Part shown: in pieces, positions 1-64,000 of the stretch
Position numbering within the stretch: the stretch's first letter is position 1
How the letters are laid out: the number at the start of each line of letters is the position of its first letter
Assembly (NCBI GenBank): GCA_021815785.1
Contig: JAKAZS010000003.1
Span: 1,111-65,110, forward strand
DNA: 64,000 nucleotides
Source: a bacterium
GTDB taxonomy: Bacteria > Cyanobacteriota > Vampirovibrionia > Obscuribacterales > JAKAZS01
Direction: 5' to 3'
Notes under the pieces: generated by a model
Databases searched by the model: none
Told to the model about the DNA's origin: nothing
Seen by the model: only the letters and a program-made list of their open reading frames with translations
Position numbers and translations under genes: made by a program

Positions 1-966
1 AATGCCCAATTTCTTAATTCCCAAACAATTAATAAGATTTATCAGGATGCGCTTAATTATTTAGTGGAAATCCATGTAAAAAGTACCAAATTAAAATTTA
101 TACCTTTTACCAGTATTCCTAACCCCAAATTAATGGCTCAAGAAAGTCTGGGATCGGGCATTTTAATCAGCTCAGATGGCTATATTCTTACTAATGCCCA
201 TGTTGTTAAAAATGCCAATTCCATTGAAGTAACTTTTAAAAACGATACAACTTATGAAGCTAAAAAAATTGGTGAAGACGTATTTACGGATATTGCCGTC
301 ATTAAAATAAATCGGGTCAACGATAAACTTGCTCAAATTGGCAATAGTTCGCTCGTTAAAGCTGGAGATTTTGTCCTAGCTATGGGCAGTCCTTTTGGTT
401 TAAGTAATTCCATAAGTTTTGGAATTATCAGCGCTAAAAATCGCAATATTAACTATTTAAAAAATCATGTGGAATTAATTCAAACCGACGCAGGTATTAA
501 TCAGGGTAATTCTGGTGGTCCGTTATTAACGCTAGATGGTAAAGTCATTGGTCTTAATACCATCACAGCTTATGACAGGCGACTATCTTTTGCTATTCCT
601 ATTAATACCGCAATGGAATCGTTTAGCAAAATCATTAAAAATGGTGATGTAGCAAGACCATACCTGGGTATGTATATGGAAAACAAATATCCTGACTTTG
701 CGGTTGGCCAGTTACCTAACGCAAAAGCATTGGGTGGTGTTATTGTAACCAATGTGCTTAAAAATGGGCCAGCCGATATCGCTAAGCTCAAGACCGGCGA
801 TTTAATTGAATCTATCAATAATAAAAAAATCAATAATATTCTTGAACTTAGAAAAATCATTCAAGACATGCAGCCAAATGATTCAGTCACATTGCAAATT
901 CGCAATCAGAATCAGTTAACTAATAAAATCATTATTTTAGGAAAATACCCCAAATTTGCTAATTAA
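1..966 (+). CDS. HtrA/DegP-family serine protease with one PDZ domain; 5' end runs off the window
   Basis: Frame 1 is open from nt 1 (NAQFLNSQTINK...) into the listed 64..966 ORF, so the GTG at 64 is probably internal. Catalytic contexts are TNAHVV (His), DIAVIKI (Asp) and GNSGGPLL (Ser). The C-terminus has a PDZ-like GGVIVTNVLKNGPADIAKLKTGDLI. Confidence 0.9.
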   Translation, partial: NAQFLNSQTINKIYQDALNYLVEIHVKSTKLKFIPFTSIPNPKLMAQESLGSGILISSDGYILTNAHVVKNANSIEVTFKNDTTYEAKKIGEDVFTDIAVIKINRVNDKLAQIGNSSLVKAGDFVLAMGSPFGLSNSISFGIISAKNRNINYLKNHVELIQTDAGINQGNSGGPLLTLDGKVIGLNTITAYDRRLSFAIPINTAMESFSKIIKNGDVARPYLGMYMENKYPDFAVGQLPNAKALGGVIVTNVLKNGPADIAKLKTGDLIESINNKKINNILELRKIIQDMQPNDSVTLQIRNQNQLTNKIIILGKYPKFAN

Positions 967-2287
967 CCATATCCGGCTTTTTGACTAAACATTCATTTAC
1001 TTCCTTTACAACTTTAAAAGAACCAATGGCAACGATAATCTGATTGTCATTTAAAAGTTTATAACTTAGCGACAAAGCTTCTTTGATATCAGAACAAGAT
1101 TTAAGATTGGGTGAAAACTTACGGGCATGTATAACTAACTCCTCTGGAGCATAAGTTAACCGTTTGTCCTTAAACTGAGTTGCAATAAGGATATCATCTG
1201 GCTGCAAAATTTCTTTTAAAATGCCTGCCGGATTTTTATTAAAATAACAGGCAAAAATAAAAATAAACTTAGTTTTGGGAAAATAAAAATCTAAGGATTT
1301 TCTTAAGGCTATAGCACCACTTATATTATGACAGGCATCAAGTAGAATTTTTTGATCAGCCAAATATTGAAAACGTCCTGGCCAAGTTATTTTACTAAGT
1401 GAATTAGCAATTACGGTTAAAAAGCTAGGCAAGTCAACCACTATATTAATATTTAATTTAGTTAAAGCAATGTATAAAGCTAAAAGTACGCCAAGACAGT
1501 TAGTTGTCTGAAATAAACCCATTAGTCTTAAATGACGATTAACTAGGGGCAGGAATTGTTCATAGACCAGATTAAAATTATGATCACCATTAACAACTTT
1601 AAGCTTAAAAGTTTTAGGGTCAATAATCAAAATCGGAGCATCATTGTTTTGCGCAAATTCTTTAATCACTTTAAGTCCATCATTATTACAAGCCGTAATA
1701 ATATGGGTATGCGGCTTAATAATATGCGCTTTTTCCCAGGCAATTTTAGTAATGGTATCACCAAGTATATGCTCATGATCAAATTCAGTATTGGTTATAA
1801 CTGTAGCTAAAACATTAGTTATAATATTGGTAGCATCAAGCCTCCCCCCCATACCAACTTCGATGACAGCAACATCAATATTACGTTCCTTAAACCAGTA
1901 AAATGCTATAGCTGTTAAAAATTCAAACCACGACAGACCTAAAAATTCCGGATTTTGCTGAGCTAATTTATAATTTAAATCTTTTAAAATTGAACTTATT
2001 CGCGAAAATTCTTCTTTAGATATACATTGACCATTAATTTCATAGCGCTGCGTCCAATCATGGATATGTGGTCCGGTAAACATTCCCGTTGTAAAATTGA
2101 AATCAGCCAGTAAACTGGCTAACATCTTTACCGATGAGCCTTTACCATTAGTGCCACCAATATGAATACTGGGATAATTATTTTGAGGATTATTTAAATA
2201 ATTTAAAAATTCCTTGATATTAGCCAATGAATAAGTACTATGCTTACTTAAACTTTCAATATAATCAATGCTTTCAGAATAATTCAT
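959..2287 (-). CDS. folC: folylpolyglutamate synthase / dihydrofolate synthase (Mur-ligase family)
   Basis: 442 aa. HIGGTNGKGSS P-loop typical of FolC/Mur ligases. Length and the LDACHN/ALRKSL region fit FolC. The 3' end overlaps the htrA-like stop by 8 nt (convergent). Confidence 0.85.
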   Translation of the reverse strand: MNYSESIDYIESLSKHSTYSLANIKEFLNYLNNPQNNYPSIHIGGTNGKGSSVKMLASLLADFNFTTGMFTGPHIHDWTQRYEINGQCISKEEFSRISSILKDLNYKLAQQNPEFLGLSWFEFLTAIAFYWFKERNIDVAVIEVGMGGRLDATNIITNVLATVITNTEFDHEHILGDTITKIAWEKAHIIKPHTHIITACNNDGLKVIKEFAQNNDAPILIIDPKTFKLKVVNGDHNFNLVYEQFLPLVNRHLRLMGLFQTTNCLGVLLALYIALTKLNINIVVDLPSFLTVIANSLSKITWPGRFQYLADQKILLDACHNISGAIALRKSLDFYFPKTKFIFIFACYFNKNPAGILKEILQPDDILIATQFKDKRLTYAPEELVIHARKFSPNLKSCSDIKEALSLSYKLLNDNQIIVAIGSFKVVKEVNECLVKKPDMVN

Positions 2288-2320
2288 TAATTAAATCAGC
2301 CTAATTAACCTAAATATACC

Positions 2321-3976
2321 TTATGAATTAATAATGTCATTCCATTCCTTAGTGAATTTTTCAAATTGTTCTTTTTGTAATTTTAAGGCATTTACACATT
2401 TCAATGATTTAATAGCTACTACCATATCTTGAGCTGCCATAGCTTCAGCAGTTATGTCCGTTAAAGTATTAATCATCAAATTAAGCTCTTTATTCAAAGA
2501 TTCAACCGCAATAAACATCATCTGACTATTTTCCGTTAGCCTGGCTAAACTTTGACTACTTTGTCCACTTTGCCCGGCATTATTCAGGCCATTTACGCCA
2601 GCATAGACGTTACTGGCATTGGGCGTGACGTTATGCTGAGCGGACACATTAATTGGGTTGACCGATTGTTGATAGCCTTGCTTAAAACCACTGGCATTGA
2701 TAGCTGCTTGTCCTTGAAACGAATTTTGACCTTGTTGCATATCGGTCTGATTATTACTTGGTGCTGACTGATTAGGATTATGCGTATTGACGAAGACATC
2801 AGCTGATTTAGTCAAAGGTGAAACAGGCATAGACTGTCCGAAAAAATTTTGCCCGAACATATTAGCTTGCGGCATATTAGACTGCGGCATATTGGCTTGT
2901 GGCATATTAGCTTGCGGCATATTGGCTTGTGGCATATTAGCTTGCGGCATATTAGCTTGTGGCATATTAGACTGCGGCATATTAGACTGCGGCGTATTAG
3001 CTTGCGGCGTATTAGCTTGCGGCATATTAGCTTGCGGCATATTAGCTTGTGGCATATTAGACTGCGGCGTATTAGCTTGCGGCATATTAGCTTGTGGCAT
3101 ATTAGCTTGTGGCATATTAGCTTGCGGCATATTAGCTTGTGGATGCTTTGGCAACTGATTAGCATTACCAGAATAAGTTGTAGGTGTTACAACATTTGGC
3201 GGTAAATTACTCGTAAGTAAATTATTATTTTCATATGGCGAGAGAAAGGCTGGTCCACTATCAGCTATTTCACGATTTACAAAAACCGGTTCGGGTTTAT
3301 TTCCTTTTAAATAGAATTTTTCTGACCCATCACACACACCCTGAATCACCTGAATATAATAAGCAAATAATCTTTTGCCAATTGTTGACAAAACATCTAA
3401 ATGTAACTCTTCGCCTTCAATCTGCCAATTTTCATGACTAGGATTATAGACGAATTCAATATAAGCCGGGAATTCATCAGGCGTAGCACTAAGTCTAATT
3501 AAATACTGAGTCGGGACTACATATACTTTGATTTTTGTTGGCACACTACGAATAATTAAAGACCACTGTCGAGTATAGATATGACCTTGCAGCCCAAAAT
3601 TAGCCTTACTACCAGGAATAGTTGCGACATTATTGGGCAGATTAATTCGCGATGGTAATTCAGTGCTAATTTTAAATTCTGGATTAGCAACATCTTTGCT
3701 AAATTCAAAAGCATATTTAGATAATTGATCAAAAATTTTATTGGCAATTACATCGTGGCTAATTTTTAATTCCTGGGAATTAACCGATGGCAGTAGATCT
3801 GGCAATTGCTTGCTTAAATCTTCTTTAAGATTTAACATCCATTTATTAGTCTGTGAACCAATACTAGGTCTTAAGGAATTCAAATAATTACTAGATAAAT
3901 TTTGGGCTTTATTTTTATCATCATTATTAGGATTATTAGGTAAACCCGAATTATTACTCTGATTTCTATCGTTCAT
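2321..3976 (-). CDS. hypothetical protein with a central P-Q-A/S-N-M/T pentapeptide array and N/Q-rich low-complexity regions
   Basis: 551-aa ORF. An N-terminal ~230-aa non-repetitive region is followed by 19 pentapeptide repeats, an N/Q/S-rich segment and a helical C-terminus. No family recognised. Confidence 0.7.
   Translation of the reverse strand: MNDRNQSNNSGLPNNPNNDDKNKAQNLSSNYLNSLRPSIGSQTNKWMLNLKEDLSKQLPDLLPSVNSQELKISHDVIANKIFDQLSKYAFEFSKDVANPEFKISTELPSRINLPNNVATIPGSKANFGLQGHIYTRQWSLIIRSVPTKIKVYVVPTQYLIRLSATPDEFPAYIEFVYNPSHENWQIEGEELHLDVLSTIGKRLFAYYIQVIQGVCDGSEKFYLKGNKPEPVFVNREIADSGPAFLSPYENNNLLTSNLPPNVVTPTTYSGNANQLPKHPQANMPQANMPQANMPQANMPQANTPQSNMPQANMPQANMPQANTPQANTPQSNMPQSNMPQANMPQANMPQANMPQANMPQANMPQSNMPQANMFGQNFFGQSMPVSPLTKSADVFVNTHNPNQSAPSNNQTDMQQGQNSFQGQAAINASGFKQGYQQSVNPINVSAQHNVTPNASNVYAGVNGLNNAGQSGQSSQSLARLTENSQMMFIAVESLNKELNLMINTLTDITAEAMAAQDMVVAIKSLKCVNALKLQKEQFEKFTKEWNDIINS
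2858..3142. repeat. 19 tandem copies of a 15-bp unit (plus-strand CATATTAGCTTGCGG and variants), in frame inside the 551-aa CDS
   Basis: Read directly from the sequence. Units differ only at 1-2 positions (agc/aga, cgg/tgg, cat/cgt), encoding PQANM/PQSNM/PQANT. They generate three shadow ORFs in the track. Confidence 0.95.
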
Positions 3977-4154
3977 GGAAGAATCCTTAGAAAAAGTTAT
4001 GAATTAAGCTTGCCACTAAATTAAGCGTAGCTTAATTTGGTAGTTATTTAAATATTTTATCATATCTATAAGGAATTATTTTGGAATTAATAATATTCAT
4101 AGGAATTATTTTTTTAACTTATCTTGACTAAACATACTATATAGCGTAGTCAGC

Positions 4155-6608
4155 TTAAGACTTAAGATTTTTTAAGGTTTTACTTGCTCGATATGCTACA
4201 TATGCATTTTCATCTTCAGCTAAGCCTGTTAATATATCAAGTGGGGTTAAGTGATTTTCGGCTACACTATAACGAACATTAACATCGTCATCAAGACTTA
4301 AAAAGTATAAAATGTAAGCAGGGGTAAACTTAGATACTGCCAAAGCGGATCTAATTAAAGCATCCTCGTGCAAAGCTGAAACCGCTAATGCTTTAGCCTC
4401 TAAACACTTGGTCTCAATACATTCAATTATTTTAGCAGCAGAAATTTTACTTAGATCACATTCCTCGTTTTGCATAACTTTATCGCCGTTAATAGTATTT
4501 GTTTTGGCTTTGGGCACAGCCTTTACCTTATATTTCAGAGCATCATCTTGATAATCATATACATAGCGATTTAATATATTGCTTAATTCAGTTAAACCAA
4601 CTGGCTTAAAAATGAACTCATTAGCACCACTAACTATTGCTGATTTTATTTGCTCTTCGGTAGCACAACTACTCATCATGATTATAGGACAAGGCCATTT
4701 ATATTCTTGAAATTTTTCAATATTGCGCATAATTTCACTAGCTTTACTGCCATTCATAACTGGCATCTGATAATCTAAAATGACCATACTATATTCATTT
4801 TCAATAAATAAATTTACCGCCTGTTTACCATTGCTAACAACATCTATAGCAAAATTAAGCTTTTCAATTTGTTTTACAAATAATTTTTGTAAAGTCAGAT
4901 TATCTTCAGCAAGCAATATTCTAGGCTTAACTGAAATATTTGGCGTAAGCTTACCTTGGTTAACTGGCATTATTTGACGCAAAGGCTTTAAACTATTAAC
5001 CGCTAAAAATAATTCATCTTTAAGAAATTGCTTATTTAAAAATGCTATTATCTGGTCAAACGTATCATATCCTTGTAATTGAGAATTACCAATAATAATC
5101 AGTTTTAAATTTTTAAAACCAGGGTTGTGAACAATGCGATTAATTAATTGGTTGTTCTTTAATTCTGATTCCAGATCAATAATACATAAGTCAAAATTAA
5201 TATTGTTTTGTCGAGCAATAATCAGCTTTTCTAAACCCTCATCAATATTATGATAAAATTCAGTGCTTAAGCTTAAATGACCTAAATATTCAGCCAAATG
5301 CTTAGATTCAACAATATTATCACAAATAACTAAAATTTTAATATTACTATTATCATTAAATATTTTAAGACCGGTTCTAATTTCGATAGCCTGTAAAGGC
5401 ATTTTACACTTAACAATTAATTCCAACTTATCATTTTTAACTATTTCCAAGCTGCCTGACAATAAATCAATATATGACTTGCATAAAGCTATACTTAAAT
5501 TATGCTCATCGTTCATCTCAATAGGGGTAAAATTATCTTTATTTTCGAGCAGTAAGTGGAGAAATTCGGAATCTATTTCATTATTAGAACTGTTAATCAT
5601 AAGACTAACGCTACAAACATTATTCTTTAAAATTGAATCTAAATCAGCTCGAATTAAAATATAGCCATTTACTGCTGATTTAATAATATTAGACATTAAA
5701 GAAATGAGAATTTGTCTGATTTTATATTCGTCACCAGTAAAAGTATCGGGTAAATTTGGATCGAAATAAACACTGTAAAAAATATTCTTTTCTTTTAAAA
5801 ATGGAATAAACAATTCAACAGTACTATTTACAACATTTTCCAAATTAAACGGATCGTTTTGCGCAAATAGTATTGTCTCTTTTAAATTATGAAAATACAT
5901 GGATTTTAATGTCTTATCATAAGTATTCTTACAGGATTGCTCAATAATATTAAGCAATTCAACCTGTTCAGGCTTTAAACTGGTATTGCCAAGCAATTTT
6001 ATAGCTTCACAACATGATTTAGAGGTCGCCTGTATAAGACTTAACATTTCGCTGGTTAACTGTAATTTAGCCTGATAACTAAACAGATTTTCATCTTTGG
6101 TTTCATGTAATTTTTTATGAGTTGACTCTAATTCATAATTAATTTGCGCTAATTCTAAAACCCTTGTCTCAAGACTTAAATTTAAGTCTTTAATTTCTTG
6201 TTCTTGTTTTTTACGATAAATGGCGTATTTAATACTGCGCTCCAGAATCGCGAAAAAATGCGGACCTTTAATTAAATAATCCTGGGCTCCAAGTTTAATA
6301 GCTTCCAGTGCAATATTTTCTGAAGTTAAACCACTTAAAATAATTATTGGAATATGCTTACAATTCAAATAAATACTTTTAAAAGTATCTAGACCTTGCT
6401 CATCAGGTAAAAACAAATCTAAAACAATAATATCAAAATTATGTTTACTTAAAAAGGTAAATGCTTGAGTAAGTGATCTTGCATTAATAATCTTATATTC
6501 AATGTCACTGCTTCCACTAAGAGCTTTTTTAAACAGCTTAGCATCAGCTAAATTATCTTCAACCAGAAGGATATTAAATTCTTGGGTTTTAATACTACTC
6601 ATATACAT
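4155..6608 (-). CDS. multi-receiver hybrid signalling protein with a degenerate (pseudo) histidine-kinase core and C-terminal HEAT/LRV-like repeats
   Basis: 817 aa. REC1: ILLVEDN...DIIVLDLFLPDEQG...AQDYLIKG. A coiled coil follows. The HisKA-like region lacks the H-box His (QATSKSCC where SHELRTPL is expected). The HATPase-like region has no G1/G2 boxes. A middle REC-like domain follows (KILVICDN...LCIIDLE). REC3: ILLAEDN...MVILDYQMPVMNG...ANEFIFKP. The tail reads DDDVNVRYSVAENHLTPLDILTGLAEDENAYVAYRA. Confidence 0.8.
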   Translation of the reverse strand: MYMSSIKTQEFNILLVEDNLADAKLFKKALSGSSDIEYKIINARSLTQAFTFLSKHNFDIIVLDLFLPDEQGLDTFKSIYLNCKHIPIIILSGLTSENIALEAIKLGAQDYLIKGPHFFAILERSIKYAIYRKKQEQEIKDLNLSLETRVLELAQINYELESTHKKLHETKDENLFSYQAKLQLTSEMLSLIQATSKSCCEAIKLLGNTSLKPEQVELLNIIEQSCKNTYDKTLKSMYFHNLKETILFAQNDPFNLENVVNSTVELFIPFLKEKNIFYSVYFDPNLPDTFTGDEYKIRQILISLMSNIIKSAVNGYILIRADLDSILKNNVCSVSLMINSSNNEIDSEFLHLLLENKDNFTPIEMNDEHNLSIALCKSYIDLLSGSLEIVKNDKLELIVKCKMPLQAIEIRTGLKIFNDNSNIKILVICDNIVESKHLAEYLGHLSLSTEFYHNIDEGLEKLIIARQNNINFDLCIIDLESELKNNQLINRIVHNPGFKNLKLIIIGNSQLQGYDTFDQIIAFLNKQFLKDELFLAVNSLKPLRQIMPVNQGKLTPNISVKPRILLAEDNLTLQKLFVKQIEKLNFAIDVVSNGKQAVNLFIENEYSMVILDYQMPVMNGSKASEIMRNIEKFQEYKWPCPIIMMSSCATEEQIKSAIVSGANEFIFKPVGLTELSNILNRYVYDYQDDALKYKVKAVPKAKTNTINGDKVMQNEECDLSKISAAKIIECIETKCLEAKALAVSALHEDALIRSALAVSKFTPAYILYFLSLDDDVNVRYSVAENHLTPLDILTGLAEDENAYVAYRASKTLKNLKS

Positions 6609-6614
6609 TACCTC

Positions 6615-7043
6615 TTAACTTGGCAGTTTAACAATGGTAAACCAGAAATTTTCCAATTTTTGAAAAATTTCAACTAAACCATTTAAATCATTAGATTTAT
6701 TAATATAACAATTAGCATAATTCTGATAACTTCTTAAGATGTCATTTTTACTATTACTGTGAGACAGGATAATTACGGGAATATGTTTTAATTCATCCTG
6801 ACTTTTTATATAAGTTAGTAAGTCAATACCATACATATCTGGTAAATTTAAATCTAAAAAAATAAGATCCGGAAGTTGAGAGATTTCATACGGACTTTGA
6901 TTCGTAAGTAATTTTATGGCATCATTAGCACACGATACATGCATAGCCTGATTAGTAAACTTAAACTGTTTCAAACCTCTTAAAATCAATTTAGCATCGG
7001 CAAAATTATCTTCAACTACTAAGATTTTAATTTCTTTAGACAT
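6615..7043 (-). CDS. single-domain CheY-like response regulator
   Basis: 142 aa. ILVVEDNFADAKL, DLIFLDLNLPDMYG, PVIILSHS, NCYINKS. Sits 6 nt upstream of the hybrid gene and 15 nt downstream of the kinase gene. Confidence 0.9.
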   Translation of the reverse strand: MSKEIKILVVEDNFADAKLILRGLKQFKFTNQAMHVSCANDAIKLLTNQSPYEISQLPDLIFLDLNLPDMYGIDLLTYIKSQDELKHIPVIILSHSNSKNDILRSYQNYANCYINKSNDLNGLVEIFQKLENFWFTIVKLPS

Positions 7044-7058
7044 TTGACACTTCCTTAT

Positions 7059-8468
7059 TTATAAATTCTTAGCAATAGTAAAGGTAAAACAGGAACCTTT
7101 GCCTTCTTCTGATTCTACGATAATACTGCCACCATGTTGGGCTACAATGCGCTGGCAGACAGCTAATCCAATACCAGTTCCTGGGATATCAGGATTTAGC
7201 CGATAAAACAAATTAAAGATTTTTCCTAAATATTTTTCATTAATCCCGATACCATTATCTTTTACCTTAAAAATATAATGTGTAGAAGATTCATTATATA
7301 CAATATTAATTTGAGGAATTTTATTCTTATTAAATTTAATTGCATTAGTAATTAAATTATTTAACAATGTCATAATTTTAATTTTGTCAGCATTAATAAC
7401 TGGAAATTTATTATAAATAAGTTTTGCTTTATTTTCCTTAATAATAATTTCATGTGATTTAATGATTTCCTTAATTAATTCATCCAGTGAGAATTTACTT
7501 ATTGAAATTTGTAAATTCTCAATTTTACAAAATTCTAATAAATCATTAATAAATTTTTGCAACTGATCAGCACTATGAATTAAAAAATCAAAATTTTCTT
7601 GTTGATCTAAGTTGATTTTATCTTTTAAATCATCCTGAAGAATTTGCGCATAACAATTAATAGTTCGAAGTGGCTGATTAAGATCATGGGCAGCCACAAA
7701 AGCAAATTGTTCCAGTTGTTTATTAGAAATCATTAGCTCATTATTTAATTTTTCAATTTTACTTAAATAATTTCTTTTTTGCGTAATATCCTGAAGAAAA
7801 GCCCCGAAATAACTTATATTATTAATATCCTTAGTAATAAAAAATACGGTAAGTTCAATCGGGAATTCATACCCATCTTTATGAAGTGCAATAAGTTCCA
7901 GACGACTGTTAAGGATAGTACTAGAGCTAGTATCAAGATAGCGTTTTAAGCCATTTAAGTGTCGCTGACGAAATTGGGATGGAATTATCGTATTAGTTAA
8001 AGATTGGCCAATAGCTTCCTCACGACTATAGCCAAAAGTCAACTGTGCCTGCTTATTCCACTCACAGATTTTACTATCATTATCAATCATAACAAAAGCA
8101 TTATAGGAATTATTAATAACCGTCTTATATAAATTACTTTCAAAAACTTTTTGATTTTTAATATCCTCCTGACTAACAAAAAACAACATACCAACATTAT
8201 CATTTAATTTCATAATCGATACACTGACGTCAGCACCATGGACATCTTTAGTTGTGTGATAAATTAAATTTGTATGAAAATCTTTAATACCATTATTTAA
8301 AAACAAGTGAATGATAGTTTCATCTTTAAAATAGTCTAAATTAAAGTTCTTATTATGAAATATTTCATTAGTCAGATAATTTATGAAACAATAATTTGTA
8401 CCAATAACGTCTAAAACATCTTGGCTGCGTTTAATTAAACTGGCATCATCTAATAATTGTATATTCAT
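7059..8468 (-). CDS. PAS-domain sensor histidine kinase (cytoplasmic)
   Basis: 469 aa. PAS-like segment (NSYNAFVMIDNDSKICEWNKQAQLTFGYSREEAIGQ). H-box FAFVAAHDLNQPLRTI. N-box NLITNAIKF. G-boxes DNGIGI and GTGIGLAVCQRIVAQHGGSI. Confidence 0.9.
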   Translation of the reverse strand: MNIQLLDDASLIKRSQDVLDVIGTNYCFINYLTNEIFHNKNFNLDYFKDETIIHLFLNNGIKDFHTNLIYHTTKDVHGADVSVSIMKLNDNVGMLFFVSQEDIKNQKVFESNLYKTVINNSYNAFVMIDNDSKICEWNKQAQLTFGYSREEAIGQSLTNTIIPSQFRQRHLNGLKRYLDTSSSTILNSRLELIALHKDGYEFPIELTVFFITKDINNISYFGAFLQDITQKRNYLSKIEKLNNELMISNKQLEQFAFVAAHDLNQPLRTINCYAQILQDDLKDKINLDQQENFDFLIHSADQLQKFINDLLEFCKIENLQISISKFSLDELIKEIIKSHEIIIKENKAKLIYNKFPVINADKIKIMTLLNNLITNAIKFNKNKIPQINIVYNESSTHYIFKVKDNGIGINEKYLGKIFNLFYRLNPDIPGTGIGLAVCQRIVAQHGGSIIVESEEGKGSCFTFTIAKNL

Positions 8469-8598
8469 TTAATTATAAATTAACTAGCAACAATCTTATT
8501 GCCGATTCAAATATTTATAGAGGACTTCCAATATTAATTATAACTAATATTTAAAAATAAGCAAATATTCGACCTTATAAAAAAGCAATGGTTTTCTT

Positions 8599-8640
8599 AG
8601 TAATTTGAGATAATTTATATTAAATTTATCTTAAATTACT
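8599..8640 (-). terminator. near-perfect hairpin downstream of gdh (possible terminator)
   Basis: AGTAATTTgAGATAA...TTATCTtAAATTACT inverted repeat, read by eye. No clear U-tract on either strand, hence low confidence. Confidence 0.35.
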
Positions 8641-8712
8641 AAAGTCTCCACATCCATCAAATTTACCAATCTAACTTGTTTAACTTTTTCAAAATATAAA
8701 TATTCAGTCTTT

Positions 8713-10005
8713 TTAAGGATAAAGTCCCCGTAATTTACGGGCATCAAGAACTTTTTGTAAAGCTAAAGACATACTAGCCATTCGTAAACTGACTTTATGC
8801 TGGTCGGCATAAGTAAACACATTATCGCAGACATTATTAACTAGACCTTCCAACCGTTCATAGACTTCTTCTTGTGTCCATAATAGCCGCATTAAACCTT
8901 GAACCCATTCAAAATAACCAATAGTCACTCCGGCCGTATTAGCTAAAATATCAGGAATAACTTCAATGCCCCTATCTTCAAGAATTTCATCAGCTTTAAA
9001 CGTCGTTGGCGCATTAGCACCTTCGACAATTAATTTACATTTTAATAGGCTAGCATTGGATCGGTGAATCTGATTAGCAACAGCACAAGGAATTAATACA
9101 TCACAACTCATTTGCAATAATTCATCATTATTTAAGAACTGGGCTTCTTGATAATCTTTCATACTTTGATGAATTTTAACATGGTTAGCTAATTTAGCAA
9201 TATCAATACCTTTAGCATTATACAGTCCGCCCATACTATCCGAAACTCCGGTAACTTTGAATCCAGATTTAGCCAAACTACTGGCTACACTGGATCCTAC
9301 CTGACCCAGTCCTTGAATAATTACACTAGTATCATTTTTAGAAATCTGCTTATGTTTAATAAAGCGTTTTAAACTTAAGGCTACACCAAAACCAGCTGAT
9401 TCTGTCAAGCCAAAGGATCCACCAATAGATTTAGGCTTGCCAGTTACAATCGATGGCACGGTATAACCTTTATTAACTGAATATGTATCCATCATCCAGG
9501 CCATAACCTGTTCATCAGTATTTAAATCGGGTCCAGCAATATCAGAAGATGGGCCAATCATTTCAATTATTTCGGAAGTATAGCGGCGAGTTAGCCTTTC
9601 TAATTCGGTTTTAGTTAATTTATTACGGTCCACCCTAATGCCACCATGGGCTCCACCAAAAGGCAAATTCATTAAGGCACATTTCCAAGTCATTAGCATT
9701 GCCATAGCGGTAACTTCACCTAAATTTACTTTATCATGAAATCTAACCCCACCTTTACCAGGCCCAAGCGCTAAATCGTAATGAACCCGATAACCCACAA
9801 ATGAGGCAGTTGAGCCATCATCCATTTTAACGGGTACAACCACGGTTAAAGCTCGTTTAGGATGTTTGAGCGGCGCCAACTCATCATCAGTCAAATTTAA
9901 TATCTTACTAGCCTTCGACAACCTGGACTGTTGCATAATAAAATCATCATTTTCCCATTCGCGTAAAGTATTTGATTCTTTTTCAGTAGCAGTTACAGTT
10001 GTCAT
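8713..10005 (-). CDS. gdhA: glutamate dehydrogenase (Glu/Leu/Phe/Val dehydrogenase family)
   Basis: 430 aa. GPGKGGVRFH and PFGGAHGGIRVD substrate/catalytic-lysine region. Rossmann motif IIQGLGQVGSSVA. Confidence 0.9.
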   Translation of the reverse strand: MTTVTATEKESNTLREWENDDFIMQQSRLSKASKILNLTDDELAPLKHPKRALTVVVPVKMDDGSTASFVGYRVHYDLALGPGKGGVRFHDKVNLGEVTAMAMLMTWKCALMNLPFGGAHGGIRVDRNKLTKTELERLTRRYTSEIIEMIGPSSDIAGPDLNTDEQVMAWMMDTYSVNKGYTVPSIVTGKPKSIGGSFGLTESAGFGVALSLKRFIKHKQISKNDTSVIIQGLGQVGSSVASSLAKSGFKVTGVSDSMGGLYNAKGIDIAKLANHVKIHQSMKDYQEAQFLNNDELLQMSCDVLIPCAVANQIHRSNASLLKCKLIVEGANAPTTFKADEILEDRGIEVIPDILANTAGVTIGYFEWVQGLMRLLWTQEEVYERLEGLVNNVCDNVFTYADQHKVSLRMASMSLALQKVLDARKLRGLYP

Positions 10006-10192
10006 TTAATTACCTCTCGATTATAAATATTGTTTTATCTAAATCTAAAACACTAGAATATTACTTACTTTAAATTGACCTAATTGTCCAAATAAAAGCC
10101 TAAAACTATAAGCATAATTGTAAGTCAAATAACTACAAATAAGGTTATGATTTAATTCAATTTTAAGGGAAATTTAATATTAAGCATTAGGC

Positions 10193-10294
10193 CTAGTCCT
10201 TGACAAAAGGCTTGCCTCACAATCACATTGACCTTAACTTGTAACAACGTTGTTTAACTAGTCCTTGGCAAAAATTTTAGCGAAACAATCACAT
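10193..10294. promoter_or_regulatory. imperfect ~37-bp direct repeat pair flanking a 12-bp palindrome in the gdh upstream region
   Basis: Both copies share CTAGTCCTTGRCAAAA...ACAATCACAT and start at 10193 and 10258. AACAACGTTGTT lies at 10243-10254 between them. Function is unknown. Confidence 0.3.
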
Positions 10295-10330
10295 AGCCTA
10301 TATTTATGATTAATACAAAGTCAGTATAAC

Positions 10331-10987
10331 TTAAATCTTGACAAGAATTGCAAGGTAAAATTCACTTTCATCTTCAAACAAATCCAGTTTTAAATTATAC
10401 GTTTGGCAAAAGTAATTCAATACAGGCAAATCAGGTAGCGGATAAGGAACAATATGGGGTTCAAATGCATGCAGTTTTTGGACGAATTGGGCTCCCATTG
10501 GATGGCTTATGACAATTTTCCCACCAGGATTAATTAATGTGTAGGCCTTGGCAATGGCAGCATCCTGGTTGAAAATATTGCCAAAACAAGCATTAAAAAA
10601 AATAATATTGAACAAATCATAATTAAAATGAATCAACTCATTATTTAAGTAAAATTTTGACTGATTATTAAAATCCAGGAAGTCACTGTGACAAAAATTA
10701 ACCTGAGGATAATTCTGTCCTGCCTGAACGAGCATACCTAGAGTAAGATCTAAGCCAAGAATATTTTGGGCAAGGATACCAAATTCTAAAAAATGTTCAA
10801 TAAGGACACCCGTTCCCGTTCCTACATCAAGAATTTTATCAGTCGTATTAGTTAAGCTTAAATCAACAATTCTTTTGGTGCGTTCGACAATTTCACCAGG
10901 AATAGCCCTCGTAAATATTTTCACTTTATCATTAAAATATTTAGCCTGAAGTTTTCGGTGTTTAGCTTGAGGGTCAAATTCATTCAT
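10331..10987 (-). CDS. class I SAM-dependent methyltransferase
   Basis: 218 aa. Motif I ILDVGTGTGVL, followed by GLDL and NACFGNIF segments. Substrate not inferable. Confidence 0.75.
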   Translation of the reverse strand: MNEFDPQAKHRKLQAKYFNDKVKIFTRAIPGEIVERTKRIVDLSLTNTTDKILDVGTGTGVLIEHFLEFGILAQNILGLDLTLGMLVQAGQNYPQVNFCHSDFLDFNNQSKFYLNNELIHFNYDLFNIIFFNACFGNIFNQDAAIAKAYTLINPGGKIVISHPMGAQFVQKLHAFEPHIVPYPLPDLPVLNYFCQTYNLKLDLFEDESEFYLAILVKI

Positions 10988-11203
10988 AATACAAAGTTAT
11001 AATTTAAGTAAAAACAATAAAATACCACATCTTGAATTTGCCATTATCGTTAATCTCAATAGTTAAATATATTAATAAGCAAGACGACTAATATGTTTAT
11101 GGCTTAAGTAAATACATTTATTAAAGTTAACGTCATTTAATGGTAAAATATTTCCAAAATTAAATTACTGATAATATCATATCATTACAATAATAAAAAT
11201 TAA

Positions 11204-11998
11204 ATGCCTGACAATAACTTAAGTACAAATTCAACATATTTAAATAAAATCAACAATGTAAGCATTAAAACCAGTTTTTGGCTTGTAACTGTTACCTGTT
11301 TATTACTTTGGAATACGCCAATAGCAGCCACTTTACTTTTACCAGTCAGCTATATTGTAACAATGATCCATGAATTGTCTCATGCCATTGCCTGCATAGC
11401 TACCGGAGGACAGGTTAGTGGGTTAACGATTGTTAGTGATGGGCTGGGTCATGGCGGGCTTACTTTTTGCAGTGGTGGCAATCCCTGGATTTATACTCCG
11501 GCTGGCTATATTGGCACAACCTTAGTTGGCTGCATTCTCCTGTTTTTTTCACAATTTAAACTTATTGCCCGTATACTATTATTCCTTATTGGGGTAAGTG
11601 TAATCTTGGCAGCTTTATTTTTAAGTTCACAATCTATTTTTGCCCCAGGTATGTTAATTCAGGCCATTCAAAGTATTATTGTTGAATTAATCATGGGGGG
11701 AGCCTTTATTTTTTCAAGTATAAAATTAAATGATAAAATGGCTAATCTACTGCTAATGTTTTTATGTATACAAATTATTTTAAATAGTTTCACCGATTTA
11801 ACCGTCTTATTTCAAATTTCGACTTTTACCAATACCAATACCTTTAGCGATGCCACCAATATGGCAAAAATTTCTGGTATTAGTCCAGCTTTCTGGAGTA
11901 TAATCTGGGCTCTTATTTCCATAATCACTTTATGGCTTACCCTTAAAATAAGTTATTTAAAATCCCCTAAACCGAAAATCACCACCACCAAACATTAA
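11204..11998 (+). CDS. M50B-like integral membrane metallopeptidase family protein
   Basis: 264 aa, multi-TM. HELSHAIA (HExxH) sits within a TM-proximal segment, as in the Peptidase_M50B-like family. Confidence 0.6.
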   Translation: MPDNNLSTNSTYLNKINNVSIKTSFWLVTVTCLLLWNTPIAATLLLPVSYIVTMIHELSHAIACIATGGQVSGLTIVSDGLGHGGLTFCSGGNPWIYTPAGYIGTTLVGCILLFFSQFKLIARILLFLIGVSVILAALFLSSQSIFAPGMLIQAIQSIIVELIMGGAFIFSSIKLNDKMANLLLMFLCIQIILNSFTDLTVLFQISTFTNTNTFSDATNMAKISGISPAFWSIIWALISIITLWLTLKISYLKSPKPKITTTKH

Positions 11999-12123
11999 AA
12001 AAATACTTTCAAAATTGTCAATATTGGCGACCAACATAAAATATATGACTAAAATAAAAGCACTAACTTCCTCCAAACTTTGCTAATTACGTAAAACATC
12101 AACACATTCGTTTACTAAAATCT

Positions 12124-13179
12124 ATGTTTACAATTCCTCAATTTACCACTCCTTTAATTGAATGTATTCCTAATTTTAGTGAAGGCCGCAATTTAAATTT
12201 TATTGATTCTTTAATTAAAAACCTCAAAAAAATTGATACTATTCATATTCTTGATACCAATTCATCCTACTATGCTAATCGTAGTGTAATTACCTTTATT
12301 GGTCATCCAGTTAAAATAAGTGAAGCTATTTATGAATGTTATAAAACTGCCACCACTTTAATTGATATGCGCAATCATTCTGGCATTCATCCACGTCTTG
12401 GCGCCCTAGATGTCTGTCCTATTGTACCTCTTTCCCAAGTTACCTACCAGGACTGTCAACATATCATAAGTGAAATAAGTCCAATAATTGCCAATGATTT
12501 TCAAATTCCCTTATTTTGCTATAATTTATCAGCCTTAAATTTAGCAAATAGATATATTGCGCCCATTCGTAAAGGTGGCTACGAAAGTTTAGCGGCACGT
12601 TTAAATAAAGAAATTTTTCCGGATTATGGAGCTAAGTTTTATAATGCTAAATTTGGAGCTGGTTTTATTGGGGTTCGTCCACCACTTATAGCCTATAATG
12701 TAAATTTAGCTACAAATAATACCACTACAATTAAAAATATAGCCCGACATCTACGCCTAGCGCGTGACAAGCCTAAAATAAAAATAGGCAATCACGCTGA
12801 CCTTAATTTAATCAATAATCTTAGCACTAATTTTAGTCTCAATGGGCTACAGGCCTATGGTTGGAATAGTAATAATTTCAGCCAGATTGCCATGAATATT
12901 ACCGATTATAAATTAACAACGCCTTATACAGCTTACGAAGCAGTGAGAATGGCCGCTAACCATTTTCAGGTTAAAACCGGAAATGCCGAACTGGTTGGTT
13001 TAATACCTATGGAAGCAGTTTATCTTAGCCTATCGCCCAACAATGTAACAAGGATCAGTGAAGCCAATCAGTTTAGTCGCATTGACGAAGGTATAAAAGC
13101 TCTTAATTTAGATCCAAAGTTAACAGCTGAACAATTAATTCTTGAATATAAAATTAAGAATGCTTTAAATGCAAATTAA
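12124..13179 (+). CDS. glutamate formimidoyltransferase (formiminotransferase domain protein)
   Basis: 351 aa. The N-terminal IECIPNFSEGRN matches the conserved ECVPNFSEGR signature. HPRLGALDVCP also fits. Confidence 0.8.
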   Translation: MFTIPQFTTPLIECIPNFSEGRNLNFIDSLIKNLKKIDTIHILDTNSSYYANRSVITFIGHPVKISEAIYECYKTATTLIDMRNHSGIHPRLGALDVCPIVPLSQVTYQDCQHIISEISPIIANDFQIPLFCYNLSALNLANRYIAPIRKGGYESLAARLNKEIFPDYGAKFYNAKFGAGFIGVRPPLIAYNVNLATNNTTTIKNIARHLRLARDKPKIKIGNHADLNLINNLSTNFSLNGLQAYGWNSNNFSQIAMNITDYKLTTPYTAYEAVRMAANHFQVKTGNAELVGLIPMEAVYLSLSPNNVTRISEANQFSRIDEGIKALNLDPKLTAEQLILEYKIKNALNAN

Positions 13180-13205
13180 ACTATAATCCAACTTATTAAA
13201 CGAAA

Positions 13206-13298
<93 letters not shown>

Positions 13299-13623
13299 AA
13301 GAATTATCATAATAATCAGTTTGACTATTTGTTTATTATAACAAAATAAATCGCAACATGACAACAAGCAACCGTGAAATTTAATTAATAATTTAACAAA
13401 TTATCGCCCAATCTATCACTTGAGAACTTGCACGGATCGATTATTAATGAAACAACCAATTTTTAATTAACCAGTATATCGATTCCGTAATAACGCAGCA
13501 TTCAAATTAAAACATCAAAACGCCGCCATTATCTTTCATATACTGATTTATTGTAGCCTTAAATTGAAAACGCAATACTAAGCAATTTAACTAAAACTGT
13601 CAAAGTCCTAGGACTAAACCAAA

Positions 13624-14529
13624 TCACCAATGGTGTAAAATCAATAAACTAATCCAGTAATAGGCAATTGCTCCACCAAAAATCACACTATCGCCCCTAT
13701 CTAACAAACCACCATGTCCAGGAATAATTTCGGAAGAATTTTTAACGCCAGCATCGCGCTTAAGCAAAGATTCACAAAGATCGCCAAGCTGGGCTGCCAC
13801 TGAAACTAAAATGCCCATAAACGGAGCCTGTAAAGTTTGAAAGTTAAACGGATGACATTTAAACAAATAATAATCCGCAACATAAAAAACCAAGGTATTA
13901 AAAAATATGGCCGCAAGCAATCCCCCCACAGAGCCTTCAATAGTTTTTTTAGGGGATACTTGAGGGTAAAGCAAAGTTTTACCTAATAATTTTCCTGCAT
14001 AATAGGCAAAAACATCGGTAGCCCAAATTGTAAACATACAAGCCCATAAATAAGCTACACCTGGCTGTTCCCAGGCAATTGTCGGCAAGCTTAAATTTTG
14101 GGGACATAAATTACGCAATAAAATCAAATGACAGGGTAAAAAGCCTAAATAAATAAAACCCAAGATAGTTGTAGCAATATCCGCGATCGTTGCTGGCGGG
14201 TGCTCATTGCGAAACAATAAACGAAAGAAGGATAAACAGATACCTACAGTTAGTAAAATCGGAAAATGAGCTAGAGCCGAAAAATTCTGTAAAGCGGGGA
14301 TGCCTAAACCAGGCAAAGATGCTGTTAGCATAAAGGCAACAATCATAACTTTAACAATTCTAACACTAGGCCTGGTTCCTTTAGCCTTAACCAAGTTAAT
14401 ATATTCAACCCCAGCCAAATAACAGGCTAGTCCTAAGGTAAAAGCTAAAAATACGCCACCAAAAATAAAACAAAATACGCCCGTTAAAAATAAAAGAAAA
14501 CCTGATAATATCCTCATTTTATTTTTCAT
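13624..14529 (-). CDS. cdsA: phosphatidate cytidylyltransferase (CDP-diglyceride synthase)
   Basis: 301 aa, polytopic. C-terminal signature SLLKRDAGVKNSSEIIPGHGGLLDRGDS. Confidence 0.9.
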   Translation of the reverse strand: MKNKMRILSGFLLFLTGVFCFIFGGVFLAFTLGLACYLAGVEYINLVKAKGTRPSVRIVKVMIVAFMLTASLPGLGIPALQNFSALAHFPILLTVGICLSFFRLLFRNEHPPATIADIATTILGFIYLGFLPCHLILLRNLCPQNLSLPTIAWEQPGVAYLWACMFTIWATDVFAYYAGKLLGKTLLYPQVSPKKTIEGSVGGLLAAIFFNTLVFYVADYYLFKCHPFNFQTLQAPFMGILVSVAAQLGDLCESLLKRDAGVKNSSEIIPGHGGLLDRGDSVIFGGAIAYYWISLLILHHW

Positions 14530-14677
14530 TTTGGTGATTTGTTACCTAAAGAAATTACCTAAATTAAATCTTAGCGATCATGCCTAAAATCTTTAACCGC
14601 ACCCGTTATTATCAATAAGTTTTTGGACATTTGGACTTTTCATAATTTATCCTTTTACTACCTTTAAACTAAAAAAA

Positions 14678-15757
14678 TTACAAAATATGCTCGTAAGCCA
14701 ATTTAGTAGCTGTGCGACCTCTAGGCGTTCGTATTAAAAAACCAGCCTGAATAAGATAAGGTTCACATACCGTTTGCAAAGTCTGGATATCTTCACCCAG
14801 CACTTGAGCAATTGCCTCAATACCAACAGGTCCACCTTTAAAATTCTGAATCAAAATTTTTAAAAATTTCCTATCAGTATCGTCTAGTCCATATTCATCA
14901 ACCTTATAATGGCTTAATGCCAAGTTAACCAAATCTTTGTCAATTAAATTCTGGTTTAATTCCTGACTAAAATCACGCACCATTTTAATTAACCTTATCG
15001 CAATACGTGGGGTGCCGCGAGCTCGTTTAGCTATATCCAGACAGGCAGCATTATCAATTTTAACTTTTAAAATTAAGCTAGCTCGGTCCACAATTTTACT
15101 TAATTCTTCAGTGTTATAAAAATCTAAACGAAACGAAAAAACAAATCTATCCCGTAACGCCTTACATAAATTAAAAACTCTGGTAGTTGCACCAATAAGA
15201 GTAAATTTTGGTAATGGCAATTTTATACTTCTAGTTGTTTGTCCTTTGCCGGTTGTTAAAGTTAAACAAAAATCTTCCATTGCCTCATAAAGCAATTCTT
15301 CGGCTGTTTTAGATAAGCCATGAATTTCATCAATAAAAAGAATATCATTTGGGCCAAGTTGACATAACAGACCTAAAATATCTTTTGGGCGCTCTAACGA
15401 TTTAGCCGATGTGGCAAAACATTTAGAGCCTAATTCATTAGCCATTACAAAGGCTAAACTAGTTTTACCAAGCCCAGGAGGTCCATAAAATAAGACATGA
15501 TCAAGGGCTTCATTTCTGACCTTAGCAGCCTTAATTGAAGTCTGTAAAACTTTAACCACACTGCTTTGGCCTAAATATTGCGAAAAATCACTAGGTCGAA
15601 TATGGTCAACTTTGACTGTATTGGTTGCTAAACTTTCATTATTTACAATATTACGATCTTTACTTGACCCAACCGCTAAAGTTAAATTATTTTCAGTATT
15701 GTTACCTGAAACTGAATTAGATTTAATATTGCCAGCTTTAGAAGGAATAATTGTCAT
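14678..15757 (-). CDS. ruvB: Holliday junction branch-migration helicase RuvB
   Basis: 359 aa. Walker A GPPGLGKTSLA, Walker B LFIDEIH, RGTPRIAIRL sensor region. Carries a ~45-aa N/S-rich N-terminal extension. Confidence 0.95.
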   Translation of the reverse strand: MTIIPSKAGNIKSNSVSGNNTENNLTLAVGSSKDRNIVNNESLATNTVKVDHIRPSDFSQYLGQSSVVKVLQTSIKAAKVRNEALDHVLFYGPPGLGKTSLAFVMANELGSKCFATSAKSLERPKDILGLLCQLGPNDILFIDEIHGLSKTAEELLYEAMEDFCLTLTTGKGQTTRSIKLPLPKFTLIGATTRVFNLCKALRDRFVFSFRLDFYNTEELSKIVDRASLILKVKIDNAACLDIAKRARGTPRIAIRLIKMVRDFSQELNQNLIDKDLVNLALSHYKVDEYGLDDTDRKFLKILIQNFKGGPVGIEAIAQVLGEDIQTLQTVCEPYLIQAGFLIRTPRGRTATKLAYEHIL

Positions 15758-15819
15758 AATTATTATCTTAAAGCCTTAAGGCAAATTTAGCTAGTAATTT
15801 ATCGACCATATTTAATGAC

Positions 15820-15860
15820 AAAAAGTTAAGCTTTACAACTGTAAAGCTTAACTTTTTTTA
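15820..15860. terminator. strong intrinsic-terminator-like hairpin between divergent ruvB and GT2 genes
   Basis: AAAAA-GTTAAGCTTTAC-aact-GTAAAGCTTAAC-TTTTTTT. A 12-bp perfect stem and 4-nt loop, with a T7 run on plus and T5 on minus. Confidence 0.6.
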
Positions 15861-15961
15861 CTTGCATTAATCAAGGAATCTATTCATAATAATTATGTTG
15901 TCAATTGCAATTAATTTTCCTTTCTGATATTTTAATTGAATATAATTTTACGAGGGTTTTT

Positions 15962-17014
15962 ATGGTAAGTTCAAAATTTGATTATTTAAATAGTCAAAAT
16001 CATCTATTAAACGGTAATGATGACTATAAAGGTTTTAATCCGACTAAACCAACGATAAATATATCCGTTATCCTACCGGTATACAATGAGTATCCGAATA
16101 TTGACAACCTCTACGTGAGGCTAAAAGAAGCTTTAAATGCCCTAAATCAAAGTTATGAAATTATTTTTGTCGATGACGGATCCAACGATAAATCATTTGA
16201 AAAGCTTAACGCTATTGCCCAAATCGATCCCGGTGTAACGGTTTTACAATTTGTCCGCAATTTTGGTCAAACCGCAGCCTTATCAGCTGGTATTGACTTT
16301 TCTAAAGGCGAAATAATTATTCCCATGGACGCTGACTTACAAAATGACCCTCAAGATATCGGTAAACTTATAGATAAACTAAATGAAGGCTATGATGTAG
16401 TAAGTGGCTGGCGGAAACAACGTCAAGATGAATTTATCACCAGACTTATTCCATCATGGTGCGCCAATAAAATCATCTCCGTTATCAGTGGAGTTAACCT
16501 CCATGATTATGGCTGTTCATTAAAAGCTTATCGTAAAGAAGTTATTAAAGAAGTAAAACTCTATGGCGAAATGCATCGCTTTGTTCCCATATATGCTAGT
16601 TGGATGGGAGCACGCGTTACTGAAATACCGGTAACTCATCATGCCAGGGTTTTTGGTGTTTCCAAATATGGCCTATCGCGAACATTTAAAGTAGTACTTG
16701 ATTTAATGACCGTTAAATTTTTATCCAGTTATTCAACTAAGCCCATATATATATTTGGTTCAGCTGGCTTGTTATCAGTTTTAGCCTCGTTTATGACTTT
16801 TGGCTGGATGGTAATTTTAAAATTATTCTATAATACCAGTTTTATTGAAACACCATTGCCAGTTTTAACCGCCATGTTTTTTATGGTTGGCGTACAGCTG
16901 GTATTAATGGGCTTACTAGCTGAAATTCTGGTAAGAACGTATCATGAATCACAAGGTAAGTCTATATATATTTTAAGAAAAATGGTTAAATCTGAAAATT
17001 ATCAAGTAAAGTAA
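15962..17014 (+). CDS. family 2 glycosyltransferase (polyprenyl-phosphate sugar transferase type, with C-terminal TM helices)
   Basis: ISVILPVYNEYPNI, FVDDGSND and PMDADLQNDP (DxD) motifs, with two C-terminal TM helices. ATG 15962 is preferred over the track's TTG 15905 because GAGGG lies ~8 nt upstream of 15962. Confidence 0.85.
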   Translation: MVSSKFDYLNSQNHLLNGNDDYKGFNPTKPTINISVILPVYNEYPNIDNLYVRLKEALNALNQSYEIIFVDDGSNDKSFEKLNAIAQIDPGVTVLQFVRNFGQTAALSAGIDFSKGEIIIPMDADLQNDPQDIGKLIDKLNEGYDVVSGWRKQRQDEFITRLIPSWCANKIISVISGVNLHDYGCSLKAYRKEVIKEVKLYGEMHRFVPIYASWMGARVTEIPVTHHARVFGVSKYGLSRTFKVVLDLMTVKFLSSYSTKPIYIFGSAGLLSVLASFMTFGWMVILKLFYNTSFIETPLPVLTAMFFMVGVQLVLMGLLAEILVRTYHESQGKSIYILRKMVKSENYQVK

Positions 17015-17149
17015 TAATTTTTGGTATATTAATTTAAGTAGAAGTGTAATTATATTGTTAGTGATTTATAAAATAATAATATTTTTTAATGAAATGAAAT
17101 TAAGTATTTTTTAATATCCTTTTAAATATCTTTTAGTAAACTTGAATTA

Positions 17150-19369
17150 ATGGAAATAAACCAGCCCAATTCAGCAAAAGTCGTAAGCCACAGCCATTCT
17201 GGCTTGTTTTGGTGTTTAATTATTGCTACTGGGCTTATTTTCACAATTTTATCTTCCTTTATTCCTTATTTATGGAAAACCGAATATCAAGTTGGTGATA
17301 TTGCCAAAAAAAATATTATTGCTGATAAAACTGTAACAATTATTGATAAAGTCAAAACGCATAGTTTAAGGGATGCTGCCCGTCAAAAAGTTATTCCGGT
17401 TTTTAAAACCAACAAAGATAATGATACCATATCCTCCACCAAATTAACCAAAAAGATCAACGATATTGAAACTTTACAAGCCAACAATATCAAACCATTA
17501 CCTGATAAATTAAATTTAAATGGCTTTAAACACTTTCAATTATTATTAATGAGTGATAAAGAATTAAATGACTTTCTGGCTAAATTTACCAATAATAAAG
17601 CCAGTCAGATTAAAGCCATACTTACAATAATTAACCAGGAAAAAGCTTACCTCAAAAAGAATCATTTCGATGACATTGAAATTTTAATTGCCTTAAATGT
17701 TACCCCTAAACAATTACCAAATTTTAAAACCGAATTAACCAATTCAATGGAACGAATTCTGGACTGTTTGCAAAGATTTCCCGTAGAGAAGAAAAATGTT
17801 TGGGAAAAACCTATTATTGAATTCTTACCCGATAACTGGCAAATGAATCTACGCTATCAATGTGCTAAATTAATCAGTGAAATCCTAGAACCTAATTTTT
17901 CCGTTGATGAAGCTAAGACCAAAACCTTATGTGAAACAGCTGCAGCTCAAATACCTGAAGTCTATATTACGGTCAATAAAGACCAAGTTGTGGTGAAAAA
18001 AGGTAGTATCATATCTAATGAAGACCTTAAAATAATTAAGGCGATAAGCGGAGAGACCCTTAAATTCTGGCCATATTTGTTTGTAATTAGCTTAACGACT
18101 TTTGCAACATTTTTATTTTGTGGTTTATACATAATTACCTTTGAACCCAAATTAATTAACCAGAAATCCTCAATTGGACTTATTTTAACCATGGTAGTTC
18201 TCACTATGGCCATAGCTGGCATCATGAGTCATAAGCTCTTTGAATTCATACCTTTACCTGCTTTAAGCCTTATTTTAACCATATTTTTTGGTCGTAACTT
18301 AGCGAGTATTATTACATTACCGATTATAATCTTGTTATTCTGTGGCCAAATTCTTGAACCAGGAGTACTTACCAGTCTTGGCCTAGCCAGTTATGCCGCA
18401 ATTATTTTTTATAATAAACAAAATCGCAATTCTCTGGCTGTAACTGGTCTTATTATTGGACTGGTTCAGGGTTCAACTTTTATCCTCTTTTTAGCTTTAA
18501 CTGAACCCATTTTTTCCTTACCATATTTATTTAACGAATTTTTAGCCAATTTTTTTGGCGGTCTTATTTCCAGTATTTTAGCTGTTGGCAGTTTACCTTT
18601 TCTTGAACATCTGTTTGGACTATTGACTCCAGATAGACTAGCTCAATTAGTTGAATCCGACCAACCTTTACTGCGCAAATTAGAAGAGTTAGCACCCGGA
18701 ACCTATCAGCATTCTTTAGCTGTAGCCAATTTAGCCGAAGCTGGAGCTGCTGCAATCGATGGTGATGTAAATTTAGCCAGAGCCGGAGCCCTTTATCATG
18801 ATATTGGCAAAATGGTAAAAGCTGAATATTTCATTGAAAATCAGTTAGGCAGTGCTAACCCCCATGACAGTCTAGAACCAGAACAAAGCCGAGAAAAAGT
18901 GCTCGCCCATGTAACTGATGGGGTTAAATTAGCCATCAAATATCGAATACCTAAAGCTGTTCAAGATTTTATTCCCATGCATCAAGGCACCAGCCTAATG
19001 GCTTACTTTTATCATAAAGCCTGTGTCCGTGATGGCGAAGCTAAAATTGACGCCAATTTTTATCGTTACCCTGGCCCTAAACCAAATACTAAAGAAACCG
19101 CAATTGTCATGATGGCTGATGTATCCGAAGCTGCAACCCATTCATTAAAAAATCCAACCGAAGAAGAAGTCAAAGAAGTAATCTCGGGAGTTTTCAAGAA
19201 TAGACTCGAAGACGGTCAGTTTACCGATAGTAGTTTATCGCTAGAAGAATTAACGAAAATTGAAAATGCTTTTGTGCGAGTTTGGCGCACCTTACACCAT
19301 GATCGGTTAAAATATCCATCAACTTCAACCGGGAAAATGGCAATTTATAAAACAAATAATAATTCATAG
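17150..19369 (+). CDS. 7TM-receptor HD-domain phosphohydrolase (PgpH/YqfF-like)
   Basis: 739 aa. N-terminal extracytoplasmic domain, about 7 TM helices, and a C-terminal HD domain (YQHSLAVANLAE...LYHDIGK). Confidence 0.85.
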   Translation: MEINQPNSAKVVSHSHSGLFWCLIIATGLIFTILSSFIPYLWKTEYQVGDIAKKNIIADKTVTIIDKVKTHSLRDAARQKVIPVFKTNKDNDTISSTKLTKKINDIETLQANNIKPLPDKLNLNGFKHFQLLLMSDKELNDFLAKFTNNKASQIKAILTIINQEKAYLKKNHFDDIEILIALNVTPKQLPNFKTELTNSMERILDCLQRFPVEKKNVWEKPIIEFLPDNWQMNLRYQCAKLISEILEPNFSVDEAKTKTLCETAAAQIPEVYITVNKDQVVVKKGSIISNEDLKIIKAISGETLKFWPYLFVISLTTFATFLFCGLYIITFEPKLINQKSSIGLILTMVVLTMAIAGIMSHKLFEFIPLPALSLILTIFFGRNLASIITLPIIILLFCGQILEPGVLTSLGLASYAAIIFYNKQNRNSLAVTGLIIGLVQGSTFILFLALTEPIFSLPYLFNEFLANFFGGLISSILAVGSLPFLEHLFGLLTPDRLAQLVESDQPLLRKLEELAPGTYQHSLAVANLAEAGAAAIDGDVNLARAGALYHDIGKMVKAEYFIENQLGSANPHDSLEPEQSREKVLAHVTDGVKLAIKYRIPKAVQDFIPMHQGTSLMAYFYHKACVRDGEAKIDANFYRYPGPKPNTKETAIVMMADVSEAATHSLKNPTEEEVKEVISGVFKNRLEDGQFTDSSLSLEELTKIENAFVRVWRTLHHDRLKYPSTSTGKMAIYKTNNNS

Positions 19370-19425
19370 TAAAATAATAATAAATTTCCTATTTTAATTT
19401 ATTTTGTCAAAGGGGTTGTAAACAA

Positions 19426-19905
19426 GTGAATATTATCCGCGAAAAAATCCTTAACGGAAACCAGGCTCTTTCTCAAATTATTAGCCAATTCTTACCTCAG
19501 TTAAGAGGGAAGATTAATGACGCTAATTTAATGTGGTTAGCCTGTGAATTACAAGGTTTTCAAAATACGCTTACCTATTATAAAAATGGCGATCCCAGCC
19601 TGCCCCCTTTTCGCACGGTAGCCGGAATCTTACGGGTTGTCAACTCAAATGCCGAATATGCTCCCCTTAATCATCCTTTTGCCCAACGCACCCATTTTTT
19701 TATTAGCTCCCCATTATCCTGGATTGAAGAAGCTATACAACAGCAACAAGGTGACTATGTCTTAGTTGAACTGCCTGATTTAACGACAATGTTTAAATTA
19801 CCGAATCAAATCGTTGTCTGCGAATGTACTAAAGCAGAATTGTCAAAAATTTTATACAATGTAAGATTAAAGTTTCTGGATTTAGCTGATGAAGTTGTAA
19901 AATAA
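19426..19905 (+). CDS. hypothetical protein (GTG start)
   Basis: 159-aa ORF between the pgpH-like gene and fabZ. No family recognised with confidence. See the finding on a weak AbiTii-like motif pattern. Confidence 0.55.
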   Translation: MNIIREKILNGNQALSQIISQFLPQLRGKINDANLMWLACELQGFQNTLTYYKNGDPSLPPFRTVAGILRVVNSNAEYAPLNHPFAQRTHFFISSPLSWIEEAIQQQQGDYVLVELPDLTTMFKLPNQIVVCECTKAELSKILYNVRLKFLDLADEVVK

Positions 19906-19974
19906 AGACTTAATGGTTCCCATCAAAAATAAACTATTAACTTAGGCCAAATATTACCTTAACTAGGAGAAAAA

Positions 19975-20439
19975 ATGTCGAATATTTTAGCAGAAAAATA
20001 TATGAATATTAATGAAATCAAAGAATTAATTCCTCATCGCTATCCATTTTTACTTATTGACAGGGTAACTTATATTGAACCAGGCTTAAAAGGTAAAGGC
20101 TATAAAAATTTAACCGCCAATGAACCATTTTTTCAGGGTCATTTTCCCGATCGCCCCATTATGCCAGGGGTACTAATGATTGAAGCTTTGGCTCAATTGG
20201 GTTGTGTGGCAATTTTGTCAAAAGATGAATTTAAAGGAAAAATTGGTGTATTTTCGGGTATTGATGGCTTTAAATTCCGCGCCATGGTAACACCTGGAGA
20301 TAGACTCGACATGGAAGTAGAATTAATTAGAATGAAAGGCCCCCTTGGCAAAATGTCAGCCAAAGCCTATGTTGGCGACAAATTGGCTTGTGAAGGTGAA
20401 ATTAGTTTTACCATGATAACTAAAGAACAGTTAAAATAA
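19975..20439 (+). CDS. fabZ: 3-hydroxyacyl-ACP dehydratase FabZ
   Basis: 154 aa. LIPHRYPFLLIDRV and FFQGHFPDRPIMPGVLMIEALAQ. Confidence 0.95.
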   Translation: MSNILAEKYMNINEIKELIPHRYPFLLIDRVTYIEPGLKGKGYKNLTANEPFFQGHFPDRPIMPGVLMIEALAQLGCVAILSKDEFKGKIGVFSGIDGFKFRAMVTPGDRLDMEVELIRMKGPLGKMSAKAYVGDKLACEGEISFTMITKEQLK

Positions 20440-20443
20440 TTTT

Positions 20444-21268
20444 ATGTTTAACAACCCCTTAATTCATCCAACCGCATTAATTCATGAAAATGCCAAGTTA
20501 GGGAAGAATGTAATTATTGGCCCTTATACAATAATCGGTAGTAATTGTAGTATTGGTGACGGGACAATAATTGATTCCCATTGTGTCATTGACGGACAAA
20601 CCAGTATTGGTAGTAATTGTCATATATTTCCTAGTGTTTCCATCGGTCTTATTCCGCAAGACTATAATTTTAAAGGCGAAGAAACGGGTGTAAGTATTGG
20701 CAATAATAATATTTTTCGCGAATTTGTCACAATTCACCGTGCTACAGGACAAGGATTAACCAAAATTGGCGATAATGGTTTTTTTATGAATTATGTCCAT
20801 ATTGCTCATAACTGCAATATCGGTAATGGGGTTATCATTGCTAACACAACTAATTTAGCCGGACATTGTGTCGTTGGAGACAAGGCGTTTATTTCCAGCA
20901 TGTGTATTTTTCATCAATTTACTAGAATAGGTACTTTAGCAATTGTTGGTGGGCTTTGTGGCACCAGAGTTGATCTGCCACCATATTCAACTTGTGATGG
21001 CCGGCCAGCTAAAGTTCGCGGTGTTAATATCATTGGTATGCGCAGAGCCCAAATTTCAGCTAAAGTTCGCAGCTTGGTCAAAGAAGCCTATCGCATTATA
21101 TATCGCAGTGACTTAAATGTTTCCAATGCCTTGGAACGCATTACTCAGGAATTAGAACCAATTCAAGAAATTCAAAACATTCTTAATTTTTACAAATCCA
21201 GTAAACGTGGAGTTTGTGGTGGCGCTCAAGAATTTGACGAAAATAAGCAAAATCAAGAATTCAATTAA
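20444..21268 (+). CDS. lpxA: acyl-ACP--UDP-N-acetylglucosamine O-acyltransferase LpxA
   Basis: 274 aa. N-terminal left-handed beta-helix hexapeptide repeats (IHPTALIHENAKLGKNVIIGPYTIIG...). Position immediately after fabZ. C-terminal helical domain NIIGMRRA. Confidence 0.9.
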   Translation: MFNNPLIHPTALIHENAKLGKNVIIGPYTIIGSNCSIGDGTIIDSHCVIDGQTSIGSNCHIFPSVSIGLIPQDYNFKGEETGVSIGNNNIFREFVTIHRATGQGLTKIGDNGFFMNYVHIAHNCNIGNGVIIANTTNLAGHCVVGDKAFISSMCIFHQFTRIGTLAIVGGLCGTRVDLPPYSTCDGRPAKVRGVNIIGMRRAQISAKVRSLVKEAYRIIYRSDLNVSNALERITQELEPIQEIQNILNFYKSSKRGVCGGAQEFDENKQNQEFN

Positions 21269-21314
21269 TTTATTTAAATTTGCTTAGCGCTTATTTGAAA
21301 ATCTAGGAATCGAG

Positions 21315-22661
21315 GTGACTTTGATAGTCGAAGGTAAAACGCTTAAATCTGATAATAAAACTGGCTATTGGGCACTATTTCACAATGCCGAATTTATGAG
21401 TTTATGGATGGCGCAAATTTTTTCCCAATTTGCCGATAGAGCTGTATTTGTATTATTTGTGGCATTACTAACCAGTTATGACAACCCTATGATAATCGGG
21501 CACAGTATTGGTGCAGCTCAATTAACTAGTATTTTATATGTAGCTTTTACAATTCCAGCTATCGTATTTAGTCCATTTGCCGGAGTATATGTCGATCGCT
21601 GGTCCAATAAAATGGTTTTAATTATCTCCAATTTAATCAGAGCTATATTCGTTGGTATTAGTTCACTTGATTATTTTAAACATCATATTGTCGCAACTTT
21701 ATTTTTAGCCTTTATGATTTCCATTGGTTCTCAGTTTTTTGGTCCAGCTGAAACATCTTCAATCCCCAGATTAGTTAAAAAATCAGATCTTTATAGTGCT
21801 AATTCCTTATTTTTTACGACGATGATGATTGCCTTGGGTTTTGGCTTTGCGCTGGGCGAACCGATTATTTCACGGGTTGGACTGCATGGGGCACCATGGG
21901 CAGTAGCATCTGGCTTTGTCATTGCCGCCATCTTACTCCTTAAAATATCGGATAATCAACCAGGATCTAATAAATCGGACAATTGCTGGGAAGAACTGCG
22001 TCAAGGTTTAGCTTTCATCGTTGACAATCCAGAGGTGTTTAAGGCAATTGCGAAAATCACCATATTATTTAGCACCATTATTACTTTAAATATTATTGCC
22101 GTTGGACTAGCTGAGCAAGTTTTACATATTCAAGCTTTCCAATTTGGCTATATTGTAGCAGCTGCAGGCCTGGGCATGGGAATTGGCAATTTTATTGTTG
22201 GTCATTATGGTAAAACTATGAATAGTCATAAATTAGTTTATAGTGGCTTTATTGGCCTAGGTAGTTTTATGACGGGACTTGGGCTATTGGGCTTTATTGA
22301 AAATATTTTAATGCCTTATTTAAAAATGGACTATACGCCATTTCATAATATTTTCATGGCCATTGCCTTGTTATTATCATTAAGTATTGGCTTTACCTGT
22401 GCCATGGTCGCAGTACCAACTCAGGCTAAATTACAGTTAGCCGTTCCTGCTTTTATGCGTGGCAAAGTCTTTGGCGCCCAAAACACAGCTATGTCTGCAG
22501 CTTCAACCATACCGGTTATTTTAACTGGTATCTCAGCAGATAATCTGCCAGGTGGAGTTTCCACGACTTTACTAATCATGGGTCTGCCCACTGTGATAAT
22601 ATCCTTATATTACTATTTACAAAAAAATCCAGAAAGTTTCGAGGAAAAAATTATTAATTAA
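21315..22661 (+). CDS. MFS transporter
   Basis: 448 aa, about 12 TM helices. N-terminal FHNAEFMSLWMAQIFSQFADR resembles EntS/macrolide-efflux-type MFS proteins. GTG start. Confidence 0.8.
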   Translation: MTLIVEGKTLKSDNKTGYWALFHNAEFMSLWMAQIFSQFADRAVFVLFVALLTSYDNPMIIGHSIGAAQLTSILYVAFTIPAIVFSPFAGVYVDRWSNKMVLIISNLIRAIFVGISSLDYFKHHIVATLFLAFMISIGSQFFGPAETSSIPRLVKKSDLYSANSLFFTTMMIALGFGFALGEPIISRVGLHGAPWAVASGFVIAAILLLKISDNQPGSNKSDNCWEELRQGLAFIVDNPEVFKAIAKITILFSTIITLNIIAVGLAEQVLHIQAFQFGYIVAAAGLGMGIGNFIVGHYGKTMNSHKLVYSGFIGLGSFMTGLGLLGFIENILMPYLKMDYTPFHNIFMAIALLLSLSIGFTCAMVAVPTQAKLQLAVPAFMRGKVFGAQNTAMSAASTIPVILTGISADNLPGGVSTTLLIMGLPTVIISLYYYLQKNPESFEEKIIN

Positions 22662-22797
22662 ATTATTTACCATAGTTTAAGAATAACTATTATTAATTAA
22701 ATTGGCTAAAATAATTTAAGAAACAATATTTTTAATCAAATCAGCTAAATGTTTCATATTTATTATTATTAGTTAAGTTGTAAATACACGAGGAAAT

Positions 22798-23214
22798 ATG
22801 TCAAATAATCTTACCAATATCCCAGGACTGGACCATATCGCCATAGTTGTTGAAAGCATTGAAAACGGCCTCAAATTTTATGAAGAATCCTTAGGTCTTA
22901 AAGTGCTAATTATTGAGACCGTTGAATCACAAGGAGTCAAAGTAGCTAAACTGGAATTAAACAATACCCATATAGAACTTTTAGAACCTTTAGAGGCAAA
23001 TAATTCGATTGGACGATTTCTAGCTAAACATGGTCAAGGACTTCATCATATCTGTTTATGCGTAAACGATGTCAAGCAATGGCTTAATACTTTAGAAGAC
23101 AATAATGTCTGTTTAATAAATCGCGAACCAGTGACCGGATCCCAAAATCGCAAGGTAGCATTTGTTCATCCCAAAAGTACCAATGGCGTTTTACTTGAAT
23201 TATCGCAAGTTTAA
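22798..23214 (+). CDS. methylmalonyl-CoA epimerase (VOC/glyoxalase fold)
   Basis: 138 aa. LDHIAIVV...HIELLEP...GQGLHHICLCVNDV...VAFVHPKSTNGVLLEL matches the epimerase pattern. Confidence 0.8.
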   Translation: MSNNLTNIPGLDHIAIVVESIENGLKFYEESLGLKVLIIETVESQGVKVAKLELNNTHIELLEPLEANNSIGRFLAKHGQGLHHICLCVNDVKQWLNTLEDNNVCLINREPVTGSQNRKVAFVHPKSTNGVLLELSQV

Positions 23215-23299
23215 TATTAATAAATGATTTAAAAAACCAGTTCCAATCAATTTTTTAGCTATCATATTCCTTAGCCTTACTATAATAGGAGATAATTTA

Positions 23300-24367
23300 A
23301 TGCCCGTAGCAACGCAAATGAATAAAATTGAACAAGCCCTTGGTGATAAAGCCAGTTATTACCTTGAACATAATTGCAAAACCTTAAGCAAAAACTTATT
23401 ACACTTACCTGGATCTGATTTTGTCGACCGCATTTTTATCAATAGTGACCGAAACACCAGAGTTTTAGGTGCTTTAAACGCTATGTTTAATCACGGTCGC
23501 TTAGCCCACACTGGCTATTTGTCTATTTTACCGGTCGACCAAGGGATAGAACATACAGCTGGAGCTTCTTTTGCCAGCAACCCTATTTACTTTGACCCGG
23601 AAAACATTGTCAAATTAGCGATTGAAGGTGGCTGCAATGCAGTTGCTTCAACTTTTGGCGTATTGGGATCGGTTGCCCGTAAATATGCTCATAAAATCCC
23701 TTTTATCGTCAAATTAAATCATAATGAGTTATTAACTTACCCCAATAAATTTGATCAAATAATGTTTGGCACCGTCAAAGAAGCCTATGACATGGGTGCA
23801 ATGGCAGTTGGTGCTACTATTTACTTTGGCAGCACCGAATCCGATCGCCAAATTATTGAAGTTGCCCGTGCCTTTCATGAAGCTCATAGCCTGGGAATGG
23901 CCACAATTTTATGGTGTTATCTCCGCAATAATGCCTTTAAAGTAGATAAAACTGACTACCATGTAGCTAGTGACTTAACGGCTCAAGCCAATCATCTTGG
24001 TGTAACTATCGAAGCTGATATTATCAAACAAAAACTACCTGAATGTAATGGTGGCTTTAATGCGATAAAATTTGGTAAAACCGATAGCAAAGTTTATTCA
24101 CAATTAACTACCGATCATCCAATTGACTTAACCAGGTATCAAGTAATTAACTGTTACATGGGCCGCCAAGGATTAATCAATTCAGGTGGAGCTAGTGGCA
24201 ATAATGATTTAGCTGAAGCCATCACCACTGCCGTCATCAACAAACGAGCTGGTGGAATGGGTCTAATTTCTGGCCGTAAAGCTTTCCAAAAACCAATGAA
24301 AGATGGTATTGAATTACTCAATGCCATTCAAGATGTCTATATGTGCAAAGATATTGATATCGCCTAA
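23300..24367 (+). CDS. fbaB: class I fructose-bisphosphate aldolase, FbaB/DhnA type
   Basis: 355 aa. Near-collinear with my recollection of E. coli FbaB ([47 protein letters not shown]). Confidence 0.9.
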
Positions 24368-26559
24368 TTATGATACCAATTATTTAGACCGCTAAAATCA
24401 TTAACCTTAAAATGCAGGCCTATTTTAGTATTGATTAAATCATCTAAAATAGGCTTTTGCTTATTTGAATCCAGCGCAGGTGTCAAAGGTTTCAGTATTT
24501 CTGAATTCAAAGGATTTAGCCTCAACTCGGGCTTAGCTAAATTAGCAGGCATCGAATCATTTAACCAAGTATTTTCACGGATTAAATCAACTAAATCCGG
24601 ATCATTTAGTAAAGTCTTAGGGATCAATGAAGCCATAAGTTCCTGTTTGCCAATCGTAAAATAATTACCACCACCAATTTCTTTACCACCAAAATATTTA
24701 AGATAATAATAACTATAGGCTGGACTATGCAATATTGCTAATATCAAGCTCAAATCCAACTGCTTAGAAGTAATTAAAAATGTCTGAACCAAACCAGCAT
24801 ATTGCGAAAATTCATCAAAAAAGGCTTCGATTCTTTTGGTTAAACCGGCTAAAATTATTTTAGGCTGCAACTGATATTCCAATGAATTAAGCAGTGCTGA
24901 TGGTGATAAAGTAGCCAAATCAGGGGCTTTAGGAAATAAAAATTTTCTACCTAAAAACCGCGTTGTTTTTATCCCCCAATAATTAATATTTATATCAATA
25001 GATCCAGTAGTTAATAATTTTAGACCACAAGCATAATTGTCGTCAATAATTTTAGGTAGTAATTCATAAGCGGCCTTAGTTGACAGTCCAGCCTTTATAC
25101 TAGCTAAATCGCTTAATCTATAACAATCATCTAAGTTATGAATATTAAAACTTTCATTAAAACAAAATTGCCACCATGGCGTAAGTAATTTGATTTTTTT
25201 AGTAATTGAATTATTTAAATTGAAATCTTTAACAATCGTCAATTCATGTAATTCACTAGGTATAACTTTCTGACCTTGAATTATCGTCGTAAAAATAGTT
25301 GCATTATTAAATATATGGTTATTTTGAGGGATTATAATCATAGCTGGTGGAGCATATCTATTCAGGTAATCCTGAAGTTTGTAGGCACTTTTAGTAGAAA
25401 GAAATGCCTTGGGCAGAACAAATGCGTAATAACCATTATCCATTAACAAATTTTTCACACTCTGAAATACAAATAAATTAGCTTTATCATAAGGCCCATT
25501 GGTTATCTGGGGAAATTTTTCCTTATATAAAACATATTCAAATTTATTTCTACCAGTTTTTTTTTCAATTGCATTGCCATAAGGAGGATTACTCACAATT
25601 AAATTAAAACGCAGTGGAATATTATGCAGCGTTAAACTATCTAGATTAAGAATATTATTATTTAAAAAATTAATCGGGTAAGTTAAATCATCCAATTCGA
25701 GCCAAAAGTTAAGCTTACATAATTGTGTAGCTATCTCATTTATGTCAGCACCAAAAATTGACTTAAGCATAAATTGATAATATAAATCCTTACGGAATAA
25801 TTTGCCTTGTTCTTTAAAGTTTTTGGCCAAATTAAGGAGAATTTGACCATTACCACAACAAGGATCAAAAATGCGCATATTATCAATGCTAAATGATTGA
25901 AAACTTAATTTCGTGATATTTTTAGTTAGGCCATCCAGCATTAATTCCGGCGTATAAAATGCTCCCATTTTTTTACGTAATGGATTAGTATAGACAAGGT
26001 TCAACTTAGAATTCACCATTTCCATGCGTAAATTTAAAATCATTTCATATTGTATTGATAACTGATAAAACAAATGCTTAGTAAATGGCTGATTATTTTG
26101 ATTTAAACTTAGCTGTAATTTATTTATACCTTTAAGAATCAAACAAAAAAGTTTATTACTATCGGTTATAGCCTTTAGCCTCACTAAGTTATCGGGAATT
26201 AATATACCCATTAATAATTGTCGATTAAGCGAATTACCAATCAAATCATTAAATGTATTAATTAACAATTTATGGTCAAAATCCATAGTATCACCCAAAT
26301 CAAAGTGACTTAAATAATATTGATCCTGATCAGCTGCGTTATTAAGAATATAATCTCGAAAATTTATAATTTGCGGGCTTAGTAAATTTACAGCTGGTGA
26401 ATAAAACCAAAACACGTTTTGTAATATTAGTAAATAAATTTCTTTAATCAAATCAGCTGACCGCTCACTTGTCAAGCAAGATAAACTGTCGTTAGCCAAG
26501 CATAAATTTAGACTTGATTTAATAAGATCTAATAAATTTTGGTCAAATCGCTTGGACAT
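24364..26559 (-). CDS. Eco57I/TaqI-family N6-adenine DNA methyltransferase (gamma class), no recognisable nuclease domain
   Basis: 731 aa. GAFYTPELM, motif [34 protein letters not shown], motif [11 protein letters not shown]. The C-terminal ~330 aa is a presumptive target-recognition domain. Confidence 0.8.
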
Positions 26560-26719
26560 CCAGTAAATTTAAGCCTTATCAGAATTAAAAATTATTGATA
26601 GCTCTATCTAAATATGCTATCCTCAGGTAAAGTATAACTTATCAATTGCTTCATGGATAGCTTTAAGACCATAGTCAGCGATTATTTCTATGTAACTTTA
26701 CCATGCTGGTAACTAAATA

Positions 26720-27580
26720 ATGATTAACATTGCCTTTTTAACCGCTCAAAACTATCCAGAATTAACCAGCGACGAAGCCTTATTAATTGAGGCACTTAAA
26801 AATTATGATATTTGGGTAACGCCAAAAATTTGGGAAAATCCAAATTTAGATTTAAACAATTATCCAATGACAATTATAAGGACAGTCTGGGACTATCACG
26901 AGAAATTTAATGCATTTCAGGCATTTTTACAAGCTAATCAGTCAATCAACTTGTTTAATAATCAAAAAGTTATTCAGTGGAATATTAATAAAAGTTATTT
27001 TAATGACTTGCAAAATTTAGGCCTAAAAATTCCCTATTTTAAAATATTCACTAAACCCTTTAGTTTAATTGATTTTATGCAGGCGCACAATTTAACTCGA
27101 GCCATTTTAAAACCATGTATTTCAGCTGGCGGCCGTAATACTTATCTCGTAAATAAAAATACCGCTGCTAAATATCAAGATAATATTAATGAAATTTTAG
27201 CTTTTTGCCCCGTAATCGTTCAGGAATTTATCCCTGAAATTCAAACTCAAGGGGAGTGGTCATTTATATATTTTAATCGAATTTTTTCCCATGCTATATT
27301 AAAAAAAACCGCCAAACAAGAATTTAAAGTCCAAGAACGGTTTGGCGGTAGCGTTAAAGCCATTAACCCTAGCACAAAAATATTAAATACTAGCAACGAA
27401 ATACTTAAAAAATTACCATATGATTTACTTTATGCAAGAATTGATGCAATTATAACTAATAGCGAATTTTATATAATGGAATTAGAATTATTTGAACCTT
27501 CCTTATTTTTAGCATATAATGAAAAGGCAACCGACAATTTTTGTCAGGCAATAAAATCCAGATTAAAGGAATATGTCTAA
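26720..27580 (+). CDS. ATP-grasp domain protein (RimK/glutathione-synthetase-like)
   Basis: 286 aa. AILKPCISAGGRNTYLV, VIVQEFIPEIQTQGEWSFIYF, ARIDAIITNSEFYIMELELFEPSLF. Confidence 0.65.
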   Translation: MINIAFLTAQNYPELTSDEALLIEALKNYDIWVTPKIWENPNLDLNNYPMTIIRTVWDYHEKFNAFQAFLQANQSINLFNNQKVIQWNINKSYFNDLQNLGLKIPYFKIFTKPFSLIDFMQAHNLTRAILKPCISAGGRNTYLVNKNTAAKYQDNINEILAFCPVIVQEFIPEIQTQGEWSFIYFNRIFSHAILKKTAKQEFKVQERFGGSVKAINPSTKILNTSNEILKKLPYDLLYARIDAIITNSEFYIMELELFEPSLFLAYNEKATDNFCQAIKSRLKEYV

Positions 27581-28244
27581 AATCCTTCTAGCCGAAGATG
27601 ACCAAGAATTAGCCGAAGTAATTGTTTATACCTTAAACAAAAATGGCTATATCGTTACTCCGACTCATAACGGTCAGGAATGCCTAAGCCTACTAAAAAT
27701 AAATACCTACGACTTAATTATCTTAGACTGGATGCTGCCCAAATTATCTGGAATTGAAATCATTAAAGAATTCCGTAATTTTGGTGGCACAACTCCAATT
27801 CTAATGCTTACCGCCAAAAACCTAACAAGTGACCTTGAACAAAGTTTAGATTCAGGTGCTGATGACTATGTCACTAAACCATTTGATCATAAAGAATTAC
27901 TAGCCCGCACAAGAGCGTTACTAAGACGTCCCAAAACAACCATTGCTGATATTTTAACTATTGATGATATTACCCTTAATAAAACAAAGGCTGTTGTCCT
28001 TAAAAATGGTCAAGAAATTAATTTACGACCAAAATTATTTGCAATGTTAGAATTTTTTCTAACTAATCCTAACCAAGCCTTTAGCTGTGAAGCAATTTTA
28101 GAACGAATCTGGTCAGATTCAGCAGTTGTAGGGCTTGATACCGTTAGAACCCATATAAAATTATTACGCAAAGCAGTGTTTGATGGCAAACAAGATAAAT
28201 TGAGAACTATCCGTGGTCGCGGCTATCTACTCGAAAAAAATTAA
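27573..28244 (+). CDS. OmpR-family response regulator (REC + winged helix)
   Basis: 223 aa. ILLAEDD, LIILDWMLPKLSG, ILMLTAK, GADDYVTKPF, C-terminal RTIRGRGYLL. The start overlaps the ATP-grasp stop by 8 nt (ATGTCTAA). Confidence 0.9.
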   Translation: MSKILLAEDDQELAEVIVYTLNKNGYIVTPTHNGQECLSLLKINTYDLIILDWMLPKLSGIEIIKEFRNFGGTTPILMLTAKNLTSDLEQSLDSGADDYVTKPFDHKELLARTRALLRRPKTTIADILTIDDITLNKTKAVVLKNGQEINLRPKLFAMLEFFLTNPNQAFSCEAILERIWSDSAVVGLDTVRTHIKLLRKAVFDGKQDKLRTIRGRGYLLEKN

Positions 28245-28484
28245 TAATTTTTGGCAACTAAAATAGCTAGGCTAACACAACGAAATTATCAATGTTTTAG
28301 AGAATTTTCAGCTATTGGCAAATTTCTGGTTTCATTGAATTTTTTTAAAGCGATAAAAAATAGAATTAGATTGATAAAAATATATATTTTATACTTAACC
28401 CAATTTTGGACAGATTCAATATTTAGGTTAATTAACCAAGACCAGTATGGGTAAAAATAAAAAATTAAATTCCAAGTTAAATAA

Positions 28485-29626
28485 CGGGACTTTCGTCAAA
28501 TTAGGCCATTTTAAAGCCAAGACTAGCTCTATGAGCACGAAACACACCTAGATTTTCTGGTATCCATACAAGTAACATTATTGTTTCAACGGCATATCAA
28601 TAGGCTTTAAAAAAATCACCAAAATTTATTAATGGTTTTGCATGCCAATGTTTAAGCCCACCAGTTAGCCTTTGATACGTTAAAATGTAAACGCAACAAA
28701 TATTAAATGTCATGCCTTATGATTGAACGCTAATCTCTAACTTGATATTCAGTCATTCCTAACCAGCTTTTAGTTTCTCGATAGAAAACCTCAATCCAAT
28801 TGCGCGCCGAATAATTATCAGCTATCCATGGCAGTGTAGCTATTTCTTCTAATTCATTGGTAAAAAAAACAGTCAATGTCAGTTGCGTCTTCAACTGTGG
28901 CTGCATTAAGTAGTATTGATAAAATTCTTGTTCCTTCTAATTTTGGAAAAGAGAGTAAATGTTGCAATCCAGACATTGCGAGGTTTGTCCAGTTTCAAGG
29001 TGTGCTTGATTTCAATTCTCCGTTTTCTAAATCAGATAAAAGTGGTCAATTATTTCCATAGCCAGCATCGAGTAACACTAGGCCTGGTGTTACTCTTCAT
29101 TCAAGGCTTTTATCGATCAGCCCTAAAGCTAAATCAGTCATCTTCTTGAATTCAGGATCGTTTTTACCGCCCTTCATGGATCCAGCTAGCCTATACATTT
29201 CAACATCAACTTGAAATACCCGCAAAGCATCATAAACATAAGTTGTCACCTCAACCATTCCATTTTCAATTTTACCAATTTGCCCGATATATTGTCGACC
29301 AACACCATCTATAGCATTTACGCTCTTTCGATGTCCGCTATCATCAATAATTAATTTAAACCCATGCTTAGCTCTTGTTTGTCAAACTTGCCACATTATA
29401 TTTAAACGTTGGTTATTTAATTCTTCACTGTCCCATGGTAAATCATGTAAAAAATGATATACAATAATTAAGATATAAAGTATTTTTCTTAAGAATATCT
29501 TATAATCACCTAGTCAGGCTTATTATTTCATTATTTCTTAAAATTACTAAATCTAATCGCTATGTGTTATAATGGCTACCAAGCTTGTATCTAATTAAAT
29601 TATTTAAAAGTAATGTCAAAGTCCCG
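28485..29626 (-). mobile_element. decayed IS4/IS701-like insertion sequence remnant with candidate terminal inverted repeats
   Basis: CGGGACTTTcGTCA at 28485-28498 matches the reverse complement of TGTCAAAGTCCCG at 29614-29626 (9 bp exact plus partial). These bracket the transposase-like reading frames. Confidence 0.45.
28620..29450 (-). pseudogene. DDE transposase pseudogene (IS701/IS4-like), multiple stops and at least one frameshift, N-terminus missing
   Basis: The minus-strand translation reads LIIDDSGHRKSVNAIDGVGRQYIGQIGKIENGMVEV...DPEFKKMTDLALGLIDKSLE*...LLDAGYGNN*. In another frame it reads NWIEVFYRETKSWLGMTEYQVRD*RSIIRH. TAA, TAG and TGA stops all interrupt it. Confidence 0.75.
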
Positions 29627-29668
29627 ATAATTAGAAATGGTTAATATAGGGGGGATTCTAGAACTTCA

Positions 29669-32164
29669 ATGCAGAATTTTTTTAACAAAAATGACAATTT
29701 GGTTTTACTGGCTTTAGGTTTAATATCATATGCATCAATAGTTGCTGAACTGGTATTAACAAAATTTATCTCTTACAAAGTTTATCATCATTTTGCTTAC
29801 GCAATTATAAGCTTATTAATGTTTGCCTTTGGTTTAGCCGGAGTGATTGTTTACCTTTTTAATAAATATTTCGGTAACGATTCGTCTAAAAATTGGTTTA
29901 ATTGCTCCATGGCAGCTGTTTTAGGAGCGTTGCTCCAGTTAGTGCTATTAATTAAATATTCCCTCATGGTTATTGAACCATCTAATCTTGGGCTTTCATT
30001 ATACAGTGCTAGTGTAGCTTTGCCTATATGTCTGCTAATATTTGCCATACCATTTTTATGTATTGGTATTTCAATTACACATACTTTTACGGCCAGTAAA
30101 ATTGATCTTCGGTTCTTGTATTTTATAGATTTGCTTTTGGCTGCTTTTGGTGCTGTATCAAGCATTTGGTTGATTGAAAAGCTTGGTGGATTTGGTACTA
30201 TTTTTTTATGCGCTTTCTGTTATTTTTTAGCAAGTCTATGCTACTTAAAAATAAGCAATCTTAATTTTAAAAAAAATGCGACTATCTATTCGGTAATTTT
30301 TGCGATAACAGGAATATTGTTTATCAATTTTCCTGGCATGATGATAAAACAGCTCAAAATAGACATATTAACGGCTAAATCTCCTCAGTTGAATCACCAA
30401 ATTGGAACCGACAGATTCACCGGTTTTAGCAGAACATACTGGAATTCTATTGCCCGAATTGATTTATCGAAAACTGTCGAAGATATAGATTTGCAATTGT
30501 TGACTTGGGGTCTGTCTATAAAAAAAATCAAAAAACCTCTATTTGGTAGATTCATTTTAGTAGATGGAGGTGCGGCAACACGGCAAATAAAATTACCATC
30601 TTCAGCAAACTCAATGTCTTTGGTTTCAAGTTCTATTTTCGCTTTACCATACAAAATTGATAATAAACCCCAAAAAGCATTGGTTATTGGCGGTGGTGGT
30701 GGTATTGATATTTTGATTGGTAAATATTTTAAAGTTCCCGAACTTGATGTTTGTGAATTCAACCCTTCGCTTTACAATGTTTTGACTGGTCAAGCAGATG
30801 ATCCTGACCGACAATTTTATTATCCCTATCTTATAAGTAATAATGATACTAAAGTAAACATTTATAATAAAGAAGGGCGACACTTTGTAAGTGCTTCAAA
30901 GCCAGCTTACTACGATATAATTCAAATGAGTGGCGTTGATACATTAACAGCTATAAGTGGCGGTGGTCTCTCTTTGTCGGAGAATTATTTATATACAATT
31001 GACGCAGCTAAATGTTATTATCGGCTTTTAACACCTAACGGAATTTTATCTCAAACTCATTGGGTTCAAAAACCAAGTAATAGTGCCTTAAGGCAATTTT
31101 TAACCTATCTTGAGTTTCTAAAATCTATTAATGTTGAAAATCCAACTAGTCATTTGCTGGTAGTCGCTGGCACTTACACTGAAGTTGTGCTAAAAAAAAC
31201 ACCTTTCACAACCGACGATATTAACTTAGTGAAAGCATGGAGCGCTGATTGTGGATATGAAATATTGTTCAACCCATGTAACCCCAAATATAAGAGCAGT
31301 CAAAAGATTTTTAGCGATATTGCTTTGGCCGACGATAATCAATTAAAAAATATCATAGACGATTACGTCTATGATATTACCCCGGTAACAGATGATAAGC
31401 CGTATTTCTATAAATCGATTAAACCTAAGAATAACTCATTTGATAATCTAGCCAATTTCATACCTAAAGGTTACCAAGGTTTTCAAGTTGAAGACCAGAG
31501 TCAAGCTGGATTAGCCATAATTGGAGTAATGTGCGCTCTGGCTTTAATGATACTGCCTAGATTCGCTAAGAATCAGCCAGATAACGCTATTTCAAGCAAA
31601 TCATCTTTTGCCTTAAACATATTTTTTGCCTTAAGTGGATTTGCCTTTTTGCTATTTGAATTAGCTATTATGCAAATATTTGGAATTTTTGTCGGAGGCC
31701 CATTCTACACTATGGCTATAGTGCTAGTTTCTATCTTGTTAGGCTATTCATTGGGTAGTTTAATTGTAAATTATTTAAAAGTCACAAAGCATACACTTTT
31801 GCTGATAGGAATTTATCTAGGATTGATTAATTTTTTGTATTTTGCCTCTTTAAGAAATTTTATAAATCAGTGGTTAAGCCAGGATATGTTTGTTAAATAT
31901 ATAATTGCCGCATTTTGTGTGTTAATAGTTGCTGTGCCAATGGGAATGTTTGTTCCTTGTGCGGCAAATTTAGTTAAAAATAAATACGGTAATGTTGTAT
32001 CCTGGATGATAGGAATAAACTATGCTTTCAATGTATTAGGAGGGTTGTGTTTTATAACTATTTCACAAAATTTTGGAATAAACGTAGCGTTGGCGTTGGC
32101 TGGGCTAGCTTATATTTTATCGGGTATAGTTTTTTCCTATTTTTGTTGGCCTAAACTAACATAA
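29669..32164 (+). CDS. polytopic membrane protein fused to a spermidine-synthase-like (PABS fold) domain
   Basis: 831 aa. About 7 N-terminal TM helices. A central soluble domain carries ALVIGGGGGIDIL, LDVCEFNPSLYNVL and YDIIQMSGVD. About 6 C-terminal TM helices. Confidence 0.7.
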   Translation: MQNFFNKNDNLVLLALGLISYASIVAELVLTKFISYKVYHHFAYAIISLLMFAFGLAGVIVYLFNKYFGNDSSKNWFNCSMAAVLGALLQLVLLIKYSLMVIEPSNLGLSLYSASVALPICLLIFAIPFLCIGISITHTFTASKIDLRFLYFIDLLLAAFGAVSSIWLIEKLGGFGTIFLCAFCYFLASLCYLKISNLNFKKNATIYSVIFAITGILFINFPGMMIKQLKIDILTAKSPQLNHQIGTDRFTGFSRTYWNSIARIDLSKTVEDIDLQLLTWGLSIKKIKKPLFGRFILVDGGAATRQIKLPSSANSMSLVSSSIFALPYKIDNKPQKALVIGGGGGIDILIGKYFKVPELDVCEFNPSLYNVLTGQADDPDRQFYYPYLISNNDTKVNIYNKEGRHFVSASKPAYYDIIQMSGVDTLTAISGGGLSLSENYLYTIDAAKCYYRLLTPNGILSQTHWVQKPSNSALRQFLTYLEFLKSINVENPTSHLLVVAGTYTEVVLKKTPFTTDDINLVKAWSADCGYEILFNPCNPKYKSSQKIFSDIALADDNQLKNIIDDYVYDITPVTDDKPYFYKSIKPKNNSFDNLANFIPKGYQGFQVEDQSQAGLAIIGVMCALALMILPRFAKNQPDNAISSKSSFALNIFFALSGFAFLLFELAIMQIFGIFVGGPFYTMAIVLVSILLGYSLGSLIVNYLKVTKHTLLLIGIYLGLINFLYFASLRNFINQWLSQDMFVKYIIAAFCVLIVAVPMGMFVPCAANLVKNKYGNVVSWMIGINYAFNVLGGLCFITISQNFGINVALALAGLAYILSGIVFSYFCWPKLT

Positions 32165-32413
32165 ATACCTACTTTTACTTTGTTTTTGTTGGTGTCTTAA
32201 TTATAAGCTTCTCTAAGAGCTTTGTTTTTCAGCGGCAACTACTTAGTTCAAACTGAAAATTAAACTTTAAAAATAACTGCCCGCAACTTACAATGCTGGA
32301 ACTTTTTTATCAAATCTTAAAACGCATCTTCCTGATTTTTAAAGCTACCAAAATTAATAGCCACTAGCTCACCAGTAAGTCAGTTTTTAAGGAAGACTCG
32401 CTATAACTATAAC

Positions 32414-33820
32414 TTATGAAGGCTTTAGCACATCAAGTTGTAACCATTTTAGTTTAGCAAAATAAATAGTCATAATAATCGTGGAAAATGTATTAGAAAT
32501 AACCATGGCGATAAATACCCCCACCGGACCTAGTTTAAGCGCTAAATAATAGGCAACTGGAAGTCTTATGCACCAGTTAGCTATTAAACTAATTAACATA
32601 GCAAATTTAGTATCACTAGCTCCTTGCAAAGCTCCAGTGATTACCATGGTAACGGCTAGAAAAGGTTCCGCAACAGCATTAAATTTTAAGTAACAAGCAA
32701 CCAGTTTTATGGTTTCACTATCCAAGCTTGACAACTTAGCTAAGTAGCCAGACGCTAAATACATTAACACGCTACAGACTAACATTAGACTAACTGCGAC
32801 TTTAACTACTTTAAGCGTAGCATCATAAGCGCGTTTATAATTATGAGCACCAATAGACTGACCAACAATTGGTGTTACCGATAAAGATAACGCTACCAAT
32901 GGCATAAATAAGAGCGCTTCAATTCTAAGCCCGACCGACCAAGCTGCTATAGCTGATGTTGAATGACAACAGGTTGAAAATATATAAAATAAGACAAAAA
33001 CGGAAATAACCCAGTTCATTCTTTGAATTGCAGCAGGAAACCCAATTTTAACGATAGATTTAATATATTCAAAATTGATATATTTAGGTTTAAAAATACT
33101 TAAGTTAAATAAAGCCGATTTGGTATATAAAAACAAAGCTAATACTGCACCAATAGATGTAGCTGTAATACTGGCTAAAGCTATACCATTAGTACCAAAA
33201 AGCGTTAACGGAAATTTAAGATAAACCAATAAAAAATCCAGTAAAATATTTAAAATCGTAATTGTTAATACCACCATCATCTGCATTTTCGCATCACCAA
33301 TGGAGCGAAAACTTGCATTAAAAGTAACGACAAAACTAAATGGAATATAAAACCAAGAATATGTCTGCAAATATTTGGTTGCTAAAGCTAAGACGTCAGG
33401 TTTTAAATTTAATAATTTTAAAATATAACCACCAGAAAAATATTGGATGAATAACAGCAGGATACTTAAAACAACGGTAAAACCAAGTGAGCTAATTAAT
33501 AAAATCTGCGCTTTATTTTTTTCATTTGCTCCCCAGGCCTTAGAAATTAAAGCAGTAGTACCAACACCCATCGATATTATAATTACTTCAAAAAGAAACA
33601 AAACCTGTTCACCAATACCAACTGAAGCTTGTGATATCGTTCCTAAATATTTAGCGACCTGAACATCAGCTATACCAATAGTCGAATTGGAAACCGTACT
33701 TATTAATAAGGGATAAGACATCCGCCAGATAGCTTTCCACAAAGATCCACTACTTAAATTAGCTGGTTCAATTTTTGCCATAGCTAATGAATCTTGTGAA
33801 TCGCCACTTGCTTCACTCAT
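32414..33820 (-). CDS. MATE/MOP-superfamily transporter
   Basis: 468 aa, 12 TM. N-terminal [34 protein letters not shown] is typical of MATE proteins. The start overlaps the uxs stop by 4 nt. Confidence 0.8.
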
Positions 33821-34749
33821 TGCTTAGACTGCTTATACCAGTCAATAGTAGTTTTAAGACCATCAATTAAATTTACTTTTACATTCCAATTTAAAATTGA
33901 TTTAGCCCTAGTAATATCCGGTAATCGTTTTTGGGGATCATCAACAGGTAGTGGCTCAAAAATTATTTTACTTTTAGAACCAGTTAATTTAATAATTATA
34001 TCAGCTAATTCTAAAACCGTTTTTTCTTCTGGATTACCCAAATTTATCGGTTCATGATATTCAACATCCATAAATTTCGAAATACCATTAATAAGATCAC
34101 TAATATATTGAAAACTCCTAGTCTGCTCTCCAGCTCCATAAACAGTGATATCTTCATTATTGAGTGCCTGTTTAATAAAATTAGAAACAACTCGGCCATC
34201 ATTAATTCTTAGTCGTGGTCCATAACAGTTAAAAATTCTAATTATTCTTGTATCTAATTTGTGTTTATGATGATAGGCCATAGTTAAAGCTTCAGCAAAG
34301 CGTTTGGCTTCATCATAAACACCACGCGGACCAATCGGATTTACATGCCCCCAGTAGGATTCAGTCTGGGGGTGAATTTGGGGATCACCATAAACTTCAG
34401 AAGTGCTAGCCAAGAAAAATTTTGCTCCTTTAGCTAAAGCTAAGCCAAGACTATTATGGGTACCTAATGAATTAACCTTTAAAGTTTCAATAGGCAATTG
34501 CAGATAATCAACGGGAGAGGCTGGCGAAGCAAAATGGATAATCCAGTCTAATTGACCAATTAAATGAATATGATTACTGACATTATGATGGATAAATTCA
34601 AAATTCGGATTACTTAAATGTTGTTTAATATTATCAATACATCCGGTAATCAGGTTATCCATTACAATAACCTTGTTACCTTCACTAATAAGCCTATCGG
34701 TTAAATGTGACCCAATAAATCCAGCCCCACCAGTTATTAAAATTCTCAT
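33817..34749 (-). CDS. UDP-glucuronate decarboxylase (UDP-xylose synthase), SDR family
   Basis: 310 aa. [52 protein letters not shown]. Confidence 0.85.
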
Positions 34750-36137
34750 AAACCAATACCTTTGTAATTAAAACCAAGTTCGATTAAGTGTTCCTTGTTA
34801 AGACAATTTCGACCATCAATAATTAACGGATTACGGACTAATTTTTTGATATTTTCATATTTGGCTAAAATAAATTCACTCCATTCGGTAACTAAAATCA
34901 AAGCATCAGTATCCCGAGAAAGATCTTCAATATTATTAGCAAAAATCACATCAAGGTCTGGACGTTGCTGTTTTAAAGCATCATGAGCAACTGGATCAAA
35001 AACCTTAACACTAGAACCCATTTTCAATAATTGTGTGATAATTGATATGCTGGGAGCATCACGCAAATCATCGGTATTTGGTTTAAAAGCCAGTCCCATG
35101 ATACCAATTTTACGGCCTTTGATAATTTTTAATTCTTCTTGCAATTTACGAATTACAATAAGACGTTGAGCTTCATTAACCTTAACTGTAGCTGGTAATA
35201 GGTTTAAGGCTAAATCATATTCACTGGCAATATTAATGAGCGCACTGACATCTTTTTTAAAACAACTGCCACCCCAGCCAATACCAGCATTTAAGAAGCT
35301 GCGGCCAATTCTTGAATCCAATCCGATAGCGTCCATAACATGATTAATGTTGGCGCCAACTTTTTCACTAATATTAGCTATTTCATTGGCAAAACTGATT
35401 TTCATGGCTAAAAATGAATTAGAGGCATATTTTATTAATTCCGCTGAAGCTATGTCAACTTCAATAAGTGGTACTGCTTTTAGATGTTTAGGGCGTAAAA
35501 TATTAAGGGGCTGATCAAAACTTTGAGATAGTATCGGTTCATAAAGTTTTCTGATAACACTACTACTGGTATCATCACTCACACCAACAACAATTCGATC
35601 GGGATAGAACGAATCAATTAAAGCTGTTCCTTCACGCAAAAATTCAGGATTACTAACAACGCTAAAACTAATTGGATTAATTTTTTGACTGCGGGCTGGT
35701 GTTAACTGAATTTGTTGAATAGACTGACTTATTAACATTTCTACCCAATTACCAGATCCAACCGGTACTGTAGACTTATTAATAATAATGCGATGCTGCG
35801 TTGAATCAAGTGCTTGACCAATAGACCGAGCCGCATTGAGAAGTTGGCTTAAATCAGGCTGACCATCTATTCCTGATGGCGTACCAACTGTTATAAATAT
35901 TACTTGAGCAGCTTTAATTGCATCACTAGCCTTACCGGTAAAACTTAAATTACCATTGTTAACCACTATCCTTACTAAATTTTCTAAATTCGGCTCATAA
36001 AAAGGTACTGTACCTTTCATTAAATATTCAAGCTTTACTTCATCCGTTTCGATATTGACAACTTTATGACCTAGATAAGCTAAGGTAGAACTAGTTACTA
36101 AACCAACATATCCTGCACCTAAAACCGCTATATTCAC
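34746..36137 (-). CDS. ugd: UDP-glucose 6-dehydrogenase
   Basis: 463 aa, GTG start. [19 protein letters not shown] catalytic Cys region, [13 protein letters not shown]. Confidence 0.9.
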
Positions 36138-36242
36138 TTAAAATACCCTTAATACTAGTAAATTATCCTCTTATTTTAACAAAAAATATAATAGAATTAA
36201 GCTTCATATAAAGTAAAAAGATTTATAATTTAATCATTAGTC

Positions 36243-37046
36243 ATGAATAATCACCAAAATTTTACGGACTTGGTAAATACTATAGCGACTTTAAGGGCGC
36301 CCAATGGCTGTCCTTGGGACCGTAAACAGACACATGAAACCCTTAAACGTTATTTAGTCGAAGAAACCTATGAAGTTCTTGAAGCTATCCGTCAAGCGGA
36401 TAGCGAGAAACTAAAGGAAGAATTAGGTGATTTATTGTTACAAATTGTTTTACATGCCCAAATTGCCAAGGATAATAATTTGTTCTCAATTGAAGATGTG
36501 GCTAATTCAATTAATGAAAAAATGATTGAACGTCATCCTCATGTTTTTAAGGATCAAAAAGCTATCAGTGTTACTGAAGTACTGGCTCAATGGGAAGATC
36601 TTAAACCCAAAAGCACTAGTATTTTAGGTGATATACCTTATGATTTACCAGCTCTCTTACAAGCCTTAAAAATTTCCGAAAAAGCTTGTAGTTTCGGCTT
36701 TGAATGGGAAGCAGAAAGTCACATTTGGCAGCAATTAACTGAAGAAATATCTGAGTTTAAAGATGCTATAACTAAATATCGCATTCAAAAGAGTGCTAAT
36801 CTTGATACCGAATCTACGCAACAACTCTTTAAAAATGCCGAACTGGAATTAGGCGATATTCTCTTTACAATGGTCAATTTAGCTAGGTTTAATAAAATCG
36901 ATCCTGAAGAAGCCTTACATTTAACCATCAAAAAATTTAAAGTCCGTTTTGCCCAAATGGAAAAGCTAACTCCTAAAAATTTAAAAGAATTAACAGTTCA
37001 GGAATGGAATGTGTTATGGCTAAAAGCCAAAGCTAGTGTCGGTTAA
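36243..37046 (+). CDS. mazG: nucleoside triphosphate pyrophosphohydrolase MazG
   Basis: 267 aa. LRAPNGCPWDRKQTHETLKRYLVEETYEVLEAI and a second EELGDxLF-type repeat (ELELGDILFTMVNLARF). Confidence 0.9.
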   Translation: MNNHQNFTDLVNTIATLRAPNGCPWDRKQTHETLKRYLVEETYEVLEAIRQADSEKLKEELGDLLLQIVLHAQIAKDNNLFSIEDVANSINEKMIERHPHVFKDQKAISVTEVLAQWEDLKPKSTSILGDIPYDLPALLQALKISEKACSFGFEWEAESHIWQQLTEEISEFKDAITKYRIQKSANLDTESTQQLFKNAELELGDILFTMVNLARFNKIDPEEALHLTIKKFKVRFAQMEKLTPKNLKELTVQEWNVLWLKAKASVG

Positions 37047-37058
37047 CTATAACCAGCA

Positions 37059-38153
37059 TTAGCTTTCAGGATTATCGGAAGTTGTTTTAGGCGTATTCGC
37101 CTTATCGCTATCCTTAGGTTCATTAATACGTCCTAATTCCTTTAAACCATCCTTAGCTGGGATGGAATCAGGGTTTAATTCCAAAGCCTTTTGAAACTCT
37201 TTAAAGGATTCATCCTTATCGTTATTCGTCATTAGAAATTTGGCATATTCTACATGTGATACTACATCATTAGGATTTATTTTAATAGCTAATTCATATT
37301 CACGTTTTGCTTCATCTTTTTCGTTTAATTTAGCTAAAGCTTCTGCCATACGCCTATGCGCTGGCGCAAAATTCGGCGCTAATTTTATGGCTTTTTTTTG
37401 AAATTTTATCGCATCAGAATAATTACCTTCCTGATAATAAGCCCAGCCTAGGCCACTTAAGGCATTAGGATGATTAGGCGAATAACTTAAAGCAGCCTTA
37501 AAAGATTTAATGGCATTTGGGGAATCCTTAGACTGGGTATAAATATTACCTAAATTTATATAAGCCTGAGGTAAGGTTTTATCAATAGCTAAAGCCTTAT
37601 TTTCGGTTTTAATCGCTTCATCGTAAAGGCCTTTATTAGCTTGTACCACACCTAAGTCTAAAAACGGAGTTGGATTGTCTGGAGCAAGTTTACAGGCATC
37701 AGTATATATATCAATAGCTTGTGTAAATTTTTCTTTTTGCGTTAGAATAAAGCCTAAATCAAGTTTAGCCCGGACACTTTTAGGGTTAAGTTTTACGCCT
37801 TGCGTAAATTCATTTAAGGCATCATCATATTTATTCTGATTAGAGTAAATTTGGCCTAAAACAACATGGGGTAAATAATATTGAGGATCAATTTTCAAGG
37901 CTTTATTTTCTTCAACAACCGCCGACTTATAATGCCCTTGAGCAGCTAGACAGGCACCATACCTTTGATGGGTCTTAGCATTGGTATCATCATTTTCCAG
38001 ATAGGCCTTGTATAGATCACAGGCTTTGTCAAACTGCATTCGGCCATAAGCTTTATCAGCCTTTGATAATAAAGTAGCTGCATCATCCGCCCAGACAGCT
38101 TTCAGAGGCAATATCGAAATCACCAAATATGCCAGTAACAATTTTTTCTTCAT
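37059..38153 (-). CDS. secreted TPR-repeat protein
   Basis: 364 aa. Signal peptide MKKKLLLAYLVISILPLKAVWA, followed by about 9 TPR-like 34-aa units. Confidence 0.8.
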   Translation of the reverse strand: MKKKLLLAYLVISILPLKAVWADDAATLLSKADKAYGRMQFDKACDLYKAYLENDDTNAKTHQRYGACLAAQGHYKSAVVEENKALKIDPQYYLPHVVLGQIYSNQNKYDDALNEFTQGVKLNPKSVRAKLDLGFILTQKEKFTQAIDIYTDACKLAPDNPTPFLDLGVVQANKGLYDEAIKTENKALAIDKTLPQAYINLGNIYTQSKDSPNAIKSFKAALSYSPNHPNALSGLGWAYYQEGNYSDAIKFQKKAIKLAPNFAPAHRRMAEALAKLNEKDEAKREYELAIKINPNDVVSHVEYAKFLMTNNDKDESFKEFQKALELNPDSIPAKDGLKELGRINEPKDSDKANTPKTTSDNPES

Positions 38154-38164
38154 GCTTATTGCCT

Positions 38165-38833
38165 CTATCTTGATTTTGCTAAGGATTCATTCAAGATAGT
38201 TATTGAGCTAGATGTGCCAATCCGATTAGCACCAGCCTCAATAAGTTCCTGAGCCTGCTTATAATTTCTGATACCAGCACTGGCTTTTATACCGAGTTTA
38301 CTGCCTTTCAACTGTTCTTTAATTAGTTTTATATCACTAACCAAAGCACCTTTACCATCTTTAACAAAACCTGTACTGGTTTTAACCATATTAGCATTAC
38401 CTTTTATACAAGCCTGAACAGCCATAATTTTATCAGCATCATTGAGTAAGTCACACTCAATAATAACTTTAACGAGAGCACCTTTGGCCGCTTTTACCAC
38501 CGAGTGAATATCATCGGAAATATAGTCAAACAGGCCTTCTTTCAATGCGCCAATATTAATTACCATATCTAATTCGTCAGCTCCTTGTTCAATGGCTTTT
38601 TGAGCCTCAAGAACTTTAACTTGCGTCAAATTAGCCCCTAACGGAAAGCCAATAACGGTAGCTACACTCACTTTAGAACTTTTAAGTATTTTAGCAGCTA
38701 CGTGTACATAATAAGGATTTACACAAACGGCAAAAAAATTATGCTCAATTGCCTCTTCACAAAGTTTGGTTATATCACTACTTTTAGCTTGAGGACTTAA
38801 AAGAGTATGATCAATAAATTTTTCAATGTCCAC
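38165..38833 (-). CDS. deoC: deoxyribose-phosphate aldolase
   Basis: 222 aa, GTG start. IDHTLL, VCVNP, MVKTSTGF (Schiff-base Lys), IKASAGIR. Confidence 0.9.
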   Translation of the reverse strand: MDIEKFIDHTLLSPQAKSSDITKLCEEAIEHNFFAVCVNPYYVHVAAKILKSSKVSVATVIGFPLGANLTQVKVLEAQKAIEQGADELDMVINIGALKEGLFDYISDDIHSVVKAAKGALVKVIIECDLLNDADKIMAVQACIKGNANMVKTSTGFVKDGKGALVSDIKLIKEQLKGSKLGIKASAGIRNYKQAQELIEAGANRIGTSSSITILNESLAKSR

Positions 38834-38986
38834 AACAAACTATCCTCCTATAATCAAGGGCTTACATTATTTAAAATGATAATTTATATATTTTAAGCCT
38901 TTACGGCTAATAAATCATTAAAAGGCCAAAGAATATATAATTATCTTTAATAAAATTAGATTAATTTATTTTTATATCGCGATTAA

Positions 38987-40306
38987 CTAAGTACGGAAAT
39001 TTTTCGGCAAATCAGCCCAACAGCTCAGATAGTTTTTATGCATTTTAGGGGTAACACTAGCTAATTGGGTTAAATGATACGTAAGCGAACTTTCAAACAT
39101 AAAGGCCATAGTATTAGCTAAGTATTTTGGGGTAAGGTCTTCATTACTAGCTTTATTGAAAGCATTGCTATCTGGTCCATGAGCCGTGAATTGATTGTGT
39201 AATGTGCCACCACCAGGAATAAAATTCTCTTCCTTGGCTTCATATGTGCCTTTAATTAAACCCATATACTCACTCATGAAATTTTTATGATAATACGGAG
39301 GCCGAAAACTATGTTCACTAACCAGCCAGCGCGGTGGGAAAATCACAAAGTCTACATTAGAATATGCTGGAAGTTCAGAAGGGCTGGTTAAGACAGTAAA
39401 TATAGATGGATCACAATGATCAAAACTTACAGTATTAATAACCTGAAACATTGATAAATCATATTTATAGGGAACATAATTACCATGAAATGCCACCACG
39501 TTGAGCGGCGAATATTCTATTTCAGCTTTAAAAAATTGACCACTAGCCTTAAAAATCAGCTGATTAGTCTCTTGCTTATCTTCAAAACTAGCTACTGGTG
39601 TCAAAAAATCACGAGGATTAGCCAGTCCATTAGAACCAATTGGTCCTAGATTAGGCAAACGAAAATGGGGACCATAATTTTCTAAAATATAACCGGCACA
39701 AAAATCAGTTAAATTATTGACATTAAATTTAATACCACGCGGAATCAAAGCTATTTCACCTGGTTTCAAATCGATTTTGCCAAATTCGGTATTAATTAAC
39801 AAATTACCTCTGTAAGGAACGATTAAAAAATCACCATCAGCATTATGAAAGAATTGATTTTGCATATTTTGATTAAAAGCATACAAATGAATTGCACTAC
39901 CACGAACACTAGCTAAATCTCCATTACCAGCAATAGTTATAATTGAATCTAAAAAAGTTACTGATTTGTTTAAATCAGTAACCAATGGATCCCAGCGATA
40001 AGGAAGTGGCTTGGTATAATTTACCCTAAACGGCCTCGTTTGAAAGTCCGGATAATCAGCTTTAATTAAATCGCATGACAACACTGAAGGTTTGATTCGA
40101 TAGAGCCAGGAACGAAGGTTTTCATGGCGACTCGCTAAAAATGATGTTCCATTTATCTGTTCAGCATATAAACCGTATTTGGGTTTTTGAGGACTGTTTT
40201 GACCAATAGGAATGGCGTCAGGTAAAGCTTGCGATTGAAAATCGTTGCCAAAACCTGTCATATAATTTAATTCAACTGCTAAAACCGTATCAGTAATTGG
40301 AGACAT
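38987..40306 (-). CDS. hmgA: homogentisate 1,2-dioxygenase
   Basis: 439 aa. YMTGFGNDFQSQALPDAIPIGQNSPQKPKYGLYAEQINGTSF, and YHKNFMSEYMGLIKGTYEAK containing the His/Glu metal-ligand region. Confidence 0.9.
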   Translation of the reverse strand: MSPITDTVLAVELNYMTGFGNDFQSQALPDAIPIGQNSPQKPKYGLYAEQINGTSFLASRHENLRSWLYRIKPSVLSCDLIKADYPDFQTRPFRVNYTKPLPYRWDPLVTDLNKSVTFLDSIITIAGNGDLASVRGSAIHLYAFNQNMQNQFFHNADGDFLIVPYRGNLLINTEFGKIDLKPGEIALIPRGIKFNVNNLTDFCAGYILENYGPHFRLPNLGPIGSNGLANPRDFLTPVASFEDKQETNQLIFKASGQFFKAEIEYSPLNVVAFHGNYVPYKYDLSMFQVINTVSFDHCDPSIFTVLTSPSELPAYSNVDFVIFPPRWLVSEHSFRPPYYHKNFMSEYMGLIKGTYEAKEENFIPGGGTLHNQFTAHGPDSNAFNKASNEDLTPKYLANTMAFMFESSLTYHLTQLASVTPKMHKNYLSCWADLPKNFRT

Positions 40307-40515
40307 GAGACTACCTTATAAATTTATTACAGAAATAAAATCAGCGATATTTTTTAAAAAGATTTGATTTTTCATTATATAATCATCATCAGACTTAATT
40401 TGCGTAATACTTATAAATTATATATCTAAAAAATCCATTATAATGAAAAAGTTTAAGCTAATTTCGGTAAACGTGTCTAAATTTTATAGTTTAATTAATT
40501 TTTTAAGGTCTTACT

Positions 40516-40815
40516 ATGTCTATTTTCAAGAAACATCTATTTGTCTGTACCTTTGGTAAAACTTGTGCGCAAACCGACGCAACCTTAATTTTTGAAAATT
40601 TAAAGCAAAATGTCTATGCCAAATGTGACCAGAATGAGATTCGTGTTAATCGCGCAGGCTGTCTTGGGCAATGCGGCCATGGTCCAATTATGGTTTTATA
40701 TCCAGACAATGTCTGGTATAGTCAAGTCAAACTTACTGACGTCAATGAAATAACCAATGCCCTTAGTAATAACCAAATCATTGACCGCCTAATATATCAA
40801 AAAGAAAATGAATAA
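40516..40815 (+). CDS. thioredoxin-like [2Fe-2S] ferredoxin
   Basis: 99 aa. HLFVCT...CAQ...RAGCLGQCGHGPIMVLYPDNVWY gives a four-Cys pattern. Confidence 0.75.
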   Translation: MSIFKKHLFVCTFGKTCAQTDATLIFENLKQNVYAKCDQNEIRVNRAGCLGQCGHGPIMVLYPDNVWYSQVKLTDVNEITNALSNNQIIDRLIYQKENE

Positions 40816-41194
40816 TTAAACCAAATCATTGAATAGCCAATAAATTAAAGTTTAAACAATAACCTAAATTTATTCACTAAAACCAATAGTACAAATAATA
40901 TCAAAACCGGTTGGAGGTGCCCTCTTAGAAATTTATTTTTATGAGGCTGCTGAACTCTCTCAACCGGTAATAATAAAATACCCCAAAAATTTAGCCAATA
41001 AACCTTAAATAAATTAATTTGCCAAAATTTAATCTTTATTTATTAAGTTTAGGCAATTGTATTAAATTGTTTTCCCTAGACTATTATCAGTAAAACCATA
41101 GTTAACAAAATCAACTACATTGTAATATTCTCCGGTCTTTGTTATATTAAGTATTAGGGTCAAATCTATTTTTTATATTTAACTTACTAAATTT

Positions 41195-41689
41195 ATGAAT
41201 ATTTCTAATATAATTGCTAAGCTTCAAGCTGATAGTGTTAATATGGATTCAGCTGAACATATTCTGGATTCAGCATCGCGGCACGTAACTGATGTTGACA
41301 TTAGGACTAAACACAGTTTTAAAAATGCCTTTGATAGCATCAGTATTATTTTAGGCAAAGCTGATTTTAACTGTGCCGTGGATACCCAAAGTTATAAAAA
41401 TAAAGATTTAGTCTCAATGCCATCCTGGAGCTCCGGCAAAGCCTTAAATGGCGATAGTATTAAAACAATTAAACTAGCTTATTGGATTAAAGAAAATATC
41501 ACTTATTATCTTGTCTTAAGACATGAATTTGCCGATAAAATTCAAAAGCCAATTTATTTTAATGTATCTATAGGCTTTCGTAAAATGAATAAACGCAATT
41601 TGGCAGGCATTAATTCCCTTAAAAATACTGATCTGGAATCACCAGTAAACCAAAATTTATTAACCAAAATATTTTCCTGGATTAAATAA
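41195..41689 (+). CDS. hypothetical protein
   Basis: 164-aa ORF flanked by long AT-rich spacers. No motif recognised. Confidence 0.45.
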   Translation: MNISNIIAKLQADSVNMDSAEHILDSASRHVTDVDIRTKHSFKNAFDSISIILGKADFNCAVDTQSYKNKDLVSMPSWSSGKALNGDSIKTIKLAYWIKENITYYLVLRHEFADKIQKPIYFNVSIGFRKMNKRNLAGINSLKNTDLESPVNQNLLTKIFSWIK

Positions 41690-41897
41690 ATATTCAACGT
41701 TTTTATGATTAAATTAAGTATTGACGATTTTAATTCAAGACTTATAAGACTGTCTTTTTATAATTAATAATTCCGACTGCCTAATTTGCTCATTAGCTTC
41801 CTCATATAAGATTTAAGCTAATTTTGCGTATTTACCCCATTGAAATAAGCCCATATAAAGTATTAAAATGCCTGTACAGTTTTACAGGTATTAACAA

Positions 41898-42326
41898 ATG
41901 GACAACACTTTTACTAAAATTGAAAATAACACTACTCAGAAAGTGACTAATCTGTCTAAAACTTTACTGTCTGAAGTCTATACATTATCGGCCAATTCAA
42001 CCAATAACCTAACTGCTAAAGCTGAAAATGTAATGAATTGCGCTAAATTTAATCAATTTACCACAGCAACTCAAAATCTGATTGACCTTGATAGTTTAAA
42101 AGATACCGGTAATGAATTAGTCAATTATGCCCGCAATCACCCTACTAAAACAACGGTTGGACTGTTTGGCTTAGTTCCAACGGCTTATGCCGCTTTAGCA
42201 CTTCAAGCCGCCTTCACACCCGAAACCTTTTTAGCCAAAACGGCTTTAACACTTGGAACCGGGGCTGCCGTTGAAGGCAGTTTATTTTTGCTTACTAAAG
42301 AATTAAATAAACAGTTTAATCAGTAA
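41898..42326 (+). CDS. hypothetical protein with a hydrophobic C-terminal region
   Basis: 142-aa ORF. The C-terminal segments TTVGLFGLVPTAYAALALQAAF and ALTLGTGAAVEGSLFLL suggest membrane association. Confidence 0.45.
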   Translation: MDNTFTKIENNTTQKVTNLSKTLLSEVYTLSANSTNNLTAKAENVMNCAKFNQFTTATQNLIDLDSLKDTGNELVNYARNHPTKTTVGLFGLVPTAYAALALQAAFTPETFLAKTALTLGTGAAVEGSLFLLTKELNKQFNQ

Positions 42327-42410
42327 TATATTATAAATTTAACTAACCTAAGCACTTTTGCTTAATCAACAGAATTATCAGTTCAAAAAATTGTTTTACC
42401 TAAAATTACC

Positions 42411-43457
42411 TTATGGTAATGGCGCCTGATTCGATAATTCGTTATTAGCTTCATTAATTTTTAACATAACTACCGCATTAGATTTATGTTCAGTTATATA
42501 AAGATTTTTATTATTGTCCAAAGTTAAATAATATGGATTTTTTAAATCTTTAGCAATTAAAGTCTGTTTGCCAGTAGAATCAATTTTTAAAACTGTACCA
42601 GAATTATAGTTAGCTATATAAATATTGCCTTGATTATCACAGGCCATTCCTAACGGGCCATTTAAATTACTGCTGACAAAAACTATACGACGTCCATCAC
42701 TGGATATTCGATCAATTGTATTGCTTTGAAAATTTGCCACATAAAGATTACCTTTACTATCTTTTGCTATGCCCGATGGCGAATTAAACCCTTTAGCAAT
42801 AACTTTTATACTGGCTAAATTACTTGCACTGTTGACAGCAGCTGTATTACTAGAGTTTGCTAAACTATTTGGGTTATTGGTATTATCCATGGGGTTGGAT
42901 ATAGCACCTGAATTATTTGAATTAGCAGTTTGACTGTTGTTATCAATCTGGTTAGTGTTTGTTGGATTTGAATTATCTGTTGTTAAGGGTTGATTATTAC
43001 TAGCCTTACTTAATTTACTGTCAATTACTTCAATTTGCTTTTGGGCGTTTACAAAATGATCATTATTAGGTGAAATATTCATTAATGCTTGTTTAGCCAA
43101 ATCGTATTTGCCTAATTCCATATATACTTTACCTAATTCAAAACTAGCATCAGGATCATTGGGCTTAACTTTAAGCACTTTTTGAAAGCTTTCGCTAGCT
43201 TCATTATAACGTTTCTCACTGGCATACAAAACTCCTAAATTATAATGAGCGTCAGCTAAATCCGGGTTTAAATCAGTTGCCCGCCGAAAGAAAATTATGG
43301 CTGATTCTGGCGAACCCATATTATAAGCATTTAAGCCTAAATTATAAGCATTAATTGCTTTTTGATCAGTTGTCGGTCCTTTCGTTTGCGTAAAACCAGA
43401 CCCTTGACAAAACACAAGCGACAATGCCAATATAGAAGTAGTTAGTTTAATTTTCAT
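42411..43457 (-). CDS. secreted TPR + NHL-repeat (beta-propeller) protein
   Basis: 348 aa. Signal peptide, about 3 TPR units and an N/S/T-rich linker. Repeated GxLYVANxxSNTI/GNIYIANYNSGTV/NLYITEHKSNAV blocks are typical of NHL repeats. Confidence 0.75.
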   Translation of the reverse strand: MKIKLTTSILALSLVFCQGSGFTQTKGPTTDQKAINAYNLGLNAYNMGSPESAIIFFRRATDLNPDLADAHYNLGVLYASEKRYNEASESFQKVLKVKPNDPDASFELGKVYMELGKYDLAKQALMNISPNNDHFVNAQKQIEVIDSKLSKASNNQPLTTDNSNPTNTNQIDNNSQTANSNNSGAISNPMDNTNNPNSLANSSNTAAVNSASNLASIKVIAKGFNSPSGIAKDSKGNLYVANFQSNTIDRISSDGRRIVFVSSNLNGPLGMACDNQGNIYIANYNSGTVLKIDSTGKQTLIAKDLKNPYYLTLDNNKNLYITEHKSNAVVMLKINEANNELSNQAPLP

Positions 43458-43564
43458 GTCATTCCTTAAGAATTAATTTTACTTTTAATATTAATTTTAA
43501 TGCAAATACAATTTTTTGGGTACAAAAAATATATATTAGCAAAACTTAAATTTACAGGTTACCT

Positions 43565-43984
43565 ATGCGCACATCCGGACATATTATTACATCATTAGGC
43601 GTAAGTTTAGCAAATTACTGGCAATTCCGCTCCAAAAAAGCCGCTACAGCGAGCTTTTTAATTGGTTTTCTCATTGATTTAGACCATATTGTGGATTATG
43701 TTAAAGCTCATGGCTGGAAATTTAAATGGGATAAATTTTCCGAAGCTTGTCATGAAAATTATTCCGGAAAATTATTTTTACCCTTACATTCGTTTGAACT
43801 TTTAGCCCTATTCTATATCTCCTGCCGAAACCCCAAATTCAGACCCTATCGCACCGGAATATCCATGTCTTTATTACTACATTTATTATTAGATCAAAAA
43901 TGTAATCCTAATCGCAAACCCTTAACTTATTTTTTATGCCATCGCATCAAAAATAAGTTTAACGCACACACAATATTAAGATAA
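43565..43984 (+). CDS. small membrane protein, YdjM/DUF457-like metal-dependent hydrolase family (tentative)
   Basis: 139 aa. GHIITSLG, FLIDLDHIVD and HLLLD histidine/aspartate motifs lie in hydrophobic segments. Confidence 0.4.
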   Translation: MRTSGHIITSLGVSLANYWQFRSKKAATASFLIGFLIDLDHIVDYVKAHGWKFKWDKFSEACHENYSGKLFLPLHSFELLALFYISCRNPKFRPYRTGISMSLLLHLLLDQKCNPNRKPLTYFLCHRIKNKFNAHTILR

Positions 43985-44059
43985 CATAAAACTACCACAA
44001 TATATTAATCAGGGTAGAAAAAAGTTTTAAACGGACAATTAAAACCCATTTGCAGTAAT

Positions 44060-44100
44060 AAAAAAAGACTATCACAAGGCATAATTATGATAGTCTTTTT
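44060..44100. terminator. bidirectional intrinsic terminator between convergent genes (rpoC2 and the 139-aa gene)
   Basis: AAAAAAA-GACTATCA-(13-nt loop)-TGATAGTC-TTTTT. T-runs follow the stem on both strands. Confidence 0.7.
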
Positions 44101-44121
44101 CCTTAGATTACGGAAATTTGG

Positions 44122-47100
44122 TTATACACCTTCACCAATTGGTGGATATATATCTTCGACCGCTTCTTCCTCGTCGCTAGGCAAAGTATGAGCAAAGAAC
44201 CCCGTTCCAGCGGGTATTAATCGACCAATGATAACATTTTCCTTAAGCCCACGCAACCAGTCTTTTTTACCTTCAACAGCGGCTTCGGTTAAAATACGGG
44301 TGGTTTCCTGGAAAGAAGCTGCTGAAATAAAGCTTTCGGTATTTAAACTAGCTTTAGTTATTCCCAGTAAAACATCATTATAAGTTGTATCAATCATACC
44401 AGCTTGTTTAAGTTTATCATTTTCCGCATCAATATAATACCTTTCTAATAATTCTCCAGGTAACAGAATTGAATCGCCCGGCTCATCAACTCTTATCTTT
44501 CGCGTCATTTGCTTAACAATAACCTCAATATGTTTATCGGCAATTTCCACACCTTGAGATCGATACACAGACTGAACCTCGTCGACAAGGAATTTCTGAC
44601 AGGCTTTAACACCTTTTAAACGTAAAATATCATGCGGATTAGGTGGTCCATCAGTTAAAGATTCACCAGCTTCAATCATTTCGCCATGTTCAACGACAAT
44701 ATTCAGACCTGGTGGTATCAATATCTCTTCTTGAGAATCATCCGCATAGACAATAAATAATTTATTGGTATTATCTTCTTGGACAATTTTAACCTTACCA
44801 CTACGTTCAGCTAAAATTGCCGATTCTTTAGGTTTTCTGGCTTCTAAAAGCTCTTCAACCCGTGGTAACCCTTGGACGATATCACCAGTTTTCTGACGCT
44901 CATAAAGCAGTGTAGCTAATAAATCACCACGTTGCACCAAAGCTGCATCTTCGCATTGCAATTGAGCATTAGCTGATATCAGGTAAGGTCGACCCCGACG
45001 AATTGTAACTTCATTATCTTCAATGCTTACAATTTGACCAGACACATTTGCTTTGACTTGCTTGTCAACCGTATCACCTTTTCTGACTAAATCATTTTTC
45101 TGCAAACTAGTATTACCCTTAATACTATGTTTAACCTGTTGATCCGGGGTAATCAGTAGAATACGACGCTCATCTGATTTGGACAGTTGCACACGGGCAG
45201 CTGTTTTGGTCAGCACTTGCGTAATCGCAATGGGACTGCCCGAATCAATTACCTGGCCATCTTCAACTTTAAGTAGAGTAATATTCAAATCACTGTCACG
45301 TCTAAGTAATACATTTTCCTGGACAACAATTCTTAATTCATCATCAATTTCCACAATACCTTTTAAATTAGCAAGATAGCCTTGCATATTTAAAACTAAT
45401 GACGTACGCGTAAGTTCGCAGCCATGGAATTTGCGAACTTTTTCGCGATCCTTGTACAATAATTGCGTTACTGGTCGTAAGGAAATTTTTTCATCGGTGG
45501 CATCATGTTTAAATTTAGTTTCTTTAGGACTAATAAAGTATTCCTGAACTGGCCTTAATACCAAGATCATTGAACCATCTTCCTTCTGGATGATATTAGC
45601 AACTTTCCTTTCGTTAGCTATCATATCCGTTATAATTTCCTGGCCCACTTCAACTAACTGACCATCATTTACCTTAATATCATAAGGATCATTAATAAAG
45701 ATGGGTTCACCAGGTCTAATGATTACTTCGTGAACAATATCATTATCAGCAATGATTTCAACAACACCATCCATGTGCGCAAACACATCTTTAACAATTT
45801 CCTGTCCAGCCGTTACTATATCTCCAGTTTCAGACATTTTTAAACTTATATCTTTAGATACGAAATGAACTTCTTCAGGAACAAAGAGTAAATTTCCTGG
45901 CTTAGTTATAATACGACGATCGTCAATTTCCACACCATCATAAAATATTTCGCCACCACTAGTTACAGCTGTTGATCCATCATCAACTAATTCAGCAACA
46001 ATTTTTCCATTTTCGACAATTTCATCATTAGCAACTTTAACAATATAAGTTTCTTCGGATTTTTTTACTTTCCAAACTGGGCCTTGCTTACCTACTTCTA
46101 ACTCAGCATTGTTAGCACCAACACTTGCGGTAACGACGTTAATTTCTTTGCCTTTAACCACTTTCTGAGTAGCCTTACCGTTAACTTTAACCGTTTCCGT
46201 TTCAATTTCTGAACCAAAACGAACTTGGCCACCATGTTCTACGGTAATAGTGATTTCAGCTAAAACATCACCAATTTTTACGTCTTGATCATCTTTAACG
46301 GTTAATTTAGCTCCAGTTGGTAAATTGTAAACGTCACCTTCTAGTACCCAAATTATGCCACTTTTGTTAGCAGTTCGCGATATATTACCTTGACGATCGC
46401 GTTTTTCATCAGCGGTAAAACTTTGAAATAAAATTCGACCAGAAATATCAGCAGTAATATCCTGGGTAGCTCTTTCAGTCAAATTCTTTTTAGCTCCGGG
46501 AGTATCAAATTCAGCAATAATTTCACCGCTTTCCACTTTAGTACCAGATTTTAATAACATCAAACTACCAACCGGAACATTAATAGTTTCTTCTTTAGTT
46601 TCATTTAATAATTTAACCGTACCTTCTTTCGTGGTCTGTTCAACTACGTCACCATAAGCAGTTCGAAAGGATCGACTCGGTATTTTATAACTTAAAGTCC
46701 CGTTAGCTGGAGCCTTAATCTGATTACGACCACCGCCACTAGCCACAGCTCCACCAGTATGGAAAGTTCTCATCGTTAACTGAGTACCAGGCTCACCAAT
46801 CGACTGAGCGGCAATAATACCAATAGCTTCACCAATATCGACCAATCGATTGGCCGTCATTGACCAGCCATAGCATTTTTGACATACCCCCCACTGACTG
46901 TCGCAGGTAAGCGCAGATCGTACCATAACTTCCGGCTTACTTTTAAGAAGGGTATCAAGACTAATTGATAGAATTCGGTTAATTAAAGTACCAGCAGTAG
47001 CAATAGTCTCACCTGTTTCGGGGTGGATAATGTCACAAGCCAAAGTTCTTCCATAGGCTCTTTCGGATAATTTCACAACGGCCTTGTCACCTTCCATAAT

Positions 47101-47793
47101 TGGCTTAACACTAATAAATTTAGTGGTACGGCAGTCTTTATCTTTAATAATAACATCCTGGGCAACATCAACTAATCGACGGGTCAAGTAACCACTATCA
47201 GCAGTTTTAAGTGCCGTGTCGACCAATCCTTTTCTAGCTCCATAACTAGAAATAATGTATTCAGTCACATTTAACCCTTCACGGAAATTGGTTTTAATGG
47301 GCAAATGGATAATCTTACCCTGTGAATCAGCCATCAGTCCGCGCATACCAACTAACTGACGCACTTGGGATAAATTTCCTCGAGCACCCGAAAAGGCCAT
47401 CATATATACTGGATTTAAACGGTCAAAATTATCGACAACATCTTTAGTCAACTGATCGGTTGTTGCTGACCAGGTATCAATTACTTTATTATAACGTTCA
47501 ACAGCCGTAATTTCGCCTAATTCATAACGTTTTTGCGCTGCTTCAACAACTTTTTCAGCTGCTGAAATTAAGCCTTTCTTACTTTTTGGTACATCCAAGT
47601 CATCAATCGATACCGTAACTCCAGCCTGGGTTGCATAATGGAAACCAAGGTCTTTAAGGGAATTAGCTAATTCCTGGGTTCGAGCCGTACCAAATTTTTC
47701 ATATACTTCCGCTAGAAATGAGCCTAATTCTTTTTTGCTCATAATTTTATTAATAAAGGGTATATGTTGTTTACTTTCTTTAGTTGATACCAT
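44122..47793 (-). CDS. rpoC2: DNA-directed RNA polymerase subunit beta-prime, C-terminal part (cyanobacterial-type RpoC2)
   Basis: 1223 aa. It begins at the trigger-loop/bridge region (MAFSGARGN, GLMADSQGK) and contains a large lineage-type insertion. It ends with the conserved GKKDWLRGLKENVIIGRLIPAGTG. Confidence 0.95.
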   Translation of the reverse strand: MVSTKESKQHIPFINKIMSKKELGSFLAEVYEKFGTARTQELANSLKDLGFHYATQAGVTVSIDDLDVPKSKKGLISAAEKVVEAAQKRYELGEITAVERYNKVIDTWSATTDQLTKDVVDNFDRLNPVYMMAFSGARGNLSQVRQLVGMRGLMADSQGKIIHLPIKTNFREGLNVTEYIISSYGARKGLVDTALKTADSGYLTRRLVDVAQDVIIKDKDCRTTKFISVKPIMEGDKAVVKLSERAYGRTLACDIIHPETGETIATAGTLINRILSISLDTLLKSKPEVMVRSALTCDSQWGVCQKCYGWSMTANRLVDIGEAIGIIAAQSIGEPGTQLTMRTFHTGGAVASGGGRNQIKAPANGTLSYKIPSRSFRTAYGDVVEQTTKEGTVKLLNETKEETINVPVGSLMLLKSGTKVESGEIIAEFDTPGAKKNLTERATQDITADISGRILFQSFTADEKRDRQGNISRTANKSGIIWVLEGDVYNLPTGAKLTVKDDQDVKIGDVLAEITITVEHGGQVRFGSEIETETVKVNGKATQKVVKGKEINVVTASVGANNAELEVGKQGPVWKVKKSEETYIVKVANDEIVENGKIVAELVDDGSTAVTSGGEIFYDGVEIDDRRIITKPGNLLFVPEEVHFVSKDISLKMSETGDIVTAGQEIVKDVFAHMDGVVEIIADNDIVHEVIIRPGEPIFINDPYDIKVNDGQLVEVGQEIITDMIANERKVANIIQKEDGSMILVLRPVQEYFISPKETKFKHDATDEKISLRPVTQLLYKDREKVRKFHGCELTRTSLVLNMQGYLANLKGIVEIDDELRIVVQENVLLRRDSDLNITLLKVEDGQVIDSGSPIAITQVLTKTAARVQLSKSDERRILLITPDQQVKHSIKGNTSLQKNDLVRKGDTVDKQVKANVSGQIVSIEDNEVTIRRGRPYLISANAQLQCEDAALVQRGDLLATLLYERQKTGDIVQGLPRVEELLEARKPKESAILAERSGKVKIVQEDNTNKLFIVYADDSQEEILIPPGLNIVVEHGEMIEAGESLTDGPPNPHDILRLKGVKACQKFLVDEVQSVYRSQGVEIADKHIEVIVKQMTRKIRVDEPGDSILLPGELLERYYIDAENDKLKQAGMIDTTYNDVLLGITKASLNTESFISAASFQETTRILTEAAVEGKKDWLRGLKENVIIGRLIPAGTGFFAHTLPSDEEEAVEDIYPPIGEGV

Positions 47794-47849
47794 TTTATTT
47801 ATCCTTCAAAATGTAGTTTAAAACGTTAATTTTTGCTTTAAGAACAAAG

Positions 47850-49664
<1,815 letters not shown>

Positions 49665-49720
49665 TTATAAATTAATAATTTTAGTGATACAGTCATAGTT
49701 AAAATGAGTTAAATAACAGG

Positions 49721-52700
49721 TTAAATTTCTTCAAATACATCAGCCGGAACAGGTTCTTCATCCAAAGGTGAAATTAATTCACTTAAAGGAATGTCGACTT
49801 CTTCTTCGAGTTCACCAGCTGGTGTTTCATCATCAACCGGGGTATTTAAATCATTATTATCAAGCAAATCACTGGCTTCGACAATCGATAAGCCCAGATC
49901 AACTTCATCTTCATCAACAATCAAGTCGGTATCACCCTCTTCAATTGCTCCACCCACTAGTTCAAAGCCAACAAAATCACTTGGGCTACCTTCAACGGAC
50001 CCCAACGATTTTAAACCCAGGTTAGCAATTTCTGAATCCAGGCCAATTTCGCCAAACGGACTTAAACGTTTCGGTGCTCTGGTTTTAACCTCTTCCACCT
50101 CAACCATTAAATCGACTTCAACTTCAGTACCATCTTTAGATTTTTTAGCTACCGTCACATCTAGACCAATGGACTGCAATTCGCGAACCAAAACCTTAAA
50201 AGATTCTGGTATTCCAGGTCGACGCAGATTTTCCCCTTTGACAATGGATTCATAAGCTCGAGATCGACCATTAACATCATCGGATTTAATAGTCAGCATT
50301 TCTTGAAGCGAATAGGCCGAACCAAAAGCTTCTAAAGCCCAACATTCCATTTCTCCTAGACGTTGACCGCCAAACTGAGCCTTACCACCAAGTGGTTGTT
50401 GCGTAACGAGCGAATAAGGACCAGTAGAACGAGCATGAATTTTATCATCAACTAAATGGACTAATTTCATCATGTAAATTTTACCAACCGATACTGGATA
50501 ATCAAAGCTTTCGCCAGTTCGACCATCATAAAGGGTTACTTTACCATCATCACCAATCCATTCGATATCATTCATTTCCTTGCCAGTTTTAACTTCGCCA
50601 TGAACGAATTTAGTTGAAGCTTCCTTATCATACATTTCATCAAATGGTGGCACTTCGTAAATCCGCCCGGTAAGCATAGCAGCCAAACCAAGCAAAGTTT
50701 CAAAAGTCTGTCCGACGTTCATCCGACTTGGTACACCCAGAGGATTTAAAACAATATCCACCGGACTACCGTCAGGTAAAAATGGCATATCTTCAACTGG
50801 TAGAATTCTTGCCACAATCCCTTTGTTACCATGACGACCAGCAACCTTATCTCCCACACTTACCTTACGTTTTTGGGCGACATATACGCGCACTACTTTA
50901 TTGGATACGGGGGGCAATTCATCACCTTTGTCACGATCAAAGACCTTAACATCAACGACTCTGCCACCTTCACCATGGGGTACACGTAAAGAATTGTCTC
51001 TAACGTCACGAGCTTTTTCACCAAAAATTGCCCGCAGTAACTTTTCTTCAGGCGGATGTTCAGATTCGCCTTTTGGTGTTATTTTACCAACCAGAATATC
51101 ATCAGGATAAACCCTAGATCCAATTCGAACGATACCATTTTCATCAAGATGGCGTAAAGATTCTTCTGACACATTAGGAACTTCACGGGTAATTTCTTCG
51201 GGTCCTAATTTTGTTGATCGAGCATCACTTTCAAGTTTTTCAATATGGATTGAAGTTAAGATGTCATCATAAACCAATCTACGACTAATCAAAATTGCGT
51301 CTTCAAAATTGTACCCTTCCCAAGGCATAAAAGCTACAAGCAGATTACGCCCAACCGCTAATTCACCACTATTAGTAGCAGCTCCATCGGCGATAATTTG
51401 CCCAGGGACTACTGCCTGGCCTACTTCAACAAAAGGTTTTTGATTTAAACAGGTGTCTTGGTTAGATCGCTGAAATTTAGATAAATTATATCTAATCAAA
51501 TGACCTTCATCATTACGAATATGAATCGTGGTAGCTGAAACATATTCAACAATACCTTTGGTTTTAGAAAGTAAAACCATCCCAGAATCTCGAGCAGCAT
51601 GTCGTTCAATACCAGTAGCAACAAGAGGACGTTCAGTGCGCACCAATGGCACTGACTGCCGTTGCATGTTCGATCCCATAAGCGCTCTATTGGCATCATC
51701 ATGTTCCAAGAAAGGAATAAGTGCAGTTCCAACAGAAATAATCTGAATCGGACTTACCCCTACATAATCAACTTGATCTGGTGGGGCTTCAATAAATTCA
51801 GCTTTATAACGAACTGGTACTAATGGAGTCAAAAATTTACCATCTTTGTCAACCGTTACATCACCAGGAGCTACCCTATAATTATCTTCTTCATCAGCAG
51901 TTAAATATTCAACTTCTTTACCAACAATTCCATTAATAACTCGATGATATGGTGTTTCAATAAAACCATACTCATTAACCCTGGCATGGGTAGCCAGTGA
52001 ACCAATTAAACCGGCATTTGGGCCTTCTGGCGTTTCCACCGGACAAATGCGACCATAATGGGATGGATGAATATCGCGAACAGCAAAACCAGCTCTTTCG
52101 CGAGACAACCCACCTGGTCCCAAAGCTGATAGTCTTCGTTTATGGGTCAATTCAGCCAAAGGATTAGTTTGATCCATGAATTGTGATAACTGGGAAGAAC
52201 CAAAAAATTCTCGAATTGCTGCTACCAGTGGTTTTGTATTCAGCAAATTAGCTGGTGTAAGCGAATCGGCATCCTGTAAAGTCATCCGTTCACGCACAAT
52301 ACGTTCTAGACGAGATAAACCTACTCTAAACTGATTTTGTAATAATTCACCCACGCAACGGATCCGACGATTGCCTAAATGATCAATGTCGTCAACTTGA
52401 CCTTCGTCATAGTTTAAACCTATTAAATAATCGATTGAAGCAACAATGTCTTCACGAGTTAAAGTTCGGGTAGTTTCGGAAATATTTAGCCCGAGTTTTT
52501 TATTCATTTTATAGCGGCCAACTTTGCCTAAATCATAGCGCTTATCATCAAAGAAACGACTATCAATTATACTTTGACCGCCAGCTACTGAAGGTGGATC
52601 CCCTGGTCGTAATTTGCGATAGACTTCAATTAATGAATCATCTCTAGTTTTAGTTGAATCCTTGTCAAAGGTTTTTTTCAGAAATTCATGATGTCTAAAC

Positions 52701-53332
52701 ATCCCTTCCATTTCTGAATCAGTGTAGCCTAAAGCCCTTAAAAGAGTAGTTGCTGGAAGTTTACGATTTTTATCGATTTTGACATAAATAACATCATTAG
52801 TATCAGTTTCAAATTTAAGCCAAGCACCTCGATTAGGAATCAAAGTAGCCGAAAACGTTCGTTTACCATTTTGATCAATTTCACGTTTGTAATAAATCCC
52901 TGGACTACGGACAATCTGACTAACTACAACCCGTTCAGCTCCATTAATAATAAAGGTACCGCGATCCGTCATCATCGGAATATCGCCTACATAAATTTCC
53001 TGTTCCTTAATATCACCAATTTCACGGTTGACTAAACGCATTTGAATTCGTAGCTTTTTGGTAAAGCTAGACTCCATTATCCTAGCCTCTTCAGCTGTCT
53101 TAGGCTTGTTGGGCTCAGTATGTTCATCAAATGAATAAGAAGGTAAAAAATGTAATTCTAATCGTCCTGTATAATCTTTAATTGGACTAAAGGCCTTAAG
53201 TTCTTCACCTAAACCTTCACGAACAAACCACTGATACGAACTTTTTTGAATTTCAGCTAAATCTGGAAGATCTGCAATATGAGTACTGCCGACCCCAAAG
53301 GTTCGGACGCGCTCGATTAATTTTGATGTCAT
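49721..53332 (-). CDS. rpoB: DNA-directed RNA polymerase subunit beta with a long acidic C-terminal tail
   Basis: 1203 aa. Conserved blocks [66 protein letters not shown]. About 144 residues follow [17 protein letters not shown]. Confidence 0.95.
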
Positions 53333-53644
53333 TGATATCCCCTATGAACAAACAGCTAGCTAATCATGCCCTTGGTGTTGGTATGCAAATTGAAATAGAT
53401 ACAAACATATGGATTATTAATTCTAAATCCTTTTTATAAAGATTTGGGCTTTTGACATAGGTATGTTGACATTTATTAGATAAATTTTTTCTCAGAATCT
53501 GTATATTCAATAAATATAAGGATTTTATTCTAAATAATTATTAAATATATGAACAACACAATTTAACATTTGCGTTAAAATATTTATATATTGTTAAATA
53601 GATAGTAATTTTTTTTGCTTTCGTATTAATTGTATTGTTTTTAT

Positions 53645-53738
53645 GGGGATAGCTCTTTACTGGTGTAAGGCTCGGTCTTCAAAATCGATGTTGGAACAAA
53701 AATTCCAGGATGGGTTCAATTCCCATCTATCCCCGCCA
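53645..53738 (+). tRNA. selC: tRNA-Sec (selenocysteine, anticodon UCA), CCA encoded
   Basis: Reading 5' to 3': GGGGATAG (acceptor 5' strand), CT, CTTTAC-TGGT-GTAAGG (D arm), C, TCGGT-CTTCAAA-ATCGA (anticodon arm), TGTTGGAACAAAAATTCCAGG (variable arm), ATGGG-TTCAATT-CCCAT (T arm), CTATCCCC (acceptor 3' strand), G, CCA. This gives an 8-bp acceptor stem, a 6-bp D-stem with a 4-nt loop, an anticodon loop identical to E. coli selC, a long variable arm and a 5-bp T-stem, i.e. the bacterial 8/5 Sec fold. 94 nt. Confidence 0.92.
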
Positions 53739-53763
53739 TTATTAAAAGCTACAGCATTGTCTA

Positions 53764-53873
53764 GGTTTAATTCCCATCTATCTACCTGCTACCTGCTACC
53801 TGCTACCTGCTACCTGCTACCTGCTACCTGCTACCTGCTACCTGCTACCTGCTACCTGCCCGCCATTATTAAA
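53764..53873 (+). repeat. partial duplicate of the tRNA-Sec 3' end plus 8 nt of 3' flank, interrupted by a heptamer array (att-like scar)
   Basis: GGTTTAATTCCCATCTATC [array] CCGCCATTATTAAA compares with GGTTCAATTCCCATCTATCCCCGCCATTATTAAA at 53713-53746. There is one substitution, and a 76-77-nt insertion sits inside the C-run of the acceptor 3' strand. Confidence 0.85.
53783..53859. repeat. 11 perfect tandem copies of the heptamer TACCTGC
   Basis: Counted directly: 77 nt with no variant units. Confidence 0.95.
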
Positions 53874-53912
53874 TTATTTATAAAATTTAAAGAATTTAGC
53901 GCCGAAAAAATT

Positions 53913-53941
53913 TTGACAGAATACATTAAATTGTATTAATA
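53913..53941 (+). promoter_or_regulatory. candidate sigma70-type promoter for the Xer-like recombinase gene
   Basis: TTGACA (53913-53918), a 17-nt spacer, then TTAATA (53936-53941). Read by eye only. Confidence 0.35.
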
Positions 53942-53960
53942 TTAATCCGGCTAACTTATT

Positions 53961-54917
53961 CTGATAAATTTTCAAAAGGTTTTAAATATAATTACAAAAT
54001 CCCATTACCATAATTTATTATCTGAATTTTCAGCATATTTACTATATGAACGTAATTATTCTGATAAAACCGTTACGGCCTATTGTCATGACGTAATTGA
54101 TTTTATCAACTTTACCTATCCCAACTTTACTGACACTATCGATAATGAAAATTTTTATACGAGCAATTTGGCTAATTTAACGATTAATGACATTAGAATG
54201 TATTTAAATCAATTGCGGCAAAATTACGGCAAATCAAGTTATGCCCGCAAATTATCTTCATTAAAAAATTATTTTAATTATTTAGTTCGAGGCAAAAAAC
54301 TAGCCCATAACATCTTTAAAGAAATTAAGACGCCTAAATTAAACCGAAAATTACCATTACTTTTAAATAAAAATGAAATTGACAAACTAATAAAAGCCTG
54401 TGAGAAAGAAGAATTTGGCTTAAGGGACCAAGCACTTATTGAAGTTCTTTACGCTTCAGGAATTCGGGTTAGTGAATTAGTCAATTTAAAAGTTACTGAT
54501 TATAACAAATCACAACTAGAACTTATTGTATTTGGCAAAGGCGCAAAAGAAAGACTTGTCTTACTAACGAATGAGGCCAAACAAAGTCTGGAAAAATATC
54601 TTACTTGTTTGCGCCCTCGACTGTTACAAAACCCTGCTCAGACAGCATTATTTGTCAACAAATATGGCAATAAACTTACAACCAGAAGTATTGAGCGTTT
54701 AATCAAGAAATACAGCAAATTGGCCAAGTTGTCAAAGGTGGTATCACCCCATACCTTAAGACATTCATTTGCCACACATTTACTTGAAGGTGGAGCCGAT
54801 TTACGGGTAGTTCAAGACCTTTTAGGACATGCTTCAATTAGTACCACGCAAATATACACTCATGTGTCATTGGATCGCCTGAAAAGAATTCATAATTTAT
54901 ACCACCCACGCGCTTAA
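53961..54917 (+). CDS. XerC/XerD-like tyrosine recombinase; the N-terminal core-binding domain lies upstream of the track's TTG start and has no canonical start codon
   Basis: C-terminal catalytic domain ASGIRVSELVNL, HTLRHSFATHLLEGGADLRVVQDLLGHASISTTQIYTHV, ends HPRA. The frame stays open back to 53955 and encodes LLSEFSAYLLYERNYSDKTVTAYCHDVIDFINF (SAM-like N-domain motif). No ATG, GTG or TTG occurs in frame between 53955 and 54167. Candidate starts are CTG 53961, ATA 53988 and ATT 53991, the last two with AAGG 8-11 nt upstream. Confidence 0.75.
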   Translation: MINFQKVLNIITKSHYHNLLSEFSAYLLYERNYSDKTVTAYCHDVIDFINFTYPNFTDTIDNENFYTSNLANLTINDIRMYLNQLRQNYGKSSYARKLSSLKNYFNYLVRGKKLAHNIFKEIKTPKLNRKLPLLLNKNEIDKLIKACEKEEFGLRDQALIEVLYASGIRVSELVNLKVTDYNKSQLELIVFGKGAKERLVLLTNEAKQSLEKYLTCLRPRLLQNPAQTALFVNKYGNKLTTRSIERLIKKYSKLAKLSKVVSPHTLRHSFATHLLEGGADLRVVQDLLGHASISTTQIYTHVSLDRLKRIHNLYHPRA

Positions 54918-54967
54918 ATTAGCATATCTACTAACTGCGTGCTTAATCTAAGATCTCGTTTTAATTT

Positions 54968-55072
54968 ACCAAAATCAAATTAAATCTATCCTGATTATTA
55001 TTATTTTGATAGCGAAAGCGACAGCTGTAGTCATTGGTTAACAAAATCAAATTAAGGCTATCCTAATTACTA
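54968..55072. repeat. 33-bp imperfect direct repeat pair between the convergent xer-like and rlmB-like genes
   Basis: ACCAAAATCAAATTAAATCTATCCTGATTATTA (starts 54968) versus AACAAAATCAAATTAAGGCTATCCTAATTACTA (starts 55040), 28 of 33 identical by eye. An ACAGCTGT palindrome lies between them. Confidence 0.6.
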
Positions 55073-55096
55073 CTTGTAACTTACAGGTCGATTTCA

Positions 55097-55981
55097 CTAA
55101 TTTACATAAGCTTGACGATAAATTTCATATAAAATTATCGAGGCAGCTACTGAAACATTTAATGACTCAGTTTTACCAAGCATGGGAATCTTAATCATAA
55201 AATCACATTCTTCTTTAACCAGGCGGGAAATTCCACTGCCTTCAGCACCTAAGACTAAGACCATAGGATAGGCCAGTTTAGCTTCATATAAATTTTCTTG
55301 AGCACTAGCATCTAGCCCAGTTATCCAATAACCAAGCTTTTTCAACTCTTTGAGACTGCGGACTAAATTAACAACCTCGATAATCGGGAAATAAGCCATA
55401 GCACCACTACTAGCCTTAATGGAAATTGCATTAATTGTAGCAGTCCGACGTTTGGGCACAATTACCGCTAAAGCTTTGACGGCCTCAGCCGTTCGGATAA
55501 TAGCTCCCAGATTGCGCGGATCTTCAATACCATCAAGTACTAGAACGCAACTGGCCGGGTTGGCTGACTGATTTCGTGGATTAGACTTACTTAAGTCAGC
55601 AAAAAAATCACTAAATTCAACCGCATTAATCGTCGTTAACTGAGCTACAACACCTTGATGATTATCCTTACTTTGGATCATTCGCTCAAGTTTAAATTTT
55701 GAACAATCCTGAACAATAATACCCAATTTAACTGCCATGTGTTTTATAGCCTTTAATTTAGCATCATTAGCCATATCATTGGCCATGAAAATTTTCGAAA
55801 TCCGCCAGCGTTTGTCATCGCTAGGTACAGTTTGTTCGAGTTCGTTTTCTTCAGCGTTTAATCTCGATAAATACTCCCAAACTGGATTTTTGCCATAAAT
55901 TATATTGGCTAAATTTTCATATTCACTATCCATACCTGGTGAGATAAAATTGTTTTGCGTATTATTGCGGTTTCGCTTCAT
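55097..55981 (-). CDS. rlmB: SpoU/TrmH-family RNA 2'-O-methyltransferase (RlmB-like)
   Basis: 294 aa. YGKNPVWEYL substrate-binding N-domain, DGIEDPRNLGAIIRTAEA, LVLGAEGSGISRLV, ESLNVSVAASIILYE. Confidence 0.85.
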   Translation of the reverse strand: MKRNRNNTQNNFISPGMDSEYENLANIIYGKNPVWEYLSRLNAEENELEQTVPSDDKRWRISKIFMANDMANDAKLKAIKHMAVKLGIIVQDCSKFKLERMIQSKDNHQGVVAQLTTINAVEFSDFFADLSKSNPRNQSANPASCVLVLDGIEDPRNLGAIIRTAEAVKALAVIVPKRRTATINAISIKASSGAMAYFPIIEVVNLVRSLKELKKLGYWITGLDASAQENLYEAKLAYPMVLVLGAEGSGISRLVKEECDFMIKIPMLGKTESLNVSVAASIILYEIYRQAYVN

Positions 55982-56043
55982 CAGAAAATAATGTATAAAA
56001 TAAATTAAGTATTAAAAGTTGGAAATAATTATTTTAAGATTTA

Positions 56044-56244
56044 ATGTTAATAGATATCCTATTTTTTGGTATGCCTCTATCAACTTGTATCATTTTAACA
56101 ATGGTAGCATTAAGGCATCGTGAAGTCTATTTTTTAAATTCGGCTATTTGCTTTGCATTATACTGCATCTTTTATCTAAGCTATGGCCGAGCCATAATAT
56201 TTTATTTGTGTTCGATGTTTATGATGGGTGGTGTTTTATTTTAA
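56044..56244 (+). CDS. possible small two-TM membrane protein (weak call)
   Basis: 66-aa hydrophobic ORF in an AT-rich spacer. It could be spurious. Confidence 0.25.
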   Translation: MLIDILFFGMPLSTCIILTMVALRHREVYFLNSAICFALYCIFYLSYGRAIIFYLCSMFMMGGVLF

Positions 56245-56253
56245 TTATCAGCT

Positions 56254-56505
56254 TTATTCAGCTGTTTTTTTCTTAACCGCCGCGTTAATAAAATGCCTGT
56301 TTTGTTGAGCTTCGGCTAATGAACGCATCGGGATATTATGTTTTTTAAGCCAGCGCGAAATAGTATTTGGGTCACACCACATCCCTTCTTCATCACGATA
56401 AGATCGAGCGATTTCCACAGTGCTTAATTTATCCTTGACATATTTTTGCATTAGCCAGTTTTTATCTTGATATAGAAATTTTGTTGATCTTAAGTTTTTT
56501 GCCAT
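56254..56505 (-). CDS. small basic protein with a helix-turn-helix-like segment
   Basis: 83 aa. KLSTVEIARSYRDEEGMWCDPNTISRWLKKHNIPMRS resembles an HTH with a recognition helix. No family assigned. Confidence 0.45.
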   Translation of the reverse strand: MAKNLRSTKFLYQDKNWLMQKYVKDKLSTVEIARSYRDEEGMWCDPNTISRWLKKHNIPMRSLAEAQQNRHFINAAVKKKTAE

Positions 56506-56648
56506 GAATTAATCCAATTAAAAATTTTAGGGTTATGCTATATATAGCTTATAATAAGATAGCTAATAAATACATACCTTCAATAAGCTTTCTTAAAACA
56601 AATAATTTATTTTTTAATTTTAGCTAACATCGTTGTCAGTATAAACCA

Positions 56649-58037
56649 ATGCGTAATATTCCTGATATTAATTCACTGTTAAATCACCCTCAATTATCGG
56701 GCAAATTAAAGCAAAACCTCTTAGCTAAATTAATTCGACAACAAATTAACATTTTAAAAGAAACATCTAAGGACAGTCTTAATTTAGCTGTTGACAAGAA
56801 TGAAAGATCGCTATTGACAAAAAAAATCATTACCGGGGTTTTAAAAGACGTCGAAAAATTAACTAATTATAATATTAAAAGGGTGATAAATGGCAGTGGG
56901 GTAATTTTAAATACTAATTTAGGCCGTTCCCCAATACCCCAAACCGTTGTTGAATATCTAAGTCAAAACCTAAACGCCTACCTTGATTTAGAAGTAGATA
57001 TCGAATCTGGTAAAAGAATTGAACGAACCCATAATGCTGAAAATTTATTGAAATTTTTAACCGATGCCCAAAGTTGTCTTATTGTGAATAATAATGCTGC
57101 AGCACTTACCCTAATTATTAACACATTTTCGCTTAATAAAGATGTAATTATTTCCCGAGGGGAATTAGTCGAAATTGGTGGCAATTTTCGCTTACCCGAC
57201 ATTATTGAGGCTTCCGGTGGGATTTTAAAAGAAATTGGCAGTACGAATAAGACTAAAATTACTGACTATGAAAAAGCTTTAAACAATGAAACTGGCTTAA
57301 TTTTAAAATGCCACAAATCTAACTTTAAGGTTTTAGGTTTTACCCAGGATGTTGATTTGTTAAGTATTAATCAACTAAAACGTAAAATTCCTTTAGTCTA
57401 TGATCTTGGTAGTGGTATTTTTGAAGGCTATTTAGACGTTAAACAAACAATGCCAATCAATGACTTTATCATCAACGCTAAAATGCTCCAACATCTTGAC
57501 CTGCTCTGCTTTTCTGCAGACAAACTACTAGGTAGTTTACAAGCCGGAATTATTTTAGGTAAGGAGAAATACATAAACAAACTTAGGATTAACCCACTTT
57601 ACCGTTCTTTGCGGCTAGACAAAGTATCAATTATGATTTTAGAAAAATGCCTGCAACTTTACCTTAAACAAGAATCCTTTGATGAGTTTCCGGGTTTAAA
57701 AGTCTTAAATATCGACAAAACCAATTTAAAGTCAACAGTACAGAATTTTATCAATTGGCTCAAACCTGAAATTAACTCGCTAATACTTAGACCTATTGAA
57801 ACGCAAGCAATTCTAGGTGGTGGTAGTATAAGCGACCTTAAACTTGATAGTTACGGATTAATTATTGAGTCAATGAAAAACCTTACCGCTAATTCTCTTA
57901 ATAAGTTTTTTCGCTTAAGCAAACCAGCCATAATTGGCCAAATTCAACACAATCAATATATAATTGACTTTGCGACTTTATTAAATGATGACTTGACTTA
58001 CCTAGCAAAGGCGATAAAGGAACTTGATTTAAGTTAA
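56649..58037 (+). CDS. selA: L-seryl-tRNA(Sec) selenium transferase SelA
   Basis: 462 aa. The PLP-lysine region LLCFSADKLLGSLQAGIILGKEKYINKLRINPLYRSLRLDK parallels E. coli SelA [20 protein letters not shown]...HPLKRALRADK. The N-terminal IPDINSLLNHP fits, and the length matches. Confidence 0.9.
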   Translation: MRNIPDINSLLNHPQLSGKLKQNLLAKLIRQQINILKETSKDSLNLAVDKNERSLLTKKIITGVLKDVEKLTNYNIKRVINGSGVILNTNLGRSPIPQTVVEYLSQNLNAYLDLEVDIESGKRIERTHNAENLLKFLTDAQSCLIVNNNAAALTLIINTFSLNKDVIISRGELVEIGGNFRLPDIIEASGGILKEIGSTNKTKITDYEKALNNETGLILKCHKSNFKVLGFTQDVDLLSINQLKRKIPLVYDLGSGIFEGYLDVKQTMPINDFIINAKMLQHLDLLCFSADKLLGSLQAGIILGKEKYINKLRINPLYRSLRLDKVSIMILEKCLQLYLKQESFDEFPGLKVLNIDKTNLKSTVQNFINWLKPEINSLILRPIETQAILGGGSISDLKLDSYGLIIESMKNLTANSLNKFFRLSKPAIIGQIQHNQYIIDFATLLNDDLTYLAKAIKELDLS

Positions 58038-58246
58038 ATATGGCTAAACTAAAAATTGTCAGTAGATCGAAGCATAATAACTCGAACTAATAGATTCTCT
58101 GATTGGAAAAGGCTTAAACAGGTAACACCTAAACAAAGTTAAGATTGATTAAGTATCAATTATTTGTCAAGCATGTTTTATCAGAAAATTAAAGGTTATA
58201 ATCATCCTTTAGTAATGCAAATTTATTTTTCAAGAGGTTGAATTAA

Positions 58247-58507
58247 ATGGAAGGTAACGATTTAAACAAAGCTTTAACTGATTTAAGCAATAAAATTGAT
58301 AGCCAGGCAAGATTTACGCGATCTTTAGTAGTAATATGTTGCATGGCAGGTATTGGAGTCATTTACTACACATTTATCCAATTATTTAACACCCTTCCTG
58401 ATCAAATAATTATGACTTATATGGGTAAACTAAGTGACATTCAAACACAGTGGAAAGTGATTGAGAATACTCAAAACAGAAATGCTGCAGCAAAGGCTAA
58501 TAAATAA
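58247..58507 (+). CDS. hypothetical small single-TM protein
   Basis: 86 aa with a central TM segment, LVVICCMAGIGVIYYTFIQLF. Confidence 0.45.
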   Translation: MEGNDLNKALTDLSNKIDSQARFTRSLVVICCMAGIGVIYYTFIQLFNTLPDQIIMTYMGKLSDIQTQWKVIENTQNRNAAAKANK

Positions 58508-58530
58508 TTTTTAATTATAATTTAAAACAT

Positions 58531-58572
58531 AAAAGTAGCCAAGTTAACTAATTAGTTAATATGGCTACTTTT
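58531..58572. terminator. bidirectional terminator hairpin between convergent genes
   Basis: AAAA-GTAGCCA-aGTTAACTAatTAGTTAAta-TGGCTAC-TTTT. The 3' arm overlaps the stop codon of the 771-aa gene. Confidence 0.55.
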
Positions 58573-60880
58573 GTAATAAGCGTTTTCGTCTTTCTACTTC
58601 AGCCTCAACTTCTTCAACTGAAATCGCATTTAAAGTCATTGGGCCAACACAGGTTTCTTTCCACGGTTGTCCTTCGAGTGCTTGTCGAACAATAACCTCA
58701 AATACCTGAGACCGTATACCAGTTCCATAATTACCAGAACCAAGCCCCCCTCCAGATACTGTAGTACTTCCGGCTTTTTTATAACTGAAATCATAAGTTG
58801 AAGCTTTATTCCCTTGCGCCAAACTAGGCATTTGATTAGCCGTTGAGGCTCCTGGCGATACTAAAGGGTTAACTGTTGGATTAGGAGTATTAAGCGCAAA
58901 GGCTGGATTACTTTCCTTAACTACCGGTTGATTCGGATTTAAAACTGGAGCAGTAATTTTTGGAGTTTGATTAACAGTTTGTTTGGCAATTACATTGTTT
59001 TGTTCTAATAAACCAGTCTGAACTGGCTTGTCAAACATTGGCCGAGCCGGACCGCTATCAAACAGTGATGGTGAATCTTCATCTACGGGGTTAGCATCAA
59101 AAAAACCCGGCTCAATAGTTTGTGCCTTATTTTCGGGCTTAAATAACGGTTTAGCCGGTTGGTTATTTTGAGCCACTACATTATCAGTTTTAACTGGCTT
59201 AATGTTAGCCTGAAGACTTTGGGTGGGGTTAGCTTTTAAATTTTGAATTTCATGTTGTAAATTTGCTGATTCAGTAGCTGATTTACTTAATTCTGATTGA
59301 AGATTAGTTATCATATCCTTATATTGATCCTTTAATTCTTCAATTTGAGCTTTGAGCTGGTTAACTTCCATGGTTTTATTCGATAATTCGTAGTCCTTAT
59401 TTTGTAAAATACTATCTTTTTCTACCAGTATTGAACTTTGATCATTAAATGAGTTATTTAATTCCGAAAATTTATTATTGAGATCTTCAAATTTGATTCT
59501 TAATTCATCACTGCCTTCAGCTAATTCTTGATCACGAATATTTAACTGTTCATTTAACAATTCTTCTTGTAATAATAAATTTTCCGTAAGCTTAGCATTG
59601 GCCTGTTTTAATTCATCAAGTTCTTTAAGTATTTTCGGATTTGGCATTGATTCAAATTGACCTGAGTTATTAACCGGCCCAGTCGATTGAACTGCATCAT
59701 AAGCCGCTCGAAACAAATTTCCGGCCAAACGTTGAGTACCCAAAAGTTCAACTAACCGATGTAATAAGTCAGCTGGATGATCATCAGGAAAAATTGACGT
59801 ATAAGCACATTTAAATGTCCAGGGATCAATTAAACCATTAGATAATTGATCTGCCAAATTAGTAATTAATTCATCAGGGGTAAATTTATTCTGATTATAC
59901 TGTTCTTGATCTAATTTGGAGTCAATAGCCGAAACTAGTTCGGATATAGCTGGAACCAATTCACCAACGGCTTGAAGTGGTTCTAATGCAGCTCCCAAAG
60001 AATCAATCAGAACAGTTAGGTTAACACCTAATTCACCAAGAGAATTAACATTAGAATTACTTTTGGTTTCAATAAACTCCTTAATCATATGATGAATTTG
60101 AGCAATATTGGTCGCACAAACATCGACGCCAAGATCAAGATTTTGAATTATGGCTAAAGTATCTTGACTTAATCCAGGATCATTTTTGAAGATTTCTTTT
60201 TCATCTTTATTAACAATTTCTGGAGATTTTTCCGTTGAATTGCCTTTATTTTTAGTCTTAACTGATTTAGTTGAAACATTATTAGAATTTACACTGGCAT
60301 TTTTTGAATTACTTTCAAGGTTAAAATTCAAACTTGCGTCATCTAAAACTAAATCTTCATGATTGGACAATGTTGGGGTTTCCTTATTAAATGTTAGATT
60401 TTGGGGAACAGTTTCTTCATGGTCAAAAATTTCATTATTAGCTAGATCTAAAGCCAATTCAGGACTAACAGTAATAACGTTTTGAGTCTTATGGTCAATT
60501 TGATAATTATTCATAGGATCTAAATTATCATCAAAAATGTTATTGACAATAATTTCATTAGTTTGGGATTCCAGCTGATTAAAAGTTGCTGGTTCAGCTG
60601 GATAATCAGTTGACTGGTTATAACTAACTTGTTGATTTGACACATTTTGCTGATTGTCAACTTGACTACTATTGCTTTGACCATTATTATTAGGATTATT
60701 GGCTGCTATATTTTGATTAACGTTAGCTCCAGCTGTACTCGGAAAAACGGCTAAACCAAAAGGGTCAGAAGACACAGCCTGTTTAGTTAATGTACCTCGA
60801 AGCCGAGCGCGGCGTTGAGCTAAAGATTCAGACTCATTGTTAGCTTTTGCTGATTGTCGATTATCTTCATTTGCTACCAT
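58565..60880 (-). CDS. hypothetical N/Q-rich protein with a long central coiled coil
   Basis: 771 aa. Disordered N/Q/S-rich N-terminal third, a helical middle and an extended heptad-like region (ELDELKQANAKLTENLLLQEELLNEQL...QLKAQIEELKDQYKDMITNLQSEL). A P/N-rich segment and a short conserved-looking C-terminus follow. Confidence 0.65.
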   Translation of the reverse strand: MVANEDNRQSAKANNESESLAQRRARLRGTLTKQAVSSDPFGLAVFPSTAGANVNQNIAANNPNNNGQSNSSQVDNQQNVSNQQVSYNQSTDYPAEPATFNQLESQTNEIIVNNIFDDNLDPMNNYQIDHKTQNVITVSPELALDLANNEIFDHEETVPQNLTFNKETPTLSNHEDLVLDDASLNFNLESNSKNASVNSNNVSTKSVKTKNKGNSTEKSPEIVNKDEKEIFKNDPGLSQDTLAIIQNLDLGVDVCATNIAQIHHMIKEFIETKSNSNVNSLGELGVNLTVLIDSLGAALEPLQAVGELVPAISELVSAIDSKLDQEQYNQNKFTPDELITNLADQLSNGLIDPWTFKCAYTSIFPDDHPADLLHRLVELLGTQRLAGNLFRAAYDAVQSTGPVNNSGQFESMPNPKILKELDELKQANAKLTENLLLQEELLNEQLNIRDQELAEGSDELRIKFEDLNNKFSELNNSFNDQSSILVEKDSILQNKDYELSNKTMEVNQLKAQIEELKDQYKDMITNLQSELSKSATESANLQHEIQNLKANPTQSLQANIKPVKTDNVVAQNNQPAKPLFKPENKAQTIEPGFFDANPVDEDSPSLFDSGPARPMFDKPVQTGLLEQNNVIAKQTVNQTPKITAPVLNPNQPVVKESNPAFALNTPNPTVNPLVSPGASTANQMPSLAQGNKASTYDFSYKKAGSTTVSGGGLGSGNYGTGIRSQVFEVIVRQALEGQPWKETCVGPMTLNAISVEEVEAEVERRKRLLQK

Positions 60881-61004
60881 TGATAATATTAATCCAGATT
60901 TCTAGTTTTTAAAGTTAAAATTGATTCTCATTTGATGATCTTATACCAATTTCCTGAATTTCCTAAACTGACCTATATTAAATGTGCATTTTAAGTGAAC
61001 AAAA

Positions 61005-61033
61005 TTGACATTAACATGCCTGGTGGCTATTAT
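61005..61033 (+). promoter_or_regulatory. near-consensus sigma70-type promoter upstream of the giant ORF
   Basis: TTGACA (61005-61010), a 17-nt spacer, then TATTAT (61028-61033), about 145 nt upstream of ATG 61177. Confidence 0.45.
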
Positions 61034-61176
61034 AACATTAAATATAACATTTTGTTAATAATTTTATATTTGCCATTGAATAGCTATTTTGGTGTTATTA
61101 CCATCAATAAGTTTAAAATTCTTAAAATCTTGGTATCAAATAGTTATATACAGCAACTAAATAGTAAAAAAATAAC

Positions 61177-64000
61177 ATGTTAGTTTTTAATATTTGTCAT
61201 AATTGTGGAAATTCTAAAGTTGTTAGCGGTCAACCATGTTTAAACTGTGGTGAAATAATTTCAAAATTTTCAGCCACTGAATTACCTAGTCCACTAATTA
61301 TTTTTCAGCCTCTAAATATCAATTTAACCTTAGACTTATCCTTAAGCGAAAAAGTGTTAACTAATATCCGTTTTAAAAAACTAATAGCTGATAATAACAA
61401 ACCTAATCCAAACGTTACCCAAGAAACAAATAACAGTATTAGCCAAATTGCGGATACGGATCCAACCCGTAATCAACCAAAACCAGAAGCTCTAACTTTA
61501 TTTAATGAAGAAAATATTTTAGATAATGACTTAAACTATCGCAACAAAGACCAAATAGCTCCACTAAATGGTCCTAGTTTGTTTGAAGATGATAATGACC
61601 TGAGTTACCCAAACAATGTAACAGTAGATATTAATAAATCAATTCAGCCGAGCAATTCGCCTAGTATTCATAATTTTCAACCCAGTCAATTGCCAATACC
61701 TAATAATGTAGCGTCAACCAGTGTAAAGAATGATAAATCTGAACCATCTCTGGAAAAACTAGTTGAGGACTTAACGCTTAGTTTAAATAACATGTTGACG
61801 GCCAATGAAGCAAAATCTGATTTACCACAAAATAATCTTAATGAATCAACACAGCAACGTGAATTTGGCCAGTTAAATAATCCGTCAGTTAACGAGTCAA
61901 CACAGCAACGTGAATTTGGTCAGTTAAATAATCCGTCAGTTAACGAGTCAACACAGCAACATGAATTTGGCCAGTTAAATAATCCGTCAGTTAACGAGTC
62001 AACACAGCAACGTGAATTTGGCCAGTTAAATAATCCGTCAGTTAACGAGTCAACACAGCAACATGAATTTGGTCAGTTAAATAATCCGTCAGTTAACGAG
62101 TCAACACAGCAACATGAATTTGGTCAGTTAAATAACAATTCAAGTTCAGACCCAAAACAAAATATCGACAATACCAACCAATCAAAGTTAAACAATGACG
62201 CTCAAGATCAACAAAAAGAATCTCCCATAGATACCCCTACAAAACCTAACAATAATACCAGTCAAACCAAGGATACCGTTTCAAGTAACACTTTAAATTT
62301 ACTAAATTTTGATTTTAATCCTATTCCCCAAGAATCACCAACTAAAGCCCAAACACCAAATACCAATAAAACAAATACCCAGACTGATTATAAGCCCGAA
62401 ACATCTAAAGGCTTTGATGATTTTCCCAGCTTGGCTGAATTAAATACAACTTCAACTTCTATTCGATCCGATAATTTAAAACCTAAGAATTTTGTAAAAC
62501 AAGCCCAAAACAATCTTAAACATGCTCAAACTAATGACGAAGAAGACGATGATGATGAAAATTTTGATTACAATCACCCTGTAAAAGCCAAATCCGGTAA
62601 ACCTTCTGCCAAGAAAAAAAGTACTTATAATGACACCGAAAATGATCCTGATGATGATCCCCCGAAATTTAAATTACGTAAATTCTCCACTAAAAATATC
62701 CCTGATGACGGTGAAGAAGAAGGAGAAGAAGAAAACATTTCCCCGAAACACAAATTACGTAAATTCTCGACCAAAAACAAAATAAGCAATAATGGTTCTG
62801 ATGATGATGATGATGAAAGCGAAGATAATGAAAAGACTATTATTAAAGGCAATGCAAAATCTCCAAAATCAAAAAGTAAAAAAGCTAAAGATAGCTTAGA
62901 TACAGATGAAGACAATGACAATGTTAATTTATTCAATCGCCAAATTAACATTTTAGGAATATCGCTACCACTAACAACGATATTAATTATCGGCTTTTTT
63001 GGCCTGTTTATTTTCTGGCAACTAGTAAGTGGTATTGGTTCAATTGTTGGCGGATTAGGTTCAGTTGGCAGCAACCTTAATATTATGAGTAATAATAATA
63101 CACCTTCATTAAGTGGAGCCTGGAAATTTGTAGCTGTAGCTCAAGGTCAAAAATGTGAAGGTTATTTTAATCTAGAACAAAGTAATAATCAAATAGCTGG
63201 TGACGGTCGCGATAATAATGGCAATTTTGAAATTATTGGAACTTTTACGCCTCCTAATAAAATTAATTTCGTAAAAAAATATTATGTAAACGGTCAAGAA
63301 GTATTTAAACCAGTAAATTTTGATGGCTTAATCAATTTCGAACAGAATCCGCTTTACGTTCAAGGTTCGTTTAATGTGACTTTCCGCCAAAATTATGGCT
63401 GGCGTGGTCATCCGGTTACTGTTGTTGGACAGTGGGAAGGTATTTTAGCTAAGCCAATGAATAATCAGGTAACCGATAATGCCCGTTTTAATAAAGTCCA
63501 TCATATTCAGTCAACCGGCTTTAATCCCCTTAACAATTTAACTAATTCTTTTACCTATGCAGCAGTTGGTGGTATAGGATTAGCCGTATTTTTAATATTT
63601 TATTCGATACATTTATTTGGGCCAAATGGAAAAATTCAAATTTCTGAAAAACAACGTTATGTTACTTCCCAGTTTAAATCACAACATATAAAAATGTTAA
63701 AAGAAATGAGTGCCCCTTATAAAATTGGTGGCTTATCTTTAGGAACACGTTGTGAGTGGAAATTCTTTAAATTCTGGGAAATTAAAGAATTGGCTTTTAC
63801 TCCAAAAATCCGTGACAAAAACCCTCACTCACTAATTCTGGGCACAGCCAATAAAGGTAAAACCAGGTTGGTTGCCAATTTCATAACGCAGGATATTCTA
63901 GCCAAAGATCGCGCAGTTGTCGTCATCGATTCAGACGGTGGTTTAGTTGATTTAATTTCACAATGGATTGCTTCTCATGAAAAAGGAAAAACTATTGCCA
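61177..64000 (+). CDS. large membrane-anchored P-loop NTPase (type IV coupling protein / HerA-FtsK-like) with an N-terminal zinc ribbon and repeat-rich arm; 3' end beyond the window
   Basis: Not in the ORF track. I read every codon from ATG 61177 to nt 64000 and found no stop. CHNCGNSKVVSGQPCLNCG; 6 x 17-aa repeats; two TM helices (about 62950-63020 and 63555-63620); Walker A LILGTANKGKTRLV followed by AVVVIDSDGGLVDL. Confidence 0.85.
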   Translation, partial: MLVFNICHNCGNSKVVSGQPCLNCGEIISKFSATELPSPLIIFQPLNINLTLDLSLSEKVLTNIRFKKLIADNNKPNPNVTQETNNSISQIADTDPTRNQPKPEALTLFNEENILDNDLNYRNKDQIAPLNGPSLFEDDNDLSYPNNVTVDINKSIQPSNSPSIHNFQPSQLPIPNNVASTSVKNDKSEPSLEKLVEDLTLSLNNMLTANEAKSDLPQNNLNESTQQREFGQLNNPSVNESTQQREFGQLNNPSVNESTQQHEFGQLNNPSVNESTQQREFGQLNNPSVNESTQQHEFGQLNNPSVNESTQQHEFGQLNNNSSSDPKQNIDNTNQSKLNNDAQDQQKESPIDTPTKPNNNTSQTKDTVSSNTLNLLNFDFNPIPQESPTKAQTPNTNKTNTQTDYKPETSKGFDDFPSLAELNTTSTSIRSDNLKPKNFVKQAQNNLKHAQTNDEEDDDDENFDYNHPVKAKSGKPSAKKKSTYNDTENDPDDDPPKFKLRKFSTKNIPDDGEEEGEEENISPKHKLRKFSTKNKISNNGSDDDDDESEDNEKTIIKGNAKSPKSKSKKAKDSLDTDEDNDNVNLFNRQINILGISLPLTTILIIGFFGLFIFWQLVSGIGSIVGGLGSVGSNLNIMSNNNTPSLSGAWKFVAVAQGQKCEGYFNLEQSNNQIAGDGRDNNGNFEIIGTFTPPNKINFVKKYYVNGQEVFKPVNFDGLINFEQNPLYVQGSFNVTFRQNYGWRGHPVTVVGQWEGILAKPMNNQVTDNARFNKVHHIQSTGFNPLNNLTNSFTYAAVGGIGLAVFLIFYSIHLFGPNGKIQISEKQRYVTSQFKSQHIKMLKEMSAPYKIGGLSLGTRCEWKFFKFWEIKELAFTPKIRDKNPHSLILGTANKGKTRLVANFITQDILAKDRAVVVIDSDGGLVDLISQWIASHEKGKTIA
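61843..62148 (+). repeat. six tandem 51-bp units inside the giant ORF
   Basis: Unit GAGTCAACACAGCAACGTGAATTTGGCCAGTTAAATAATCCGTCAGTTAAC encodes ESTQQ(R/H)EFGQLNNPSVN. Units start at 61843, 61894, 61945, 61996, 62047 and 62098. As read, differences are essentially CGT/CAT and GGC/GGT, plus the edges of the first and last units. Confidence 0.95.

Follow-up and report, generated by a model that had tools for sequence, protein, structure and literature searches.

A tRNA-Sec gene and a constrained, syntenic selA in Candidatus Melainabacteria

Does the 94-nt element at positions 53645-53738 (+) of a 64,000-nt stretch of DNA (hereafter, the window) encode a genuine selenocysteine tRNA, and what would its presence say about selenocysteine (Sec) decoding in the Melainabacteria, the non-photosynthetic sister lineage of Cyanobacteria? 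The Sec-decoding trait went undetected in Cyanobacteria in a 2006 comparative survey (PMC1794560), and in the text of a 2016 survey Cyanobacteria come up solely in connection with orphan SelD (PMC5029168). One NCBI-annotated Sec-containing protein appears, incidentally, in work on a Ca. Melainabacteria MAG (PMC9529120), the supplements of which contained nothing useful on melainabacterial selB or selD annotations, and SelA has already been annotated by NCBI in a melainabacterial MAG. In the searchable literature, we found no paper joining "selenoprotein" with Vampirovibrionia and none devoted to the subject in Melainabacteria. The kind of element described here is fully known and its presence in the lineage is not unprecedented; what this analysis adds is evidence of constraint on selC and selA, together with the conserved synteny of selA.

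A search of the whole window with ARAGORN returned two tRNAs, one of which was a tRNA-SeC at exactly 53645-53738 (+) with anticodon tca at position 35. When all Rfam families were scanned with thresholds set at their gathering scores, the tRNA-Sec family RF01852 matched positions 53645-53734 over the full model (1-91), with a score of 72.4 bits (E 6.9e-13) against a gathering score of 47. Both tools therefore bear out a preliminary description of this DNA, which had read a canonical 94-nt tRNA-Sec (selC) at these exact coordinates from the letters alone.

The helix positions of the tRNA were established by an explicit pair check, helix by helix. The acceptor stem (1-8/83-90, GGGGAUAG/CUAUCCCC) is paired at all eight positions and is followed by a 2-nt linker, CU, and by a D-stem, CUUUAC/GUAAGG, in which six of six pairs form, including one G.U, around a 4-nt D-loop (UGGU). 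The anticodon stem (27-32/40-45) is paired at five of its six positions, with a C27.U45 mismatch, and supports a 7-nt loop, CUUCAAA, that has the expected U33 and a purine at position 37. The variable arm comprises a 6-bp stem (UUGGAA/UUCCAG) and a 6-nt loop (CAAAAA), and a single-nucleotide linker, G65, precedes a T-stem (AUGGG/CCCAU) that is paired at five of five positions and carries a 7-nt T-loop, UUCAAUU. The 3' end consists of the discriminator G91 (G73) and an encoded CCA. The fold drawn by eye in the preliminary description, with its 8-bp acceptor stem, 6-bp D-stem and 4-nt loop, long variable arm, 5-bp T-stem, discriminator G and encoded CCA, consequently stands in each of its parts. 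Its anticodon loop, CTTCAAA (UCA), was said to match that of E. coli selC and is identical to the verified reference, and the block-for-block layout claimed for the two tRNAs is seen in acceptor, D and anticodon helices that occupy the same positions.

The acceptor and T-stems stack into 13 bp (8/5), compared to 12 bp (7/5) in the canonical arrangement. Minimum free energy (MFE) calculations with RNAfold favored a 7/6 register (-31.5 kcal/mol) over the 8/5 register (-30.4 kcal/mol), a gap of 1.1 kcal/mol; this split is preferred thermodynamically because G65 is able to replace G8 as the partner of C83, and the 13-bp stack is unchanged between the two registers. The fold is more stable than that of shuffled sequences (z = -3.3), with 2 of 200 shuffles reaching equal stability. 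A consensus scan revealed a promoter-like site matching at 10 of 12 positions (TTAACA-18-TATATT, 53563-53592, +) some 52 nt upstream of the tRNA, which constitutes a weak lead only, since the count of such sites in the region does not exceed shuffle expectation; no significant promoter or terminator was found around the tRNA gene. By every feature checked, the element belongs to the bacterial tRNA-Sec family, and the sequence evidence makes it very likely that 53645-53738 (+) is a functional selC of a Candidatus Melainabacteria bacterium.

The ORF listing places over this tRNA a 98-aa reading frame (53643-53939, +) that runs through the tRNA, a downstream duplicate of the tRNA end and a heptamer array; the preliminary description had noted that it translates the tRNA and the array, which holds, and had called it spurious. 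With its ATG start and 98 open codons, this frame might be taken for a real small protein with a CYLLPAT repeat, in which case the tRNA-like fold would be incidental. We compared nine copies of the locus, eight conspecific and one from the sister species, and found that the ORF starting at the same ATG spans 98, 78, 70, 63 or 32 aa, with unrelated C-termini and frame-shifted tails in otherwise near-identical strains, because the (CTACCTG)n array that it crosses changes in frame-shifting 7-nt steps. Furthermore, the invariant block among these copies is exactly the 94-nt tRNA and nothing else, and the gene callers of public assemblies place no call between rpoB and the downstream recombinase gene. 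A protein-coding origin of this frame is hence barely credible: the 98-aa ORF over tRNA-Sec is a chance reading frame and not a gene. For annotation purposes, the tRNA-Sec should be added and the 98-aa ORF dropped from any ORF track.

The window's SelA occurs in identical form on 17 contigs, which belong to several MAGs and metagenome assemblies (GCA_027366005.1, GCA_027399115.1, GCA_027405605.1, GCA_027405685.1, GCA_027405755.1 and ENA metagenome assemblies), and its ortholog in the sister species, a Candidatus Melainabacteria bacterium (L001), is 95 % identical. The AT-rich genome with a split rpoC remarked upon in the preliminary description is likewise confirmed: rpoC is divided into rpoC1 (597 aa) and rpoC2 (1223 aa), as explained by a Candidatus Melainabacteria host, with which the G+C content of 34 % also fits. 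The genes around the tRNA are arranged in the order rpoC2, rpoC1 and rpoB (all -), tRNA-Sec (+), an Xer-type recombinase (+), rlmB (-), an 83-aa ORF (-) and selA (+), followed by an 86-aa ORF (+), a 771-aa ORF (-) and an ORF of more than 1200 aa (+). The rlmB gene (55097-55981, -), encoding the 23S rRNA Gm2251 methyltransferase, was identified through TIGR00186 (223 bits, cutoff 160), and no NCBIfam family matched the 83-, 86- and 771-aa proteins.

Two in-frame tandem repeats were observed elsewhere in the window. The long reading frame that follows the 771-aa gene contains at 61838-62135 a 51-nt (17-codon) tandem repeat with 5.8 copies and 96 % identity, and measures 1241, 1275 or 1292 aa depending on the strain, that is, in steps of 17 aa. 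At 2858-3139, a 15-nt tandem repeat (18.8 copies, 88 % identity) lies inside ORF 2321-3976 (-), a 551-aa protein with faint pentapeptide-repeat matches that is 496, 526, 546 or 551 aa long by strain, indicating that its repeat number varies in frame.

SelA, or L-seryl-tRNA(Sec) selenium transferase, is the enzyme converting Ser-tRNA(Sec) into Sec-tRNA(Sec), and the gene encoding it (56649-58037, +) lies 2.9 kb downstream of the tRNA. The protein matches the TIGR00474 equivalog over its full length, with residues 1-457 aligned to profile positions 1-454 of 455 and a score of 421.5 bits (cutoff 267.9). It also aligns over residues 61-459 with the structure of Aquifex aeolicus SelA (3W1H; E 5e-90), with the NLGR and R..R.DK motifs aligned and conserved and with a PLP-lysine motif that reads SADKLLG in the window protein and SGDKLLG in Aquifex. 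Precomputed Pfam matches for the corresponding SelA cluster include PF03841 and lack PF12390, while TIGR00474 aligns from residue 1.

Comparison with the sister species yielded dN 0.024, dS 0.29 and dN/dS 0.084 for selA, the third codon positions of which have diverged by 15.6 %. Over the same split, the tRNA-Sec shows no changes in 94 positions, being 100 % identical among all strains and the sister species; at the selA third-position rate, the probability of 94 unchanged sites is ~1e-7. The intergenic spacer upstream of the tRNA has accumulated 13 substitutions and 18 gap columns relative to the sister species. The dN/dS of selA and the invariance of the tRNA thus point to purifying selection on both genes, which argues against a decaying pathway.

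To place this selA in a broader context, we ran a whole-database search, in which the closest non-conspecific SelA proteins showed 49, 46 and about 40 % identity; a further SelA, at 38 % identity, is named by NCBI as that of Candidatus Melainabacteria. We compared the gene neighborhoods of four of these loci (L009, L012, L019 and L020; SelA identities of 49, 41, 40 and 38 %), and all four present rlmB, one or more small ORFs, selA, a small ORF, an ORF of 665-786 aa and an ORF of more than 1100 aa, with rlmB placed alike relative to selA. Faint matches to TrwB/DUF87-type ATPases were seen for the >1100-aa ORF of this conserved neighborhood (window positions 55097-60880). The sharing of this context by 4-5 divergent lineages, in which SelA is 38-49 % identical, indicates vertical inheritance rather than recent transfer, and makes selA an old resident of the clade. 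A tRNA scan at two of these loci, those with SelA at 49 and 38 % identity, detected no tRNA-Sec at a distance of up to 10 kb from selA; only in the species group of the window do selC and selA lie close together.

SelB is accepted as the hallmark of Sec decoding (PMC5029168), and every form of selenium use depends on SelD (PMC1273633). Neither selB nor selD was found in the ~84 kb formed by the window and the genes 10 kb beyond either end; selB was sought among ORFs of suitable size, and the window ORFs of about 350 aa, the size of selD, correspond to FtcD, RuvB, a glycosyltransferase, TPR proteins and a class I aldolase-like ORF. In the four divergent SelA neighborhoods there is no selA-selB operon. 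A stop-to-stop scan treating TGA as sense disclosed no credible TGA-interrupted or selenoprotein gene in the 64-kb window; the candidates that it raised were rejected as out-of-frame noise in rpoB, rpoC and repeats, along with one TGA upstream of the class I aldolase-like ORF.

MsrA is a selenoprotein in some bacteria, and two tandem msrA (PMSR) genes occur about 7 kb before the window begins, at 18981-20176 of assembly L013. These were discarded as selenoproteins, the first having Cys (GCFWG) and the second no catalytic residue. The second gene, which reads AARFFYSN at the active site and bears an internal deletion in another assembly (L014), has the appearance of a decaying paralogue.

The absence of selB, selD and any selenoprotein gene from the ~84 kb around the tRNA is what would be seen if the tRNA were the relic of a decaying pathway, decoding nothing after selB and/or selD and all selenoprotein genes had been lost. 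In E. coli, however, selC, selD and selAB are scattered over separate chromosomal places, and absence from 84 kb therefore carries little weight. Bacteria often lose the Sec trait (PMC1794560), but a relic would be hard to reconcile with a selA that retains intact catalytic motifs and a dN/dS of 0.084, with a tRNA that is invariant across a species split of dS 0.29, or with the maintenance of selA in the same context in 4-5 divergent lineages. We consider a relic improbable, and a functional selC remains the favored reading.

The use of UGA in the window bears on what such a tRNA might decode. Among the 38 window ORFs of at least 150 aa, 28 end in TAA, 7 in TAG and 3 in TGA, and rpoB, rpoC1 and rpoC2 are free of in-frame TGA; apart from possible Sec codons, this genome continues to use UGA for termination. 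A pair of adjacent genes (33817-34749 and 34746-36137) that overlap their neighbors by 4 nt accounts for two of the three TGA stops. Because UGA retains this role, any insertion of Sec must depend on the context of the codon, as it does under the standard SECIS/SelB mechanism. For gene calling, not all UGA codons in this genome can safely be read as stops.

The rarity of UGA as a stop (3 of 38 ORFs) and the UCA anticodon, taken alone, would also fit a UGA decoder inserting another amino acid, be it an allo-tRNA or selC*-type tRNA for Ser or Cys, or a tRNA that suppresses or reassigns UGA in general. The allo-tRNAs that have been described combine acceptor and T-stems as 8/4 or 9/3. The window tRNA instead presents the full Sec-specific set (8/5 geometry, G73 and a 4-nt D-loop on a 6-bp D-stem), passes a Sec-specific covariance model well above threshold and has a dedicated SelA encoded nearby; in addition, genes still terminate at UGA, and in-frame TGA is missing from large conserved genes. 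Insertion of another amino acid is accordingly highly improbable, and we retain the assignment of this tRNA to Sec.

By analogy with the established bacterial pathway, SerRS would charge the tRNA with serine, reading its long variable arm and G73, and SelA, recognizing the 6-bp D-stem and 4-nt D-loop, would convert the seryl to a selenocysteinyl moiety using selenophosphate made by SelD. The 13-bp stack, rejected by EF-Tu, would then be read by SelB-GTP, which would deliver the bound Sec-tRNA(Sec) to a UGA upstream of a SECIS hairpin.

The 3' flank of the tRNA has a history of its own. The last 34 nt of tRNA and trailer (53713-53746, GGTTCAATTCCCATCTATC|CCCGCCATTATTAAA) recur from 51 nt downstream, split exactly at the bar by an array. 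The 5' part of the duplicate, corresponding to the T-loop and 3' acceptor strand, lies at 53764-53782 (+) and is identical to 53713-53731 in 18 of 19 nt; the 3' part (CCCGCCATTATTAAA, 53859-53873, +) is identical in 15 of 15 nt to 53732-53746, the tRNA 3' end plus trailer. The intervening array, which interrupts the duplicate precisely at the junction of ...CTAT and CCCGCCA, is the perfect heptamer microsatellite (CTACCTG)11 (53782-53859, +; TRF period 7, 11.1 copies, 100 % matches). Conspecific strains carry 4, 7, 11 or 12 CTACCTG units, with the exception of strain L003, which has none and lacks the duplicate altogether, and this duplicate is also present in the sister species, where it encloses one variant unit, CCACCTG. 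Within a genome, both copies share their trailer, TTATTAAA in the window and TAAATAAAA in the sister species. The presence of the duplicate in the sister species implies that it predates the species split and that the microsatellite expanded inside it, in a region that is polymorphic. The duplicate and array region shows no structure beyond chance (z = -0.39), and is therefore not a terminator or structured RNA.

The gene that follows (53988-54917, +) encodes a tyrosine recombinase of the XerC/XerD family (NCBIfam PRK00283, 312.5 bits, cutoff 279) that narrowly misses the equivalog cutoffs for XerC and XerD. Its frame (53955-54917) contains no ATG, GTG or TTG before 54168, and the profile match starts about 55 codons earlier than that; public gene calls shorten the protein to 249 aa. 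Alignment with the sister species places a 1-nt indel just upstream of 53988, where the frame is not conserved, and downstream of which the protein is 95 % identical. The start codon is probably a non-canonical ATA (53988) or ATT (53991), preceded by AAAGG.

A duplicated tRNA end beside a recombinase gene might denote an integrated island at selC, an interpretation that we rejected because the repeats enclose only 17-28 bp and do not include the recombinase. The window yielded no third copy of the tRNA end: a 26-mer search allowing up to 3 mismatches matched the tRNA only, and the best other Smith-Waterman score on both strands, 26, falls within the shuffle range of 20-26. A candidate third copy, AATTAAATCTATCCTGATTATTA at 54966, was dismissed with a score of 17 against shuffle maxima of 20-26. 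G+C content is flat and provides no island signal. A 35-nt direct repeat (54966-55000 and 55038-55072; 86 % identity, 72-nt spacing) is located between the convergent recombinase and rlmB genes, and shows no significant likeness to the 3' end of the tRNA. The tRNA-end duplicate and its array are non-coding flanking debris outside the tRNA, and the duplicate may represent the scar of a past recombination or slippage event.

Taken together, these data provide a record of Sec machinery, comprising selC and a constrained, syntenic selA, in Melainabacteria. We tentatively advance, with somewhat less than even confidence, a joint reading in which Sec decoding would be ancestral and vertically inherited in a large Melainabacteria clade, and in which the selC 3' flank would be a hot spot for recombination, recognizable by an att-like tRNA-end duplicate with a hypervariable heptamer microsatellite beside an Xer-type recombinase. 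If true, ancestral Sec decoding in Melainabacteria would imply a loss on the cyanobacterial side, that is, in the oxygenic Cyanobacteria.

To relate the locus to known systems, we compared the tRNA with E. coli selC, using as reference the tRNA-Sec annotated in 5425 of 5426 complete E. coli genomes. The two tRNAs share, at identical positions, acceptor stem 1-8, D-stem 11-16/21-26 with its 4-nt loop and anticodon stem 27-32/40-45, as well as the loop CUUCAAA, a 5-bp T-stem, the single G linker preceding it, G73 and the encoded CCA. They differ in length (94 nt in the window, 95 nt in E. coli), in the variable arm (a 6-bp stem with a 6-nt loop compared to 8 bp with 4 nt) and in the sixth anticodon-stem position, which is a C.U mismatch in the window tRNA and a pair in E. 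coli. In addition, the stems of the window tRNA are A/U-rich, with an MFE of -31.5 kcal/mol compared to -46.9 kcal/mol for E. coli selC, and, unlike in the latter, its G65 allows the alternative 7/6 register.

With respect to the Aquifex aeolicus system (3W1H, 3W1K), the PLP-lysine and arginine motifs are conserved in the window SelA, whereas its N-terminal tRNA-binding domain is divergent. In the A. aeolicus complex, SelA tells tRNA-Sec from tRNA-Ser by the 6-bp D-stem and 4-nt D-loop, and the window tRNA possesses this same feature.

Lastly, in enterobacterial selC-associated islands, tyrosine-recombinase integrases target the 3' end of tRNA-Sec. The locus described here resembles them in presenting a direct repeat of the tRNA 3' half downstream of the gene, a tyrosine recombinase within 250 bp and a strain, L003, without the repeat. 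It departs from them in that 17-28 bp separate the repeats, leaving no cargo, and in that the recombinase is located outside the repeats and is of the Xer type, not the P4 type, with no third site in the window.

Follow-up and report, generated by a model that had tools for sequence, protein, structure and literature searches.

The tRNA-Sec gene selC is a classic target of genomic islands in enterobacteria. An intact tRNA gene (tDNA) accompanied by a displaced 3' fragment is a mark of such islands, according to Hudson, Lau & Williams 2015 (PMC4383910) and, cited through its references, Williams 2002. The Islander definition requires an integrase and an island of at least 2 kb, with the intact tDNA followed downstream by a 3' fragment in the same orientation; crossover sublocations are the anticodon loop, the T-loop and the T/acceptor junction, and some fragments are 'damaged', carrying a small lesion 3 bp upstream of the discriminator (PMC4383910). 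The locus described here, from a 64-kb window (the whole stretch of DNA analysed), resembles this arrangement in that, downstream of an intact tRNA gene, the 3' end of that gene recurs as a direct repeat, which starts at the T-stem/T-loop and is damaged before the discriminator. It differs from it in three respects: no island or integrase lies between the copies, and the adjacent recombinase, apparently a core Xer gene, lies outside the interval; the selC repeat takes in flank beyond the CCA and acts as a tandem minisatellite; and the lesion in the selC copy is not a small deletion, as in Islander, but an insertion that appears to have turned into a microsatellite.

Heptanucleotide tracts are also known from the vicinity of promoters. 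In Haemophilus influenzae, 7-bp tracts near the hmw1A and hmw2A promoters are associated with expression variation, as described in two reports (PMC8262952, PMC2424069). Like those tracts, the one described here is a perfect heptanucleotide tract upstream of a gene and is strain-variable, presumably via slipped-strand mispairing; unlike them, it lies upstream of the promoter and not in the gap between promoter and start codon, and its neighbours are housekeeping genes.

The gene next to the tract resembles the XerC/XerD dimer-resolution recombinases, its product scoring above an Xer subfamily cut-off and containing both the SAM-like and the catalytic domain, yet it falls below the equivalog cut-offs, has no canonical start codon and has no demonstrated relation to the duplicate. 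A further point of comparison is the STRR elements of heterocystous cyanobacteria, reportedly described by Mazel et al. in 1990, with units such as CCCCAAT, TTGGTCA and CAACAGT. The tract shares with STRR its tandem heptanucleotide units, its intergenic position and its occurrence in the wider cyanobacterial phylum; it departs from STRR in having another unit sequence and in occupying one locus in 64 kb where STRR form a dispersed family. Its host is a non-photosynthetic member of the Obscuribacterales, and the array arose in place from a 6-nt insertion.

The selC 3' end recurs downstream, split by a heptamer array

The Rfam RF01852 match to tRNA-Sec (53645-53734, 72.4 bits against a gathering score of 47) agrees with the selC call in Table 1, and the gene is intact in every allele seen and identical in sequence across all same-species loci. 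Copy 1 of the repeated segment and the 17-nt spacer together form a 51-nt unit, after which the end of selC recurs on the same strand (+) at 53764-53873 with one substitution. The original prediction had described this duplicate as 26 nt of selC plus 8 nt of flank with a single substitution, and a repeat search recovers it as such, in two halves. In the left half, 18/19 positions match between GGTTCAATTCCCATCTATC (53713-53731) and GGTTTAATTCCCATCTATC (53764-53782), the difference being a C>T change in the T-loop; in the right half, CCCGCCATTATTAAA (53732-53746) is repeated exactly at 53859-53873 (15/15). Between the halves stand the 11 perfect TACCTGC units that had likewise been predicted to split the duplicate, found both by motif search and by TRF (53782-53859, period 7, 11.1 copies, 100% matches, no indels, score 156). 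CTATC precedes the interruption and CCCGCCA follows it, a position within the acceptor-strand C run and 3 nt ahead of the discriminator. The last C of the array also opens CCCGCCA, which makes the net insertion 76 nt long (6 + 10 x 7).

A single match to the split pattern AATTCCCATCTATC-N(62-92)-CCCGCCATTATTAAA was obtained, compared with none in 100 shuffles, and (TACCTGC)2 has 10 overlapping matches in the window, against none in shuffles. This is the single heptamer array within the 64-kb window, and the sole open reading frame spanning it (53643-53939), which overlaps the tRNA gene, was called mechanically. A search for a distal att copy, as the original prediction had proposed, recovered only the two known copies: a third copy of the tRNA end was found nowhere in the 64-kb window, either with a 26-mer (up to 3 mismatches) or with a 14-mer (up to 2 mismatches).

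Table 1 Features of the selC region in window coordinates, and alleles of the repeat region
Feature	Position or locus	Strand	Basis or description
rpoB, conserved divergent neighbour	49721-53332	-	ORF list; Pfam families of the loci
selC, tRNA-Sec gene	53645-53738	+	ARAGORN; Rfam RF01852; anticodon TCA, 8-bp acceptor stem, encoded CCA
Copy 1 of the repeated segment	53713-53746	+	Final 26 nt of selC (T-stem GG to CCA) plus 8-nt flank TTATTAAA
Spacer between copies, 17 nt, AGCTACAGCATTGTCTA	53747-53763	+	Sequence
Pseudo-3' end, left half, GGTTTAATTCCCATCTATC	53764-53782	+	Repeat search, 95% identity
(TACCTGC)x11 perfect microsatellite	53783-53859	+	TRF; motif search
Pseudo-3' end, right half, CCCGCCA plus duplicated flank TTATTAAA	53859-53873	+	Repeat search, 15/15
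Candidate sigma-70-like xer promoter, TTGACA-18-TAATAT	53913-53942	+	Promoter scan, 10/12 matches
xer, putative Xer-family tyrosine recombinase	53988-54917	+	PF00589, PF02899, NF001399; alignment to relative from residue 22
selA, L-seryl-tRNA(Sec) selenium transferase	56649-58037	+	Pfam PF03841, E = 1.9e-105
Allele with 4 heptamers	L018, L159		Spanning contigs
Allele with 7 heptamers	L004, L017		Spanning contigs
Allele with 11 heptamers	Window, L002, L163		Spanning contigs
Allele with 12 heptamers	L003, L016		Spanning contigs
Allele with no pseudo-end; 50-nt A-rich flank with three TAAATAAAA sub-repeats	L001		
Allele with extra 51-nt unit and intact recombinant pseudo-end	L161		

A putative core Xer gene in conserved synteny with rpoB

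Upstream of selC, rpoC2, rpoC1 and rpoB lie on the minus strand; downstream follow genes for a tyrosine recombinase (xer) and a SpoU-type methyltransferase, and then selA, 2.9 kb from selC, in whose context the selC region is a core selenocysteine locus. The sign of the GC skew is constant across the window. Among named homologues of RpoC1, the best come from Candidatus Obscuribacterales (85-87% identity), followed by Melainabacteria (76-78%), and the named homologues of the recombinase agree with a placement in the Obscuribacterales. RpoC1 thus points to a non-photosynthetic Obscuribacterales lineage, a relative of cyanobacteria, as the host, and the link to filamentous cyanobacteria drawn in the original prediction gives way to this placement.

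The recombinase scores 312.5 bits against NCBIfam NF001399 (cut-off 279) and stays just under the equivalog cut-offs of TIGR02224 (XerC, 315 against 335) and TIGR02225 (XerD, 307 against 330). The site-specific integrase model NF041502 gives merely 21.9 bits, and island-type models are negligible. Its translation contains GIRVSE, GKGAKER, HTLRHSFATH, LLGH and IYTHV, with the R...K...HxxR...H...Y residues visible. A score above the curated cut-off, both domains and the catalytic residues together assign the gene, as judged from its sequence, to the Xer family. Gene callers start it at TTG 54168 (249 aa), and the reading frame already encodes the conserved N-terminal SAM-like domain from around ATA 53988 or ATT 53991; frame analysis across three lineages found no ATG, GTG or TTG in this N-terminal stretch.

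A promoter had been anticipated about 55 nt after the array, and the candidate sigma-70-like promoter indeed has its -35 hexamer 53 nt downstream of the array end. It is conserved in a sister species (78.5% nucleotide identity, with an Xer protein 61% identical to that of the window), where TTGACA...TATTAATAT is the same as in the window and starts about 12 nt after selC. Gene order there also matches that of the window (rpoC1-rpoB, selC, xer), and neither the duplicate nor heptamers occur in any of the six sister-species loci. With no predicted terminator separating selC from xer, read-through RNA may include the array.

In distant Obscuribacterales, xer is again divergent from rpoB, with no duplicate and no tRNA gene between them. 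Because adjacency to rpoB is kept in the Obscuribacterales, including relatives without the duplicate, it would represent ancestral synteny, and xer is best read as a core neighbour and not as an island integrase. The recombinase had originally been cast as the partner of an att footprint; an apparent Xer-family core gene that lies outside the repeat interval and remains syntenic with rpoB in duplicate-free relatives does not suit that part.

Heptamer number and whole units vary between nearly identical loci

The comparison set consisted of more than 20 same-species contigs from independent samples, retrieved by exact-protein matches, with flanks 99.6-99.98% identical to the window. The suspected change in heptamer copy number is borne out by spanning contigs with 4, 7, 11 and 12 units (Table 1), and the arrays are perfect in all these alleles. 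The n = 11, 12 and 7 alleles show no SNPs relative to one another over 394 + 1350 nt of flanking sequence, and a single SNP sets the n = 4 allele apart. With 4-12 units on flanks that differ by 0-1 SNP, the tract changes far faster than point substitutions accumulate.

Whole repeat units come and go as well. The L001 locus is without a pseudo-end although its flanks are 99.8-99.9% identical to the window. L161 carries an additional pseudo-end, GGTTTAATTCCCATCTATCCCCGCCA, with its left half from the pseudo-end (GGTTT) and its right half from selC (intact CCCGCCA). The extra unit in L161 would be the product expected from unequal crossing-over between the copies, and L001 appears to be a product of the reciprocal type. 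L160 appears to contain a foreign junction.

The heptamer goes back to an old 6-nt insertion

Two diverged lineages carry the pseudo-end with a single, unexpanded insertion. L150, 93-95% identical to the window, has an intact selC and a 37-nt spacer followed by GGTTCAATTCCCATCTATC-CACCTG-CCCGCCA, and L021 (about 96.7% identity) contains two or more pseudo-ends in tandem with one CACCTG in each. That the pseudo-end has persisted through 5-7% sequence divergence is a point against the explanation preferred below. Since a single CACCTG occupies the same site in both L150 and L021, the 6-nt insertion predates the split of the three lineages. The window array is the in-place expansion of this insertion together with the C that follows it. 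Where the original prediction saw a microsatellite colonizing a scar, the array grew from a CACCTG insertion already there in diverged lineages; and relatives at 93-97% identity share the duplicate with no mobile element, an outcome that the prediction had itself set against its reading.

Local duplication as the preferred origin of the duplicate

The best explanation of the locus, in which we place moderate confidence, is an unstable repeat region derived from the selC 3' end by local duplication, and not the footprint of a resident mobile element. Under local duplication, once the lineage had separated from the sister species, a slippage event or unequal recombination would have produced a tandem duplication of 50-70 nt, and the duplicated segment, from the selC T-loop through the CCA into the A/T-rich flank, would have become the pseudo-3' end. 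Comparison of the lineages shows that a 6-nt YACCTG insertion into the pseudo-acceptor strand, 3 nt before the discriminator, came next; it is old because it is common to three lineages that are 93-97% identical. In the lineage of the window, TACCTGC (the insertion plus the next C) expanded, with units gained and lost by slipped-strand mispairing. The alleles suggest that unequal crossing-over between the true end of selC and the pseudo-end may still add and remove whole units. Throughout, the Xer gene would have been an ancestral core neighbour with its own conserved promoter, and the array is most likely selectively neutral.

A TTCAATT microhomology between T-loop and flank was considered as the duplication junction and rejected, the observed junction being CGATACCTGGG|TTCAATT and the predicted one CGATAA|TTCAATT.

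Local duplication is favoured because the repeat includes flank, because of the pattern of the L150 spacer and because whole units are gained and lost in L021, L161 and L001. The repeat unit extends over 8-23 nt of flank beyond the CCA. The L150 spacer can be aligned with the flank that follows the pseudo-end, in an X-Y-X'-Y order (score 16 against 8.2 +/- 1.9; 1/2000 shuffles), a similarity that depends largely on low-complexity TAAATAAAA and loses its significance without the first 9 nt (179/2000 shuffles). The alleles of L021, L161 and L001 indicate, on sequence comparison, that gain and loss of whole units still operate. Homology of the window spacer to the L150 spacer is not significant, and the histories of the two alleles may accordingly differ. 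Against local duplication stands the left boundary of the repeat, which lies in the T-stem/T-loop, where one tRNA-targeting integrase class crosses over and where nothing obliges a random duplication to begin.

This boundary belongs naturally to the chief alternative, a decayed att scar, which we consider rather unlikely although selC is a familiar island target in enterobacteria. An element would have inserted into the selC 3' end through an integrase of the T-loop/junction type, leaving the pseudo-end as a displaced tDNA fragment (attR); nearly all of the element would later have been deleted, and insertion and microsatellite would have followed. The geometry does fit a tDNA with a displaced 3' fragment: the intact tDNA (53645-53738) and the end fragment downstream of it (53764-53873) are in direct orientation, both on the plus strand, and identity starts at a crossover sublocation, from the T-stem 5'-strand GG in the window and from TGGG in L150. 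The interruption 3 nt before the discriminator is also at the position of the lesions in Islander 'damaged' fragments (PMC4383910). Yet merely 17 nt (window) or 37 nt (L150) separate the copies, far from an island of at least 2 kb; no integrase lies inside or overlaps the interval, and the sole recombinase nearby is the apparent core Xer gene outside it. No occupied selC site was found in more than 20 contigs from four lineages, and no matching attP in IMG/VR, where three GGTTYAATTCCCATCTATC matches, all inside a phage structural ORF without a tRNA, end at CTATCCGC and were judged to be chance. A near-total deletion of the element that spared both att copies would be contrived, the repeat includes flank past the CCA, the spacer resembles the downstream flank, and tandem duplication is demonstrably at work here (L021, L161). 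In favour of the att-scar reading in the original prediction, the repeat begins at the T-stem/T-loop and runs past the CCA, as the identity blocks of att sites do; an integrase inside the interval, an attP in IMG/VR and an occupied site are what it lacks.

Neutrality and possible functions of the array

On its sequence context, the duplicate is, with its array, probably selectively neutral. Being part of neither the xer promoter nor any ORF, the array most likely has no effect on fitness; any read-through transcript would at most have a longer selC trailer, that is, a longer xer leader. The structure is also dispensable, since L001 and the sister species are without the duplicate.

An improbable alternative is a functional contingency tract, in which heptamer number tunes either xer expression, through distance or phase to the promoter or through the leader, or tRNA-Sec maturation, and which would yield heritable, reversible strain-level variation. 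The tract has the perfection and the polymorphism of a contingency locus, its copy number varying between otherwise identical strains (0-1 SNP over 1.7 kb of flanks). The xer -35 hexamer follows it at a distance of 53 nt, with no predicted terminator between selC and xer, and the lack of a canonical start codon may make xer expression unusually leader-sensitive. The hmw1A/hmw2A 7-bp tracts of Haemophilus influenzae (PMC8262952, PMC2424069) offer a parallel. The position of the tract, however, is in no ORF, core promoter or leader, and outside the -35/-10 spacer; xer and selC have housekeeping roles, which sets them apart from the usual contingency genes; the tract is missing from L001 and the sister species with no visible compensation; and the tRNA is predicted to fold alike whether n is 1 or anything up to 12.

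Folding bears on a further functional reading, in which the interruption is what is kept. In an equilibrium model, which ignores co-transcriptional folding, the true acceptor stem has a probability of 0.00-0.04 when a hypothetical uninterrupted pseudo-end is present. With the interruptions actually seen, the value is 0.66 (L150) and 0.96-0.99 (window alleles, n = 1 to 12), and random 6-nt insertions (mean 0.80) also restore the acceptor stem. This modelling hints at selection for 'damaging' the copy. We regard it as quite improbable that the interruption is kept since an intact selC-end copy on read-through RNA would be a decoy that captures the 5' acceptor strand of the tRNA: L161 tolerates an intact copy, and array length has no effect beyond n = 1. 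If such a decoy did operate, the heptamer tract would be a by-product of a 'decoy-disabling' lesion, and the same effect could explain why tDNA fragments at the ends of islands frequently carry damage immediately ahead of the discriminator. In a weaker variant, tract length might tune read-through from selC into xer, onto an mRNA with a non-AUG start.

TACCTGC arrays recur across bacteria

Arrays of (TACCTGC)3 make up at least 120 stretches in GTDB species representatives from many unrelated phyla, compared with about 0.3 occurrences expected for a random 21-mer (our estimate, for 596 Gb and both strands). This lineage is not visibly among the GTDB matches listed, and of about 125 arrays among those listed, 2 have a tRNA gene within 300 nt. 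In IMG/VR, (TACCTGC)3 occurs in five unrelated contigs with a GC content of 46-63% and in different contexts. On the matches listed, (TACCTGC)n is a recurrent bacterial microsatellite, neither lineage-specific nor tRNA-linked. JGI metagenomes contain no match for the xer promoter 34-mer or the conserved tRNA-Sec-body 28-mer, the clade being absent from that collection.

That a dispersed, lineage-specific, STRR-like heptamer family happened to land in a scar is very improbable. Arrays with n >= 3 are indeed common in bacterial genomes, far above expectation, but their hosts are many and unrelated, few of the listed arrays are near a tRNA, and the window has one array in 64 kb; one CACCTG at exactly the same site in diverged lineages points to an array that arose in place. 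The parallel with STRR drawn in the original prediction is also weakened by the unit TACCTGC/GCAGGTA, which we take to differ from the STRR units, and by the Obscuribacterales host, which is no filamentous cyanobacterium.

An assembly artefact is hardly credible: contigs L005, L007, L008, L019, L020 and L164 end inside the array, and Logan contigs stop after exactly 30 nt of repeat, which we read as k-1 for k = 31, but at least seven independent contigs from different samples and assemblers span the array with unique flanks and in four copy numbers. The original prediction would have yielded to absence of the array on resequencing, and independently made assemblies of several samples contain it. 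Contig ends within the array were also considered as a sign of within-sample heterogeneity, and this was rejected, the Logan ends corresponding to k-1 and the MEGAHIT ends being uninterpretable.

Implications

The feature is a new instance of known phenomena, and no new kind of system is indicated. It carries a caution for att inference: a repeat of a tRNA 3' end beside a tyrosine recombinase gene resembles an integration scar, yet the recombinase here is, on its family scores and synteny, a core Xer protein. The selC-end repeat itself behaves as a self-propagating mini- and microsatellite. The locus raises testable questions, namely whether an intact copy of a tRNA end in the trailer disturbs tRNA folding and how xer is expressed without a canonical start. 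For uncultured Obscuribacterales, the heptamer tract, with 4-12 units on identical flanks, is usable as a fast and cleanly scorable strain marker.

Gene order and the start of xer

The tRNA-Sec gene selC lies between rpoB and xer, which encodes a Xer-family tyrosine recombinase, only in the genus-level clade of the window (53645-58037, compared with the sister-species locus L010 and the gene-order comparison loci L156 and L157). Downstream of xer, the window encodes a SpoU methyltransferase, an 83-aa open reading frame (ORF) and selA; this block takes the place of the PBP gene that comes after xer in both the sister species and distant Obscuribacterales. The clade-limited position of selC and the exchange of the block after xer therefore indicate that the selenocysteine genes have changed position around an rpoB-xer junction that itself stayed conserved.

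ATG, GTG and TTG codons are all absent from the frame encoding the SAM-like N-terminal domain of xer, both in the window (53955-54170) and in the same-species locus L001 and the diverged lineages L150 and L021. Gene callers place the start at TTG 54168 in the window (249 aa) and further downstream in L150 (234 aa), which removes half of this conserved domain. A 1-nt indel between lineages restricts the start of the conserved frame to ATA 53988 or ATT 53991; AAGG lies 10-12 nt upstream of ATA 53988, and xer of the sister species has TTG as its start where the window has TTA. On this sequence comparison, translation of xer seems likely to begin at a non-canonical AUA or AUU codon.

Repeat structure and variant alleles

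The A-rich 3' flank of selC and of its pseudo-end, a partial copy of the selC 3' end, is built of 14-15-nt sub-repeats in L001, L150 and L021. Each combines TAAATAAAA with CTACA, GCCACA, ATACA or ACCGA, and one of them, GCCACATAAATAAAA, is similar to the tRNA end GCCA plus flank. L001 carries an L150-like flank haplotype, although the rest of its genome is 99.8-99.9% identical to the window. In L150 and L021, a TACCTG hexamer also abuts the pseudo-end on the left (at the junction of GATACCTG and GGTTCAATT), and ACCTG is therefore a direct repeat on either side of the 20-nt GGTTCAATTCCCATCTATCC, an arrangement that hints at a templated insertion. CACCTGC is the recognition sequence of AarI, and ACCTGC that of BspMI/BfuAI, which for the window array (53783-53859) and these pseudo-ends is probably coincidental.

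A variant allele and an odd junction occur at the contig ends of two further loci, L161 and L160, respectively. The final 189 nt of L161 (GCA_027405655.1, DAHYZM010000271.1; window orientation) include an additional 51-nt unit, the pseudo-end of which is intact, heptamer-free and recombinant, with its GGTTT... part from the pseudo-end and its ...CCCGCCA part from selC. This contig stops at the next ATCTATC, so one additional unit is a minimum count. The contig end of L160 (ERZ27237250, k141_1191208) has four heptamers and TACCT, joined to 48 nt absent from the window (TAGCGAGTGTAGTTTATGCAAG...); either the contig is chimeric at this end, or the repeat also occurs in a second locus or a rearrangement.

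Other tandem repeats in the window
Repeat unit	Position	Copies	Matches	Location
51 nt	61838-62135	5.8	96%	Coding sequence of large ORF, start near 61177 (+)
15 nt	2858-3139	18.8	88%	ORF 2321-3976 (-); pentapeptide repeats, Pfam PF00805

The large ORF with the tabulated 51-nt repeat extends past the window end; its protein, for which a faint TrwB_AAD_bind hit is the sole match, has 1241, 1273, 1275 or 1292 aa depending on the assembly. Several contigs end within this repeat, which appears to be a second length-variable locus.

Heptamer arrays in other genomes

Unrelated bacterial genomes (L030-L149) contain at least 120 stretches with (TACCTGC)n arrays of three or more units, against an estimated ~0.3 for a random 21-mer. 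Among the matches listed, YACCTGY variants are often intermixed, inverted GCAGGTA-type arrays lie directly upstream at several loci (for example, L034, L088, L089, L100 and L104), several Sulfurovum loci share the left context ...AAAAATTGC, and some genomes carry 2-3 loci. (TACCTGC)n looks like a recurrent class of heptamer microsatellite, one that may merit separate study.

What the first reader, a model, noticed from the sequence alone, without database searches (positions are those of the whole stretch)
61177..64000. Unlisted ORF of more than 940 codons: zinc ribbon, repeat-rich arm, two TM helices and a coupling-protein-like ATPase
**Evidence the ORF is real.** The ORF track shows nothing on the plus strand after 61183. 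Reading every codon from ATG 61177 to the window edge, I found no stop. The track seems to omit ORFs without an in-window stop. Its antisense 62625..63074 ORF is a shadow of this gene.

**Architecture, in order:**
- CxxC-x9-CxxC zinc ribbon (CHNCGNSKVVSGQPCLNCG)
- about 570 aa of N/Q/P/D-rich sequence, with 6 x 17-aa repeats and two K(F/H)KLRKFSTKN motifs embedded in acidic runs
- TM helix ILGISLPLTTILIIGFFGLFIFW
- a beta-rich loop domain of about 150 aa
- TM helix AAVGGIGLAVFLIFYSIHLF
- HSLILGTANKGKTRLV (Walker A), followed by AVVVIDSDGGLVDL

**Interpretation.** Two TM helices, a loop and this NTPase block match the topology of VirD4/TraD-type coupling proteins and related HerA/FtsK-like ATPases. 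I know of no described member with a long cytoplasmic zinc-ribbon and repeat arm in front. Any partner genes would lie beyond the window. A near-consensus promoter sits at 61005-61033.
Basis: partly seen in the sequence, partly recalled or inferred. Interest (0 to 1): 0.72.

Follow-up and report, generated by a model that had tools for sequence, protein, structure and literature searches.

The report
Orphan coupling-protein-like membrane ATPase, Obscuribacterales
This is a real 1309-codon gene for a membrane-anchored motor ATPase related to the coupling proteins of bacterial conjugation. It belongs to an unstudied chromosomal family, found across non-photosynthetic relatives of cyanobacteria, that carries a zinc ribbon, a long disordered arm and a periplasmic avidin-like barrel and has no conjugation machinery beside it.

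Summary
**Observation: confirmed.** The frame from ATG 61177 is open to the window edge (941 codons). A public protein of 1309 aa starts with exactly these 941 residues and ends in a stop.

**Architecture** (shown by sequence, structure prediction and 80 related loci):
- CxxC-x10-CxxC zinc ribbon
- low-complexity arm of about 570 aa
- first TM helix
- 8-stranded avidin-like beta barrel, periplasmic by topology
- second TM helix
- ATPase whose best fold match is TrwB, with intact Walker A and Walker B

**How common it is.** The architecture is not unique. 77 of 79 complete relatives in Obscuribacterales (Melainabacteria) MAGs start with the same zinc ribbon and carry an arm.

**Context.**
- The gene is chromosomal and syntenic across the order. 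No T4SS or relaxase genes were seen among the neighbours I annotated.
- In 45 of 47 orthologous loci a highly conserved 1067-aa HerA-like ATPase follows it.
- In this lineage that partner sits on another contig of the same genome.

**Selection (dN/dS).**

| Region | dN/dS |
|---|---|
| ATPase | 0.007 |
| Arm | 0.2 |

**Verdict.** This is a new variant of a known kind: a non-conjugative ATPase of the coupling-protein superfamily. It is probably one motor of an uncharacterised two-ATPase machine. Its substrate is unknown. Interest is moderate.

The parts
61005..61033 (+). Promoter-like site TTGACA-17-TATTAT, about 140 nt upstream of the ATG. It lies in a divergent intergenic region shared with the 771-aa gene on the minus strand.
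   Evidence: 11 of 12 consensus matches, but the count of such sites is not above shuffles. Both hexamers are identical in L007 while the spacer differs, and the region cannot be aligned in L008. Function is not shown.
61177..64000 (+). First 941 codons of a 1309-codon gene for a T4CP-like membrane ATPase. The gene would end about 1.1 kb beyond the window.
   Evidence: Open frame. P0378 (1309 aa) begins with these 941 residues. Orthologs of 1241-1275 aa lie in L002-L004 and L007. dN/dS against L007 is 0.007-0.2 in every region.
61195..61251 (+). N-terminal zinc ribbon CHNCGNSKVVSGQPCLNCG (residues 7-25), inside a conserved 75-residue N-terminal module.
   Evidence: A CxxC(G)-x10-CxxC motif occurs at about residue 6 in 77 of 79 complete family members. 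dN/dS is 0.06 for residues 1-75. No Pfam zinc-ribbon model was hit.
61252..62949 (+). Cytoplasmic low-complexity arm (residues 26-591). Composition: N 15%, S 10%, D+E 16%, K 8%, no W or C. It contains short motifs conserved only in the nearest relatives (LLNFDFNPIP at 62299-62328, GFDDFPSL at 62410-62433).
   Evidence: Composition. Arms of 130-1000 aa are present in all family members, but their sequence is lineage-specific. dN/dS is 0.195. The arm of homolog P0001 is modelled with pLDDT below 50.
61838..62135 (+). Tandem array of 51-nt (17-aa) units, NESTQQ(R/H)EFGQLNNPSV, six copies.
   Evidence: TRF: period 51, 5.8 copies, 96% matches. Other assemblies of the same species have 2, 4 or 5 units, and L007 has four 16-aa units. 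Assemblies break or carry gaps here, so the count is uncertain.
62665..62778 (+). Two basic motifs, KFKLRKFSTKN (62665-62697) and KHKLRKFSTKN (62746-62778), flanked by acidic runs.
   Evidence: Both are conserved in L007, and one similar copy (KPKLRSFSAKTN) is in L008. They were not found in more distant members.
62950..63018 (+). Transmembrane helix 1 (residues 592-614).
   Evidence: Hydropathy scan across the family. Modelled as a long helix.
63109..63456 (+). Eight-stranded up-and-down beta barrel with an avidin/streptavidin-like fold (residues 645-760). It lies between the two TM helices, so it is periplasmic by topology.
   Evidence: AF2 model of window residues 590-820: pLDDT above 90 over the barrel. 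All 50 top Foldseek PDB hits are avidin-family proteins, with E down to 1e-4, target-normalised TM 0.47-0.76 and 9-16% identity. The G-x-W ... G-x-G-x-D-x-x-G-x-F pattern is conserved in the family.
63559..63618 (+). Transmembrane helix 2 (residues 795-814).
63619..64000 (+). Juxtamembrane linker and start of the T4CP-like ATPase domain. It holds Walker A GTANKGKT (63841-63864) and the VVIDSDG strand (63913-63942), which aligns with VIVDPNGD of TrwB. Walker B LYLDEFD (residues 1152-1158) and the all-alpha insertion lie beyond the window.
   Evidence: TrwB alignment; invariant G855/G860/K861/D1121 in L004 numbering.
58565..60880 (-). Divergently transcribed 771-aa protein with no known family: disordered N-terminus, coiled coil and a conserved C-terminal module. 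It is a conserved neighbour and a possible partner.
   Evidence: It is adjacent and divergent in 55 of 80 related loci. No Pfam, NCBIfam or PADLOC hit. Sequence. A functional link is inferred only from conserved adjacency.

Best explanation
The ORF encodes a 1309-aa inner-membrane ATPase of the type IV coupling protein (T4CP: TrwB/VirD4/TraD) superfamily. It has been fixed in the chromosome of Obscuribacterales and works outside conjugation.

**Shown**
- A conserved N-terminal zinc ribbon.
- A fast-evolving, disordered arm that is nevertheless under purifying selection.
- Two TM helices enclosing an avidin-like beta barrel.
- A very strongly conserved ATPase with a TrwB-like fold, intact Walker A and B motifs, and an all-alpha insertion that holds most of the family's invariant residues.

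**Inferred by homology to TrwB**
- The ATPase forms a hexameric ring at the cytoplasmic face of the membrane.
- It uses ATP to thread or hand over a polymer substrate (DNA, nucleoprotein or unfolded protein).

**Inferred from anatomy**
- The zinc ribbon on its flexible arm acts as a tethered module that captures a substrate or partner.
- The periplasmic barrel binds an envelope partner or a small ligand.

**Inferred from gene order**
- It works together with the highly conserved soluble HerA-like ATPase that follows it in 45 of 47 orthologous loci. In this genome that gene has moved to another contig. The pairing is analogous to VirD4+VirB4 or CedD+CedB.
- The conserved divergent 771-aa protein may also be a partner.

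The substrate and the biological process are unknown.
For: **The gene is real and complete.**

**T4CP relationship.**
- PF10412 scores 24.4 bits against a cut-off of 20.5.
- TraD models hit the region around Walker A.
- A family profile hits TrwB at 7.5e-9 and DotL at 6e-5 in the PDB, with the Walker A, DxxG and Walker B regions aligned.
- The AF2 model of P0001 has pLDDT above 94 over the ATPase. Foldseek target-normalised TM scores: TrwB 0.60-0.67, Cag-beta 0.53-0.57, DotL 0.51, HerA 0.49.
- More distant relatives score fully on TrwB_AAD_bind, T4SS-DNA_transf and TraG-D_C.

**Conserved architecture.** Zinc ribbon in 77 of 79 complete members, two TM helices, and Walker A about 95 residues after TM2.

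**Barrel.**

**Selection.** dN/dS is 0.007 for the ATPase, 0.17 for TM-barrel-TM, 0.195 for the arm and 0.06 for the zinc-ribbon module.

**Conservation hotspot.** 32 of 57 invariant columns fall in residues 926-1046 (L004 numbering). These map to the helical insertion of the model.

**Chromosomal and vertical inheritance.**
- The same rlmB-selA-[86 aa]-[771 aa]-gene order is seen in about 50 species-level loci.
- GC content is like that of the surroundings.
- The window is otherwise housekeeping: rpoB/C, selA, tRNA-Sec.

**Partner.**
- The HerA-like gene is co-directional, with a median gap of 112 nt, in 45 of 47 loci.
- It is 75-88% identical across the order.
- It is present in the same genome, GCA_027405755.1, on another contig.

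**Precedent.** A chromosomal VirD4-like plus VirB4-like ATPase pair that is not a conjugation system exists: the Ced DNA-import system (PMC11823120).
Against: - No biochemical data exist for any member.
- Profile matches to T4CP families are weak and partial. PF10412 covers only profile positions 12-146 of 387, PF02534 is not hit, and NCBIfam TraD scores 28 bits against a cut-off of 647.
- The ATPase structure was predicted for a 66%-identical homolog, not for this protein.
- TM-scores to TrwB are moderate. A DndH/DptH C-domain scores similarly (0.64).
- The link to the HerA-like ATPase rests on gene order in a lineage where the whole region is syntenic. Adjacency could therefore be inherited rather than functional, and it has been broken in this very lineage.
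- Some family members have N, D or Q in place of the Walker B glutamate.
- Nothing identifies the substrate.
Confidence: 0.7

Rival explanations
1. It is an ordinary conjugative coupling protein of an integrated conjugative element or plasmid. Its T4SS and relaxase partners lie just beyond the window.
For: The ATPase is T4CP-like. NCBI labels relatives 'type IV secretory system conjugative DNA transfer family protein'. A XerC/D-type tyrosine recombinase lies 6 kb upstream.
Against: - The 5.7 kb downstream encode a TPR protein, an M1 aminopeptidase and another TPR protein.
- None of the 10 large window ORFs I scanned is a T4SS component.
- The gene keeps the same housekeeping neighbours in about 50 species-level genomes.
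- None of the recurrent neighbour families I annotated in 80 loci is a VirB or relaxase family.
- Only 19 of 72,556 plasmid records give any hit. All are at 25% identity or less, and 17 are on non-mobilizable plasmids.
- GC content is not deviant.
Confidence: 0.04
2. It is a transmembrane sensor or regulatory ATPase rather than a translocase. The periplasmic avidin-like barrel binds a small ligand or envelope signal. This controls assembly or activity of the cytoplasmic ATPase ring, and the disordered arm scaffolds downstream partners.
For: - Avidin and calycin barrels are typically ligand-binding domains (established knowledge). The barrel is well folded and conserved.
- Close second-tier relatives of the ATPase are fused to Ser/Thr protein kinase domains (P0320, P0331) or to an HTH domain (P0330). 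This suggests that this ATPase clade is used in signalling-type architectures.
Against: - The ATPase retains the complete T4CP-type core, and the all-alpha insertion is its most conserved part.
- The usual neighbour is a second ring-translocase-type ATPase, the HerA-like protein.
- No ligand-binding residues were identified, and the avidin Pfam model is not hit.
Confidence: 0.15
3. It is part of an anti-phage or other DNA-surveillance defence system built on HerA/DptH-like ATPases.
For: - Structural and sequence similarity to the DndH/DptH C-domain (7es4: E 9e-5; TM 0.64).
- The neighbour in related genomes is HerA-like and hits PADLOC HerA and mad8 models at 1e-8 to 6e-12.
Against: - The protein itself gives only one marginal PADLOC hit (mad8, E 0.001, 16.6 bits) and no PHROG hit.
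- The locus is fixed next to housekeeping genes across an order instead of sitting in variable islands.
- The ATPase is under extreme purifying selection (dN/dS 0.007).
- The HerA-like partner is 75-88% identical order-wide. This is unlike fast-turnover defence genes.
- No nuclease, Sir2 or methylase partner was found among the neighbour families I annotated.
Confidence: 0.08
4. The long arm is not translated, or the ORF is a decaying pseudogene. The true product would start near TM1, as in the 600-820-aa database gene calls.
For: Many database entries for relatives are only 600-820 aa. The arm is low-complexity and repeat-bearing. There is no obvious Shine-Dalgarno sequence before ATG 61177.
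Against: - The frame stays open through the arm in every ortholog.
- The zinc ribbon sits at residue 6 or so of the maximal ORF in 77 of 79 complete genes.
- dN/dS is 0.06 for the zinc-ribbon module and 0.195 for the arm.
- The exhaustive search returns many 1000-1500-aa gene calls.
- Some of the short entries are explicitly labelled partial or come from very short contigs.
Confidence: 0.02

Closest known systems
TrwB (plasmid R388) and the VirD4/TraG/TraD family of type IV coupling proteins (Pfam PF10412, PF02534)
   Same: - Membrane anchor of two TM helices in front of the ATPase (here preceded by the cytoplasmic arm).
- RecA-like P-loop ATPase with Walker A, the VxxDxxG strand and Walker B.
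- An all-alpha domain inserted in the ATPase core.
- Best sequence-profile and fold match.
   Different: - No T4SS, relaxase or mobile-element context; the gene is chromosomal and vertically inherited across an order.
- About 590 residues of zinc ribbon plus disordered arm precede TM1.
- The periplasmic loop is a beta-barrel domain within a loop of about 180 residues, instead of a short loop.
- The all-alpha insertion is the most conserved part of the protein. In T4CPs it is described as the variable substrate-binding part (my recollection, not checked here).
- Profile scores are far below the family-equivalog cut-offs.
CedD/CedB of the crenarchaeal Ced DNA-import system (PMC11823120)
   Same: A chromosomal, non-plasmid pairing of a membrane-bound VirD4-like ATPase with a second FtsK-HerA-superfamily ATPase. 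In most Obscuribacterales the T4CP-like gene is followed by a HerA-like ATPase. There are weak NCBIfam cross-hits: this protein to CedB at E 0.013-0.018, and the partner to CedD at 8.5e-15.
   Different: - No CedA or pilin-like genes were seen.
- Scores are far below the cut-offs (14 bits against 700; 54 against 600).
- The hosts are bacteria with a Gram-negative-type envelope.
- The partner ATPase is soluble and 1067 aa long.
- Ced proteins have no zinc-ribbon arm or periplasmic barrel.
- A role in DNA uptake is not tested here.
HerA and FtsK/SpoIIIE ring translocases, and EccC of type VII secretion
   Same: They belong to the same ATPase superfamily. Hexameric ring motors are expected. EccC and FtsK are likewise anchored by N-terminal TM helices. 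Foldseek finds HerA at TM 0.49.
   Different: - No DUF87, HerA_C or FtsK_SpoIIIE Pfam hit for this protein.
- TrwB matches better than HerA.
- A single ATPase domain, unlike the three of EccC.
- No FtsK gamma domain.
Avidin/streptavidin family (rhizavidin 3EW2, hoefavidin, afifavidin), for the periplasmic domain only
   Same: An eight-stranded up-and-down barrel of the same size. All of the top 50 PDB fold hits belong to this family. The first strand begins with a similar G-x-W.
   Different: Identity is 9-16%, and the avidin Pfam model is not hit. The biotin-contact residues were not examined residue by residue. The barrel is inserted between two TM helices of an ATPase, an arrangement I did not find described.

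Membership tests
Type IV coupling proteins (VirD4/TraG/TraD/TrwB) | P-loop ATPase core with Walker A and Walker B | tested here: met
   GTANKGKT at residues 889-896 (in the window). LYLDEFD at residues 1152-1158 of the full-length P0378. The G, GK and D positions are invariant in 13 family members.
Type IV coupling proteins (VirD4/TraG/TraD/TrwB) | Match to the curated family profiles at their thresholds | tested here: inconclusive
   PF10412 scores 24.4 bits (cut-off 20.5) on the full-length protein, but covers only profile positions 12-146 of 387. The in-window fragment scores 15.3 bits, below the cut-off. PF02534 is not hit. TIGR03754 TraD scores 28 bits against 647.55.
Type IV coupling proteins (VirD4/TraG/TraD/TrwB) | TrwB-like fold, including an all-alpha domain inserted in the nucleotide-binding domain | tested here: met
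   Tested on homolog P0001 (66% identical over the ATPase). The model has pLDDT above 94, with helices at 448-582 inserted between core strands. TrwB is the best PDB match at target-normalised TM 0.60-0.67. Not modelled for the window protein itself.
Type IV coupling proteins (VirD4/TraG/TraD/TrwB) | Membrane anchor of two TM helices N-terminal to the ATPase | tested here: met
   TM1 at 592-614 and TM2 at 795-814; two TM helices in nearly all family members. Atypical in enclosing a folded barrel and in being preceded by 590 cytoplasmic residues.
Type IV coupling proteins (VirD4/TraG/TraD/TrwB) | Genetic association with a type IV secretion system and/or relaxase, usually on a conjugative element | tested here: not met
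   No such genes among the annotated ORFs in the 64-kb window or in the 5.7 kb downstream. The recurrent neighbours I annotated in 80 related loci are a HerA-like ATPase and proteins of unknown family. Similarity to plasmids is negligible. The rest of the genome could not be scanned.
Type IV coupling proteins (VirD4/TraG/TraD/TrwB) | Hexamer formation, NTPase activity, DNA or substrate binding | not testable with these tools
   Needs biochemistry or a multimer structure prediction.
HerA helicase / DUF87 family | Match to the DUF87/HerA profiles, with HerA as the best fold match | tested here: not met
   No PF01935 or PF05872 hit for this protein. HerA TM 0.49 is lower than TrwB, and the HerA alignments have rmsd 17-20. 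The neighbouring 1067-aa protein of related genomes does meet it weakly.
FtsK/SpoIIIE DNA translocases | FtsK_SpoIIIE profile and a C-terminal gamma (KOPS-binding) domain | tested here: not met
   No PF01580 hit. The best FtsK-type PDB chain in the profile search scores E 0.0014, with only the P-loop aligned.
Avidin family (periplasmic domain) | Eight-stranded avidin-type barrel fold | tested here: met
   All top 50 Foldseek PDB hits are avidin-family proteins, with E down to 1.2e-4 and target-normalised TM up to 0.76. Model pLDDT is above 90 over the barrel.
Avidin family (periplasmic domain) | Sequence membership and biotin-binding residues | tested here: inconclusive
   No Pfam avidin hit at E up to 1. 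Identity is 9-16%. The biotin-contact residues were not mapped residue by residue.
Known anti-phage defence ATPases (PADLOC) | Significant match to a defence-system protein model and a defence-island context | tested here: not met
   Only mad8 at E 0.001 and 16.6 bits. The context is conserved housekeeping synteny.
Ced DNA-import system ATPases (CedB/CedD) | Match to the NCBIfam CedB/CedD equivalogs and presence of CedA or pilin genes | tested here: not met
   CedB scores 13.6-14.2 bits against a cut-off of 700. No CedA-like neighbours were seen.

The most novel reading that the evidence does not exclude
The T4CP-like ATPase, the order-wide conserved 1067-aa HerA-like ATPase and the conserved disordered or giant neighbour proteins (the 771-aa coiled-coil protein and the 1500-2000-aa LysM/zinc-ribbon protein) would together form a previously unrecognised machine. 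It would be chromosomally fixed, driven by two ATPases and located at the envelope of Obscuribacterales. It could be a new secretion or DNA-exchange system, a bacterial counterpart of Ced or a T4SS-derived remnant. In it, a zinc ribbon on a long disordered tether recruits the cargo and a periplasmic avidin-like barrel docks the motor to the wall or outer membrane.
Probability: 0.3. Interest if true: 0.8.

Novelty: new variant of a known kind. Interest (0 to 1): 0.55.

Why it matters
Coupling proteins are known as the substrate gatekeepers of conjugation and effector secretion. This finding shows a branch of that superfamily that has left mobile elements and become a core, vertically inherited gene of an entire order of non-photosynthetic cyanobacterial relatives. 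It has acquired three modules not described for coupling proteins and is usually paired with a second ring ATPase.

If the pair drives export or DNA exchange, that would be a new envelope machine in a phylum-level lineage with no cultured model. It would also help trace how T4SS ATPases are recycled for other tasks.

The practical consequence is an annotation warning. The label 'type IV secretory system conjugative DNA transfer family protein' on these genes should not be read as evidence of conjugation.

Tried and rejected

- Word-indexed homolog search with the truncated in-window C-terminal fragment: no hits. The full ATPase domain recovered from a sister contig was needed.
- Exact-match search for the window end in genome contigs: nothing. 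The locus was reached instead through the neighbouring 771-aa protein.
- Single-sequence phmmer against the PDB: nothing. A family profile was needed.
- Five literature searches found no paper on this family.
- A MAFFT --auto run on the giant neighbour proteins timed out and was redone with a faster mode.

**Ideas tested and rejected**
- Conserved linear motifs in the arm (LLNFDF, GFDDFP, LSEKVL, K-x-K-L-R-K-F) occur only in the three closest lineages. They are not family-wide.
- HMMs of the three usual downstream neighbours found nothing in the window or in the sister loci L001-L004, L007 and L008.
- The giant gene beside the relocated HerA-like gene (L086) is not homologous to the usual LysM giant.
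- The 442-aa ORF at window 959-2287 has the same length as the downstream TPR gene but is unrelated to it.
- PADLOC and PHROGs gave no membership.
- The antisense ORF 62625-63074 is a compositional shadow, not a gene.

Full report
**1.

Translating window 61177-64000 (+) gives 941 codons without a stop. The ORF lister omits ORFs that run off the source, which is why the gene was unlisted.

The window belongs to a low-GC genome (about 33%). Its upstream genes are housekeeping:
- rpoB and a split rpoC (gamma subunit), selA, rlmB and a XerC/D-type recombinase
- tRNA-Sec
- two-component, metabolic and methylase genes among the larger ORFs

Using the neighbouring 771-aa protein as a handle, I found the same locus on several public contigs. 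There the gene is complete:

| Source | Length |
|---|---|
| L004 | 1275 aa |
| L002 | 1241 aa |
| L001 | interrupted by a scaffold gap |

An exact look-up shows a 90%-identity cluster with alleles of 1241, 1275, 1292 and 1309 aa. The 1309-aa member (P0378) begins with exactly the window's 941 residues. The length classes differ by the number of 17-aa repeat units (2, 4, 5 or 6). Because contigs break or carry gaps inside the array, part of this variation may be an assembly artefact.

**2. What the protein is made of**

*C-terminal domain.* Residues from about 815 onward form a P-loop ATPase.
- In the window, only the segment around Walker A is present. It gives sub-threshold hits to TrwB_AAD_bind and to TraD models.
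- The full-length protein passes the Pfam TrwB_AAD_bind threshold (24.4 against 20.5 bits), though over only a third of the profile.
- A profile built from family members and distant relatives finds TrwB (E 7.5e-9) and DotL (6e-5) as the best solved proteins. The Walker A, VxxDxxG and Walker B regions are aligned.
- An AlphaFold model of P0001 (66% identical over the ATPase) is very confident there (pLDDT above 94). It shows an all-helical insertion between core strands.
- Foldseek target-normalised TM scores: TrwB 0.60-0.67, Cag-beta 0.53-0.57, DndH/DptH C-domain 0.64, DotL 0.51, HerA 0.49.
- More distant relatives, at 25-29% identity, match TrwB_AAD_bind, T4SS-DNA_transf and TraG-D_C over their whole ATPase. 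They bridge the family to classical coupling proteins.

*Loop between the TM helices.* This is a folded domain.
- A model of window residues 590-820 gives two long helices flanking an eight-stranded up-and-down barrel, with pLDDT above 90 over the barrel.
- All 50 best PDB matches are avidin or streptavidin relatives, at 9-16% identity.
- With the charged, cysteine-bearing N-terminus and the ATPase both cytoplasmic, the barrel must face the periplasm (inference from topology).

*N-terminus.* It starts with CHNCG-x10-CLNCG, followed by about 570 residues of N/S/D/E/K-rich sequence with no Trp or Cys.

**3. The architecture is a family trait**

A scan of one genome per species found 108 relatives (the best 80 were kept, giving 79 distinct loci). 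Essentially all are in MAGs labelled Obscuribacterales, Obscuribacteraceae or Melainabacteria. The closest species representative is 'Candidatus Melainabacteria bacterium clean1587' (L007).

My own ORF calling and clustering on these loci shows:
- 77 of 79 complete family genes begin with a CxxC(G)-x10-CxxC motif at about residue 6.
- They continue with an arm of 130-1000 residues, then TM1, a loop of about 200 residues, TM2, and a Walker A about 95 residues later.
- The arm sequence is lineage-specific. The motifs conserved between the window, L007 and L008 are absent elsewhere.

The exhaustive profile search finds about 70 clusters (at 50% identity) that span barrel plus ATPase, many of them 1000-1500 aa long. 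Scores then drop sharply to a broad set of ATPase-only relatives (1150 at E below 1e-30). Some of those carry other N-terminal modules such as Ser/Thr kinases.

But the arm is not unique to this gene. The family is simply unstudied: no paper was found.

**4. Selection**

Comparison against L007:

| Region | dN/dS |
|---|---|
| Linker + ATPase | 0.007 |
| TM-barrel-TM | 0.17 |
| Arm | 0.195 |
| First 75 residues (zinc-ribbon module) | 0.06 |

The whole ORF, including the low-complexity arm, is therefore maintained as coding sequence. Within the family, 32 of 57 invariant columns fall in the helical insertion of the ATPase. This suggests a conserved binding partner.

**5. Context**

No T4SS or relaxase gene was found:
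- not among the annotated ORFs in the 64 kb of the window or in the 5.7 kb downstream, which hold a TPR protein, an M1 aminopeptidase and another TPR protein
- not among the recurrent neighbour families I annotated in the 80 loci
- plasmid records give only 19 weak hits, all at 25% identity or less

Instead the gene sits in an order-wide syntenic block: rlmB, selA, an 86-aa protein, a divergent 700-840-aa protein of unknown family, then the gene.

In 45 of 47 orthologous loci with enough flank, the gene is followed co-directionally (median gap 112 nt) by a 1067-aa soluble HerA-like ATPase. After that come a protein of about 200 aa and, on the opposite strand, a 1500-2000-aa low-complexity protein with LysM and zinc-ribbon elements. 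Sixteen loci carry two or three tandem copies of the T4CP-like gene.

The only two exceptions to the HerA-like neighbour are L007 and L008, which belong to the window's own clade. Even so:
- The HerA-like gene is 75-88% identical across the order.
- Its ortholog (P0235, 60% identical) is encoded in the same genome as the window's locus (GCA_027405755.1), on another contig. There it lies beside ARC6-like and M23-peptidase genes and a giant beta-helix-like gene.

The ancestral cluster was therefore split in this lineage, and both ATPases were kept.

**6. Mechanism**

*Shown:* domain order, folds, intact catalytic motifs, purifying selection, chromosomal fixation and the recurrent HerA-like neighbour.

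*Inferred from TrwB and its relatives:* a hexameric ring at the inner face of the membrane that uses ATP to move or hand over a polymer.

*Inferred from anatomy:* the zinc ribbon on a long flexible tether captures cargo or a partner, and the periplasmic barrel binds an envelope component or a ligand.

*Inferred from gene order:* cooperation with the HerA-like ATPase, analogous to VirD4+VirB4. The chromosomal archaeal Ced system is a precedent, pairing a VirD4-like CedD with a VirB4-like CedB for DNA import (PMC11823120).

The substrate is unknown.

*Rivals:*
- Ordinary conjugative T4CP: largely refuted by the context.
- Ligand-controlled regulatory ATPase: kept alive by the avidin-like barrel and the kinase-fused relatives.
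- Defence system: only marginal PADLOC evidence, and the conservation pattern is wrong for it.
- Untranslated arm or pseudogene: refuted by the zinc-ribbon conservation and the dN/dS values.

**7. Comparison and novelty**

The protein works like a member of the T4CP superfamily and is one by fold. It fails the contextual criterion for a conjugative coupling protein, and it reaches family profiles only marginally (see the membership table).

It differs from described coupling proteins in three ways:
- the zinc ribbon plus disordered arm
- the periplasmic avidin-like barrel
- its fixed chromosomal, HerA-linked setting

I rate it a new variant of a known kind, of moderate interest (0.55). The most novel reading still open is a previously unrecognised two-ATPase envelope machine of Obscuribacterales (probability about 0.3).

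**8. Minor points**

- The promoter-like site at 61005-61033 is real as a pattern (11 of 12 matches) and is unchanged in L007, but it is not statistically distinctive.
- The antisense ORF is a compositional shadow.

Noticed in passing
window 53645-53738 (+) and 56649-58037 (+): A tRNA-Sec (anticodon TCA) lies 3 kb from selA, so this organism probably uses selenocysteine. The 98-aa ORF at 53643-53939 overlaps the tRNA and is probably spurious.
   Followed up: partly
window 44122-53332 (-): rpoB, rpoC1 (gamma) and rpoC2 are arranged as in cyanobacteria, with a split rpoC. rpoC1 scores below the NCBIfam cyanobacterial cut-off (954 against 1117), which fits a Melainabacteria-type relative.
   Followed up: partly
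window 58565-60880 (-): A 771-aa protein with no Pfam, NCBIfam or PADLOC family: disordered N-terminus, coiled coil and a conserved C-terminal module. It is divergent from the ATPase gene and keeps that position in 55 of 80 related loci.
   Followed up: partly
L047 12312-15509 (+), typical of 45 loci; L086 10001-13204 in the window's own genome: A 1067-aa soluble HerA-like ATPase with a Cys-rich C-terminal region. It is 75-88% identical across Obscuribacterales, much more conserved than the T4CP-like gene it normally follows. In the window's genome it has moved next to ARC6-like and Peptidase_M23 genes and a giant (6341-aa) beta-helix-like gene.
   Followed up: partly
L009, L010, L015-L018, L024, L030, L031, L040, L052, L058 and others: Two or three tandem paralogs of the T4CP-like gene, each with its own zinc ribbon, occur in 16 of 47 orthologous loci. 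A further paralog type of 860-930 aa sits in a different conserved context, beside a TonB-C-terminal protein and a 1477-aa parallel beta-helix protein (L042, L055, L066, L070, L075, L083).
   Followed up: no
P0320, P0331, P0330, P0323, P0339: The nearest ATPase-only relatives outside the family carry different added modules: N-terminal Ser/Thr protein kinase, C-terminal HTH_17, or duplicated ATPase domains. This suggests that this T4CP-derived ATPase clade is reused in several non-conjugative architectures.
   Followed up: partly
L047 16109-22180 (-), typical of about 50 loci: A giant low-complexity protein of 1500-2000+ aa (G/T/A/N-rich tandem repeats) with a coiled coil, LysM-like segments, a CxxC-x10-CxxC zinc ribbon like that of the ATPase, and a conserved C-terminal domain. 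It lies convergent to the ATPase cluster.
   Followed up: partly
window 54168-54917 (+): A XerC/D-type tyrosine recombinase ORF of only 249 aa with a TTG start. It matches the profiles from about position 40-50 onward, so the true start may lie upstream or the gene may be N-terminally truncated.
   Followed up: no
window 24364-26559 (-) and 29669-32164 (+): An Eco57I-like N6 DNA methylase (731 aa), and an 831-aa ORF with no Pfam hit at all.
   Followed up: no
L008 14313-20028: In the next-closest lineage, the ATPase gene is followed by an inverted duplication of two unknown genes (about 730-750 aa and 185-205 aa, each present on both strands) with no Pfam hits.
   Followed up: no
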